From contig JAQTTP010000001.1 in NCBI GenBank assembly GCA_028710695.1, positions 90,001 to 122,000 on the forward strand: a stretch of 32,000 nucleotides of DNA. Direction: 5' to 3'. The notes beneath the pieces were generated by a model. The model worked only from the letters and a program-made list of their open reading frames with translations, made no database searches and was not told where the DNA came from. The stretch is from Candidatus Iainarchaeum sp. (lineage in GTDB: Archaea; Iainarchaeota; Iainarchaeia; Iainarchaeales; 0-14-0-20-30-16). Positions within the stretch are counted from its first letter, which is position 1. Each line of letters starts with the position of its first letter. This document shows, piece after piece, positions 1 to 32,000 of this stretch. The translations under genes were made by a program, and so were the position numbers.

Positions 1-14
1 TAACAAAAAATGAA

Positions 15-413
15 ATGCAATATTTGTATTTAAATAATGTGATAACAAAACAGATGGCAGATTATTTTATTTCTACTCCCGGTTGTGATTTTGATTTTGT
101 GGGATTCAAAGATTATCTAAACTCTAATGCTGCGTCTTTCTGCGAAAACTTTAGTAGCGAATTCTTTAAGTGCGATATTAAGGTAGTAACCGTATTTCAA
201 AAGTTTGGGTTAACAAATGTAACTCTTTCTATAAATAATTCTTTTGATAAAGGGGCAATCCACTTTACATATTCAAAAGAAATAACATTTTCAAAAATAT
301 TTGCCCCAACACAACTTACAATACCTATGCCAGATGGTACAGAACAAAAGACTTGTAATTATACAATAACTGATTTTGAATCCCAGTTAGTAGAAGCATC
401 AGGAACCAAATAA
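15..413 (+). CDS. hypothetical protein, possibly the 3' part of a longer ORF running off the left edge
   Basis: 132-aa ORF from the track. The frame stays open back to nt 3, so the true start may lie outside the window. No motif I recognise; 4 Cys. The 3' end overlaps the convergent rfcL stop by 15 nt. Confidence 0.4.
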   Translation: MQYLYLNNVITKQMADYFISTPGCDFDFVGFKDYLNSNAASFCENFSSEFFKCDIKVVTVFQKFGLTNVTLSINNSFDKGAIHFTYSKEITFSKIFAPTQLTIPMPDGTEQKTCNYTITDFESQLVEASGTK

Positions 414-1784
414 AGTAGTTTGCTTTGCTTTTTCGCGTGTAGGTGTCAAATCTTTTTCTGAGGCTTTTGCATTGTTGTTTTTTGTCTCCTCTTTTTGTTT
501 TTCTTTACCTTGTAGGTTGTCAAAGCCCATCTTGATTTTCTTTGTATTGATTTTGTTTGACTCCTTTTTATCATCTTTTTTGTCTTCTTTTGCAAGTAGT
601 TTAAATTTTATCTTTAACAGCTTCTCAAGGTTTTCTAATTCTAAATCTGTATACCTGCTTTGTAGGAACTCGGCATCAGCGCTTTCAAAATACTGTTTAT
701 AATATGGAATTTCATTTAAAATTCTTTTTGAGCTTCCCCGTATCAGTTTTTGCACTAACTTTGCAATTTCTTTGTTTTTTGAAAAGCTACTTCTTTCTTT
801 AGACATCCTTGAAATAAAAGTTGGAAAATTGAACTTTGCAAACTTTTTGTTCTTTAACATAAAAGGCGCAACAATGCCAGTCATTAAATAATATTTCAAG
901 AAAATCCAATTCTGTCTTTTGTAAATATAATTCCTCATCAAATCCGCATAGGACACAAGATCGTATGCTTTTTTTAGTTCAGGGTAACCATAAATATTAG
1001 AAATATTTTCATTAACCCATGCAAATTGCATATCATAATCTATATTGCAGGAATCTTGTATCCGCTTGCCTTCTGTTAGAGACTTTGATCTTTGTAAATT
1101 CATCAATGTCGAAAATATATTATCTGTTTTCTCTCTTTCCCCCAATATTGCAACAGTTTTTTCTGTTACTCCAATATCAGCCAATGCTTCTAAATCCAAA
1201 ATTGCAGAACGTATATCTCCTTTTGCGTTTTTTGCAATCATTTCTAAAGCGTTCTCAGAAAAATAAATGTCTTCTTTTGCAATAATGTCTTTTAGTTTTT
1301 TCTGTATTTCTAAATAAGTTAATTTCTTTAGATTCACTACGACACAATAATTTACTACGTCTCTGATCTTCTGATTAGAATAAACATCCGTTGCGGTGAA
1401 TATAACTGGATTTTTTGCAACCTTTATTATTTCTAGAATTTTAGAACTTGCTCCACTGTCTTTTACTGGCAAGAAATCTAGATCTTCAAAAATGAAAAGG
1501 TTTCTTTTATTAAAAAATGAGTTTGACTGAACAAATAATTCCATTCTTTTTTCCAGAGATTCTTTGTCTCTCTGTTCATCAGGGCTGATTTCGTTTATTT
1601 GCCAATTTTTTTCATAAGAAACAACTCTGGCAATAGTGCTTTTCCCAACCCCTGTGCCACCTACAAGCAAAAGTGGTTTACGTTCTTTGTCGAAGTTTTC
1701 AGCCCAGGCTTTTACATCAGCAATGGCTTGTTTGTTTCCTACAAACCCTTCGTAGCCCTGTGGCTCGTATTTATCTAAGAACAT
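399..1784 (-). CDS. rfcL: replication factor C large subunit (clamp loader)
   Basis: 461 aa. The N-terminus FLDKYEPQGYEGFVGNKQAIADVKAW mirrors the W-x-EKYRP...VG clamp-loader signature. Walker A GGTGVGKST; Walker B-like IFEDLD. A long Lys/Glu-rich C-terminal tail ends in KQTTLFGS (PIP-box-like), as in archaeal RFC-L. Confidence 0.88.
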   Translation of the reverse strand: MFLDKYEPQGYEGFVGNKQAIADVKAWAENFDKERKPLLLVGGTGVGKSTIARVVSYEKNWQINEISPDEQRDKESLEKRMELFVQSNSFFNKRNLFIFEDLDFLPVKDSGASSKILEIIKVAKNPVIFTATDVYSNQKIRDVVNYCVVVNLKKLTYLEIQKKLKDIIAKEDIYFSENALEMIAKNAKGDIRSAILDLEALADIGVTEKTVAILGEREKTDNIFSTLMNLQRSKSLTEGKRIQDSCNIDYDMQFAWVNENISNIYGYPELKKAYDLVSYADLMRNYIYKRQNWIFLKYYLMTGIVAPFMLKNKKFAKFNFPTFISRMSKERSSFSKNKEIAKLVQKLIRGSSKRILNEIPYYKQYFESADAEFLQSRYTDLELENLEKLLKIKFKLLAKEDKKDDKKESNKINTKKIKMGFDNLQGKEKQKEETKNNNAKASEKDLTPTREKAKQTTLFGS

Positions 1785-1852
1785 ATATATTCTTGTCTCA
1801 GATTAACCTTAAATAAATATGGGGAGGTATTCTAACCCCCAGAATTAGATAA

Positions 1853-2125
1853 TTATTGGGTATTTTTTTCCTTTTCGAATTGAGTTTCCATTGCTTTTTC
1901 AACTTCTCTTACGAATTCAGGCTCTTTATCTGATGCTTTTTCTAAATGTTTATCCTCTAATTTATTGTGTACATAAAAATAAGCAGTTATTATTGCATCT
2001 AAATCCAATTTTCTTTTATATCCCAATCTTGCAATCTGTTCAAAGTATAATTTAACTATATTATATGCAACTATTTCCCTACTAACTTTTTCATTGCCAA
2101 TTACTTTACCAAAATCTAAGTCCAT
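1853..2125 (-). CDS. hypothetical protein (90 aa)
   Basis: The track gives 102 aa from 2161. I prefer Met13 (ATG at 2125-2123) because GGGGG lies 7 nt upstream on the minus strand. No recognisable family. Same strand as rfcL, 68 nt upstream of it. Confidence 0.5.
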   Translation of the reverse strand: MDLDFGKVIGNEKVSREIVAYNIVKLYFEQIARLGYKRKLDLDAIITAYFYVHNKLEDKHLEKASDKEPEFVREVEKAMETQFEKEKNTQ

Positions 2126-2262
2126 TTTTAGGCCCCCAAATATAATATTGCTATATAACAATAAAAAAAGGTATTTAAATACTTTTCTAGGATTTTACCT
2201 AAAAATAACAGAAACTTATAAAAATAAGTATTCCTTATATATTTAGAAAATCAGGTGTTGTA

Positions 2263-2442
2263 ATGATCAAATTCCTCAAAGATGTAAAAGGACAAGCATC
2301 AATAGAGATTCTTATTGGGGTAGTAATAGTAATTGTTATTGCAACGCTAGTTGGGTTATTTTTGAAAAAAAGCCTGACAAAACCGCAAGAACAGGGTGCG
2401 GATTTAATAGACAAAGTTTCTGAAGATATTGGGGGTAAGTAA
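2263..2442 (+). CDS. class III signal peptide pilin-like protein (59 aa), not in the supplied ORF track
   Basis: My own translation: MIKFLKDVKG|QASIEILIGVVIVIVIATLVGLFLKKSLTKPQEQGADLIDKVSEDIGGK*. It has a basic n-region ending in KG, Gln at +1, Glu at +5 and a ~20-aa hydrophobic helix. AGGTG lies 6 nt upstream of the ATG. The stop (2440-2442) sits 1 nt before the next pilin ATG. Confidence 0.72.
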   Translation: MIKFLKDVKGQASIEILIGVVIVIVIATLVGLFLKKSLTKPQEQGADLIDKVSEDIGGK

Positions 2443-2443
2443 T

Positions 2444-2641
2444 ATGTTCAAATTTTTAAAGGATAAGAAAGGTCAAGGTGCTTTAGAGTACATTTTAATC
2501 ATAGGTGCAGCAGTTCTAATTGCAGCAATAGTAATTGCAATTCTTGTAAGTGCCGGCCGATCAGGAAAAGACGATGCAAATAGTGCATTAAGCGAACAAC
2601 AAAAAGATTTTAACGAATTAAAAAATATTGCAAATGAGTGA
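2444..2641 (+). CDS. class III signal peptide pilin-like protein (65 aa)
   Basis: The track ORF starts at 2429; the ATG at 2444 gives MFKFLKDKKG|QGALEYILIIGAAVLIAAIVIAILV. GGGGGT lies 7 nt upstream. KGQ..LEY followed by a hydrophobic helix is the archaeal type IV pilin / class III signal consensus. Confidence 0.85.
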   Translation: MFKFLKDKKGQGALEYILIIGAAVLIAAIVIAILVSAGRSGKDDANSALSEQQKDFNELKNIANE

Positions 2642-2646
2642 TATCT

Positions 2647-2841
2647 ATGAGTTTTCTTAAAGATACAAAAGGACAAGGTGCTCTTGAGTACCTTTTAATT
2701 ATTGGTGCGGCAATTCTTTTGGCAGCAATAGTAATTGGGGTTTTAATAAAAACATCCGGCAACGCAAAAGATGACATAAACGACACCCAGCAAGTATATG
2801 ATGACCAAATAAATAAGGCGAAGACAGATTTTAATTTGTAA
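2647..2841 (+). CDS. class III signal peptide pilin-like protein (64 aa)
   Basis: The track start at 2638 is GTG. The ATG at 2647 gives MSFLKDTKG|QGALEYLLIIGAAILLAAIVIGVLI, with GAGTGA 6 nt upstream. Close paralogue of the 2444-2641 product. Confidence 0.85.
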   Translation: MSFLKDTKGQGALEYLLIIGAAILLAAIVIGVLIKTSGNAKDDINDTQQVYDDQINKAKTDFNL

Positions 2842-2851
2842 AGGCGAAGAC

Positions 2852-3034
2852 ATGAAATTTATAAGTGATAAGAAGGGACAGATCTCCTTTGAGTACCTTC
2901 TTACTATTGTTTTTGCTGTTCTTCTTGTAATTGCAGTAACATTATTTGTTCTTCAGCTGAGGAAAATAGGCCAAGTTGCCCAGACAAAGATAGAGAATTA
3001 TAAGATTGAGTTCTTTAAGAAAACCTTCGAATAG
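2852..3034 (+). CDS. class III signal peptide pilin-like protein (60 aa)
   Basis: MKFISDKKG|QISFEYLLTIVFAVLLVIAVTLFVL. Same KG|Q...E(+5) geometry as the neighbours, with a divergent C-terminal half. Confidence 0.82.
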   Translation: MKFISDKKGQISFEYLLTIVFAVLLVIAVTLFVLQLRKIGQVAQTKIENYKIEFFKKTFE

Positions 3035-3064
3035 TTTTTTATTCTCTCTTTTTCTATTTCTATT

Positions 3065-4141
3065 ATGTTTTTGGATCTTGTATTTTCCTATTTGCCATAC
3101 ATTTTAGTATTTATTGCCTTGGCAATTGGATCTTATACTGATTTAAAGACAAGAGACCTACATAATTGGCTTACCTTTGGGCTGATTATACTTGGAATCT
3201 TATTTTGGATTGCTAAAAGTATCTATGTTGGACAGTTTTTGTATTGGCCTTTGCTTATTGGCTTGATTACCTTTTTTGTATGCTACTTGCTTTGGTATTT
3301 TGCAGTATTTGCTGGCGGAGATGCAAAACTTATTGCAGGCGTTGCATTTTGTATCCCTTATCAGGATTTTTCAATCTTTTTTAACGGCGGAATAAACCCA
3401 TATTTTATTCCCTTATTTTTTGTTCTTGGTGTCTTTATAGTATTCCCTTTGGGCTTTTTCTTGGCTCTAAAGAGAATAATTGTAAATAAGCATTACAAAA
3501 TAATTCTGCGTGACCTAGTCAAGAAGCTCCCGGGATACTTAGAAGTTGCAGTTACTCTTGTTGGTTTGTATTATATATTTTCTTTATTGCACATCCCTAC
3601 AATTTTTGCCCTGTTGTCTTTCTTATTATTCAAAATAAATTGGAAGATACGTTTGCCAATAGCAATAATTGTTTTTGCAATATCGATTTATTTGAATCCT
3701 TTACGCCTGGTAGATGTTTTGATTTATGTCCTGATTTCAGTAATCTTCTTTTCTTTTATAAAGTTGTTTGGATTTGTAAGGTCTAAAGAGTTTGCAGATT
3801 TGAAGAAAGTAAGTAAGCTAAAGGAAGGAGACATACTTTATAGTTCAATTTACATAAAGGATAATGCCCTTGTAAAAAAACCAACAATAAAAGATATGTT
3901 TAAAAATATCAAAAATAAAGATATATTGCAAAAAACATTTGAATCTATGAAGAGCAAGAATTATGATACAGTAATTCAAACAAGGCCTGCTGGGCTTTAT
4001 AACGAAGAAATAGTAGTGTTGAAAAAATTACAAAAAGACAAGGTAATTCCTGCAGAGATTTATGTGAAACAGAGCGTTCCTTTAACACCTGCTTTGTTTT
4101 TAAGTTATATTGTGTTATTATTTATCGGTGGATTATTATGA
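3065..4141 (+). CDS. A24-family prepilin/preflagellin peptidase (EppA/PibD/FlaK-like)
   Basis: 358-aa polytopic membrane protein. The first catalytic Asp context is SYTDLKTRDL; the second is in FAGGDAKLIAGVA (GxGD-type aspartyl protease motif). A ~110-aa soluble segment plus a terminal TM follow the core. The stop overlaps the next ATG (ATGA at 4138-4141). Confidence 0.9.
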   Translation: MFLDLVFSYLPYILVFIALAIGSYTDLKTRDLHNWLTFGLIILGILFWIAKSIYVGQFLYWPLLIGLITFFVCYLLWYFAVFAGGDAKLIAGVAFCIPYQDFSIFFNGGINPYFIPLFFVLGVFIVFPLGFFLALKRIIVNKHYKIILRDLVKKLPGYLEVAVTLVGLYYIFSLLHIPTIFALLSFLLFKINWKIRLPIAIIVFAISIYLNPLRLVDVLIYVLISVIFFSFIKLFGFVRSKEFADLKKVSKLKEGDILYSSIYIKDNALVKKPTIKDMFKNIKNKDILQKTFESMKSKNYDTVIQTRPAGLYNEEIVVLKKLQKDKVIPAEIYVKQSVPLTPALFLSYIVLLFIGGLL

Positions 4142-4602
4142 TGTTAGGAAAAGGCCGGGGACAAATGACAATAGAATTCATTCTAATTGTGGTAGTAATT
4201 TTGATTTTACTACAAACCATAATTGTACCATTCACGGATTATGCAAAAGATTCTGTAACAGATATTTCATCCTTATCTTATGTTGACCAATCTGCAGATA
4301 ATCTGAAGCAGTCAATTGAGTTTGTAACTATGAATGAATCAATGGCAAAAACCCAAGTTACTGTGTTTATCCCGGAAGATGCAAACTTAGTTCTTTCTGC
4401 GGATGCAATATCTTATTTTATTGAATTAAAAGATGCGCCAAAGAATTCTAATTGCAATAATGACGGCCTATGTACAAAAACAATATACTTACAAAAAGGA
4501 ATTTCTAATAGCGATGATCTAATATTACCTGGAAAAAAAGAATATTCATTAAATATCTTCAAAGAGCCCGGTGGAAAAACATATGTTGAACTTTTGCAAT
4601 AA
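4138..4602 (+). CDS. larger pilin-like protein with class III signal peptide (154 aa)
   Basis: MMLGKGRG|QMTIEFILIVVVILILLQTIIVPF: RG|Q, Glu at +5 and a hydrophobic helix, followed by a ~120-aa globular part with 2 Cys. Translationally coupled to the peptidase gene. Confidence 0.75.
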   Translation: MMLGKGRGQMTIEFILIVVVILILLQTIIVPFTDYAKDSVTDISSLSYVDQSADNLKQSIEFVTMNESMAKTQVTVFIPEDANLVLSADAISYFIELKDAPKNSNCNNDGLCTKTIYLQKGISNSDDLILPGKKEYSLNIFKEPGGKTYVELLQ

Positions 4603-4936
4603 GAGCAAGTTGAATAACAAAGGCCAATCCAGTTTTGAAATTCTTTTTGTTACAATTATAGTAATCTTGCTTGCGGGTATATTGTACTATTTCACCTTAG
4701 GAAATACAAAAGAGATAAGCAATATAGGAGTAATAAAAACAGAGGTAGAATCCTTTTTCGTTGAAAACAGTCAACAGATAACTATCTCAAACATAGATCT
4801 AATGGAAAGTGGAAATCTAATTCAAGCAAAAATCAAGTTATCAAAAACATACGAGTTCTCAGAGACACAAATAGAATTATTGAAATCAAAAATAAAAGAG
4901 AAAATAAAGAAAGATGTAGAGTTTATTTTCTACTAA
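4583..4936 (+). CDS. larger pilin-like protein with class III signal peptide (117 aa)
   Basis: The track start at 4571 is GTG. The ATG at 4583 gives MLNFCNKSKLNNKG|QSSFEILFVTIIVILLAGILYYF. Overlaps the preceding gene by 20 nt. Confidence 0.7.
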   Translation: MLNFCNKSKLNNKGQSSFEILFVTIIVILLAGILYYFTLGNTKEISNIGVIKTEVESFFVENSQQITISNIDLMESGNLIQAKIKLSKTYEFSETQIELLKSKIKEKIKKDVEFIFY

Positions 4937-4969
4937 AGGTTTTTAAACAAATCTTCCTTTTGTTTAACT

Positions 4970-5488
4970 ATGAAAAGAAATATTATTATTTATTGCATAA
5001 TTATTGTAATCATATTGGCAATTGCAATTTGGGCAATAGTGGATTATTCAACTTCAACCAAATTGAAAGACCTTGACTTAAACATGACTACTGAAGAACA
5101 GTTTAATTCAAACATTGCTCTGTGTAATAAAATGTCTTCTGAAAAAAATACTTGTCTTGAAACAGTAGTTTTTACTTATTTGGATTATTTGCATAACAAA
5201 GCTATCTGCCCTGAGTCAACTGTTTGTGAGCCTTTGGGGGCAGCAGGTTTAACAGACGCAAAATCCAAATGTATGGAAGAAATGTGCGTTGCTTATGATG
5301 ATGTTGATTGTATAAAAGGAGACGTAAAATTAAGTGAAACTAATGTAATAACAGTTTGTATAAATGGGCAATATGTTAGTACTTGTGATGATAACGACAC
5401 CTACATTGATTCAGACGGTTATGAATTGCGGTGTGATAATGGACATTGGAGTGATGCGCACCCATTACAAAAAGAAAACCCCGCATAA
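4970..5488 (+). CDS. membrane-anchored Cys-rich extracellular protein (172 aa)
   Basis: N-terminal signal anchor MKRNIIIYCIIIVIILAIAIWAIV, then ~10 Cys in the ectodomain (CNK, CLE, CPE, CEP, CMEEMC, DCIK, CING, CDD, CDNG). No named family recognised. Confidence 0.65.
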   Translation: MKRNIIIYCIIIVIILAIAIWAIVDYSTSTKLKDLDLNMTTEEQFNSNIALCNKMSSEKNTCLETVVFTYLDYLHNKAICPESTVCEPLGAAGLTDAKSKCMEEMCVAYDDVDCIKGDVKLSETNVITVCINGQYVSTCDDNDTYIDSDGYELRCDNGHWSDAHPLQKENPA

Positions 5489-5575
5489 AAACAACAAACC
5501 ACCTTTAAATGCATTTGTATACTTATTTAAAGATTAGTATACTTATTTATATAACTTATTTGTGAGTTGGGTTAT

Positions 5576-7963
5576 ATGAATAAAGGCTATTTTGGCATTG
5601 CTCTTATTGTTCTTGTTGTTGTTGGAATTTTTGCTTTCGGATTTTTGAGTTCTTTTACTGCAAAAGATTCTTATTTGTTTATTCCAGTGGTTGACCATAA
5701 CAAACTGAAAGAAGTTGCAAAAAATAACACAATCACAGGCAGATTACCGGCTGATTTAGTTACTTCTAAGAACTGTCAATCTTTAGAAATGCAACTCCTT
5801 TCAAGTCATAAATTTGTTTGTAAGGATTTTGATGAGTCTGTGTTAAAAAAGGGTACAGTTACTGGATATGCAAAAGAAAGTTTTACATACTTGCCATACG
5901 GTTCTTCCCAAAAAGTAGATGTAAATGTTGGCTGTGAACAAAAAACAGATTATTGTAAAAGCCCAGAAATTCTTTATGAAGCATATTGTAAAAAAATATA
6001 TGCCGACTCAAAAAAATCAGGTGATGTATATTTAGAATATTGGCCAGATTACAAAGTAGTTGATTGTAATGACCAAGGCCCAGGATACGTTTGTAAAAGT
6101 GGTGCTTGTGTTGATGTAAGTAACATTTGTGGAAACTCAATAATAGACCAAAATGAAAGTTGTGATGATGGAAATAATAAAAACGGGGATGGCTGCAGTT
6201 CAAAATGTTTATTAGAAGCCGCCCCCGATTTAATTGTAAGTAAAATTTACAAAGAACCATATAGTGAAGACTGTGTAAATTCAGTTCATTTTGAAATATG
6301 TAATGTTGGCAACTTGCCAGTATTAGGAGATTTTAATATCCTTGTTAAAGTTGAAGACAAAAATACAAAAATAACTTATTCTGCAGGACAATATGACGGA
6401 TTTGAAGACGGGTGTGTGCATATAACTGATTCCATAATGTTATCATATGGCTTATTTGGTTTAGGCCTTAATGAAAACCCAACAGTAGAAATAATGGTGG
6501 ATATAAGTAACAACATTGCAGAAACAAATGAACAGAACAATAGTTTATCCCAAGAAACAGAAACCGGAACTAAGTACCTTGCTGATGGAAATATATGTGA
6601 GGAAACCTGTACAGACTCCGATGACTATTTGGGTGAAGATAGTGTTTATGTTAAATCCTTATTATTTGGAATGGATAGTGGTGGTGATTATAAAGATTAT
6701 GATTATTGCGGATCATCTGGTGCTTATTTAGAGGAACTAATTTGTATCCCTTCCGAAAAAGGAAAGAAGGGCACGACAGAAGAATATCCTTGTTTTTTGT
6801 TTAATCAAATATGTGAAGATGGTAAATGTGTAGACGCACCCGGATTTTCTTTTTCTTGTGATGAACAAGGAGACACAGGATTTGACTGGGATAAGAAAGG
6901 GAAAATAATTTACATAGATTCTTCTGGAAAAAATAAAGAAAGCGAAGATTATTGTTATAATGAAAATGTTGAAGAAAAATTAATGTATGGTACAAAGGTG
7001 CATGAATTTTTATGTGCTGGGCCCATAGCACATAACAGTAATAAAAATTGTATTTGTTATGATGGCGCTTGTGTAGGGAGTCAAGAAGATTTATGTGATT
7101 CTGACCTTAAAAAATCTTGTTCTAAAGATGATATTAATTATTATGAGAAAGGCACTGCGAAGCAAACCTTAAAGCTTTATTGTGATCTGCCTGTGTTGGG
7201 GAACACAAAGGTTGAAGAAAATTCAGCTGAATTTGAGGATTATTGTGAACTGAATGAAAATGGATCTTCTTGTGACCCAAGTATTCCAGAATATTTGAAC
7301 CCTAATTGTTATACTTATGGCCCAATCTTAAAAGAATTAAGTTGTAATTCTGAGGGGGAAGTAGATTATTTGAATTATAACTGTGCTTCAGAAGGAAAAA
7401 CTTGTGTGAATGGCGCTTGTATTGAAGTTGGCGCTGATCCAGAAGAATGTGTAGATAACGATGGAATAAATTATTTTTCTCAAAGTTATATCTGGTCAAA
7501 AATTTCAATTGGTTGGGAAAATAATTGGTGGGATACTTGTTTAGATGATAACACCTTATTGGAATATGCTTGTGATGGAAATAAAGCAAAATATGAAAAG
7601 TATGATTGTTCAACTATAAACAAAGTTTGTAACAATGGCAAATGTATAACTCCTGCCGGTCAAAGCGGGAGTGAAGTAGAAGAGCTGGATGGTACAAAAG
7701 ACAATGGAATCTATACTGTCAATGGCAAAGATTATTCTTTATCAGAACAATTTTGTATCCCTTCTGACAAAAAAATAGAATATTGTGATGGGCAGGGAAA
7801 TGTGTTTGCATCTTCAGATTCTTGTGTAAATGATATTGGTGGAAAAGTAGAGAGTTCAAATTATTTGGTGAGTTGGTCTTGTGATGTTGACAAGCCAAAA
7901 ACAAGCCTAACAAATTGTAATTCTAATGGTGGTCATTGTGAAATTAATGAATGTGTCAAGTAA
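5576..7963 (+). CDS. giant secreted Cys-rich protein A (795 aa): Myxococcus-type Cys repeat + CARDB-like domain + repeated six-Cys modules
   Basis: The track start at 5567 is TTG; the first ATG at 5576 gives MNKG+YFGIALIVLVVVGIFAFGFL. Contains CGNSIIDQNESCDDGNNKNGDGCSSKC (6128-6208). The CARDB-like stretch runs APDLIVSKIY...VHFEICNVGNLPVLGDFNILVKVED...ISNNIAETNEQNNS. I count 51 Cys, with recurrent C-x-[DNS]-G-x-C-[VI] module ends. Confidence 0.85.
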   Translation: MNKGYFGIALIVLVVVGIFAFGFLSSFTAKDSYLFIPVVDHNKLKEVAKNNTITGRLPADLVTSKNCQSLEMQLLSSHKFVCKDFDESVLKKGTVTGYAKESFTYLPYGSSQKVDVNVGCEQKTDYCKSPEILYEAYCKKIYADSKKSGDVYLEYWPDYKVVDCNDQGPGYVCKSGACVDVSNICGNSIIDQNESCDDGNNKNGDGCSSKCLLEAAPDLIVSKIYKEPYSEDCVNSVHFEICNVGNLPVLGDFNILVKVEDKNTKITYSAGQYDGFEDGCVHITDSIMLSYGLFGLGLNENPTVEIMVDISNNIAETNEQNNSLSQETETGTKYLADGNICEETCTDSDDYLGEDSVYVKSLLFGMDSGGDYKDYDYCGSSGAYLEELICIPSEKGKKGTTEEYPCFLFNQICEDGKCVDAPGFSFSCDEQGDTGFDWDKKGKIIYIDSSGKNKESEDYCYNENVEEKLMYGTKVHEFLCAGPIAHNSNKNCICYDGACVGSQEDLCDSDLKKSCSKDDINYYEKGTAKQTLKLYCDLPVLGNTKVEENSAEFEDYCELNENGSSCDPSIPEYLNPNCYTYGPILKELSCNSEGEVDYLNYNCASEGKTCVNGACIEVGADPEECVDNDGINYFSQSYIWSKISIGWENNWWDTCLDDNTLLEYACDGNKAKYEKYDCSTINKVCNNGKCITPAGQSGSEVEELDGTKDNGIYTVNGKDYSLSEQFCIPSDKKIEYCDGQGNVFASSDSCVNDIGGKVESSNYLVSWSCDVDKPKTSLTNCNSNGGHCEINECVK

Positions 7964-10900
7964 GGGATTTATTTCCGTATTTTTTGTGTTGCTTGTGTTA
8001 GTATCTTTGGCTGTGCTCCCCAATATTGGGGATAATAATTCAGCATTACTATACTTGCCTTTTATAGACCACAATAAAATGAAAACAATTTCTACTAATA
8101 CAACAAAAAATATCATTAATCCATACTCTTCAGATCCAACATATATAACTCAAAAATGTTCTGAGTTGCAAAAAGAAGCCACAAAAAACACAAGTATTGT
8201 TCAACAGATTTCTATTGGAAAAAATGTTTGTGAAGAACAAGATAAAGCAAGTAGTATGTATGAAAAAGGAATTACTGTAAGTTATAATCCAAAAGAAATA
8301 ACAATGTATAAAGAAGATGGAAGTAAATATAATTTATCTAAAGGCTGCCATAGTTTGGAAGATTCTTGTACTTATAACGGATCTACAACTTTAATTGAGT
8401 CTTATTGTGACACAACAAAACAAGTTGTTACATCAAAAGAAATAAAATGCCCAACTGGAATGATTTGTAATAAAGGGGCTTGTATTAAGCCAAGTTGTGG
8501 CGATGGTCTTCTTTTGAGCGGAGAAGACTGTGATGATGGAAATACAATTAATGGAGATGGTTGTGACTCTGGCTGTAAAATTGAAAAGAAACCAATAGAT
8601 TTATATGTTGGAAAAATTGAAAAAGAAGCAATAAGCAAAAAATGTATGAATTATTTTTCTTTTGAAATCTGTAATAGCGGTCCGGGGGCAGTAGCCCAAG
8701 GCTTTAATGTATTACTAAAATCAGAAGATTCAAATGTTGTAATTCCGATAGATATTCAAAAATATGGTGCAATTAATTCCAATGCCTGCATTTTAGTTGA
8801 TGAACCGGGATATGCAAATATAATAGGTTTAAAATTAAACTTGGGAGACTCTGCAAAAATTGAAATATCTGTTGATTATGATAATTTAATTATTGAGGAA
8901 AATGAAAATAATAATTCAAAATCGGAAACTGTATTTTCTGGGTCTGCATATATGTATGATAACACAACAGAATGTGAAACTTCTTGTTATGACTCTGATG
9001 GCGGTTGGCAATACCCCGCATCTATAAATAAAGGAACTTTATTTTTTAATGATCTTTACGAACTTTCAACTACAGAAGACTCCTGTTCTTTATTTGGAAT
9101 AGAACTCACTGAAAAGTTTTGTGGAACTTATAGTTGGAATGGTAAAATAGAAAGCACTTCAAAAGAGATTAGTGTGCCGTGTTATCTGCAAAATAAAAAA
9201 TGTGAAGATGGCAAATGTGTGGATTTAGAATCTGGAGAAAGCAAAAATAATTTATCTTGTATTGAAACAGAAGATTTTGGTATATTTGTTGGTGGAGATA
9301 TAATATTTGGCGATTTTAAGGGGGAAATACATAATCTTGACAGTTCCTGTTTGGAAAGCATTTTGACTTATTATCAATGTGATGATTTACAGCCAATTTT
9401 ATCTGAAAGTGATTGTTGGTATGATAATGCTTTGTGTATTGAAGGAAAATGTGTTCCAGGGGAAATAAATTTTATTTGTGATAAAAAAGATACAAATTAT
9501 TTTAAAAAAGACTTTGCATTTGCTCAAAAAGAAATCAAAGTAGGGGAATTTGTTTCCCCTGTAGACAACAAAGAAATATATGATTCTTGTGTAGAAGATT
9601 ATGGCTCCATTTTACAGGAGGCCTTTTGTGGTAAGGATAATGTGGAGTTTATAGATTATAATTGTGCAGAAATGGGCGCTACTTGTGTTGATGGCGAATG
9701 TAAATTACCGGATTTTAACTTGAAATTTTGTGATGATTATGATCAGGGATTAAATGTTTTTGAAGGCGGCAGCTTATTTTACTGGAACGAATTTGATGTA
9801 CATGGCACTTATAATGATACCTGTGTTGATAAAAATCAAATCCTTGAGCTTTATTGTGACGGTGTAGATTACAAAACGACAATCATAAATTGTAAAGAAT
9901 TTGGTGAAAAATATAGTTGTGTTGATGATTTTTCTAATGCTTTTTGTGGATATCCTGATGAATCAAAAGAAAAATGTGAATCTTTTGATAATGGTGTGGC
10001 ATATACAAACACATACGGAATAACAGAAAGCTTTGGTAATGATTGTATTAATTTTGGCACAAATGACAGTCCCTCATATCAGGAAGTGACATATTTTTGT
10101 AATGGGAATAAAAAAGTAAAAAACCATGTTGACTGTGCCGATGGTCAATCCTGTATGAACTCAGAACACAAATGTAAACCCCTTGTAGAACCAGAATGTT
10201 ATTCGTCAGATGGAAACAATCTTTTTATAAAAGGCAATATTTTTTATGTTGATAAATTTGGAAATAAGGAGTCTAATAATATGGACTGTTGTAAGCCGGG
10301 AACAACCCAATTACAAGAAAGCTATTGTGATGGCACAAATATAGTTAAACAAGAATATGATTGTAAAATATTACTTAATAACCCCGGTGCTGTCTGTTAT
10401 TACGGCAGTGATGAATGTAAGGTTTATGATCTTGCCAAAGATTACTGTAAGGAAACAGAATATGGAATTGAATATGGCGATGGATATAAAATTAGTGAAA
10501 AACATAATATTTGTAGTGACGATATCTGGTCTTTGAAAAACATTGATGATTACTTTTTAGGCGATTATTATTATGCATATAATTGTGATGAAAATTTTGG
10601 ATATGACTTCACGCAAAGCAAAGCATTTGGTAATAACAATATTTGCGTATATAACTTCGTCGATCAAAACGAAATGAAAGTTCTAAATAAAGTAAAAATG
10701 GTTTCGATTGGGGATTATGAAATTAATGATTATATGTTAATATACCCTTTTGAAGGGCTTAATGACTATATCGAAGAATCCGGTATATTTAATTTAAAAA
10801 GCAAACCTTATGGCGAATATAAAACAACAATAAAAAATTATTTAAAAGAGAATATTTCTGGGCTGATTTCAAAGGTCGTCACTGAAAATAACTTTATAGG

Positions 10901-11063
10901 ACTAAAAACTTGTTTGGCTACAGAAAATCCTGCTGTTGTAGATTGCCCCTCCTGTTACACGGATTTTGGTGTAACAAAACAAGAATATTATGAAGATATT
11001 TACAATTTGTTAAATGACGTAAAACCAGAAGGAATAGATGTTTGTGTGCTCCCGAATGAGTAA
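7947..11063 (+). CDS. giant secreted Cys-rich protein B (1038 aa), tandem paralogue of A
   Basis: The track start is 7926; the ATG at 7947 gives MNVSSKG+FISVFFVLLVLVSLAVL. Contains CGDGLLLSGEDCDDGNTINGDGCDSGC (8496-8576). The CARDB-like stretch runs PIDLYVGKIE...FSFEICNSGPGAVAQGFNVLLKSED...VDYDNLIIEENENNNS. Many further Cys modules follow. Overlaps gene A by 17 nt (38 nt from 7926) in a different frame. Confidence 0.85.
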   Translation: MNVSSKGFISVFFVLLVLVSLAVLPNIGDNNSALLYLPFIDHNKMKTISTNTTKNIINPYSSDPTYITQKCSELQKEATKNTSIVQQISIGKNVCEEQDKASSMYEKGITVSYNPKEITMYKEDGSKYNLSKGCHSLEDSCTYNGSTTLIESYCDTTKQVVTSKEIKCPTGMICNKGACIKPSCGDGLLLSGEDCDDGNTINGDGCDSGCKIEKKPIDLYVGKIEKEAISKKCMNYFSFEICNSGPGAVAQGFNVLLKSEDSNVVIPIDIQKYGAINSNACILVDEPGYANIIGLKLNLGDSAKIEISVDYDNLIIEENENNNSKSETVFSGSAYMYDNTTECETSCYDSDGGWQYPASINKGTLFFNDLYELSTTEDSCSLFGIELTEKFCGTYSWNGKIESTSKEISVPCYLQNKKCEDGKCVDLESGESKNNLSCIETEDFGIFVGGDIIFGDFKGEIHNLDSSCLESILTYYQCDDLQPILSESDCWYDNALCIEGKCVPGEINFICDKKDTNYFKKDFAFAQKEIKVGEFVSPVDNKEIYDSCVEDYGSILQEAFCGKDNVEFIDYNCAEMGATCVDGECKLPDFNLKFCDDYDQGLNVFEGGSLFYWNEFDVHGTYNDTCVDKNQILELYCDGVDYKTTIINCKEFGEKYSCVDDFSNAFCGYPDESKEKCESFDNGVAYTNTYGITESFGNDCINFGTNDSPSYQEVTYFCNGNKKVKNHVDCADGQSCMNSEHKCKPLVEPECYSSDGNNLFIKGNIFYVDKFGNKESNNMDCCKPGTTQLQESYCDGTNIVKQEYDCKILLNNPGAVCYYGSDECKVYDLAKDYCKETEYGIEYGDGYKISEKHNICSDDIWSLKNIDDYFLGDYYYAYNCDENFGYDFTQSKAFGNNNICVYNFVDQNEMKVLNKVKMVSIGDYEINDYMLIYPFEGLNDYIEESGIFNLKSKPYGEYKTTIKNYLKENISGLISKVVTENNFIGLKTCLATENPAVVDCPSCYTDFGVTKQEYYEDIYNLLNDVKPEGIDVCVLPNE

Positions 11064-11081
11064 AGTTCAAGTTAGAACTTT
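11062..11081. terminator. hairpin between convergent genes (candidate bidirectional terminator)
   Basis: AAAGTTC (11062-11068) and GAACTTT (11075-11081) form a perfect 7-bp stem with a 6-nt loop. It sits between the stop of gene B (11061-11063) and the stop of cdc48 (11085-11087). Confidence 0.4.
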
Positions 11082-11084
11082 CTA

Positions 11085-13256
11085 CTAAACACCAACATTT
11101 TTCTCGAACTTTCTATAAGTATCTATGACATCTTTTGTTAAACTTGGTTTTGTCTTCTTTAATGCTGCTTTAACATCCTCATCAGTTACTTGAGTATCCT
11201 TCATTCTTGATCTTTCAAGGGCAATCAAAGCGGCTTCTCTTAACAAAGAATTCAAATCAGCACCGGAATAACCATCTGTTTTTTCTGCAAGAGTTTCAAT
11301 AAAAGTCTGCCCTTCTTTTGATAATGGCATTCTAGTAATAATCTTTTTGATTATCTCCTCTCTTGATTTCAAATCTGGTGCAGGAACAAATATAATATTA
11401 TCAAATCTTCCCGGCCTCAAAAGGGCAGGATCAATAATGTCTGGTCTGTTAGTTGCAGCAATAAGTACAACACCCTTTAGTTCAGATAAACCATCCAACT
11501 CAACAAGTAATTGGTTTACAAGCCTTGCACTTACTCCACCATCTGCCATTTGGTCTCTTTTTGGGGCCAAAGCATCAATCTCATCAAAGAATATTACACA
11601 AGGGCTTGTCTGTCTTGCTTTTGTAAAAATTTCTCTAATTGTTTTTTCACTATCTCCAACCCATTTGCTGAAAACTTCTGGGCCTCTAACACTAATAAAA
11701 TTTGCTTCACTTTCATTTGCAATTGCTTTTGCAAGCATTGTTTTTCCTGTTCCTGGCGGGCCATATAATAAAACACCTTTAATTGGGTCTATCCCCATTT
11801 TTCTAAAAGAATCCGCGTGTTGTAAAGGCCATTCTACACTTTTCTTAAGCTGTTCTTTTACTTCTTCTAGGCCCCCAATATCAACCCATGTAACATTTGG
11901 AACTTCTACCATTACCTCTCTTAAGGCGGAAGGTTGTACCTCTTGTAAAGCTTTTGAAAAGTCTAACATAGAAATTTCTATGCTTTCTAAAATATCTGAT
12001 GGAATTGTTTCTTCTTCCATATCAATCTTTGGAAGTATTCTTCTAATTGCTTGCATTGCTGCTTCTTTAACTAAAGCATTTATATCTGCACCAACAAATC
12101 CATGAGTGATTCTTGCCAGCTCTTTTAGGTCAACGTCTTTTCCCAAAGGAACTCCTTTAGTGTGTATATTGAAAACTTCAAATCTTCCATTCTTGTCTGG
12201 AGCATTAATATGTATTTCTCTATCAAATCTTCCTGGTCTTCTTAAAGCAGGATCTAAAGAGTTTGGTCTATTTGTTGCAGCAATAATTATTATGTCTCCT
12301 CTTGCTTCTAGACCATCCATAACACTTAATAGTTGTCCAACTACTCTTCTTCCAACTTCACTTTCAGAGTCATCCCTATTTGATGCGATTGCATCAATTT
12401 CATCAATAAAAATTATTGCAGGAGCATTTTCTTGTGCTTCCTTAAAAATAGTCCTTATTTTTTCTTCTGCACCACCAACATACTTACTCATTATGCTTGG
12501 GCCGTTGATTATACTAAAATTTGCATTAGTTTCATTTGCTATTGCTCTTGCCAATAATGTTTTTCCTGTTCCTGGCGGTCCAAAAAATAAAATTCCTTTT
12601 GGTGGAGCAATTCCCATGGTCCTGAAAATTTCTGGATGTTTTAGTGGCAATTCAACTAATTCTCTTACTTTGCTTAATTGCTTTCCTAAACCACCAATTT
12701 CATTATAACCAATTTTTGAAATGCTTGCAGATTCCAAAGTAATTGGCGTTTCTAATAGTTCAAATAGGGTGCTGTCGCTAACATAAACAAAGCCAGTTGG
12801 ATTTGTTTTTGCAACTGCGTATACCATTGCATTTCCGAATAAAGATAAAAATAATTGGTCTCCAGTATTCAAAGCCTTTCCAAGGTATTGTTTTTTTGCA
12901 ACTCTTGCAAAGTTATTGTTTGGTGGCAATTTCACGTTTTGTGTCGGTGCTAAATAAATTTTGTGTGCTTCTTTAACTGCTGCTTTTTTTACAACTACTG
13001 TGTCCCCAATTGCAACACCCGTATTAAGTCTAATCAGGCTGTCCATTCTTATGAAAGATTCAGCATCGTCTTGTGGTCTTGTTGGCCAAATTTGTGCAAC
13101 AGTTTCTTTACGCCCCTTTATGGAAACAAAGTCTCCAGAAGTTAATCGTAATCTTTCTTTGCTTGTACTATCTAGAGTAATAATATTACGTCCAACTAGA
13201 CTTGGGTCTGCTTCTTTTACCTTAATGATCACTTCACTTAGTTTTGTGTATTCCAT
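11085..13256 (-). CDS. cdc48: CDC48/VCP-like AAA+ ATPase (two AAA domains)
   Basis: 723 aa. N-domain, then two Walker A motifs ([17 protein letters not shown]; [17 protein letters not shown]), two Walker B motifs (IIFIDEIDA; VIFFDEIDA), and RPGRFD in both domains. Confidence 0.95.
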
Positions 13257-13277
13257 TTTTTGTCACTCTCTTATATT

Positions 13278-13688
13278 TCACTTCTTATTTTTTATTAAGG
13301 CGTAAGTCAGCCACCCAAGGAATGCTCCAATTATAAAATAGACATAAGGGGTTGTAGCCATATATGTTAGCCAGTTTATATTGAGTTGGCCGAATATCTC
13401 TGAAAATTTAACACTTGAGAATATTGCTCTTTCTCCAAAATAGATTAGGAATGCAAGGTAAAACCCCAAAAATAGGAATACAATAAGGATAATCCCGTTG
13501 TAATACTCCTTGAAATTGTACTTTACAACCTTTTCAAGATATATAAATATAATAAATATCAATAAAAAAGATATTCCTGGCATGATGTAGTAAAGGACAC
13601 TATTGAATTTTGCAGTAAGCCCAACCAAACTAAGAACAACAGAAATAACATAAGTTACTATTAACCCGAATATTGCGTATAAATACAT
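13278..13688 (-). CDS. small integral membrane protein (about 4 TM), unknown function
   Basis: 136 aa, strongly hydrophobic. Lies 21 nt upstream of cdc48 on the same strand. GAGAGTGA precedes the cdc48 ATG, so the two are probably co-transcribed. Confidence 0.6.
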   Translation of the reverse strand: MYLYAIFGLIVTYVISVVLSLVGLTAKFNSVLYYIMPGISFLLIFIIFIYLEKVVKYNFKEYYNGIILIVFLFLGFYLAFLIYFGERAIFSSVKFSEIFGQLNINWLTYMATTPYVYFIIGAFLGWLTYALIKNKK

Positions 13689-13762
13689 TTTAGTCCCTCT
13701 TTTTTATCAATATAAAAACAAAGAGCATTTTCTTTTTAATCTTATTGTGCCTCTGTGTTAAT

Positions 13763-14725
13763 ATGCTTAAAGAAAACCTGCCATGGATCGAGAAGTATAG
13801 GCCGGATTCTCTGAAGGACGTAGTAGGCCATTCAGGGATAATTGATAGGCTTAGAAGCTATGTGAAACTTAACAGGGTTCCAAATATGCTTTTCACAGGT
13901 TCTGCAGGTATTGGAAAGACAAGTTCAGCCATAGCTCTGGCTAAAGATCTATTTGGCGAGCATTATGACAGGAACTTTCTGGAATTAAATGCCTCTGATG
14001 ATAGGGGTATTGATGTTGTAAGAAACACAATCAAAGAGTTTGCAAGAACCCTTCCTTTTAATTCAGACTATAAACTGATTTTCTTAGATGAGGCAGACTC
14101 TCTAACTGCGGATGCCCAACAGGCATTAAGAAGAACAATGGAAAGGTATGTAAAGACCAGCCGTTTTATTTTGTCTTGTAATTATTCTAGCAGAATTATA
14201 GAGCCAATCCAAAGCAGGTGTGTTGTATTTAGATTTAAGCCTTTGGAAAAAGAAGTAATAATTTCAAAACTTGGAGAAATCGGAAAAATAGAAAAACTTA
14301 TTTTTGAAAAGGAATCATTAGACTCTTTGTTTTATGTTTCGCAAGGAGACTTAAGAAAAGCAATTAACATCCTTCAATCTACTGCATCGTTAGACCCAAA
14401 CATAAAAACAGAAGATATCTTTAAAGTAAGTTCAAGAGCAAGGCCTGAAGAAATGAAAGAAGTAATTATTGAATCTTACAAAGGCAATTTCAAAACTGCA
14501 AGAGAATTGTTATACAAACTTATGTTTGATTATGGAATGTCCGGCGAAGATATCATTGGTCAGATATACACTGAGTTAATTGATTACGACGAAAGTAAAA
14601 TTGCTTTAGAAGATAAAATAGAATTAATAAAAATTTTAGGAGAAACTAATTTTAGAATTACACAAGGTGCAACAGAAAGAATCCAAATAGAAGCAATGCT
14701 TGCAATGTTTTATTTAAAGAAGTAA
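13763..14725 (+). CDS. rfcS: replication factor C small subunit
   Basis: The track start at 13745 is TTG; the ATG at 13763 gives MLKENLPWIEKYRPDSLKDVVGH. Walker A GSAGIGKTS, Walker B LDEADSLT, SRC motif (IQSRCVVF). Length gives no sign of an intein. Confidence 0.95.
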   Translation: MLKENLPWIEKYRPDSLKDVVGHSGIIDRLRSYVKLNRVPNMLFTGSAGIGKTSSAIALAKDLFGEHYDRNFLELNASDDRGIDVVRNTIKEFARTLPFNSDYKLIFLDEADSLTADAQQALRRTMERYVKTSRFILSCNYSSRIIEPIQSRCVVFRFKPLEKEVIISKLGEIGKIEKLIFEKESLDSLFYVSQGDLRKAINILQSTASLDPNIKTEDIFKVSSRARPEEMKEVIIESYKGNFKTARELLYKLMFDYGMSGEDIIGQIYTELIDYDESKIALEDKIELIKILGETNFRITQGATERIQIEAMLAMFYLKK

Positions 14726-14739
14726 GGTGACTATTTAAT

Positions 14740-15933
14740 ATGCCTGAAAAAAGACCTGCTCAGACAACATATAATAGGTTAAAAGAACTTTATATACGGA
14801 CAGATCGAAGTACAAAGGATCATAGTGCCGGAGAACACCTGAAACAAAGAATAGAAGAACAAATTTTGAAATTGCAAAAACGAAGAAAAGCCGAAGATCA
14901 ATATGATTTTAAATTTATAAAACTTAAAGAAATGCAAGAAAAAAGAAGACGAGAAGAATTAGTTATTGAAAGTGCTAGGCGACAAATTGCAAAAGCACTT
15001 TTTTCTCTTCGCCGTCCAGAAAATGTCTTGAAACTTTTTGAACAAGCAGCAAAAAGATTAGAAAAATATTATCCTGATTTTGAAACAAAACACAAACCGA
15101 GAATATATGAATTCCTGTATGCTTTTGTAGATAATCAAACAAAGCATATGGCAAGGCAACTAAATCATTTTTTTGGAAACTATCGGCAAAAAGAAGTTAC
15201 TACTAAAGAGATAACAGTTGCTAATTTTGTAATTGACTTGTTTGAACAATATATGTATACTACGCACGGCAGCGCCGAATCATTTCATCTGTCTCCAATG
15301 TACAATGATTCTGCACGTTTAGCAAGATTTTATTCTAACCCTTTTATCCACCTTGCAAGACGAGCAATAACAAAACTTAGGGCTGGATCAACAAAAGAAT
15401 TAGAACATTTTGTTTTTTTGTGGGCTAGTTTTTGTAAAAACGGAAAGTCATTTACAAAAGAAGAGATGCTCTTAAAGGTTCGGGCCTTGCGGGATCAACT
15501 GTTAGTAAAAGGTACTGTTGCTGGAGTGTATTCTGAAGATTTAAAAGCACAAGGCATATTTGATCCAACTGGGGGGCAAGTAATTGCTCATGAATTGGTG
15601 CATCAATTGTATCATGAGATTGGAACTAAACCGCCTAGCACACACTCTGGCTGTTTTATTCTTGAAGCAAGAACGGAATCTTTGGCAACCCTAATTTACG
15701 TATATGCTTTGGGGCAAGAATCAAAATTTAGGGGCCGGCTTGATCTTTCCGTTGATATGACACACCCTAATTCAAATCTGTCATTAGCGATGGCAAAAGG
15801 AAATGGTTACAATGAATATGAACTTGGATATCATTCTGCTATTGATTTTTGTGAATCTGTAAAGTATGATAAGGAAAAAATCAAAGAAAGAATTTTTTTA
15901 GAATTTAAAAAATTGTTTGACTATAAAAACTAA
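14740..15933 (+). CDS. hypothetical HExxHxxxH metallopeptidase-like protein (397 aa)
   Basis: AGGTGA overlaps the rfcS stop, 9 nt before the ATG. The only recognisable motif is VIAHELVHQLYHE (nt 15589-15615). The N-terminal half is Arg/Lys/Glu-rich and helical. Arg, His and Trp content is higher than in neighbouring proteins. Confidence 0.6.
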   Translation: MPEKRPAQTTYNRLKELYIRTDRSTKDHSAGEHLKQRIEEQILKLQKRRKAEDQYDFKFIKLKEMQEKRRREELVIESARRQIAKALFSLRRPENVLKLFEQAAKRLEKYYPDFETKHKPRIYEFLYAFVDNQTKHMARQLNHFFGNYRQKEVTTKEITVANFVIDLFEQYMYTTHGSAESFHLSPMYNDSARLARFYSNPFIHLARRAITKLRAGSTKELEHFVFLWASFCKNGKSFTKEEMLLKVRALRDQLLVKGTVAGVYSEDLKAQGIFDPTGGQVIAHELVHQLYHEIGTKPPSTHSGCFILEARTESLATLIYVYALGQESKFRGRLDLSVDMTHPNSNLSLAMAKGNGYNEYELGYHSAIDFCESVKYDKEKIKERIFLEFKKLFDYKN

Positions 15934-16149
15934 CAATCGTATCTTCTTGCGCTATTTTTGGACAGCCAACATTGCGATAATGCCTGCAGAATAAGTTTAA
16001 AACTACATAAAAAGATAGAAACATTTATATATAAAGTCTGGGTATCTTCTGTATATTTTTTAAATAAAAATATATTTGGCAGTTGGTAAAATTGTTTTTG
16101 CACAATTGCTGGACAGCATTATAATTAAAAGAAAGGGGGGAAGATTAAG

Positions 16150-16266
16150 ATGCCTGCAAAGAAAAAAGTTGTAAAAAAGAAAGTAGCTAAGAAAGTAGTA
16201 AAGAAAAAGACAGTAAAGAAAGTAGTAAAAAAGGCTAAGAAAACAGTAAAAAAGAAAAAGAAATAA
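16150..16266 (+). CDS. 38-aa poly-lysine microprotein, not in the ORF track
   Basis: My translation: MPAKKKVVKKKVAKKVVKKKTVKKVVKKAKKTVKKKKK* (22 Lys, no acidic residue). GGGGGG/AAGGGGGGAAG lies upstream of the ATG. A hairpin plus T7 run follows directly downstream. The track instead lists the F/L-rich antisense ORF 16060-16275. Confidence 0.6.
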   Translation: MPAKKKVVKKKVAKKVVKKKTVKKVVKKAKKTVKKKKK

Positions 16267-16275
16267 AATTAACAT

Positions 16276-16307
16276 GGGCCTTTGATTAAGGCCCGCCTAA
16301 TTTTTTT
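16276..16307 (+). terminator. stem-loop plus T-run terminator
   Basis: GGGCC (16276-16280) pairs with GGCCC (16290-16294) across a 9-nt loop, then TTTTTTT (16301-16307). It starts 10 nt after the microprotein stop. Confidence 0.55.
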
Positions 16308-16377
16308 AATAATTTCAAAACAAAAAGACAAACTAGATTAATATAAAAGTCACAGATTAAACTTTAGCCCTACTTGT

Positions 16378-16415
16378 AAAAAAAGAAAAAAAAGAAATCA
16401 AGACCTTTGGTCCTG
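16378..16415 (-). terminator. stem-loop plus T-rich tract terminator for the minus-strand membrane-protein gene
   Basis: On the minus strand: CAGGACC AAA GGTCTTG (imperfect 7-bp stem, 16399-16415), followed by ATTTCTTTTTTTTCTTTTTTT. It lies immediately after the stop at 16419-16421. Confidence 0.5.
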
Positions 16416-16418
16416 ACT

Positions 16419-16823
16419 TTATATGCTAAACTTGTTTCCGAACTTTCCAAATATTGGAAGTTCTTTCTGCTTATCTGTGGCAGCAGTAATTATTCCAATT
16501 ATACAAAAGATAAGTGGAACGTAGTACAATATGCTTAATATTGTAAACAATACTAACCATGCGCCCGGAATTAAAATGAATATACTTCCCAAGATTGCCA
16601 TAATAATTCCTAATATTATGCTATATATTATTGAGGCAATAAGCAGAACGATTCCTTGTTTAACATGGAACTTTACATACTCATCCTTTTTTGCTTCTTC
16701 GTCAACAAAATACCAGATAATACCAATTAGTATGTATGCAAGTACTGATATTGCGATTCTGTTTTCGAAAGTTTTAGTTTCAGTTTTTTTAACTTCTTTT
16801 GCTTTTACTATTTTTTCAGCCAT
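16419..16823 (-). CDS. small membrane protein (DUF4870-like; family assignment tentative)
   Basis: 134 aa with 3-4 TM. The segment IIWYFVDEEAKKDEYVKFHVKQGIVLLI resembles the ..F-H-x-K-Q.. signature I associate with DUF4870-type proteins. Confidence 0.6.
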   Translation of the reverse strand: MAEKIVKAKEVKKTETKTFENRIAISVLAYILIGIIWYFVDEEAKKDEYVKFHVKQGIVLLIASIIYSIILGIIMAILGSIFILIPGAWLVLFTILSILYYVPLIFCIIGIITAATDKQKELPIFGKFGNKFSI

Positions 16824-16951
16824 GACATGACCCCCGTTTCAATAGAATAGTTATATCTAATATAAACTATAACATTTATATATTAATTCAAGTTATTTAT
16901 AATGTTTGTTATGTTTACAGTCTGGTCTTATTTATATCTCGGGTGAATGGC

Positions 16952-18565
16952 ATGGTGTTTGTAGATAATCTTTTCCAAAAGGATTCTAAAGAAAATAAAG
17001 AAGAAAAAGAAGCGGCGCAAGAAAAAGAAGAAACAAAAGAACGAACTGCGCGACCGACTAGTACTAGCCCATCCACTACAGACGCCCTTATACCTACTGA
17101 ACTAAGTTTTGAAGATTTAGAAAACGCAAACAAAAAAATGATTGCTTCTTATGGTGAAGTGAAAATATACAAAGTTGAAGGTCACCCAATATTACACTAT
17201 GAAGTGCCAACTCCTAAAGCATCAAGTGGAGAACAGCTAGTAATCAACACAATAAAAGAAGCGGCAACAAGAATCATTAACGTTGCGCCTTACAAAATAA
17301 GAGATGAACAACAGAGAAGAAATGTATACTTCCAAAAAGTAATGGAAATCATCTCCTCGTCCCCAGAATTAAAAATCCCTGAAGGAAAGCAAAAGTTTTA
17401 TGCCAATGCAGTTGTAACTGAGATGGTTGGATTTGGAATTATTGACTCTTTGTTAAAAGATGACGGATTAGAAGAGATAATGATAATTGGTCCAAAGAAG
17501 CCAGTTTATGTTTTCCACAGAGAATACGAAATAATGACAACAAACATCGTATTTTATGAAGATAAAGATATAATTGATTTGATCTCCAGAATTGCGAGAT
17601 ACACAGGAAGAAGAATAGATTATTCACAACCATTATTAGATGCAAGATTAAGTGATGGATCAAGAATAAATGCAACTATTCCACCAGTTTCTGTTGCGGG
17701 TTCAACATTGACGATAAGAAAGTTTAGAAAAGAGCCTTATACTATAATAGATTTGATAAACAACGGCACAATAGATCTACAAACTGCCGCATTCTTGTGG
17801 CTTTGTGTTGATGGTATGGATGTAAAGCCAGCAAACATTTTAATAGCGGGAGGAACAGGATCAGGAAAAACAACAACCCTGAATGTTCTCTCAAGTTTTA
17901 TTCCATCAAGAGAAAGAATAATTACTATTGAAGACACCGCAGAATTAAACTTGCCTTTAACTCATTGGATAAGATTAGAAGCCCGACCACCCGGAATTGA
18001 AGGTACAGGAGAAATAACTTTAGATATTTTAACAAAAAATGCATTGAGAATGCGACCTGACAGAGTAATTGTTGGTGAAGTAAGGCATAGCGAAGCTTTG
18101 GCTTTATTTACTGCAATGAACACGGGTCACGATGGTTGTATGGGTACAGTACACGCGAACTCTGCCCAAGAAACAATTGTAAGAGTTACTTCTCCACCAA
18201 TGGATGTTCCACAAGTTATGCTTTCTGGTTTAGATATGATTCTTGTTCAACAAAGAATACACGATAAAAGAAAAGGAACAATAAGAAGAATCACCGAGAT
18301 TGCAGAAGTAAGTGGAGTGTTAGAAAGAAATACTCAAACACAAAAAATTTATGAATGGGATCCGAAAGATGACAAATTAGTTGATACTTCAGTTCCATCA
18401 AGATATTTGAAAAAAGTTGCAACATTTTCAGGAAAAACAATGGCACAAGTTACAAAGGAAATTTCAACAAGAGCACAATTCTTGAAAAGATTATTGGATA
18501 AAAACATAAAATCTCAGATAGAATTATCGCAAGAGATACAAAAATATTATGATTTAGAAGAATAA
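16952..18565 (+). CDS. type IV pilus/archaellum-family assembly ATPase (FlaI/TadA/VirB11-like, T2SSE family)
   Basis: The track start at 16943 is GTG; ATG at 16952. Walker A GGTGSGKTT, Asp box IITIEDTAEL, Walker B RPDRVIVGEVR, His box TGHDGCMGTVHANS. The N-terminal ~55 aa are low-complexity (KENKEEKEAAQEKEETKERTARPTSTSPSTT). Confidence 0.92.
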   Translation: MVFVDNLFQKDSKENKEEKEAAQEKEETKERTARPTSTSPSTTDALIPTELSFEDLENANKKMIASYGEVKIYKVEGHPILHYEVPTPKASSGEQLVINTIKEAATRIINVAPYKIRDEQQRRNVYFQKVMEIISSSPELKIPEGKQKFYANAVVTEMVGFGIIDSLLKDDGLEEIMIIGPKKPVYVFHREYEIMTTNIVFYEDKDIIDLISRIARYTGRRIDYSQPLLDARLSDGSRINATIPPVSVAGSTLTIRKFRKEPYTIIDLINNGTIDLQTAAFLWLCVDGMDVKPANILIAGGTGSGKTTTLNVLSSFIPSRERIITIEDTAELNLPLTHWIRLEARPPGIEGTGEITLDILTKNALRMRPDRVIVGEVRHSEALALFTAMNTGHDGCMGTVHANSAQETIVRVTSPPMDVPQVMLSGLDMILVQQRIHDKRKGTIRRITEIAEVSGVLERNTQTQKIYEWDPKDDKLVDTSVPSRYLKKVATFSGKTMAQVTKEISTRAQFLKRLLDKNIKSQIELSQEIQKYYDLEE

Positions 18566-18659
18566 TGGCTCAAAAATGATTTGTGATATTTATGAGCAAG
18601 TTAATGATTTGTTGCAAAGCGGCAAAAATCAAAACAGGCTCACAAAAATGTGATTTATT

Positions 18660-19766
18660 ATGAGTTTTGATCTTAACGACAAGATGCAGGAGAAGGTAGA
18701 CCTAAAACAAGTGGAGTCTATTGTCGAAAATATCAAACGTAAGTATGAAGAAAAAGGCTTGTCAAATGATTTAGAATCATTGCGTCTGCAAGAATTAAGG
18801 TCAATAATTTCAGAAGGAAAAAGATCACAAATTGAAGTTCAAAAACCAGAAGAATTATCTGCAGATTACAACAAAGGTGTAAAGCTGATTGGGAAAATTT
18901 ATAACTCATTTTCATCATTCTTTTCATTATTTTCAAAAAGAATATTATCTATTTTGCCAGGTAGAAATGAATTAAGCATGGACTTAGACAGTGCAAACAT
19001 AAATTACAGCACAGCACAATATCTTGCAATAACTTCTGTTATATCATTAATATTAACAATAATAATTACTGCGGTAGCTGCAGCTTTGTTTGCAGTAATA
19101 GAAATTCCACAATACTATTTAGTATTAGTCTTTTTTGTGGCCATGTTTTTAACTGCGGGAATAGTTCTGAAATATCCTTCCATTGTTGCAGCCGATCGTG
19201 CAAAAAAAATAGATGCAGAACTTCCATTTGCATTGCGACACATGGCAACTGAGCTTCGTGCAGGAATAGGTTTGTATAGAGTTTTACAAACGATCGCTAT
19301 TGGAGAATATGGCTATTTATCAGAAGAAATGGCGCGAGTTATAAATGAAGTTGAACAAGGTGCAGATACAAAAGATGCATTAAAAAATTTAGCATATAGA
19401 ACAAGATCTTTTTCATTAAGAAATACTTTAAACCATATTTTGCGTGCATTAAAATCTGGTGGAAACCTTTCTGAAGTTTTGAATAATACAGCAAATGATG
19501 TTTCATTTGAAATCAGATTGAACTTGGAATCATTTTCAGGAAAAATGAATTTCATTGGAGTAATTTATATTTTTATTGGAATTGTAATCCCTGTAATGTT
19601 GGCAATTTTAGGAACAATTAGAAATATTCCTTTGGGCGGCGGCGTATCTTTATTTGCCTCTTTGCCATTGACGCCAACAATGATAATTTTATTGTATGTT
19701 GTAATTCTTCCAATTTGTTTGATTGGATTGGTAATGTATATTAGAAAAATTAGGCCTACATATTAA
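18660..19766 (+). CDS. pilus platform membrane protein, single T2SSF domain (TadB/FlaJ-like)
   Basis: 368 aa. Cytoplasmic N-terminal region, TMs, then the T2SSF-type segment AELPFALRHMATELRAGIGLYRVLQTIA...ALKNLA, then C-terminal TMs. Confidence 0.8.
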   Translation: MSFDLNDKMQEKVDLKQVESIVENIKRKYEEKGLSNDLESLRLQELRSIISEGKRSQIEVQKPEELSADYNKGVKLIGKIYNSFSSFFSLFSKRILSILPGRNELSMDLDSANINYSTAQYLAITSVISLILTIIITAVAAALFAVIEIPQYYLVLVFFVAMFLTAGIVLKYPSIVAADRAKKIDAELPFALRHMATELRAGIGLYRVLQTIAIGEYGYLSEEMARVINEVEQGADTKDALKNLAYRTRSFSLRNTLNHILRALKSGGNLSEVLNNTANDVSFEIRLNLESFSGKMNFIGVIYIFIGIVIPVMLAILGTIRNIPLGGGVSLFASLPLTPTMIILLYVVILPICLIGLVMYIRKIRPTY

Positions 19767-19790
19767 GGTTAGTCCACAAATGGTGTTGCT

Positions 19791-20696
19791 ATGAGTAATT
19801 TGATGTTGAAGTACAAGAAAATATTGGAGAGAAACAAAATAAAACTTCATCCTCTTGTGTGGATTGCCATTGCAGTATTAATTGGTATTGTTGGAGCAGT
19901 TTTAATTGCCTTGCTTGTTGGAAATTATGTTTTTGCTGCTGTGACTTTGATTGCCATTGCAGATATAATAATTGGTCTGCCTATTTATGTTGAAAACAAA
20001 AGAACCGCCCAGATTGAAAAGTTTTTTCCCTCTGCATTAAGAGAAATGAGCGATGTTTTGAAGAGCGGCGGAACTTACGAATATGCTTTAAGAGAAGTGT
20101 CAATGATCGATTACGGCCCATTGACTAAAGAGCTACAAAAAGTATTAAGGCGATTAGAAGATGGTGCAAACTTTGAAGATGCCTTGGCGTCTATAAACGA
20201 AAATGTGGATTCTTCATTGGTAAGAAAAGTTATTACAATTATTTTGGACTCTGTTAGAGCTGGAGCGGGTTTAGCAGATGTTTTAGATGAGATTGCAGAA
20301 GATGCAAGAAACCTGTATAAATTACAGCAAGAAAGAAGAGCAAAGACTACAATGCAAGTTTTATTTATTGCTGCGGCCGGATCGGTAATTGCGCCAGCAA
20401 TATTTGGGTTAGTAAATACTTTAAGTTCGTTTTTAGTGGAGGTCTCTACAAGCACAGGGATTGTGGAATCAGTTAAAGAGATCGCTGCTGCTGTTGCCGC
20501 CGGAGACATAATTTATAATGTATTATTATTCTACTTATTTTTTGAATCCTTAATTTCAAGTGTAATAATTGCTTATATGAGGGATAGAACCGCATCAAAA
20601 GCCTTGCTTTACTTCCCAATATTCGTATTTGTTGGATTCATAATATTCTTCCTAGCAAAGTATGCCACAAAAGTAATGCTTGCAGGTATGATTTAA
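19791..20696 (+). CDS. pilus platform membrane protein, single T2SSF domain (TadC/FlaJ-like)
   Basis: 301 aa. FFPSALREMSDVLKSGGTYEYALREVS...ALASIN flanked by TM segments. Starts 24 nt after the preceding platform gene. Confidence 0.78.
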   Translation: MSNLMLKYKKILERNKIKLHPLVWIAIAVLIGIVGAVLIALLVGNYVFAAVTLIAIADIIIGLPIYVENKRTAQIEKFFPSALREMSDVLKSGGTYEYALREVSMIDYGPLTKELQKVLRRLEDGANFEDALASINENVDSSLVRKVITIILDSVRAGAGLADVLDEIAEDARNLYKLQQERRAKTTMQVLFIAAAGSVIAPAIFGLVNTLSSFLVEVSTSTGIVESVKEIAAAVAAGDIIYNVLLFYLFFESLISSVIIAYMRDRTASKALLYFPIFVFVGFIIFFLAKYATKVMLAGMI

Positions 20697-20757
20697 ACAA
20701 ACTTGGATATGTAGAACCGCAAAAGAAATATATATTGTCTATATCCAATATAATTAC

Positions 20758-22110
20758 ATGCCTTCGATTGTGAAGAACTGGCCTTTATATTTTAAAGACA
20801 TGCTAATTGTAAAAAATACCTCGCACAATGTTGGTGTTGCCACTCTTTGGTCTAAGCCCGAATTTTTTGAGAAATTAAATTGTAATACTATCGGAACCTG
20901 CTATTCTATTGAAGGGATAAAATATATCTTGAGAAACCTTCTTGGAAATACAAATATTCGATATTTAGTTTTATGTGGTACTGATTTATCAAAAACCGGA
21001 GAGTCGCTAAAAGAAATATTTGCGGGAAAATACAATATAGTAATATCTGATTTTTCTTTTGAAGATCTAGAAAGAATTACAACAAATGTTGAGCTTGTGG
21101 ATATGATTGAGAATATAAATCCTCAGGAAGTGCAAGAAAAAATAAATTCTCTTTCTGTAAAACAAGCATATGGTGAAGCAAAAGAGATAATAGTAAAAGA
21201 AAAAACCCATTCTAAAAAACCAAGTGAAAAGACAGGATTTATAATACGTGAAAAAAACATTGCTGATGCCTGGCTAAGTGCCTTGAAATTAATAAAAGAA
21301 TATGGTATTGAGAAAAAAACAGCATACGGAATAGGTTCTTTGGAAATAATGAATTTAGTTACTGTTACAAATGAAATGGAAGAAAGGCACACACCTAAAT
21401 TTTTGGGAGTAACAAAAAAGCAAATAAAAGATTATGAAGACCAAATTTGTACCGGAAAACAAATAAAATCTGTAGAATACACTTATGGCCAGGGACTTTG
21501 TAAGTATTTCATGTATGACCAAATAAAATGGGCAATAAATCAGTTGAAAACTGATAAAGATAGAAGACGAATTTTTTTAACTCTTTGGGATCCACATACT
21601 GACAAAGATTCTTCTTTGCCGCCTTGTTTGGACTCAATACAATTTTTAGTACAAAATAATGTTCTTTATATGACTGCTTATTTTAGATCTCATGATATTT
21701 TTGGTGCCTATCCCTTGAATATATTTGGACTTAGAAAAATGCAAGAAATAGTTGCAAAAGAAGCAGGTTTAGATGTTGGAGAACTAACTACAATAAGCTG
21801 TTCTGCGCATATGTATTATAATGATCTTCCGGCAGTAGAAGAAATTTTGAAATGGAATTATGATTTAAAATGTATTCCTGATCCACGAGGATATTTTTTC
21901 ATAGAAGTAAGAGATAAAATTTACGCAAAATATTTGAATAATAGTGGGATTCCTGTAAAAACATATTCTGGTGAAACTGCAAAGGAAGTATACAACCAAA
22001 TTCTATTAGATTTTGCGGTATCTCAATTATCACACGCCTTTTATTTGGGCGCAGAATTATCATCTGCAGAAGATGCATTAAAATCAGGAAAGAAGTTTGT
22101 TCAAAGGTAA
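20758..22110 (+). CDS. thyA: thymidylate synthase (ThyA type) with MtrA-like N-terminal and DUF4346-like C-terminal domains
   Basis: The ThyA core is DRRRIFLTLWDPHTD...LPPC(290)LDSIQFLV...YFRSHDIFGAYPLNIFG...SCSAHMYYND (compare E. coli RRIIVSAWN..APCHAFFQF..YQRSCDVFLGLPFNI..DTHLYSN). At 450 aa it is about twice the length of a bare ThyA core. Confidence 0.85.
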   Translation: MPSIVKNWPLYFKDMLIVKNTSHNVGVATLWSKPEFFEKLNCNTIGTCYSIEGIKYILRNLLGNTNIRYLVLCGTDLSKTGESLKEIFAGKYNIVISDFSFEDLERITTNVELVDMIENINPQEVQEKINSLSVKQAYGEAKEIIVKEKTHSKKPSEKTGFIIREKNIADAWLSALKLIKEYGIEKKTAYGIGSLEIMNLVTVTNEMEERHTPKFLGVTKKQIKDYEDQICTGKQIKSVEYTYGQGLCKYFMYDQIKWAINQLKTDKDRRRIFLTLWDPHTDKDSSLPPCLDSIQFLVQNNVLYMTAYFRSHDIFGAYPLNIFGLRKMQEIVAKEAGLDVGELTTISCSAHMYYNDLPAVEEILKWNYDLKCIPDPRGYFFIEVRDKIYAKYLNNSGIPVKTYSGETAKEVYNQILLDFAVSQLSHAFYLGAELSSAEDALKSGKKFVQR

Positions 22111-22125
22111 CATAACCTTTATATA
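22111..22125 (+). promoter_or_regulatory. BRE/TATA-like element CATAACCTTTATATA
   Basis: An AT-rich TATA-like box lies 44 nt upstream of the ATG at 22169. The identical 15-mer recurs at 26624-26638, upstream of psmB. Confidence 0.35.
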
Positions 22126-22168
22126 TTTACACAGTTATATATAAATAGAAAGTTTTTGTGTGATTGAT

Positions 22169-23059
22169 ATGGATAGATTGCCTAGGGATAAAAAGTCAAG
22201 AGAAAACTTAGAAAAAGTTAGAAACTTAAGTAACAAATTTTTAAATGAATTTAATGTGTTAGAAAAAGAAGAAAAAAAGGAAACAAAAGAAAATTCTAAT
22301 AAACTTAAAAAAGAACTAAGAAAATTAAACAAAAGAATATCTGAAAAGAATAAAAAGCATATGAAATCTGTAGAAACTGGAAAGAAAGAGGTAAGCAAAA
22401 CAAAAAAGCTTTTGACAAAAAACGAGAAAAGATTAAAAGCAAAAAATAAGAAAATGTATATTGTTGCGGCAAAGAAAAAGGAAGCAGAAAAAACATTGCA
22501 CGAAACAAAGCTTACAATAAAAGATCTTGAACAATTATTAAAGCAAAAAGATGATACAATACATCATTTGAAGCACAAGTTGGAATATGACTCACACATA
22601 GAAACAACTCATCTGAAAGAAAGGGTTACAAATTTAGAACAAAAGCTTAAAGAGCACCAATTAGAGCTTGTAAAAAAAGATACAGTAATAGAACTATTAG
22701 AAAAACCAGAATTTGATTATTCTCAGTTAGTAAACTTTGATATCAGAAATATAAAAACAAGGCATGTAGGATATCCGGAAGTTGCTCAGCTTGAAGAGAT
22801 AACTTTTTCATTACAAAACATCATGGCAGAGCCAATAAAAGATTTGGTTTGTGATGTTGTTGTTGAGAATCCAAACAGAAGATTTGAAATGGACAACTTG
22901 CAAGTAAAAAATAAACTTAATGCTAAAGAAAAAATAATAAAAACAATACACCTTTACAAACATTTGAAAACCCGGGGTTTGTTTAAGGTAACAGTTTGGA
23001 TAAAACAAAAAGGTCAAAAGGTTGCGTTAGTTGAACAAAGCAAAACAATTAACATATAA
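22169..23059 (+). CDS. Lys-rich coiled-coil protein with a C-terminal beta-rich domain, unknown function
   Basis: The track start at 22160 is GTG; ATG at 22169. About 180 aa of K/E-rich heptad-like sequence (KKELRKLNKRISEKNKK...LEQKLKEHQLELVKK), then ~110 aa of non-repetitive sequence. Confidence 0.6.
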   Translation: MDRLPRDKKSRENLEKVRNLSNKFLNEFNVLEKEEKKETKENSNKLKKELRKLNKRISEKNKKHMKSVETGKKEVSKTKKLLTKNEKRLKAKNKKMYIVAAKKKEAEKTLHETKLTIKDLEQLLKQKDDTIHHLKHKLEYDSHIETTHLKERVTNLEQKLKEHQLELVKKDTVIELLEKPEFDYSQLVNFDIRNIKTRHVGYPEVAQLEEITFSLQNIMAEPIKDLVCDVVVENPNRRFEMDNLQVKNKLNAKEKIIKTIHLYKHLKTRGLFKVTVWIKQKGQKVALVEQSKTINI

Positions 23060-23082
23060 ACCTTTTTTTCTTATTCTTTTTT

Positions 23083-23673
23083 ATGGGTTACATAAAACAC
23101 GAGATATTACATATTTTTATTGCTTGGATAGTAATCAGTCTTGCTTTTGCGTGGCAAGGTTTTTCAAATTTTTCTGCATTTTACCTGAATCTCCCAATTG
23201 TATTATTGGCGGCAGGAACAGGATTTATAGTTCACGAGTTAAGCCACAAATTTGTTGCAATTCATTATGATGCAAAAGCGAGATTTGTTATGTGGCCTTA
23301 TGGGCTTGTATTTGCTGTGGCTTTGGCATTAATATCTGGCGGTGGGTTTGTATTTGCAGCACCTGGTGCAGTATATATTTGGGGTAAAGATTTATCTAGA
23401 AAAGAGAGCGGGATAATTTCTGTTGCTGGCCCGGTTTCAAATTTGGTTATTGCAATTCTTGTATTTGTTCTTAGTCTTATAATATTCCAATTTTATATAA
23501 GTCAATTTTTAGTTACTCTTTTTTATACAATTATAAGCGTTAACTTGTTTTTGGGGTTATTCAACTTATTGCCAATTCCGCCTTTGGATGGTTACAAAGT
23601 GTTAGTATGGAATAAGCCAGTTTGGGCGGTGTTGTTAGTAATATTCATTGCGGCCTTAATCTACTTTTGGTAA
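23083..23673 (+). CDS. site-2 protease family (M50) intramembrane metalloprotease
   Basis: 196-aa polytopic protein with HELSHKF (HExxH inside a TM) and NLLPIPPLDG (NxxPxxxLDG motif). Confidence 0.85.
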   Translation: MGYIKHEILHIFIAWIVISLAFAWQGFSNFSAFYLNLPIVLLAAGTGFIVHELSHKFVAIHYDAKARFVMWPYGLVFAVALALISGGGFVFAAPGAVYIWGKDLSRKESGIISVAGPVSNLVIAILVFVLSLIIFQFYISQFLVTLFYTIISVNLFLGLFNLLPIPPLDGYKVLVWNKPVWAVLLVIFIAALIYFW

Positions 23674-23721
23674 TCATCGTAGAGAGATGGGTATTTATAC
23701 CTATTTTCTCTTATATTATGT

Positions 23722-25518
23722 ATGCTGTTTTTGGATTTATCTAAAATGCTAGAAGAAATAGAAAAAGAGCCATCTAGATTGAAAATGATGACTTTGGCAT
23801 CACAAATTCTTGACAAAACAAATGAAAAAGAAGTAGATGTATTAATTTATCTTTTATTAGGTCAGTTTGGCGCAACTTATAAAGAAATAGACTTTGGCAT
23901 TGCTGAAAAAACAATTATTTCTGCGCTTTCAAAAGCAACAGGAATGGATAAAGAAAAAATAGAAAAAGAATTAAGAAAATTAGGTGACATGGGGTTAGTT
24001 GGAGAGCAAATAATTTCCGGCAAAGTCCAAAGAAGTTTATTTTCAAAAAAACTAATTGTTGCAGAAGTTTATTCTTCTTTTGAAAAGCTTGCAAAGATGG
24101 CCGGAAAAGGGTCTATAGATGATAAAACAAATATTTTAGTTCAGATGATAAATAATGCAAGTCCAATAGAAGCAAAATATATTATTCGAATTGCACAAAA
24201 GAATATGCGTTTAGGATTAGCAAATTCAACAATCATGGATTCCTTATCTTTGAAATTCTTAAAAGATTACAAAGAAAATAATATTGAAGAATTTGAAGAC
24301 CTAAAAAAAGATTATGGCGAAGATGTTGAAAGATATTTGCGTTATAAGTTTAAAGAAAAAATAGAATCTAAATATAATATTTATCCCGATCTTGGAAGCA
24401 TAGCTAAAAAACTTTTTGAAAAAGGATCAAATGGTTTAAGAGACATTGGAATTACTCCTTTTGTTCCAGTTATGCCTGCATTAGCAGAGCGCCTTCCATC
24501 AATTGGAAAGATAATAGAAAAATTAGGGAAATCTATTGTTGAGCCAAAGTTCGATGGGTTTAGGTTGCAATGTCATTATGATGGCAAAAATGTGAAATTG
24601 TTTACTAGAAACTTAGAAGATATGAGTGAGATTTTTCCAGATGCTGTAGAAACAATAAAAAAATGCGTAAAAAAGTATCCAATAATTTTTGAGTGTGAAG
24701 CAATAGGTTATAATGAAAAAGAAGACAAATATTATCCGTTCCAAGTTACAATGAAAAGAAAAAGAAAGTATGACATTTCAGGGGTCTCTAAACAAATCCC
24801 TTTGCGTTTGGTTGTTTTTGATATTATGTATTTGAAAGGCGGGCTAATAGACAAACCACTTTTAGAAAGAAAAAAAATCTTGGAAAGTGCAATGTCTCCA
24901 AATAAAAATCTAATTTTCCCTGAAAATATATACTCTGATGATGTTCCAAGAATCCAAAAGTTTTTTGAAAGGGTTCTGGGCGAAGGTAATGAAGGAATTA
25001 TGCTAAAAGATCCAAATTCTGTTTATACTGCGGGCGCAAGAAAGTTTGCCTGGGTGAAATATAAGCAATCTTATAGTTCTAAAGCTAAAGATACTCTTGA
25101 TTTATTAGTTATGGGCTATTTTTCAGGTAAAGGCCAGAGATCAAAGTTTGGAATTGGTGCTTTATTAGTTGGAAGTTATAATGAAAAAGAAAACAGATAT
25201 GAGTCAATAGCTAAACTTGGTTCTGGGCTTACAGAAGAAAATCTTGAGAATTTACAAAAAGCACTTACTGAAATAAAAGAAAAAGAGCAGCCAAAAGAGT
25301 ATGTTTCTGGGATAAACCCTCATGTCTGGGTTAGACCAAAATATGTTGTAGAGGTGCTATATGATGAAATTACAAAGAGCCCAACACATATGTGTGCTAA
25401 AGAGGAAATTGGCGGTTTGGCTCTAAGATTCCCGAGATTAATAAAGATAAGATCTGACAAAAATAAGGGGCAAGTTAGCACAACAAAAGAGGTGCTAGGG
25501 ATGTTCAAATTACAGTAA
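23722..25518 (+). CDS. lig: ATP-dependent DNA ligase
   Basis: 598 aa. Motif I EPKFDGFRLQ (KxDGxR), FECEAIGY, EGIMLK, WVKYK. N-terminal DNA-binding domain and C-terminal OB region are colinear with archaeal Lig1-type ligases. Confidence 0.95.
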   Translation: MLFLDLSKMLEEIEKEPSRLKMMTLASQILDKTNEKEVDVLIYLLLGQFGATYKEIDFGIAEKTIISALSKATGMDKEKIEKELRKLGDMGLVGEQIISGKVQRSLFSKKLIVAEVYSSFEKLAKMAGKGSIDDKTNILVQMINNASPIEAKYIIRIAQKNMRLGLANSTIMDSLSLKFLKDYKENNIEEFEDLKKDYGEDVERYLRYKFKEKIESKYNIYPDLGSIAKKLFEKGSNGLRDIGITPFVPVMPALAERLPSIGKIIEKLGKSIVEPKFDGFRLQCHYDGKNVKLFTRNLEDMSEIFPDAVETIKKCVKKYPIIFECEAIGYNEKEDKYYPFQVTMKRKRKYDISGVSKQIPLRLVVFDIMYLKGGLIDKPLLERKKILESAMSPNKNLIFPENIYSDDVPRIQKFFERVLGEGNEGIMLKDPNSVYTAGARKFAWVKYKQSYSSKAKDTLDLLVMGYFSGKGQRSKFGIGALLVGSYNEKENRYESIAKLGSGLTEENLENLQKALTEIKEKEQPKEYVSGINPHVWVRPKYVVEVLYDEITKSPTHMCAKEEIGGLALRFPRLIKIRSDKNKGQVSTTKEVLGMFKLQ

Positions 25519-25588
25519 CAACCCGCAATAATCTTTAAAAATAGATACAATATAAATATATAAAATAAAACAAAATCGGAAGATTACT

Positions 25589-26608
25589 ATGGCAGAAACA
25601 ATAGTTTTAGACTTCGCTGAAGTTAAGAAACATGGGTTTGGGTTGAGAATGGCTCTGACCATTTCTGCGTATACTAAGCAACCAATAAAAATAACTAATT
25701 TTAGGGCTGACGATGAAAACAAAGGTTTAAGATGGAGAGATATTCTCTATGCCGGTGTGATTGCAAACCTTGGCAATGTTGAAATGAAAGGGTTTGACAA
25801 GAAAAGCACAGAAGTAGAGACAAATCCAAAGGGAATTCTTGGTGGAAGTAAGATAGTAAAAGTAAAAAATACAATTTCTGTTTCTGAATTAATAGTTCCT
25901 GCTGCAATGCTTTCTTTGGGCACTAAATCAAGAATTAGATTTATGGGTCCAACAGATTTAGATAACCTTGTTGCTCCAGAATTTATAAAATATAGCACTT
26001 TGTCATACTTAGAAAAAATGGGCCTAAAATACGATTTGGCTATTATTGGAAAGGGCTTTGAAGAGGAAGGATCTTTAGTTTTAAAGAACAACACTGCTGC
26101 TTTGCCAAAGAATTATTCTGTTTTACAAAAAGGAGATTTAGATACTATAAAGGCATATATTCACACAACAGGTTACAAGACACATGTGAATGATGAGATT
26201 TATACTTATGCAAAGCAGAGGCTTATGCAAACAGGAAAGAAAATTAATTTTATTTTGGAAGAAAACAAGTACATTGAAAATAATGTGAGGAATAAAGGGG
26301 CAAGTATGGCCCTTGTTGCATATTATGATAATGTTACTTTATGTGGCTGTGCAAGTGGAATTAAGAAAACAGTTCCTCTTATTGGCAAAGAAGCAGCAGA
26401 TAAGATTGTGGGATATTTAGCAAAAGACTTTAGTATAGATTCAGAGAATGCGGCAATACTTTTGCCATTCTTTTGCTTAACAAAGAAGAGCGAGTTTGTA
26501 ATAAATAAAACAAGCGATAAATACAACACAGCAAAGTATGTTTGTGAGAAACTATTCAAAAAAACAATAGAATTTGACAAAGAAACAAGAAAGGTTGTTA
26601 TATCATAG
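25589..26608 (+). CDS. RNA 3'-terminal phosphate cyclase family protein, divergent (RtcA/Rcl1-like)
   Basis: 339 aa, colinear with RtcA as I remember it. IVLDFAEVKKHGFGLRMALTISAYTKQPIKITNFRA aligns with [36 protein letters not shown]. The C-terminus SDKYNTAKYVCEKLF aligns with SCHLLTNIAVVERFL. Confidence 0.7.
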   Translation: MAETIVLDFAEVKKHGFGLRMALTISAYTKQPIKITNFRADDENKGLRWRDILYAGVIANLGNVEMKGFDKKSTEVETNPKGILGGSKIVKVKNTISVSELIVPAAMLSLGTKSRIRFMGPTDLDNLVAPEFIKYSTLSYLEKMGLKYDLAIIGKGFEEEGSLVLKNNTAALPKNYSVLQKGDLDTIKAYIHTTGYKTHVNDEIYTYAKQRLMQTGKKINFILEENKYIENNVRNKGASMALVAYYDNVTLCGCASGIKKTVPLIGKEAADKIVGYLAKDFSIDSENAAILLPFFCLTKKSEFVINKTSDKYNTAKYVCEKLFKKTIEFDKETRKVVIS

Positions 26609-26623
26609 AAATGGGCTTTGGAC

Positions 26624-26638
26624 CATAACCTTTATATA
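26624..26638 (+). promoter_or_regulatory. BRE/TATA-like element CATAACCTTTATATA
   Basis: Same 15-mer as 22111-22125. Lies 56 nt upstream of the TTG start and 80 nt upstream of the first ATG of psmB. Confidence 0.35.
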
Positions 26639-26693
26639 GATTACGTAACTAGAAAATAGGTATACTATTTTTAAAAAATCTTGAGGTGTTCTC

Positions 26694-27308
26694 TTGAACT
26701 CTTTTGACAAAGACTCTATGGGTAAAACAGGTACGACTATTGTAGGCTGGAAAGGTAAAGATTTTGTTCTACTTGTCTCTGACAGGCAGAGCACTTATGG
26801 AAGCACAATTGGAAACACCAAAGCAAAGAAAGTGTTTATAGTTGGAAACAATTTTGGTATCAGCTTTGCAGGTGGATTAGGGGATGCTCAAAAGATTATG
26901 CGTGTTCTTGATGGCCAAGTAAGATTATATGAAGTCGAAAGAGAGAAAAAAATGAAAACAGCAGCAATCTCAAATTATGTTTCAAATGTTTTGAATTATA
27001 CAAGATATTATCCTTATATGGCATTTTTCCTAATTGCTGGATTCGATTCAAAGCCAGAACTTTACAGCGTAGACTTAGTTGGTGGGTCCGAATCTATGGA
27101 AAAATACACAGCATTCGGGTCTGGAGCTATGTTTGCAATAGGATACTTAGAGCAGAACTACTCAGACAAGTTTAACAAAAAACAAGCTTTAGAACAAGTG
27201 GTGAAAGCAATAAGTTCATCAAAGAAAAAAGATGTTTATACTGGTGGAGAAGGGCTTGATTATATAATAATAGACAAAAATGGAATCGAAGAAGGAAACA
27301 TGGAATAA
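26694..27308 (+). CDS. psmB: proteasome beta subunit
   Basis: G|TTIVGWKG provides the catalytic Thr after a short propeptide; FGSGAMFA motif present. I keep the TTG start at 26694 because GAGGTG lies 5 nt upstream. The alternative is the ATG at 26718 (propeptide MGKTG). Confidence 0.9.
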   Translation: MNSFDKDSMGKTGTTIVGWKGKDFVLLVSDRQSTYGSTIGNTKAKKVFIVGNNFGISFAGGLGDAQKIMRVLDGQVRLYEVEREKKMKTAAISNYVSNVLNYTRYYPYMAFFLIAGFDSKPELYSVDLVGGSESMEKYTAFGSGAMFAIGYLEQNYSDKFNKKQALEQVVKAISSSKKKDVYTGGEGLDYIIIDKNGIEEGNME

Positions 27309-27338
27309 ACATTATTCTAATTTTTTTATTTATCACAG

Positions 27339-29243
27339 GTGTTATCATTGGAAGAAAACAAGGTTGCAGAGCTTATTAGAAACGTACTACCAAAAGAAAT
27401 TGAAATAACTAAGGTTGAATTTTTGGGTCCAGACATAACTGTCTATACAAAAAAACCAGAAGAATTCTATAAACAAGATACCTATGTTTCGAAAATCGCA
27501 GGAGTACTTAAAAAAAGAGTAAATATTAGGGCAGACAAAACAGTTTTAATGGAAATTGGACAAGCAAGGAAGGAAATTTTATCTTTAATTCCAGAGGATG
27601 CCCAAGTTTCAACAATAATATTTGATGCTTATTTTTCAGAAGTAATTATTGAGGCCTTAAAGCCAGGCTTAGTAATCGGTAAAGGCGGATCAACAACAAA
27701 AGCAATAATAGACAAAACAAAATGGACTCCCAATATTTTAAGAGCACCAATGATGAAAAGCAAGCTTTTGCCACAAATAAGAAAAGAATATTATGGCGAT
27801 GGCAAAGATAGAAAACAATTCTTAAAAGAAGTTTCAAAAGAAATATATGCTCCTAAAAGAAGCAATAAAGAGTGGGTAAGGGCTTGTTTTTTTGGTGGTT
27901 TTAGAGAAGTTGGAAGAAGTTGTATATTATTCGAAACAGCTAATTCAAAAGTAATGCTTGACTGTGGAATCAATGCGGCAGTAACTGATGAACCGTATCC
28001 TTTATTGGAAACTATAAGTTATCCCCTGTCTGAAATATCTGCAGTAATAGTGTCACACGCACACTTAGATCACAGTGGATTTGTGCCTTATTTATTTAAA
28101 GCAGGATATAGAGGCCCAGTATATTGTACTGCCGCAACAAGAGATGTAATGTACGCCCTGCAAAAAGATTATATGGACGTAATTTTAAAAGAAGGTAAAA
28201 TTCCGCCGTATTCTGAAAAAGATATAAATGAAATGCTAAAACATGTTATTACCAGAGAGTATGGAGAAGTAACAGATGTAAGTCCAGATATAAGAATTAC
28301 TTTATACAATGCAGCACATATCTTGGGGTCTTCTTCTGTGCATATCCATGTTGGAGATGGATTACATAATATGGTTTATTCAGGAGATATAAAGTTTGGA
28401 TTTACAAGACTTTTTAATCCTCCAGAAATAAATTATCCGAGAGTTGAATCTTTAATAATTGAAAGCACTTATGGTGGAGAGCAAGCACCAATGCCAAAAA
28501 GGCAAGATGCAGAAATGGAATTAATAAATACTATAAATAAAGTGGTTGAAAGGGGCGGCAATGTTTTAATCCCTGTATTTGCTGTTGGAAGAAGCCAGGA
28601 AGTTATGCTAGTTTTAGAGCATTACTACAAAGCTGGCCAGCTTAAAGCGAAGACAGTTTATATTGACGGCCTAATAAAAGAAATAAATGCAATACACACA
28701 GCATATCCGGAAAGCCTAAGAGAAACTGTGCAGAAAAGGATTTTAACTAATAATTCTCCTTTTAGTTGTGAACTGTTTAGGGAAGTTGAATCTAGAGACG
28801 AAAGAGAAAGTTTAGTTGCACAAAAAGGAAACATATTCTTGGCAACATCAGGAATGATGACTGGTGGCCCATCTGTAGAATATTTTACAAGAATGGCACA
28901 AGATGAGAAATCTGCAATACTATTTGTTGGATGGCAAGGAGAAGGTTCATTAGGTAGAAAACTTCAAAACGGCACAAAAGTAATGGCTTTAGTTGATGCA
29001 ACAGATTCTAAGTTAAAAAAGATCAATATAAACATGGAAGTTTGTACTGTTGAAGGATTCTCAGGGCACTGTGATAGATCACAGCTTTTGGCTTATATTA
29101 GAAATCTTTCAAGCCCACCAAGAAAAATAATTGTGAACCACGGAGAAGGAGAGGGCGCAGTAGACTTTGCTAAGTTTGTGTCTTCAAAATATAGAATAAA
29201 TTCTTCGGCTCCAAAGAATCTTGAATGTGTAAGATTACACTGA
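27339..29243 (+). CDS. aCPSF1-type KH-domain / metallo-beta-lactamase / beta-CASP ribonuclease
   Basis: 634 aa with a GTG start. N-terminal KH modules (VIGKGGSTTKAII), VSHAHLDHSG (HxHxDH), and a beta-CASP C-terminal region ending ...GHCD...NHGE. Confidence 0.9.
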   Translation: MLSLEENKVAELIRNVLPKEIEITKVEFLGPDITVYTKKPEEFYKQDTYVSKIAGVLKKRVNIRADKTVLMEIGQARKEILSLIPEDAQVSTIIFDAYFSEVIIEALKPGLVIGKGGSTTKAIIDKTKWTPNILRAPMMKSKLLPQIRKEYYGDGKDRKQFLKEVSKEIYAPKRSNKEWVRACFFGGFREVGRSCILFETANSKVMLDCGINAAVTDEPYPLLETISYPLSEISAVIVSHAHLDHSGFVPYLFKAGYRGPVYCTAATRDVMYALQKDYMDVILKEGKIPPYSEKDINEMLKHVITREYGEVTDVSPDIRITLYNAAHILGSSSVHIHVGDGLHNMVYSGDIKFGFTRLFNPPEINYPRVESLIIESTYGGEQAPMPKRQDAEMELINTINKVVERGGNVLIPVFAVGRSQEVMLVLEHYYKAGQLKAKTVYIDGLIKEINAIHTAYPESLRETVQKRILTNNSPFSCELFREVESRDERESLVAQKGNIFLATSGMMTGGPSVEYFTRMAQDEKSAILFVGWQGEGSLGRKLQNGTKVMALVDATDSKLKKININMEVCTVEGFSGHCDRSQLLAYIRNLSSPPRKIIVNHGEGEGAVDFAKFVSSKYRINSSAPKNLECVRLH

Positions 29244-29257
29244 TTTTGTAGGAAAAT

Positions 29258-29277
29258 GGTCCTGTTAAGTCAGGCCC
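29258..29277. terminator. imperfect hairpin between convergent genes
   Basis: GGTCCTG (29258-29264), loop TTAAGT, CAGGCCC (29271-29277): a 7-bp stem with one mismatch. It lies between the aCPSF1 stop and the HAD gene stop. Confidence 0.3.
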
Positions 29278-29292
29278 CTAAATAAAACTTAT

Positions 29293-29901
29293 CTACAGAA
29301 TCTTTTTTAATTCTGCTAAATTTTTTATTACTTTTTTATGGCCGTTGATGTGCCCATTTTTTTCATGTGAAACAAGAATGAACTTTGCATCTATTTCTTT
29401 TGCAAAAAGTAAATCTGTGTTAGAGTCACCCACCATATATTTCTCTTTGTAGTGGCTGTGTTTTAAATCTCCAATTATTTTTATATCTGGTTTTTTTATT
29501 CCTTTTCTGTTAGCCAGTTGTGTTGTTTCTGCAAAAAAGAATTCTTTGAAATATTTCTTTAACCCAAAAAGATCTAACTCTAACTCTGCTTTGTATAAAG
29601 GGGTGTTTGTAACTAAGAACAAATCGTATTTTTTGTGTAAGTATTCCATTACACTGTGTACATTTGGTTTAAGAGTTATTCTATTTTCTCTAATAAACTT
29701 TGTTCTATCATCCAGAGAATCAAAATCTCTCCAGAATGAATCTCTAATACTTCGTCCATCTAATATAGTGTTCAAAGTGTGTTCACAGTGTGGTATGTTT
29801 ATATCGTATTTTGGGAGCAAAATATTGTAAATTTGGGTGTGAGTGTCGGCAAGATCCACAAGAGTATCGTCAAGATCAAAGAAAATTGCAGACTCCTTCA
29901 T
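29293..29901 (-). CDS. HAD-superfamily hydrolase/phosphatase
   Basis: Motif I IFFDLDDTLV (DxDxT), motif II LVTNT, motif III K (IKKPD), motif IV VGDSNTDLLFA. Confidence 0.8.
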   Translation of the reverse strand: MKESAIFFDLDDTLVDLADTHTQIYNILLPKYDINIPHCEHTLNTILDGRSIRDSFWRDFDSLDDRTKFIRENRITLKPNVHSVMEYLHKKYDLFLVTNTPLYKAELELDLFGLKKYFKEFFFAETTQLANRKGIKKPDIKIIGDLKHSHYKEKYMVGDSNTDLLFAKEIDAKFILVSHEKNGHINGHKKVIKNLAELKKIL

Positions 29902-29949
29902 AATATCTAAAATAAACGTATATTTTTTAAAGAAAACCCTTATTTATAT

Positions 29950-30501
29950 ATGGTGAAATTGATTTCTAGTAAGGAACGTAAGAAGACTTGCGACCTGATT
30001 CAACAGCAAATTCTGAATGAAAATGGGGTTCCTCTGAAGAAAATATCTAATAATATTGCTTCTGAAGCCATTTTGACTAATGATAAAAACTTAATGTACT
30101 TCTCTTACTTGCCCTATATTTTGTATAAAATATTGACTCAGCCACATTTATTGCATTCTCCAAGGTGGAGATCAAATAAAAAGATAATACTTGACTATGT
30201 TGACTCTTTGGAAACAAAAGAGCTTACTGACTATGTTGACAGAGTGATGTATTTTATTGGAATGTTTAAAACTATTGACCGTGATCTGTATTATTACATA
30301 AAGAACATTTTCGAAAAAGCAAAAGTAAAGAAAGCATCCTATTGTTATGAGCACGGACAAAGCATAAATCAAACACTGAGTTTAACTGATGCGAACAGAA
30401 TAGAATTAATGCATTATCTAAATAACAGCAAAATAAATTTTGAAGTTGGAAAAGATATAATTTCTGAAAAAGTTGCAATTATTGAGGATTTTTTTAAGTA
30501 A
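29950..30501 (+). CDS. hypothetical protein (183 aa)
   Basis: Clean ORF. The TATA-like CGTATATTTTTT lies ~26 nt upstream of the ATG, so the transcript may be leaderless. No recognisable motif. Confidence 0.55.
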   Translation: MVKLISSKERKKTCDLIQQQILNENGVPLKKISNNIASEAILTNDKNLMYFSYLPYILYKILTQPHLLHSPRWRSNKKIILDYVDSLETKELTDYVDRVMYFIGMFKTIDRDLYYYIKNIFEKAKVKKASYCYEHGQSINQTLSLTDANRIELMHYLNNSKINFEVGKDIISEKVAIIEDFFK

Positions 30502-30518
30502 TATTTGGGGCAGATGAT

Positions 30519-31196
30519 ATGAAATATATATTTTTTGATTCAAGTAGTATAATTTCTTTGACTCAAACGAATATGCTTTTTTTATTAGAGAAATTAAAAT
30601 CAAAAGAAATAAAATTCTGTATCTCAAAAGCAGTATATGATGAAATAATACTTCCTGGCCAAGAGAATTATCAGTTTGGCTGGAGTTCAGAGCAAATAGC
30701 TGCTTGTATAGAGTCTGGGCTTATCGAAGTTCTTGAACTTGAAGAAAAAGAACAGAAAGATTATGATCTAGTGGATGAACAGGTTAATTCGATTTTCTCT
30801 ACAAAGTTTGGTCCAATTCAGATTCTTCAAAAAGGAGAACTAGAAACAATAATTTTGCTTAAAAGATTCAAAGAGAAAAAACTTTTTAGTATAGATGAAC
30901 TAATTACCAGAGAAATAATAGATGACCCGAGGAAACTCAAAGATATTGTAGAAAGAAGATATAAAACGCAGTTGTTTTTGGATGAAAAAAAGCTTAAACA
31001 ATTTGTAGACTATGTTTCCGATATAAAGGTTGTAAGGTCTGTAGACCTGGTGGCGTATTCTTTTGGAAAAAATCTTTTTGCAAAATACAGCAAAAAGAGT
31101 GAGCACCTTCTAAAATCTCTGCTTTATGCTTTAAAAGATAGTGGTTGTGCTGTTCTGCATGAGGAAATAGATAAATATGCTGCAGAACCTCATTAA
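30519..31196 (+). CDS. PIN-domain-like protein (COG2405/DUF3368-like N-terminal half), tentative
   Basis: KYIFFDSSSIISLTQTNMLFLLEKL...CISKAVYDEI and LQKGELETIILLKRFKEKKLFSIDELITRE follow the D...E...(GE.E)...D acidic pattern of PIN_3-type proteins. An extra ~90-aa C-terminal region is present. Confidence 0.45.
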   Translation: MKYIFFDSSSIISLTQTNMLFLLEKLKSKEIKFCISKAVYDEIILPGQENYQFGWSSEQIAACIESGLIEVLELEEKEQKDYDLVDEQVNSIFSTKFGPIQILQKGELETIILLKRFKEKKLFSIDELITREIIDDPRKLKDIVERRYKTQLFLDEKKLKQFVDYVSDIKVVRSVDLVAYSFGKNLFAKYSKKSEHLLKSLLYALKDSGCAVLHEEIDKYAAEPH

Positions 31197-31226
31197 TTTG
31201 TAATATAACTTCTATAAGTGATATTT

Positions 31227-31913
31227 ATGCCAAGACCAACAAGGAAAAAACCCACTTTAAGAAAAATAGCAGAAAGGGGATTTGCTTTTTCTGGAACTAC
31301 AAGGGAACATGGTCAAATTTTTGAGCGTCCACAACATAATATATTTATAGCATATAGACATGGATTTGTAGTAACAAAAGATATTTTAAAAGCCCTTATA
31401 TCTACTTTTGGAAAAAAGCACACAACAAAAGAAGGGCGAGATTCATTTAGGACCTCATTGAACTTTTCTTCTAGTTATTCAAAAAGAAATATTGATATAA
31501 AAAATGGTGAATTAATCTACACTTTTGAAAAAACGCCAGTAATACTGTATACTTATGATTATCATAATATGTTTGGGGGTACTGGGCTAGCGGAAGCTAT
31601 AAGAAAAAAACATCGTAGTCAGATGCCTTATGACGAGCCCATACATTCAAGAGCCCCTTTTCGATATTTTGAAATAACTCCTGATCTAGTGAGATCCGGT
31701 TTTGAAGTTTGGAAAAAAAGATATAACCCTACAGAAGATAGAATACATCTGGAGATTGAATGGCGTAAACGTAATAAGTGGCCATCAGATTTAGAAAGCA
31801 TTCAGACGTCAGATTTTATTCTCTTCTTAGACGATTATTTATACAAAAAATTTATAGTACATATAATCCGTGAGTATAAACAAGAGATTTCAAAAAGAAG
31901 AGTGCAAAAATAA
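31227..31913 (+). CDS. hypothetical Arg/His-rich protein (228 aa)
   Basis: The track start at 31218 is GTG; the ATG at 31227 gives MPRPTRKKPTLRKIAERGF. No recognisable family. Composition (R, H, W, Y) resembles the 14740-15933 product more than the Lys-rich bulk proteome. Confidence 0.55.
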   Translation: MPRPTRKKPTLRKIAERGFAFSGTTREHGQIFERPQHNIFIAYRHGFVVTKDILKALISTFGKKHTTKEGRDSFRTSLNFSSSYSKRNIDIKNGELIYTFEKTPVILYTYDYHNMFGGTGLAEAIRKKHRSQMPYDEPIHSRAPFRYFEITPDLVRSGFEVWKKRYNPTEDRIHLEIEWRKRNKWPSDLESIQTSDFILFLDDYLYKKFIVHIIREYKQEISKRRVQK

Positions 31914-32000
31914 AACTAGAAAATACACACCCAACAAATAGTTTATAAATCCTATGTGCAAATAAAATACACATACAAACAAAAAGAGGTGGATGAAATG

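Follow-up and report, generated by a model that had tools for sequence, protein, structure and literature searches.

A conserved pilin operon and a probably portable pair of cysteine-rich giant proteins adjoin in a Candidatus Iainarchaeum genome

In a genome of Candidatus Iainarchaeum sp., genes for short pilins are directly followed by genes for large cysteine-rich proteins, which raises the question of whether the two groups form one functional system. The window analyzed here is a stretch of 32,000 nucleotides, in which the first-pass annotation had described a co-directional block of 8.8 kb and proposed it as the best candidate there for an undescribed system joining a minimal pilus to disulfide-rich adhesins. 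The block is real, and its junction gaps (1, 5, 10, 30, −4, −20, 33, 87, and −17 nt) are reproduced to the nucleotide; since the gaps are nine, the number of ORFs is 10 and not 11 as originally counted. All of them lie on the + strand as described, but this co-directionality is unremarkable because nearly the entire window is on the + strand. The last three proteins of the block contain 5.9–6.4% Cys, against at most 1.8% in the other real genes of the window. The block genes and the pilus assembly genes found elsewhere in the window are listed below (a slash in a motif marks the position after the G of KG or RG).

2263–2442, 2444–2641, 2647–2841, and 2852–3034 (2263–3034), + strand: P1–P4, short pilins in tandem, 59, 65, 64, and 60 aa (about 60-aa KGQxxxE proteins)
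3065–4141, + strand: EppA-like prepilin peptidase, 358 aa, Peptidase_A24 and Arc_PepC
4138–4602 and 4583–4936 (4138–4936), + strand: P6 (154 aa, GRG/QMTIEF) and P7 (117 aa, NKG/QSSFEI), larger pilin-like proteins
4970–5488, + strand: P8, 172 aa, 11 Cys, N-terminal membrane helix, window-specific
5576–7963, + strand: giant 1, 795 aa, 51 Cys, with DUF4215, CARDB, and six-Cys modules
7947–11063, + strand: giant 2, 1038 aa, 61 Cys, paralog of giant 1
16943–18565, + strand: T2SSE-type ATPase (Pfam 3.7e-48)
18660–19766, + strand: T2SSF platform gene 1 (Pfam 3.8e-21)
19791–20696, + strand: T2SSF platform gene 2 (Pfam 1.3e-18)

Probably, the block consists of two adjoining units rather than one system, their adjacency having arisen via a lineage-specific rearrangement. 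The first unit (2263–4936) fits a conserved, ordinary archaeal pilin/peptidase operon of the type IV filament “system 1” (Epd/Tad-like), a kind of system already described and reported before in DPANN archaea (classification in bioRxiv 10.64898/2026.04.22.720090 and PMC4858521). Read from the sequence, P1–P4 each carry a class III signal, KG/Q, and Glu at +5, none of them has a globular domain, and P6 and P7 have class III-type N-termini; altogether, [KR]G/Q-x-x-x-E occurs in six block proteins. PF04021 scores above its cut-off in two of the six (P2 and P3), near the cut-off in P4, and, of the larger pair, weakly and in P6 only. P1–P4 are conserved at 77–93% in the lineages L001/L008 and L004 and at 60–87% in L005; P6 and P7, which overlap with neighboring genes by 4 and 20 nt and are taken to be minor pilins, are kept in all operon-bearing relatives. 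The peptidase matches Peptidase_A24 (1e-10) and Arc_PepC (1e-11), both above cut-off, and its top NCBIfam model, matched over the full length, is PrePilPeptEppA (5e-15). Judging from its family, it would cut the short leader after KG or RG off the six KGQxxxE precursors.

The pilus is not “minimal” because the ATPase and the two platform genes are present at 16.9–20.7 kb, outside the reported block and 6 kb downstream of it; the same layout of ATPase and platform genes is found in L005. By analogy with their families, the ATPase and the split platform would build a thin adhesive filament by polymerizing the helical pilins, which are about 50 residues long. System 1 corresponds to clade 1 of Makarova et al. 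(2016) and includes the Epd pilus of Methanococcus maripaludis, which is resembled here in the short pilins, which lack a globular domain and combine a KGQ cleavage site with Glu at +5, perhaps in the dedicated large peptidase of predicted EppA type (although below the equivalog cut-off), and in the single T2SSE ATPase with a platform split over two T2SSF genes. There are differences, too: the window genes are in two clusters 12 kb apart, unlike the one 11-gene operon of Epd, the peptidase scores far under the EppA equivalog cut-off (55.7 versus 450 bits), and the window has no DUF2341/PilY-like adhesin. Bacterial Tad/Flp pili are similar in the size of their mature pilins, about 50 residues, with weak matches to Flp1_like and Flp_Fap here, and in the TadB/TadC-like split platform; unlike them, the window has a peptidase with the archaeal Arc_PepC domain and neither a secretin nor TadZ/RcpA-type components.

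The second unit behaves differently among relatives. In the closest one, L004 (identities of 90% for the peptidase, 96% for cdc48, and 97% for RFC-S), and in L005, the gene order is RFC-L, a small ORF, P1–P7, and then directly the convergent cdc48 with no cassette, so that two of the four lineages with the pilin operon lack Cys-rich genes behind it. Conversely, three of the five giant-bearing lineages have the pair elsewhere: GatE precedes it in L002/L003 (69% identity) and L009 (43% identity), and an unrelated small ORF (97 aa) precedes it in L006. DNA homology between the window and L002 begins at 5577, one base beyond the first base of the start codon. L001/L008 is the only other lineage with the giants directly behind P7, P8 being missing there; this linkage has hence outlasted considerable divergence and may be under selection. 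Across the relatives, the pilin and Cys-rich genes are unlinked in most, and the proposal of one undescribed functional system does not withstand the comparison; there is likewise no support for a coupling of the giants to the pilus. What relatives conserve as a unit is the giant pair, whose genes overlap by 17 nt in L001, L002, L003, and L009 as well, and this pair is likely portable, as it is lacking at this locus or placed elsewhere in related genomes.

The DNA between P7 and the giants is largely window-specific. P8 has no tblastn match in any related locus and no Pfam or NCBIfam family; the candidate explanation of P8 as a diverged copy of the six-Cys module was rejected (hhalign probability 0.5%). 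A TATA-like box, CCTTTAAAT, and a duplicated 13-mer, GTATACTTATTTA, had been noticed before giant 1, and both are found (5502–5510, and 5517–5529 and 5537–5549, respectively). The box and the first 13-mer copy lie inside window-specific DNA (4930–5517), and the nearest cassette-bearing relative has no counterpart of them; since homology to L001 restarts only at 5518, the box and the duplicated 13-mer were rejected as conserved regulatory elements. On sequence grounds, the following element is likely a better promoter candidate for the giants than CCTTTAAAT.

5546–5553, + strand: TTTATATA, candidate TATA box of the giants, exact match to TTTAWATA

It sits 23–30 nt upstream of the giant 1 ATG at 5576, a position also taken by the boxes that precede other first genes of the window. 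Furthermore, TTATATAAC is conserved in L001 at an equal distance from the giant 1 start, and ATATATAA is found 30 nt upstream of the giant pair in L002/L003. The giant bicistron, the core of the accessory cassette, is probably driven by its own TATA box. Independent transcription of the giants, as had been suggested, is supported by this consensus box and by the occurrence of the pair elsewhere without upstream pilin genes, again with a TATA-like box. Read-through out of the pilin operon is possible as well: from P7 to P8 and giant 1, there is no strong terminator and only a TTTTT run at 4941–4945. A search of Rfam with the whole window gave no match.

What are the giants? Giant 1, identical to an NCBI entry named [quoted passage not shown], begins with MNKG and a hydrophobic helix of 23 residues, followed by a P-x-x-D-H-N-K-x-K motif, a Cys module, DUF4215/TIGR02232, CARDB, and five six-Cys modules. 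Giant 2 is 31% identical to it over 673 aa and has six such modules; a further region of about 210 aa is added at its C-terminus. TIGR02232 is matched by giants 1 and 2 with 40.4 and 42.7 bits (cut-off 20.8), PF13948 by giant 2 with 35.1 (above 27) and giant 1 with 24.4 (below), and CARDB (PF07705) by giant 2 with 26.4 against a gathering score of 22.7 and by giant 1 with 21.7, just below. With one DUF4215 and one CARDB each, they are like surface proteins with the DUF4215/TIGR02232 “myxococcus cysteine-rich repeat” and CARDB, but these domains span only about 160 of their 795–1038 residues and the rest is the unannotated six-Cys module. An AlphaFold model of full-length giant 1, made from a 5-sequence alignment, is unreliable (pLDDT 39.6).

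The six-Cys module is about 70 aa long, present in 5–6 copies per giant, with six invariant Cys in eleven modules, and its structure model is all-beta with a pLDDT of 96.9. Its profile finds 1686 protein clusters, drawn from Woesearchaeota, Diapherotrites, Altiarchaeota, and CPR bacteria; among the best 149 of these clusters, 128 have Sec, lipoprotein or anchor-type N-termini. Pfam contains no family for the module, and neither sequence nor Foldseek comparison gives a PDB counterpart; searching PDB sequences with the module profile gave chance matches only (E about 0.7), and a word-indexed protein search with the module alignment gave no match.

From domain names and architecture, the most likely role of the giants is that of adhesin-like proteins anchored at the surface. 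They would leave the cell via the general secretion (Sec) route and be held in the membrane by an uncleaved N-terminal helix, each projecting a rod of disulfide-locked modules composed of DUF4215, the CARDB Ig-like domain, and 5–6 six-Cys beta modules. Giant and paralog would probably form a heteromer, an adhesin-like or envelope surface protein that would not depend on the pilus. Their dN is 0.21–0.24 versus 0.07–0.12 for the flanking genes, suggesting that they evolve about twice as fast as their neighbors; dN/dS is uninformative on positive selection because synonymous sites are saturated (pS 0.6–0.73). A structural role in the envelope, such as S-layer or coat, rather than adhesion would be compatible with two large, N-terminally anchored paralogs made of repetitive beta modules and always encoded as a pair, and S-layer-like proteins are known near archaeal pilus loci (PMC4858521). 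It is nevertheless unlikely: the pair is missing at this site in the closest relative (the locus being compared in L004 and L005 only), and the full-length family is tiny, with four clusters among 5.8 billion proteins, whereas broader conservation would be expected of an envelope protein that is essential.

Quite unlikely is a single pilus-plus-adhesin system, in which giants and pilins would share a transcript and the giants would work with the filament, e.g., as adhesins that are associated with the pilus or delivered by it and serve attachment to a host. [quoted passage not shown] Unlike those proteins, the giants belong to a different family (DUF4215, CARDB, six-Cys module), and their association with pilins is not conserved across relatives: in L004 and L005, the same operon is not followed by the cassette, and in three lineages the giants come after GatE or a different gene. 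In addition, the giants have a likely TATA box of their own, and within 10 kb of six distant module proteins, no type IV pilus gene is found. In the literature on DPANN cysteine-rich proteins, CARDB or pili, no description of the giant cassette was found.

The preferred reading of two adjoining units agrees with the edges of the second one. Unit 2 (4938–11078) is an indel between P7 and cdc48, holding P8 and the two paralogous giants, and its borders show the following elements.

4927–4937: direct repeat TTTCTACTAAA, 11 bp, left copy, including the P7 stop codon
11079–11089: direct repeat TTTCTACTAAA, right copy, including the cdc48 stop codon (− strand)
11062–11068 and 11075–11081: inverted repeat AAAGTTC/GAACTTT, 7 bp, with a 6-nt loop

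The copies of TTTCTACTAAA are exact and flank unit 2 at both junctions, and when 70-bp windows are paired at random, an 11-mer is shared in only 0.46% of the pairs. The duplication leaves the stop codons of P7 and cdc48 both intact, and the uninterrupted site is present in L004 and L005. The history could be an ancestral insertion with loss in L004, or two separate insertions. The inverted repeat is the perfect hairpin that had been described as closing the block and shared with cdc48; it exists, but as the right edge of the inserted DNA and not as an ancestral terminator common to both, being absent in L004 and L005, where the pilin operon abuts cdc48. Its fold has −7 kcal/mol (z = −1.8 on the + strand, with 15 of 200 shuffles folding equally well; z = −0.1 on the − strand), and it was rejected as a terminator on account of this weak fold, the missing T-run, and the lack of conservation. 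The flanking direct repeats, the empty site, and the occurrence of the cassette in at least three genomic contexts would suit a part of a mobile genetic element or virus, as would two distant module proteins, one within a run of small unannotated one-strand ORFs (L016) and the other adjoining a transposase (L014). Such an origin is very unlikely, however: no transposase or integrase ORF or domain is found in 4938–11078, the ends of the unit are not inverted repeats, a scan of IMG/VR viral contigs with the N-terminal alignment found no relative, and the GC content of the cassette equals that of its flanks.

The N-termini of the giants, MNKG/YFGIALIVLVVVGIFAFGFL and MNVSSKG/FISVFFVLLVLVSLAVL, combine a short basic leader ending in Gly with a hydrophobic helix of about 20 residues. 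This pattern, M-x(1-5)-K-G plus the helix, is invariant in both paralogs in all lineages and resembles a prepilin cleavage site; leaders of 4 and 7 aa fit class III lengths, and K-G-F-I-S-V of giant 2 presumably fits a FlaFind-type pattern. Large extracellular modules behind such a leader and helix are also found in modular type IV pilins that carry grafted adhesive domains, such as PilB/PilC of Streptococcus sanguinis. It is very improbable that the giants, as a portable, self-promoted adhesin “plug-in” docked behind the pilin operon in this lineage, are non-canonical class III proteins, cleaved after KG and carried on the Epd-like filament or at its tip; if so, the pilus would end in a disulfide-rich rod some 1000 residues long that serves host-cell attachment. 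Still less probable is that they are true class III signal proteins, i.e., modular giant pilins with the helix in the filament or at its tip: the six bona fide local substrates all carry Gln at +1 and Glu at +5, whereas the giants have an aromatic residue (Tyr or Phe) at +1 and lack Glu at +5; they show no PF04021 signal, their helix is ended early by an invariant Pro at residue 37, and KGQxxxE is found in none of the best 149 of the 1686 module clusters. Gln at +1 is needed by EppA of Methanococcus maripaludis (PMC4371748). As the giants also occur elsewhere without pilin genes, membership among the modular pilins is not supported.

For the portable pair beside a conserved operon, this locus indicates that in a single DPANN genome, gene adjacency is weak evidence for a functional system; with only five related lineages, what looked like an operon could be resolved into a conserved core for the pilus and a surface-protein cassette that can move. 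The clean indel, with its 11-bp repeat sparing two abutting stop codons, shows gain or loss of surface genes among close strains. Confidently modeled and very widespread, the six-Cys module may, like the indel, be useful beyond this window, and ultrasmall symbionts may build attachment proteins from it.

The block between positions 2263 and 11063 consists of a pilus operon of a known kind and an accessory cassette adjoining it. All of its open reading frames lie on the plus strand, as the first-pass annotation had it, and they number ten, not the eleven counted there; the junction gaps it reported (1, 5, 10, 30, -4, -20, 33, 87, and -17 nt) are reproduced exactly with ATG starts. Window GC content is about 32%. 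The last three proteins of the block, P8 (172 aa, 4970–5488), giant 1 (5576–7963), and giant 2 (7947–11063), have Cys contents of 5.9–6.4%, against at most 1.8% in the other real genes of the window. The neighboring and pilus assembly genes are as follows.

399–1784, minus strand, RFC large subunit, neighbor gene
11085–13256, minus strand, Cdc48, neighbor gene
13745–14725, RFC small subunit, neighbor gene
16943–18565, plus strand, T2SSE ATPase, downstream of the block
18660–19766 and 19791–20696, plus strand, two T2SSF platform genes, downstream of the block

Since the ATPase and platform genes follow on the same strand, the pilus is not the "minimal" one first described. The operon encodes four short pilins, P1–P4 (59–65 aa), whose leaders all end in KG and which share Gln at +1, Glu at +5, and a hydrophobic helix; P2 and P3 match PF04021 above the cut-off, and weak Flp-like matches are found besides. 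The peptidase P5 has Peptidase_A24 and archaeal Arc_PepC domains, and its best NCBIfam model is EppA, with a score far below the equivalog cut-off. P6 (GRG/QMTIEF) and P7 (NKG/QSSFEI) are larger pilin-like proteins. Among archaeal type IV filaments, "system 1" (the Epd pilus type) is defined by short pilins devoid of any globular domain, a large peptidase of its own, a single ATPase, and a split platform, and these genes fit it; the type is already known from methanogens, Thermococcales, and DPANN (bioRxiv 10.64898/2026.04.22.720090; PMC4858521).

Several other genes are found around the operon. Within 1853–2262, a conserved 102-aa ORF, 76–96% identical in relatives and without a Pfam match, is divergent from the pilin operon and may regulate it; the spacer common to both contains the palindromic TTTAAATA (2172–2181). 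A conserved 397-aa protein (14740–15933) and a 136-aa membrane protein (13278–13688) belong to no Pfam family; in the window and in the related locus L005 alike, their genes have the pilin operon on one side and the assembly genes on the other. L005 has an extra 321-aa ORF (8201–9166) between the small ORF and P1, and a stand-alone pilin paralog is located several kb upstream in L004 (2440–2604) and L005 (545–718), so the pilin neighborhood is indel-prone.

Among 5.8 billion proteins, giant 1, which is identical to the NCBI entry [quoted passage not shown] has two full-length orthologs (70 and 69% identity) and giant 2 has one, while all other matches of giant 1 are to the DUF4215 repeat alone. 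The identity with this entry places the low-GC archaeal DNA of the window in the Iainarchaeota/Diapherotrites group of DPANN. Gene contexts were compared on the contigs of the orthologs and in genome and metagenome scans.

L001/L008, flanking genes 77–96% identical: RFC-L, small ORF, P1–P7, directly followed by giant 1 and giant 2; no P8
L002/L003, one population (98.9% DNA identity): GatE, 30-nt spacer, giant 1, giant 2, lipoprotein-like gene; no pilins
L009, giants just 43 and 40% identical: GatE, giant 1, giant 2
L006, giant 1 69% identical: preceded by an unrelated 97-aa ORF
L004, closest relative (peptidase 90%, Cdc48 96%, RFC-S 97%): RFC-L, small ORF, P1–P7, directly followed by convergent cdc48
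L005, peptidase 71%: arranged as in L004

Pilin genes and giants are thus linked in two of the four lineages with the operon and in two of the five with giants, the kind of distribution that the first-pass annotation itself named as refuting the single pilus-adhesin system it proposed. Adjacency to GatE in two divergent lineages suggests that this site is the older location of the giant pair. The 97-aa ORF of L006 (126–419), RelE/ParE-type toxin-like by eye and without a Pfam match, provides a third giant context.

The cassette is bounded by two copies of the same 11-mer.

4927–4937, left TTTCTACTAAA, exact, containing the P7 stop codon
11079–11089, right TTTCTACTAAA, exact, containing, on the other strand, the stop codon of cdc48

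In L004, where P8 and the giants are absent at the locus and the stop codons of P7 and cdc48 abut or overlap, the equivalent site is uninterrupted (...TTTTATTAAATTCC...); pairs of 70-bp windows drawn at random have a common 11-mer in only 0.46% of cases. The exact 11-mer at both junctions and the uninterrupted L004 site indicate that 4938–11078 (6.1 kb) is an indel between duplicated 11-mers, with both flanking genes intact. Neither a recombinase gene nor inverted ends were found in 4938–11078. The 7-bp hairpin said to end the block does exist as an AAAGTTC/GAACTTT inverted repeat (11062–11068/11075–11081), but its fold is weak (-7 kcal/mol, no T-run; z = -1.8 on the plus strand and -0.1 on the minus strand), it is missing from empty sites, and it is the right edge (11062–11081) of the inserted DNA. 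The cassette is absent from the closest relative, L004, yet present in a more distant one. Two separate insertions are a less likely explanation; a cassette already present in the common ancestor and then precisely lost in L004 is favored, since the synonymous divergence of giant 1 (pS 0.61) resembles that of the flanking genes (0.65–0.73), all values being saturated. P8 and the DNA at 4930–5517 have no counterpart in any related locus compared, and comparison of P8 with the six-Cys module of the giants showed no relation.

The two giants, paralogs with 31% identity over 673 residues, are always paired, and all lineages keep their 17-nt overlap, down to 40% protein identity (window, 7947–7963; L001, 9092–9108; L002, 6423–6439; L003, 4114–4130; L009, 2751–2767). 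This constancy suggests that their translation is coupled and that they possibly form a heteromer. An invariant KG closes the leader at the start of each giant; a hydrophobic helix of some 20 residues comes next, and just after it both giants of all lineages have an invariant P-x-x-D-[HY]-N-K-x-K, which might serve in sorting or processing.

5669–5713, motif in giant 1, residues 32–46
8052–8096, motif in giant 2, residues 36–50
6602–10424, 11 copies of the six-Cys module

Behind the motif come a first Cys module, a single DUF4215/TIGR02232 repeat, a single CARDB domain, and six-Cys modules of about 70 aa with six invariant Cys (C-x-D-S-D-x-G...KG...D-x-C...L-x-E-x-x-C...C...C-x-x-G-x-C), five in giant 1 and six in giant 2. 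The invariant KG and helix are suggestive of a prepilin-type N-terminus, but it is very improbable that the giants are pilins themselves: they have neither the Gln at +1 nor the Glu at +5 of the six genuine substrates in the window, EppA of M. maripaludis needs Gln at +1 (PMC4371748), not one of the best 149 proteins of the module family starts with KGQxxxE (128 have Sec, lipoprotein, or anchor-type N-termini), and the giants of other lineages are not accompanied by pilin genes.

When a profile built from the 11 window modules was searched against 1.84 billion representatives (clusters at 50% identity), 1686 clusters matched at E <= 1e-3, and 463 did so at the stricter E <= 1e-10. Named members belong to Woesearchaeota, Diapherotrites, Altiarchaeota, and Peregrinibacteria, with up to 24 modules per protein and lengths up to 3760 aa. 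No Pfam family covers the module, canonical members included, and no sequence match was found in the PDB. An AlphaFold2 model from a 108-sequence alignment is all-beta (pLDDT 96.9), and Foldseek found no counterpart of it in the PDB. Many family proteins (P0052, P0053, P0093, P0095, P0104, and others) open, by eye, with a lipoprotein-type signal and then a Kazal-like motif (PVCG-x-DG-x-TY-x-N-x-C).

Six more distant module proteins have unrelated genes as neighbors, among them those for SHMT, a serpin, GrpE-DnaK-DnaJ, and bacterial-type housekeeping proteins, a series of small ORFs, and, together with a transposase, a T4SS-pilin-like gene; no class III signal, A24, T2SSE, or T2SSF gene lies within 10 kb of them. 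For example, a 986-aa module protein in Altiarchaeota contig JAFGAE010000048 (L014, 1–14093) adjoins a DDE transposase and a T4SS_pilin/TrbC-like gene; on the opposite strand, an ORF is called at 11,411 residues. In L016 (9000–18473), a 468-aa module protein is surrounded by about 25 small ORFs that follow one another on one strand, all without a Pfam match; this region may be virus-like or mobile in some other way.

A candidate TATA box precedes the giants.

5546–5553, TTTATATA, exact TTTAWATA match, 23–30 nt before the giant 1 ATG

Boxes of this type are found at the same position upstream of other first genes in the window; TTATATAAC lies at the same distance from giant 1 in L001, and ATATATAA lies 30 nt upstream of it in L002/L003, overlapping the GatE stop codon. 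Because TTTAWATA is not enriched across the window (21 observed vs. 15.8 expected), the box is supporting evidence, not proof. Together with the portability of the giant pair, it makes a promoter of their own likely, and transcription of the cassette is probably independent. The TATA-like box CCTTTAAAT (5502–5510) and duplicated 13-mer GTATACTTATTTA (5517–5529 and 5537–5549) noted in the first-pass annotation were both found, and were rejected as conserved elements because they are in, or span the edge of, window-specific DNA.

Judged from sequence, the cassette would encode fast-evolving, membrane-anchored, disulfide-rich surface proteins; dN of the giants is about twice that of their neighbors. 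DPANN archaea have a symbiotic lifestyle, and this, together with the CARDB domain and the tandem beta modules, makes an adhesin-like function the best candidate role for the giants. That archaeal pilus genes can have large proteins of an adhesin-like or Cys-rich kind next to them has already been described (bioRxiv 10.64898/2026.04.22.720090; PMC4858521). Coupling between the pilus and the giants, even if true, would thus be a variant of something already described.

Follow-up and report, generated by a model that had tools for sequence, protein, structure and literature searches.

Tandem cysteine-rich, N-terminally anchored proteins beside type IV pilin genes in an Iainarchaeum genome: candidate attachment stalks

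Two large, cysteine-rich proteins are encoded downstream of type IV pilin genes in Candidatus Iainarchaeum sp., and each begins with a lysine-glycine pair abutting a hydrophobic segment. Are they substrates of a prepilin peptidase that become part of the pilus, or are they held at the cell surface by an ordinary signal anchor? The genes, here called A and B, lie in a 32,000-nt stretch of contig JAQTTP010000001.1 (the window; positions are counted from its first nucleotide). A first-pass annotation of the window led with peptidase substrates or pilus cargo and kept simple signal anchoring as its fallback. Comparison across the protein family favors the fallback, and the two proteins probably serve as attachment stalks and not as subunits of the pilus.

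The genomes of DPANN archaea are tiny, and a function has been assigned to few of their surface proteins. Cultivated DPANN archaea are found attached to the cells of a host (10.1101/2023.10.27.564410; PMC6142677), and A and B are concrete candidates for attachment factors. Moreover, the existence of archaeal modular pilins this large hinges on whether the K-G pair is a real prepilin-peptidase site.

Gene pair and domain architecture

Gene A occupies positions 5576-7963 (795 residues, 51 Cys, 6.4%) and gene B positions 7947-11063 (1038 residues, 61 Cys, 5.9%), both on the forward strand together with all of their domains, and the start of B lies within the end of A in a 17-nt overlap. These values bear out the earlier figure of about 6 percent cysteine, and all sequence-level statements of the first-pass annotation could be reproduced, including the identical octapeptide CEDGKCVD encoded at 6812-6835 in A and 9201-9224 in B; only the description of the proteins as giant is too strong for their lengths. 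A and B are true paralogues that align by BLASTP with an E value of 1e-56 and 31% identity over 673 columns, and their colinearity extends over ~640 residues, beyond the ~430 first proposed. A TATA-like box (TTTATATAA, 5546-5554, forward strand) precedes the start of A by ~25 nt, and an AT-rich TATA-like element is found ~20-40 nt before A in the window and in loci L001 and L002, which present three differing upstream contexts. The box is likely to be the A-B unit's own promoter. We see in A and B, on balance, a bicistronic pair encoding N-terminally membrane-anchored, extracellular proteins.

A protein identical to A is named 'DUF4215 domain-containing protein [Candidatus ainarchaeum sp.]' at NCBI, and the existing annotation of both proteins rests on the DUF4215, or Myxococcus, cysteine repeat. 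Most of A and B, unlike DUF4215 proteins, is built from a different, uncatalogued module of ~70 residues with six cysteines, which a module HMM detects six times in A and seven times in B. In A, module 1 (5888-6115, E value 1.2e-12) ends in CKSGACVD, and modules 2-6 (6605-6835, 6857-7075, 7295-7426, 7448-7648 and 7769-7960) fill the region 6605-7960. In B, module 1 (8229-8489) ends in CNKGACIK, and modules 2-7 span 8985-10406, module 6 (9972-10160) being degenerate. The first and second Cys modules described earlier are thus present in both proteins but are not distinct from each other, both being copies of this one module. Across 28 family proteins the HMM finds 176 copies, with all six cysteines aligned in 98 of them.

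An AlphaFold2 (AF2) model of module 5 of A (7445-7651) is all-beta and confident (pLDDT 92.6, pTM 0.77); the model of full-length A is poor (pLDDT 54) and served for secondary structure only. Searches of Pfam, NCBIfam, PDB sequences and PDB/BFVD folds returned no match to the module, nor did a search of indexed proteins with the module alignment, and this confidently modelled, uncatalogued domain is a candidate for the domain databases. The six near-invariant cysteines and the all-beta model suggest that the modules are disulfide-bonded, with up to three disulfides each, although patterns of cysteine co-loss across modules did not reveal their connectivity. Metal binding, the other role considered for the cysteines, is ranked low because each compact beta module of these proteins, which are predicted to be exported, holds a set of six.

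The known domains occupy a smaller part of the proteins, and the order in A is N-terminal anchor, linker, module 1, DUF4215 repeat, CARDB and five further six-Cys modules. The earlier call of a Myxococcus-type repeat is upheld: TIGR02232 (myxo_disulf_rpt) scores 40.4 bits in A (6125-6220) and 42.7 bits in B (8490-8588) against a cutoff of 20.8, and Pfam DUF4215, with a gathering threshold of 27, passes in B (35.1) and falls just short in A (24.4). Each protein carries one bona fide element of the form CGNx8(E)(S/D)CDDGNxxNGDGCxSxC, as Myxococcus cysteine-rich repeat proteins do, whereas typical DUF4215 proteins have 10-47 such repeats in tandem. The repeat is also dispensable in the family, since relatives P0113, P0118, P0125, P0132, P0185 and P0209 are without it. 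The CARDB-like domain named in the first-pass annotation is likewise found in both proteins, above the Pfam gathering threshold (PF07705, 22.7 bits) in B (8598-8924, 26.4 bits) and marginally below it in A (6221-6550, 21.7 bits). This Ig-like domain has, to our knowledge, no established biochemical function. As in other archaeal and bacterial CARDB surface proteins, a single CARDB is present in A, B and every relative (19.9-39.4 bits, one of them, P0201, below gathering), and no other part of the family proteins is as well conserved. Unlike in those proteins, it always has a six-Cys module fused to its C-terminal side, forming a unit of ~210 residues that scores 120-316 bits, with 288 bits for CARDB and the next module of A against the family HMM.

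Relatives in other DPANN archaea

A profile search of the whole library recovered about 19 relatives with the CARDB-plus-modules architecture. The surface-protein family defined in this way has the core order anchor, CARDB, modules, and its named members are all DPANN archaea (Iainarchaeum, Woesearchaeota, Nanoarchaeia). Its proteins begin with a basic n-region and one hydrophobic helix, continue through a juxtamembrane motif and linker to one six-Cys module and an optional Myxococcus-type repeat, and then carry one CARDB and 5-10 further module copies. A and B belong to this family, which is sparse: with the search pattern used, a locus search gave only 4 loci among 185,579 GTDB species representatives and 3 metagenome loci, most of them already known. 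Tandem pairs of family members occur in three lineages, a recurrent duplication pattern that in the present locus comes with a fast-evolving distal end in B. In the literature searched, no paper was found that brings up DUF4215 or CARDB in connection with these DPANN groups.

Are the family's genes linked to pilus genes? Type IV pilus genes lie within 10 kb in three of nine lineages, namely that of the window and L001, where they are adjacent, that of P0125, where an Epd-like operon ends 1.6 kb away, and that of P0096, with T2SSE at 2-6 kb; small ORFs around P0096 were considered as pilins and rejected. This proportion seems higher than chance would give, judged against a base rate that is only our guess. 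In the lineage of L002, L003 and L007 the orthologues, at 66-69% identity, instead follow a gatE-like gene with no pilus genes adjoining, and no pilus genes were found in the flanks examined (up to 10 kb) of the Woesearchaeal tandem pairs. Across DPANN phyla the family is retained in housekeeping neighborhoods.

The K-G junction and the pilus genes

In A the hydrophobic segment (residues 4-29; 5585-5662; mean Kyte-Doolittle hydropathy 3.1) comes right after Met-Asn-Lys, and in B (residues 7-25; 7965-8021) it comes after MNVSSK. With a slash marking the junction, both N-termini consist of a short basic leader, K-G and ~20 hydrophobic residues, MNK-G/YFGIALIVLVVVGIFAFGFL in A and MNVSSK-G/FISVFFVLLVLVSLAVL in B, so that the junctions read K-G/Y and K-G/F. 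A conserved juxtamembrane motif follows (SYLFIPVVDHNKLK at 5669-5710 in A; ALLYLPFIDHNKMK at 8043-8084 in B). None of the six Iainarchaeal A and B sequences departs from the K-G pair or from residues P37, D40, N42, K43 and K45 of the juxtamembrane region, and all three A orthologues share MNKGYFGIAL unchanged. This geometry matches a class III site exactly, and it also fits an ordinary signal anchor. As first reported, Gln+1 and Glu+5, which are expected of EppA-type substrates, are missing, with Tyr in A and Phe in B at +1 and no acidic residue at +5 in either.

The pilin genes upstream do carry them. The stretch 2263-4936 on the forward strand encodes four mini-pilins, two larger pilin-like proteins and, at 3065-4141, an A24 prepilin peptidase with an Arc_PepC domain, and all six pilin genes have class III signals of the form [KR]G/Q with Glu+5, in agreement with the earlier count. 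Gln+1 is required by the EppA peptidase of M. maripaludis (PMC4371748). EppA is the best-matching model for the local peptidase at 55.7 bits, far below the cutoff of 450, and for this reason the enzyme is not an EppA equivalog. Gene A had been described as directly downstream of the pilin genes; a signal-anchored, forward-strand ORF of 172 residues and 11 Cys (4970-5488), absent from the syntenic locus L001, in fact lies in between. It was compared with the six-Cys module and rejected as a copy of it. The gene for the type IV pilus ATPase (T2SSE) and two for T2SSF platform proteins are found further on (16943-20696, forward strand), with A-B, cdc48, an RFC small subunit gene and others between them and the pilin genes.

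One hypothesis is that A and B are modular, or grafted, type IV pilins, such that a peptidase would cleave after K-G and the hydrophobic N-terminus would insert into the core of the pilus, most likely at its tip, displaying the Cys-rich ectodomain as adhesive cargo. We regard this as unlikely, though several points speak for it. The K-G pair abuts 19-26 hydrophobic residues and is invariant among the Iainarchaeal sequences, and in both the window and L001 the A-B pair follows the pilins, peptidase and minor-pilin-like genes on the same strand. In bacteria, modular pilins that carry many additional domains are established (PMC8179133), and large FlaFind-positive pilins have been reported in Haloferax volcanii (PMC4371748). 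L001 contains a second cluster of pilin-like genes with the junctions KG/I, RG/F and RG/F, and one gene of this [KR]G/I or F type lies partly in the window (3-413); substrates with Phe or Ile at +1 therefore probably exist in this organism. The proximity of P0125 to its Epd-like operon points the same way. If all of this were read as pilus biology, an ancestral Sec-type anchor would have been converted in Iainarchaea into a class III signal, and A and B would be archaeal modular pilins of 800-1000 residues, forming a disulfide-stapled adhesive stalk on the type IV pilus and processed, along with the upstream [KR]G/F or I pilin-like proteins, by a second PibD/FlaK-type peptidase or a relaxed EppA-like enzyme, a scenario to which we give the same low probability.

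Several observations argue against it. Like Streptococcus sanguinis PilB and PilC (PMC8179133), A and B have a short basic leader ending in Gly, ~20 hydrophobic residues and large modules, and their genes adjoin pilin and peptidase genes in the window; unlike them, they showed no recognizable pilin module in AF2 modelling or by hhalign, they lack the Gln+1 and Glu+5 of all six co-encoded pilins, and neither the motif nor the pilus linkage is conserved among their homologues. In the AF2 model of A, computed from an alignment of 8 sequences only, a helix at residues 5-23 gives way to pLDDT values of 20-30 over residues 25-130. The N-terminal 95 residues of A do match a pilin-like protein by BLASTP (E value 3e-6), but the match is not reproduced by the A orthologues; without the hydrophobic segment it gives a z score of 4.1 for A of the window and 0.3 and -0.6 for the orthologues, and hhalign against the pilin-like protein L001:1555-2079 returns a probability of 7.7%. 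The possible homology was rejected on these results. The codons of the B leader, that for Lys included, fall inside the 17-nt overlap with the conserved C-terminus and stop codon of A, so the gene overlap constrains them. In the L002/L003/L007 lineage the pair is no longer linked to pilus genes.

A further argument comes from the relatives. Over ~22 lineages the N-termini consist of a basic n-region and 17-26 hydrophobic residues, and among the ~20 lineages compared outside Iainarchaeal A and B, a [KR]G junction occurs only in P0161 (KG/V) and P0172 (KG/G, with a lipobox). The Woesearchaeal homologues read KRRD/IIF and RRNK/LVL, and most of the distant relatives have ordinary basic n-regions with hydrophobic anchors or lipoboxes, without the Gly. 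The K-G junction thus seems, on a modest balance of probability, a clade-specific trait of an ordinary anchor and not a pilin signal. With the peptidase-substrate reading losing its leading place on these grounds, what stands of it is the proximity to type IV pilus genes in three of nine lineages and the [KR]G/F or I proteins of L001.

An alternative that dispenses with a class III signal, and so fits the plain anchors of the relatives, is that A and B are non-pilin pilus adhesins in the manner of PilY1/PilC, exported by Sec and docked on a tip complex of the 154-aa and 121-aa pilin-like proteins. PilY1 and PilC are large non-pilin proteins that are encoded after minor pilin genes and proposed to sit at the pilus tip, a precedent discussed in PMC8179133, and in both the window and L001 the A-B pair comes right after minor-pilin-like genes, with pilus genes near three of nine lineages. 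However, A and B are archaeal, have no sequence or fold similarity to PilY1/PilC, match only DUF4215 and CARDB in Pfam, show no linkage in six of nine lineages and have a promoter-like element of their own, and their association with a pilus is only putative. We consider this reading improbable.

Stalk model and sequence divergence

CARDB and other Ig-like domains are common in archaeal envelope proteins. That A and B are structural, S-layer-like or wall-spanning proteins, in which the modules would form a protective lattice or spacer, would fit their retention across DPANN phyla in housekeeping neighborhoods and the even conservation of A, but is improbable given that no S-layer model in Pfam or NCBIfam matches either protein, that neither a C-terminal anchor nor PGF-CTERM was found (A ends in a module and B in ...DVCVLPNE), that N-glycosylation sequons are not enriched (4 in A against ~8 expected), that so sparse a family is unlike a core envelope component, and that the distal half of B diverges fast. 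The first-pass annotation had listed placement in a well-characterised S-layer family as grounds for refutation, and these searches gave no such placement.

We hypothesize instead, with somewhat more confidence than doubt, that A and B are Sec-type anchored, disulfide-stapled, adhesin-like stalks. The N-terminal segment would be a Sec-type signal anchor that leaves the N-terminus in the cytoplasm, or else a signal peptide, and the ectodomain would be exported and each module locked by up to three disulfides. The resulting beads-on-a-string stalk could be stiff enough to keep its fast-evolving outer end, which in B comprises the 220-aa tail and the distal modules, away from the cell, where that end would bind either a partner cell or a surface. 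The ectodomain is still best read, as already put forward in the first-pass annotation, as extracellular, disulfide-rich and adhesin-like, and the adhesin role is suggested by the CARDB domain, this architecture and a gradient of divergence along B.

This gradient is apparent when the proteins are compared with their orthologues. A is conserved at an even ~70% from end to end. In B, identity is 70-88% in most of the proximal half and 14-52% in the distal half. The C-terminal ~220-aa tail (10407-11060, forward strand), which contains no module and has no match in Pfam or PDB, is the fastest-diverging part of B, and identity is 14-30% over residues ~850-1000.

Architecture of A and B and their six-cysteine module

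The cysteine-rich segments of the neighboring paralogous surface proteins A (gene at 5576-7963; 795 aa, 51 Cys) and B (7947-11063; 1038 aa, 61 Cys) are copies of one ~70-residue unit with the consensus C-x-D-x-D...G...D-x-C...L-x-E-x-x-C...C...C-x-x-G-x-C. A hidden Markov model of this six-Cys module, seeded on a 608-aa protein built of module copies alone (P0016), detects six copies in A and seven in B. In both proteins a single copy lies ahead of a DUF4215/CARDB pair and the remaining copies lie behind it. Across 28 family proteins the copies number 176, with all six cysteines aligned in 98. The AlphaFold2 model of a single module, calculated from a 27-sequence module alignment (pLDDT 92.6, pTM 0.77), is all-beta and comprises two hairpins, a one-turn helix and a terminal hairpin. 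Profile searches of Pfam, NCBIfam and PDB sequences returned no match to the module, and Foldseek found nothing similar to its fold in the PDB or BFVD (best E-values 4.1 and 1.5). The 220-aa C-terminal tail of B has no database match. P0016 (L011, 5347-7173) consists only of six module copies, which places the module outside the CARDB family as well; the protein carries a lipobox-like LAGC, and its gene follows grpE-dnaK-dnaJ.

The first-pass annotation, which described A and B as colinear paralogues over ~430 residues, is confirmed with small corrections: the two proteins share 31% identity over 673 columns (E = 1e-56), but their colinearity extends over ~640 residues. The single Myxococcus cysteine-rich repeat proposed for each protein is recovered by TIGR02232 (40.4 bits in A and 42.7 in B; cutoff 20.8), as is one CARDB each, above the Pfam gathering threshold in B and marginally under it in A. 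The shared octapeptide CEDGKCVD is encoded at exactly 6812-6835 and 9201-9224.

A protein family known so far from DPANN archaea

Beyond near-orthologues, word-indexed searches recovered just three Woesearchaeal homologues of B. An exhaustive profile search gave 21,678 matches, mainly DUF4215 giants, among which ~19 are true architectural relatives combining CARDB with modules. All relatives with a named source organism are from Woesearchaeota or Nanoarchaeia, and the family is so far known from DPANN archaea only. Its invariant core is the CARDB domain and the module next after it (120-316 bits), with the DUF4215 repeat being optional. An uncatalogued domain and a DPANN family are useful additions that overturn no expectation.

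Tandem pairs occur in three lineages, namely the Iainarchaeal A and B, a Woesearchaeal pair of 837 and 1267 aa (L004, L005, L006, L014 and L015) and a pair of 1187 and ~790 aa (L010); the remaining members are singletons. Identity between the Woesearchaeal paralogues is 61-64%, against just 32-37% to A or B, and for this reason the pairs are either of independent origin or homogenized by gene conversion. A conserved predicted membrane protein of 63-64 aa (...YERxxxEE...LxFxMWGxLxxLYF...), which is not pilin-like, adjoins Woesearchaeal family members (L004 6915-7109; L005 2992-3186; L016 14144-14335), lying upstream of the tandem pair in two cases and, in the third, downstream of the singleton P0096.

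Identity to orthologues is even in A, at ~70%. In B it is mostly 70-88% in the proximal part (roughly residues 100-450) and 14-52% in the distal half, with a minimum at residues 850-1000, a pattern that fits an exposed, variable tip.

Anchors or pilin signals at the N-termini

How are these proteins held at the cell surface? On balance, the reading that best accounts for A and B is one of modular surface stalks, stapled by disulfides and held by a Sec-type anchor, that probably serve as adhesins. Family members begin with a basic n-region, after which come 17-26 hydrophobic residues, and three members have lipoboxes. Many or most relatives (P0095-P0185; L004, L005, L010) also share φ-x-G-x-A-x-[KR], where φ is a hydrophobic residue, 5-25 residues past the hydrophobic segment and often followed by (I/M)LPAY. 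Judged from sequence, this motif fits the -3/-1 rule and may mark cleavage by signal peptidase I; many members would then leave the membrane instead of staying anchored to it. In the Iainarchaeal proteins the place of this motif is taken by [SA]-x-L-x-x-P-x-x-D-x-N-K-x-K.

An alternative hypothesis, which we consider unlikely, is that A and B are displayed on the pilus as modular pilins. Their K-G junction is invariant within the Iainarchaeal clade; outside it, the junction Gly is found only in P0161 and P0172. The B leader MNVSSK is coded wholly inside the 17-nt overlap with the conserved C-terminus of A, with its Lys codon spanning the A stop codon, so its conservation is not independent evidence. 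All six pilin-type genes upstream of A carry class III signals ([KR]G|Q with Glu+5), as had been noted from the sequence, and A and B do lack both Gln+1 and Glu+5. Gln+1 is required by the M. maripaludis prepilin peptidase EppA (PMC4371748). No pilin module was detected in a search that included a low-confidence AlphaFold2 model of A (pLDDT 20-30 up to residue 130, from eight aligned sequences). Counter-evidence to the anchored-stalk reading comes from the relative L001, which is syntenic with the window (~70% identity to A). Here, four more upstream pilin-like genes (371-2082; 118, 183, 93 and 175 aa), none with a Pfam match, have the class III-like junctions YKG|QISLD, KKG|IMFSLD, KRG|FIFTFD and NRG|FFSVIL, three of which are missing Gln+1. 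The left edge of the window cuts this cluster, leaving as the first ORF (3-413, +) the C-terminal part of the NRG|FFSVIL gene's counterpart. Substrates with Phe or Ile at +1 therefore probably exist in this organism, which may use two prepilin signal classes.

Pilus genes around A and B

The window is archaeal and AT-rich (~32% GC), with genes for both RFC subunits, for Cdc48 and DNA ligase and for a proteasome subunit. NCBI lists proteins identical to A and B under a 'Candidatus ainarchaeum sp.' MAG, taken here to mean Candidatus Iainarchaeum (phylum Iainarchaeota, DPANN). Upstream of A, 2263-4936 holds the genes for four mini-pilins, for an A24 peptidase bearing an Arc_PepC domain (3065-4141) and for a further two, larger pilin-like proteins; the gene for a T2SSE ATPase is found with two T2SSF genes at 16943-20696 (16.9-20.7 kb). 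This Epd-like locus is split by ~12 kb containing A-B, cdc48, the RFC small subunit and unknown genes, and the equivalent gene set is contiguous on the P0125 contig. A had been placed directly downstream of the pilus genes; it is downstream, but a 172-aa Cys-rich ORF (4970-5488, +) intervenes. This ORF, signal-anchored with 11 Cys, has no database match and is not a module copy; L001, although otherwise syntenic, lacks it.

Three of nine lineages (the window with L001; P0125, adjoining an intact Epd-like operon; P0096, near T2SSE) have pilus genes within 10 kb, and in the other six none were found within flanks of up to 10 kb, which represents mild enrichment and not proof, the base rate of 5-10% being a guess. 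A PilY1-like association with the pilus tip, toward which such linkage would point, is improbable. In L002, L003 and L007 (66-69% identity), the gene preceding A-B is gatE-like. A TATA-like box stands ~20-40 nt ahead of A in the window, in L001 and in L002, so A-B seems to form a transcription unit of its own. Just upstream of A are two copies of the 13-nt direct repeat GTATACTTATTTA (5517-5529 and 5537-5549), the second of them overlapping the TATA-like box.

Follow-up and report, generated by a model that had tools for sequence, protein, structure and literature searches.

A three-domain thymidylate synthase with an MtrA-like/DUF4346 module in ultra-small archaea, bacteria and phages, and its possible independence of the folate cycle

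Known thymidylate synthases and the TS3 gene

Two routes to thymidylate are held to exist, one through ThyA, which is tied to DHFR and SHMT, and one through ThyX, which is tied to SHMT, and both enzymes are major drug targets as well as markers of folate metabolism. In ordinary ThyA the equivalent of E. coli Asp169 hydrogen-bonds the pterin ring and Asn177 selects uracil over cytosine. The folate-tail elements of the enzyme hold the p-aminobenzoyl-glutamate tail of the cofactor, and the C-terminal tail closes over it. This study concerns a gene of Candidatus Iainarchaeum sp. that encodes a ThyA core standing between two further domains. The protein is referred to here as TS3, and the whole stretch of 32,000 nucleotides that was analysed (contig JAQTTP010000001.1) is referred to as the window. 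The features of the gene, in window coordinates, are the following:

20724..20735, + strand: A/T-rich TATA-like box aaatatatattg, a candidate archaeal promoter element ~23-34 nt upstream of the ATG, recognised by inspection only
20758..22110, + strand: three-domain thymidylate synthase (TS3), whole gene, an open ORF of 450 aa plus stop
20758..21195, + strand: MtrA-like Rossmann-type domain, residues 1-146 (Pfam MtrA; family profile against 5LAA; conservation)
20977..21003, + strand: loop G74-T-D-L-S-K-T-G-E82, the counterpart of the beta3-alpha3 loop of MtrA; it lacks His84 and is shorter than the MtrA loop by two residues
21196..21237, + strand: linker of residues 147-160 that joins the MtrA-like domain to the ThyA core, modelled by AF2 without secondary structure and at a lower pLDDT (78-80)
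21238..21858, + strand: short archaeal-type ThyA core, residues ~161-367 (TIGR03283, hhalign, Foldseek TS-fold matches)
21625..21627, + strand: catalytic nucleophile Cys290 in L-P-P-C (E. coli Cys146), TGT codon, invariant in 81/81 relatives
21874..22107, + strand: DUF4346 domain (residues 373-450), built of three beta-strands and then two helices (Pfam; AF2; conservation counts)

Several described enzymes share part of this arrangement. Canonical ThyA (EC 2.1.1.45, PF00303; E. coli, L. casei) has the fold, the Cys nucleophile and the dUMP phosphate-binding Arg/Ser in common with TS3, but Arg21, the Trp80/Trp83 helix, residues 233-264 and the genomic partnership with DHFR and SHMT are not found in TS3. 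The methanogen-type short ThyA (TIGR03283, the type of M. jannaschii MJ0757) resembles TS3 in its catalytic residues and in its short fold, from which the Trp80/Trp83 helix and the C-terminal tail are likewise missing. However, it is a stand-alone protein of ~200 residues, whereas TS3 has 450 residues with the core placed between two extra domains. Bifunctional DHFR-TS of protozoa and plants is likewise a permanent fusion with a cofactor-handling partner and provides the top Foldseek matches of TS3 through its TS half, but the partner in TS3 is not DHFR, and over their full length the two are arranged differently (rmsd ~21 Å). The flavin-dependent ThyX does without FolA, as TS3 does, but has an unrelated fold and still needs CH2-H4folate.

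The flanking domains and the short core have relatives of their own. The N-terminal domain is homologous to MtrA, the corrinoid subunit of methyl-H4MPT:coenzyme M methyltransferase (5LAA, 5L8X, 8Q3V), although His84, Glu54, the meander motif and the membrane anchor of MtrA are absent in TS3. Uncharacterised two-domain MtrA-like/DUF4346 proteins (NF002128 type) carry both flanking domains in the same order as TS3 without a ThyA core; their MtrA domain scores 127-141 bits against 37 in TS3 (Pfam), and they lack His84 and Glu54 too. The closest solved structures to the core are the ThyA-fold flavin-dependent dCMP hydroxylases 9IQU and 9IQC, with only 19-20% identity. These act on dCMP, whereas TS3 has an invariant uracil-selecting Asn. 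They show that a non-folate cofactor can serve a short ThyA fold. No description of the TS3 architecture was found in the published literature, and surveys of archaeal and CPR thymidylate metabolism did not mention the fusion.

Domain architecture and conserved residues

The preliminary description of this DNA, made from the letters of the sequence, had placed a ThyA core at residues ~160-365 between an N-terminal part resembling MtrA and a C-terminal part resembling DUF4346. This layout was upheld by Pfam, in which all three domains passed the curated cut-offs: MtrA (PF04208) with 36.9 bits (cut-off 25, residues 5-146), Thymidylat_synt (PF00303) with 87.4 bits (cut-off 24.3, residues 235-365) and PterinBD-DUF4346 (PF14251) with 67.4 bits (cut-off 29.6, residues 375-449). 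The worry that profile scans might fail to find the two flanking domains is thereby removed. The same search found no match to the DHFR domain PF00186 within the protein. It had also been proposed that ThyA is inserted into an MtrA-like/DUF4346 protein, and the two-domain relatives agree with this: their DUF4346 starts 20-35 residues after MtrA, so the ~210-residue core of TS3 occupies the position of that linker. An assembly or fusion artefact, which had been raised as a possible objection, is ruled out because the same architecture occurs in ~75 protein clusters and at least 575 genomic loci. Another arrangement, MtrA-DUF4346-ThyA, was found in one relative of 801 aa (G064).

The AF2 model of TS3 has a mean pLDDT of 92.9 and a pTM of 0.85, and the three domains are confidently predicted to be packed together. 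The base composition of the gene agrees with that of the neighbouring genes, which rules out a horizontally acquired island. A sigma-70 scan upstream of the gene gave background level. The genes around TS3 in the window (type IV pilus-like genes, a coiled-coil protein, an S2P protease and a DNA ligase) are functionally uninformative.

Among the NCBIfam models TS3 scores best with TIGR03283, the methanogen-type ThyA: 161.5 bits over residues 162-358, a little short of the equivalog cut-off of 174.55. Alignment of the core with canonical E. coli ThyA by hhalign gave 99.9% probability and equated Tyr94 with Y243, Arg126/127 with R270/R271, Cys146 with C290, Arg166 with R310, Ser167 with S311, Asp169 with D313, Asn177 with N321, His207 with H351 and Tyr209 with Y353. 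The codon at 21625-21627, where the catalytic Cys290 had been placed earlier, is indeed TGT. When residue conservation was counted over 81 relatives, the aligned dUMP-binding and catalytic residues were kept in 81/81, except for R270 (79/81) and R271 (71/81), and the pterin-contacting Asp169 was kept as D313 in every relative. Of the folate-tail elements, the core has neither the Trp80/Trp83 helix nor the C-terminal tail: Trp80-Trp83 fall in an hhalign gap, and nothing corresponds to E. coli residues 233-264, since DUF4346 begins right after the core. Arg21 of the E. coli enzyme is aligned with Ala189 and is not kept. The structures that fit the short core best in Foldseek are the phage dCMP hydroxylase 9IQU (TM 0.80) and the flavin-dependent dCMP monooxygenase 9IQC (TM 0.74).

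A profile of the N-terminal domain matched only MtrA structures in the PDB (5LAA, E = 4e-25). Eight positions of this domain are near-invariant in the 81 sequences (W31, G46, Y49, G53, R59, N60, G74 and D76). In MtrA the cobalt ligand is His84 (PMC4915002). The suggestion that this histidine is not conserved proved correct, as His84-Ile85 of MtrA forms an insertion relative to the TS3 family profile, and a His anywhere in the G74-E82 loop was seen in only 5/81 relatives. Glu54, which is hydrogen-bonded to His84 in MtrA, is aligned with I51 of TS3 in a variable column, and the MtrA meander consensus GAIP[FY]xEN is absent from TS3, which has a 12-residue deletion there. The pocket for the nucleotide tail in MtrA consists of Asp17, Tyr18, Lys52, Thr53, Gly57, Val61 and Asn64. 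Thr53 is kept as Ser/Thr in 72/81 relatives, Gly57 in 81/81 and Asn64 in 72/81; Val61 is kept as Leu/Ile/Met, the WP motif is kept too, and Tyr18 is changed to Leu.

In the DUF4346 domain D375, G378, H426, G431, E433, A437 and Q449 are invariant or near-invariant (81 sequences). Modelled alone by AF2 the domain reached a pLDDT of 95.8, and comparison of this model with the PDB gave no fold match (best E = 0.13). NCBIfam model TIGR00284 matches TS3 residues 365-449, and elsewhere DUF4346 is fused to dihydropteroate-synthase-like proteins or to a 4Fe-4S ferredoxin domain and also adjoins Fe-S proteins. These fusion partners link the domain to 7,8-dihydropterins and to electron transfer. No paper on the DUF4346/PterinBD family was found, and the 'PterinBD' of Pfam is a label only. 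Taken with the packing in the AF2 model, the insertion fusion, the G064 fusion and the invariant residues of the module suggest that the MtrA-like/DUF4346 module is functionally coupled to the ThyA core.

Distribution, gene neighbours and folate-cycle genes

The loci that encode TS3 relatives, counted in a one-genome-per-species collection, belong to DPANN archaea, CPR bacteria and some Chloroflexota. Relatives were also found on at least 125 viral contigs and are common on large phage contigs. When gene neighbours were counted over 80 related loci, genes of the dTMP pathway were found adjoining TS3, with thymidylate kinase the commonest neighbour (18/80), followed by dCTP/dCMP deaminase (13/80) and dUTPase (8/80). 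These neighbours suggest that the product of TS3 feeds the dTTP pathway.

The source genome has one ThyA-family gene, which is TS3, and a dCMP deaminase. A search of this genome found no ThyX and no thymidine kinase, nor any DHFR, SHMT, FolD or Pterin_bind domain, and TS3 is the only recognisable thymine-making enzyme of this archaeon, a tiny symbiont. Its ribonucleotide reductase is of the adenosylcobalamin-dependent class II (TIGR02504, 735 bits against a cut-off of 400), and a B12-binding-domain protein is also encoded; both suggest that the cell has cobamide at its disposal. SAM synthetase of either type was absent in 5/6 genomes tested (the source genome and four relatives), which weakens the case for SAM as the obvious methyl donor.

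Folate-cycle genes were compared in three sets of genomes: a phylum sample (19 genomes with ordinary ThyA and 15 with TS3), 50 further TS3 genomes, and the source genome. Most of these are incomplete and mutually related MAGs, so the absences and counts that follow are indicative only. In the phylum sample, ordinary ThyA had a strong DHFR within 1 kb in 18/19 genomes and was accompanied by SHMT in 18/19, and the TS3 genomes had DHFR in 1/15 and SHMT in 3/15. All nine strong DHFRs of the 50 further genomes adjoin a canonical full-length ThyA (9/9). TS3 is the only thymidylate synthase in 27 of the 50, and these had no strong DHFR (0/27), SHMT in 7/27 and FolD in the same seven genomes, which leaves 20/27 without any of the three. 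A single-contig genome (G014) likewise had no DHFR, SHMT or FolD. These counts, indicative as they are, suggest that TS3 is independent of the folate cycle.

The other 23 of the 50 genomes also encode ThyA or ThyX, sometimes in the same operon, so TS3 is the sole synthase in only some genomes, and its role could be a separate one. One such operon reads ThyA - DHFR::SHMT - TS3 - Tmk (G180); TS3 lies beside ThyA-DHFR in G153 and occurs with ThyX-SHMT in G183. SHMT is present with ThyA or ThyX in 20/23 genomes, and TS3 is mostly found without SHMT. The DHFR genes near TS3 at two loci (L025, L073) were considered as proof of folate dependence and rejected, as their partner is a canonical ThyA encoded just upstream. 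The proteins that match PF00186 weakly in one genus are RibD_C-type and reductase-like, and not DHFR proper. A DHFR that lies 1 kb from TS3 in G147 is the single unexplained case.

The one-carbon cofactor and competing explanations

The data suggest that TS3 is probably a true thymidylate synthase that carries its one-carbon cofactor on the extra module. Because the catalytic residues are fully conserved and relatives have dTMP-pathway neighbours, the core would be expected to bind dUMP, after which Cys290 would attack C6 and C5 would accept a one-carbon unit to give dTMP. The MtrA-like/DUF4346 module would bind the one-carbon cofactor, using DUF4346 together with the surface that corresponds to the corrin-carrying loops of MtrA (W31, Y49, D76), and would present it to the ThyA site, across a proposed contact, as a bound prosthetic group. 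If the cofactor is kept bound in this way, no dihydrofolate would be set free, and the cell could do without DHFR and SHMT/FolD. The preliminary description had offered a non-folate C1 carrier or a salvaged pterin as speculation; speculation it still is, now backed by the phyletic pattern of DHFR, SHMT and FolD.

The nature of this cofactor is where the explanations diverge. One possibility, which is open to doubt, is that the MtrA-like domain carries a cobamide without a His ligand, that methyl-Co(III) gives CH3+ to C5 of the Cys290-activated dUMP, and that Co(I) is remethylated by some donor with no folate redox cycle. Corrinoid proteins are the sole relatives of the N-terminal domain that have been characterised. 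The WP motif is retained, as are three residues of the tail pocket (Thr53 as Ser/Thr, Gly57, Asn64), and W31, Y49 and D76, all invariant, map to the corrin-carrying loops of MtrA. Independence of DHFR, SHMT and FolD is a prediction of methyl transfer, cobamide is needed anyway by the cell for its class II ribonucleotide reductase, and the DUF4346-ferredoxin fusion and Fe-S neighbours resemble corrinoid reductive-activation systems. In G147, TS3 is followed by a membrane protein and a protein with DUF4430, which we take to be a transcobalamin-like domain, but this pair adjoins TS3 in 0/80 loci. His84, the main corrin anchor in MtrA, is deleted, Glu54 is not conserved and most of the meander is missing, and these are the features that define corrinoid binding in MtrA. 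No recognisable methyl-donor domain is present either, and the shortage of SAM synthetase applies here as well. Finally, the invariant Asp313 fits a pterin better than a corrin. That residue, together with the full hydride-type ThyA catalytic set, favors a self-recycling pterin enzyme analogous to bifunctional DHFR-TS, in which methylene-tetrahydropterin would stay on the module, be re-reduced via ferredoxin or nicotinamide and be reloaded with C1, for example from formaldehyde. The fusions of DUF4346 to dihydropteroate-synthase-like proteins and to the ferredoxin domain point the same way, as does the absence of strong DHFR from TS3-reliant genomes. However, such an enzyme would need two more activities, reduction and C1 loading, in ~230 residues without a known redox-cofactor motif; no C1 source was found in the genomes without SHMT and FolD; and the DUF4346 fold has no solved relative, its pterin binding being putative. 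This explanation is judged rather unlikely.

Ordinary folate-dependent ThyA chemistry, with flanks that replace the folate-tail elements or serve oligomerisation or regulation and with recycling by unrecognised non-orthologous enzymes or by the host, is an unlikely explanation. Homology of the core to ThyA is clear and Asp313 is kept, and TS3 does occur with folate enzymes in G180, G153 and G183 and near the DHFR of G147, but the DHFRs of G180 and G153 belong to the adjacent canonical ThyA. The RibD_C-type genes of the one genus might act as DHFR, but no such gene was found in the source genome. The 20/27 TS3-only genomes without DHFR, SHMT and FolD also speak against it: ordinary ThyA of the same lineages comes with DHFR and SHMT in 18/19 and 9/9 cases, so these symbionts cannot run the canonical chemistry without the cycle. 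If instead one reduced folate were imported per thymine, ~6 x 10^5 molecules would be consumed per genome copy by our own estimate, and import of thymidine would be simpler. Least probable is that TS3 is not a dTMP synthase at all, and that it makes another C5-modified pyrimidine nucleotide or uses another substrate with a non-folate cofactor, as in the flavin-dependent dCMP hydroxylases. Those enzymes are the best structural fits to the core, 23/50 genomes have ThyA or ThyX in addition, and large phage contigs commonly carry TS3; modified bases are frequent in phages. Against this, Asn321, the equivalent of the uracil-selecting Asn177, is invariant, thymidylate kinase is the commonest neighbour, and TS3 is the sole thymidylate-synthase-family gene in 27/50 genomes and in the source genome, which has no thymidine kinase.

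For the reading of TS3 as a thymidylate synthase with a bound cofactor, we lean slightly toward a methyl-relaying His-off corrinoid rather than a pterin that stays bound and is recharged there. In its boldest form, put forward tentatively and judged somewhat improbable, this would amount to a third thymidylate route: a ThyA-fold enzyme with a one-carbon cofactor on its own MtrA-like/DUF4346 module (in the most provocative version, a methyl-donating cobamide that has no His ligand). Such an enzyme would require neither DHFR nor a serine- or formate-fed folate pool and would be the main source of dTMP in many DPANN archaea, CPR bacteria and phages. Hundreds of ultra-small species of archaea and bacteria encode TS3, as do large phages, and the genomes that carry it typically have no recognisable folate cycle. 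Should the enzyme prove self-sufficient, the metabolism reconstructed for DPANN and CPR symbionts, which are now read as folate-dependent or as thymidine auxotrophs, would change, the MtrA-like/DUF4346 module would gain its first function, and a new cofactor chemistry on the ThyA scaffold might emerge. TS3 thus points to an unstudied way of running the essential thymidylate reaction.

The TS3 gene and its thymidylate synthase core

The gene of the three-domain enzyme (TS3: MtrA-like domain, ThyA core, DUF4346) is intact, and all three Pfam domain calls exceed the curated cut-offs, which bears out the three-domain assignment made in the preliminary description. The Cys290 codon is where that description put it (21625-21627).

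Features of the TS3 gene
20758-22110, + strand: TS3 open reading frame, intact, 450 residues
About 23-34 nt 5' of the TS3 ATG: candidate TATA-like box, A/T-rich, read from the sequence
Residues 5-146: MtrA (Pfam), 36.9 bits, cut-off 25
Residues 235-365: Thymidylat_synt (Pfam), 87.4 bits, cut-off 24.3
Residues 375-449: PterinBD-DUF4346 (Pfam), 67.4 bits, cut-off 29.6

The closest NCBIfam model for the core (residues 162-358) was methanogen-type ThyA (TIGR03283), which scored 161.5, slightly under its cut-off of 174.55. The composition of the gene matches that of adjacent genes, and the gene content of the window (RFC, ATP-dependent DNA ligase, FttA and RtcA) is archaeal. The genome, G000, in which the window is C3:90001-122000, comprises 0.90 Mb in 27 contigs and is 86% complete. 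Immediately 5' of TS3 (16943-20696, + strand) lies a type IV pilus/archaellum-like set made up of a T2SSE ATPase and a pair of T2SSF membrane proteins. On the 3' side, TS3 is followed by a coiled-coil protein rich in Lys and Glu (22160-23059) and by a minimal M50 site-2 protease (23083-23673).

Profile-profile alignment of the core with canonical ThyA gave 99.9% probability and the following equivalences, shown with their conservation in 81 TS3 relatives from different species.

Catalytic and binding residues of E. coli ThyA and their TS3 equivalents
Tyr94: Y243, 81/81
Arg126 / Arg127: R270, 79/81 / R271, 71/81
Cys146: C290, 81/81
Arg166: R310, 81/81
Ser167: S311, 81/81
Asp169: D313, 81/81
Asn177: N321, 81/81
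His207: H351, 81/81
Tyr209: Y353, 81/81

Asn177 confers selectivity for uracil, and because N321 is its equivalent the substrate of TS3 should, from sequence, be dUMP. E196, Y226, Y241 and D282 of the core are new positions that are invariant among the 81 sequences. Arg21 of canonical ThyA is not kept and aligns with Ala189, TS3 shows a gap in the alignment at the Trp80/Trp83 helix, and it has no counterpart of E. coli residues 233-264, with DUF4346 directly occupying the place of this C-terminal region. In ThyA, that helix and residues 233-264 hold the folate tail and close the site. The top global Foldseek fits for the short core were phage dCMP hydroxylase (9IQU, TM 0.80) and flavin-dependent dCMP monooxygenase (9IQC, TM 0.74), two enzymes that show short ThyA folds to be compatible with non-folate cofactors.

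The flanking domains

The earlier proposal that ThyA was inserted into an MtrA-like/DUF4346 protein gains support from seven two-domain relatives in which DUF4346 starts 20-35 residues past the end of MtrA; in TS3 this linker is filled by about 210 residues of ThyA. Another genome (G064, L014:1091-3496, - strand) encodes an 801-aa fusion in the order MtrA-like, DUF4346, ThyA-like, in an operon with lookalikes of dUTPase, a HAD hydrolase, a tandem deaminase-like protein and a ParB/Srx-like protein. Since the MtrA-like/DUF4346 module and the ThyA core were fused repeatedly and in differing topologies, they appear to cooperate, and this is strong evidence that the two are functionally joined. An AlphaFold2 model built with 71 homologues (mean pLDDT 92.9, pTM 0.85) predicts that the three domains pack in a defined arrangement. 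A 438-aa relative (G133, L016:1466-2782, - strand) retains the MtrA-like and DUF4346 domains, has a middle region with neither the P-C nucleophile nor the R-S-x-D motif, and is a degenerate, probably non-catalytic version; it adjoins an apparent B12-binding radical-SAM gene.

When compared with known structures, the profile of the N-terminal domain matched MtrA structures only (5LAA, E = 4e-25). In MtrA the corrin rests on the loops following beta2, beta3 and alpha3; its main anchor is His84, which forms a hydrogen bond with Glu54 and is tied to a meander with the consensus GAIP[FY]xEN, while the nucleotide-tail pocket is formed by Asp17, Tyr18, Lys52, Thr53, Gly57, Val61 and Asn64 (PMC4915002). 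In TS3, however, His84 is lost through a two-residue deletion, the family motif at this loop being G-x-D-[LI]-x-x-[ST]-G, Glu54 aligns with a variable column, the meander carries a 12-residue deletion in the window's protein, and Tyr18 is replaced by Leu. The two-domain relatives likewise have neither His84 nor Glu54. The WP motif, Thr53 (as Ser/Thr), Gly57 (81/81), Asn64 (72/81) and a hydrophobic residue at Val61 are retained. With His84, Glu54 and the meander missing, the domain is, judged by these residues, an MtrA homologue but not a His-on corrinoid protein, with the tail pocket partly kept. Invariant W31, Y49, D76, G53 and G74 map to the MtrA corrin-loop surface, so some planar cofactor is probably bound there.

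DUF4346 modelled alone has three strands and two helices (pLDDT 95.8), found no structural relative in the PDB (best E 0.13), and carries five polar residues, D375, H426, E433, E438 and Q449, that are invariant or nearly so in the 81 sequences. In other proteins it is fused to dihydropteroate-synthase-like proteins (TIGR00284 match) or, in a 201-aa protein (G038, L013:1420-2025, + strand), to a 4Fe-4S ferredoxin domain. A stand-alone copy of 114 aa (G121, L017:1573-1917, + strand) is flanked by another ferredoxin-like protein and by a P-loop protein whose Cys-rich motif looks like an RnfB-type Fe-S motif. These last two contexts hint at a role in electron transfer; the 'PterinBD' in the family name is no evidence for pterin binding.

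Distribution and genomic context

The architecture is real and extends beyond one assembly. Across 5.8 billion proteins searched, about 75 clusters (450-545 residues) share the three Pfam domains of TS3; they are labelled 'thymidylate synthase' and assigned to Nanobdellota archaea and Patescibacteria. In a collection with a single genome for each species, at least 575 loci encode relatives. The best 80 of these are full-length matches, and their sources are Woese-, Pace-, Aenigmat-, Micr-, Nano- and Huberarchaeota, many CPR lineages and some Chloroflexota. Full-length relatives are also encoded on at least 125 viral contigs of IMG/VR, often 50-200 kb long; of 80 viral loci examined, 38 have ribonucleotide reductase next to TS3, and DHFR was absent from all 31 larger viral records. 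Some viral relatives (among L103-L182) have an insertion ahead of the catalytic Cys. A literature search found no paper describing the architecture.

Neighbours clustered at 80 TS3 loci include thymidylate kinase (18/80), dCTP/dCMP deaminases (13/80) and dUTPase (8/80), and the one ThyA-family gene of G000 is TS3, so TS3 is embedded in dTTP synthesis. Neither ThyX nor thymidine kinase was found in this 86% complete genome, in which TS3 is the only detectable dTMP route. G000 also encodes a protein in which a P-loop kinase-like domain is fused to a dCMP/cytidine deaminase domain (C11:6639-7766), with weak, sub-threshold NCBIfam likeness to 'anti-phage dCTP deaminase'; the same fusion adjoins TS3 at three other loci (L028, L073 and L083). 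A CPR genome (L018:8844-9797, - strand) has a second, very divergent ThyA-fold protein of 317 aa (78 bits to TIGR03283), also present at L074, whose gene lies about 400 bp from TS3 and next to a dCMP deaminase, and several other genomes have extra divergent ThyA-fold paralogues.

Folate-cycle genes were compared in a phylum sample of 151 genomes and in 50 further TS3-carrying genomes across DPANN and CPR; these are mostly incomplete and mutually related MAGs, so counts rather than statistics are given.

Folate-cycle genes in the phylum sample
19 genomes with ordinary ThyA (about 290 aa): strong DHFR in 18, all within 1 kb of ThyA; SHMT in 18
15 genomes with full TS3: strong DHFR in 1 (G147); SHMT in 3

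In the second set, strong DHFR was found in 9 of the 50 genomes, each time beside a canonical full-length ThyA, and ThyX in 17. TS3 is the sole thymidylate synthase in 27; none of these has strong DHFR, and the same seven have SHMT and FolD. The other 23 genomes also carry ThyA or ThyX, and 20 of them have SHMT; given this second synthase, TS3 may have a distinct role. No DHFR, SHMT, FolD, Pterin_bind domain or RibD_C-like reductase was found in G000 (86% complete), and the single-contig genome G014 has no SHMT, FolD or strong DHFR. Within the same lineages, canonical chemistry retains the recycling enzymes whereas TS3 does not, which is a strong internal contrast. By fold and catalytic residues TS3 belongs to the ThyA superfamily, but it has neither the folate-tail elements nor the DHFR partnership that mark canonical ThyA.

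Three apparent folate links at TS3 loci trace to a second synthase. At L025 the neighbouring DHFR goes with a canonical ThyA immediately upstream, and the adjacent SHMT at L077 accompanies ThyX. At L073, from a Woesearchaeota MAG, the order is canonical ThyA, DHFR::SHMT, TS3, thymidylate kinase, and the DHFR::SHMT belongs to the ThyA; it is an unusual fusion of 605 aa (2191-4008, + strand; DHFR at residues 4-169, SHMT at residues 175-575). Only G147 has DHFR near TS3 with no ordinary ThyA detected. There (L015:5628-8259, - strand), downstream of TS3 and in the same orientation, come an apparent multi-pass membrane protein of 196 aa, a protein with DUF4430, a transcobalamin-like domain, and thioredoxin; sister genomes have SHMT and ordinary ThyA at the equivalent position.

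Candidate cofactors

The ribonucleotide reductase of G000 (C23:56403-58613) is the adenosylcobalamin-dependent class II enzyme (TIGR02504, 735 bits against a cut-off of 400), so cobamide must be present in the cell and dNTP synthesis already depends on it. Its C-terminal Cys-rich region resembles a zinc ribbon. A 449-aa protein with a B12-binding domain, encoded on C26, looks like a radical-SAM enzyme. No SAM synthetase of archaeal or bacterial type was found in five of six genomes tested, including G000 (86% complete), and SAM and cobamide are presumably imported.

A relay in which a methyl group passes from a corrinoid to dUMP would account for independence from DHFR, SHMT and FolD, and cobamide and a B12-binding-domain protein are at hand; however, the MtrA-like domain is missing the His-Glu-meander apparatus, the pterin-binding Asp313 is invariant, and no methyl donor is evident, which leaves the relay a serious but doubtful candidate. 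Somewhat less probable is a pterin that is retained and recycled by the enzyme itself. This fits Asp313 and the partner domains of DUF4346, but the enzyme would then need its own reductase activity as well as a source of C1 units. Canonical ThyA chemistry with unrecognised recycling is less probable again, and a product other than dTMP is quite improbable. TS3 is a new and widespread form of a known enzyme, and that it uses a new cofactor chemistry is a realistic possibility.
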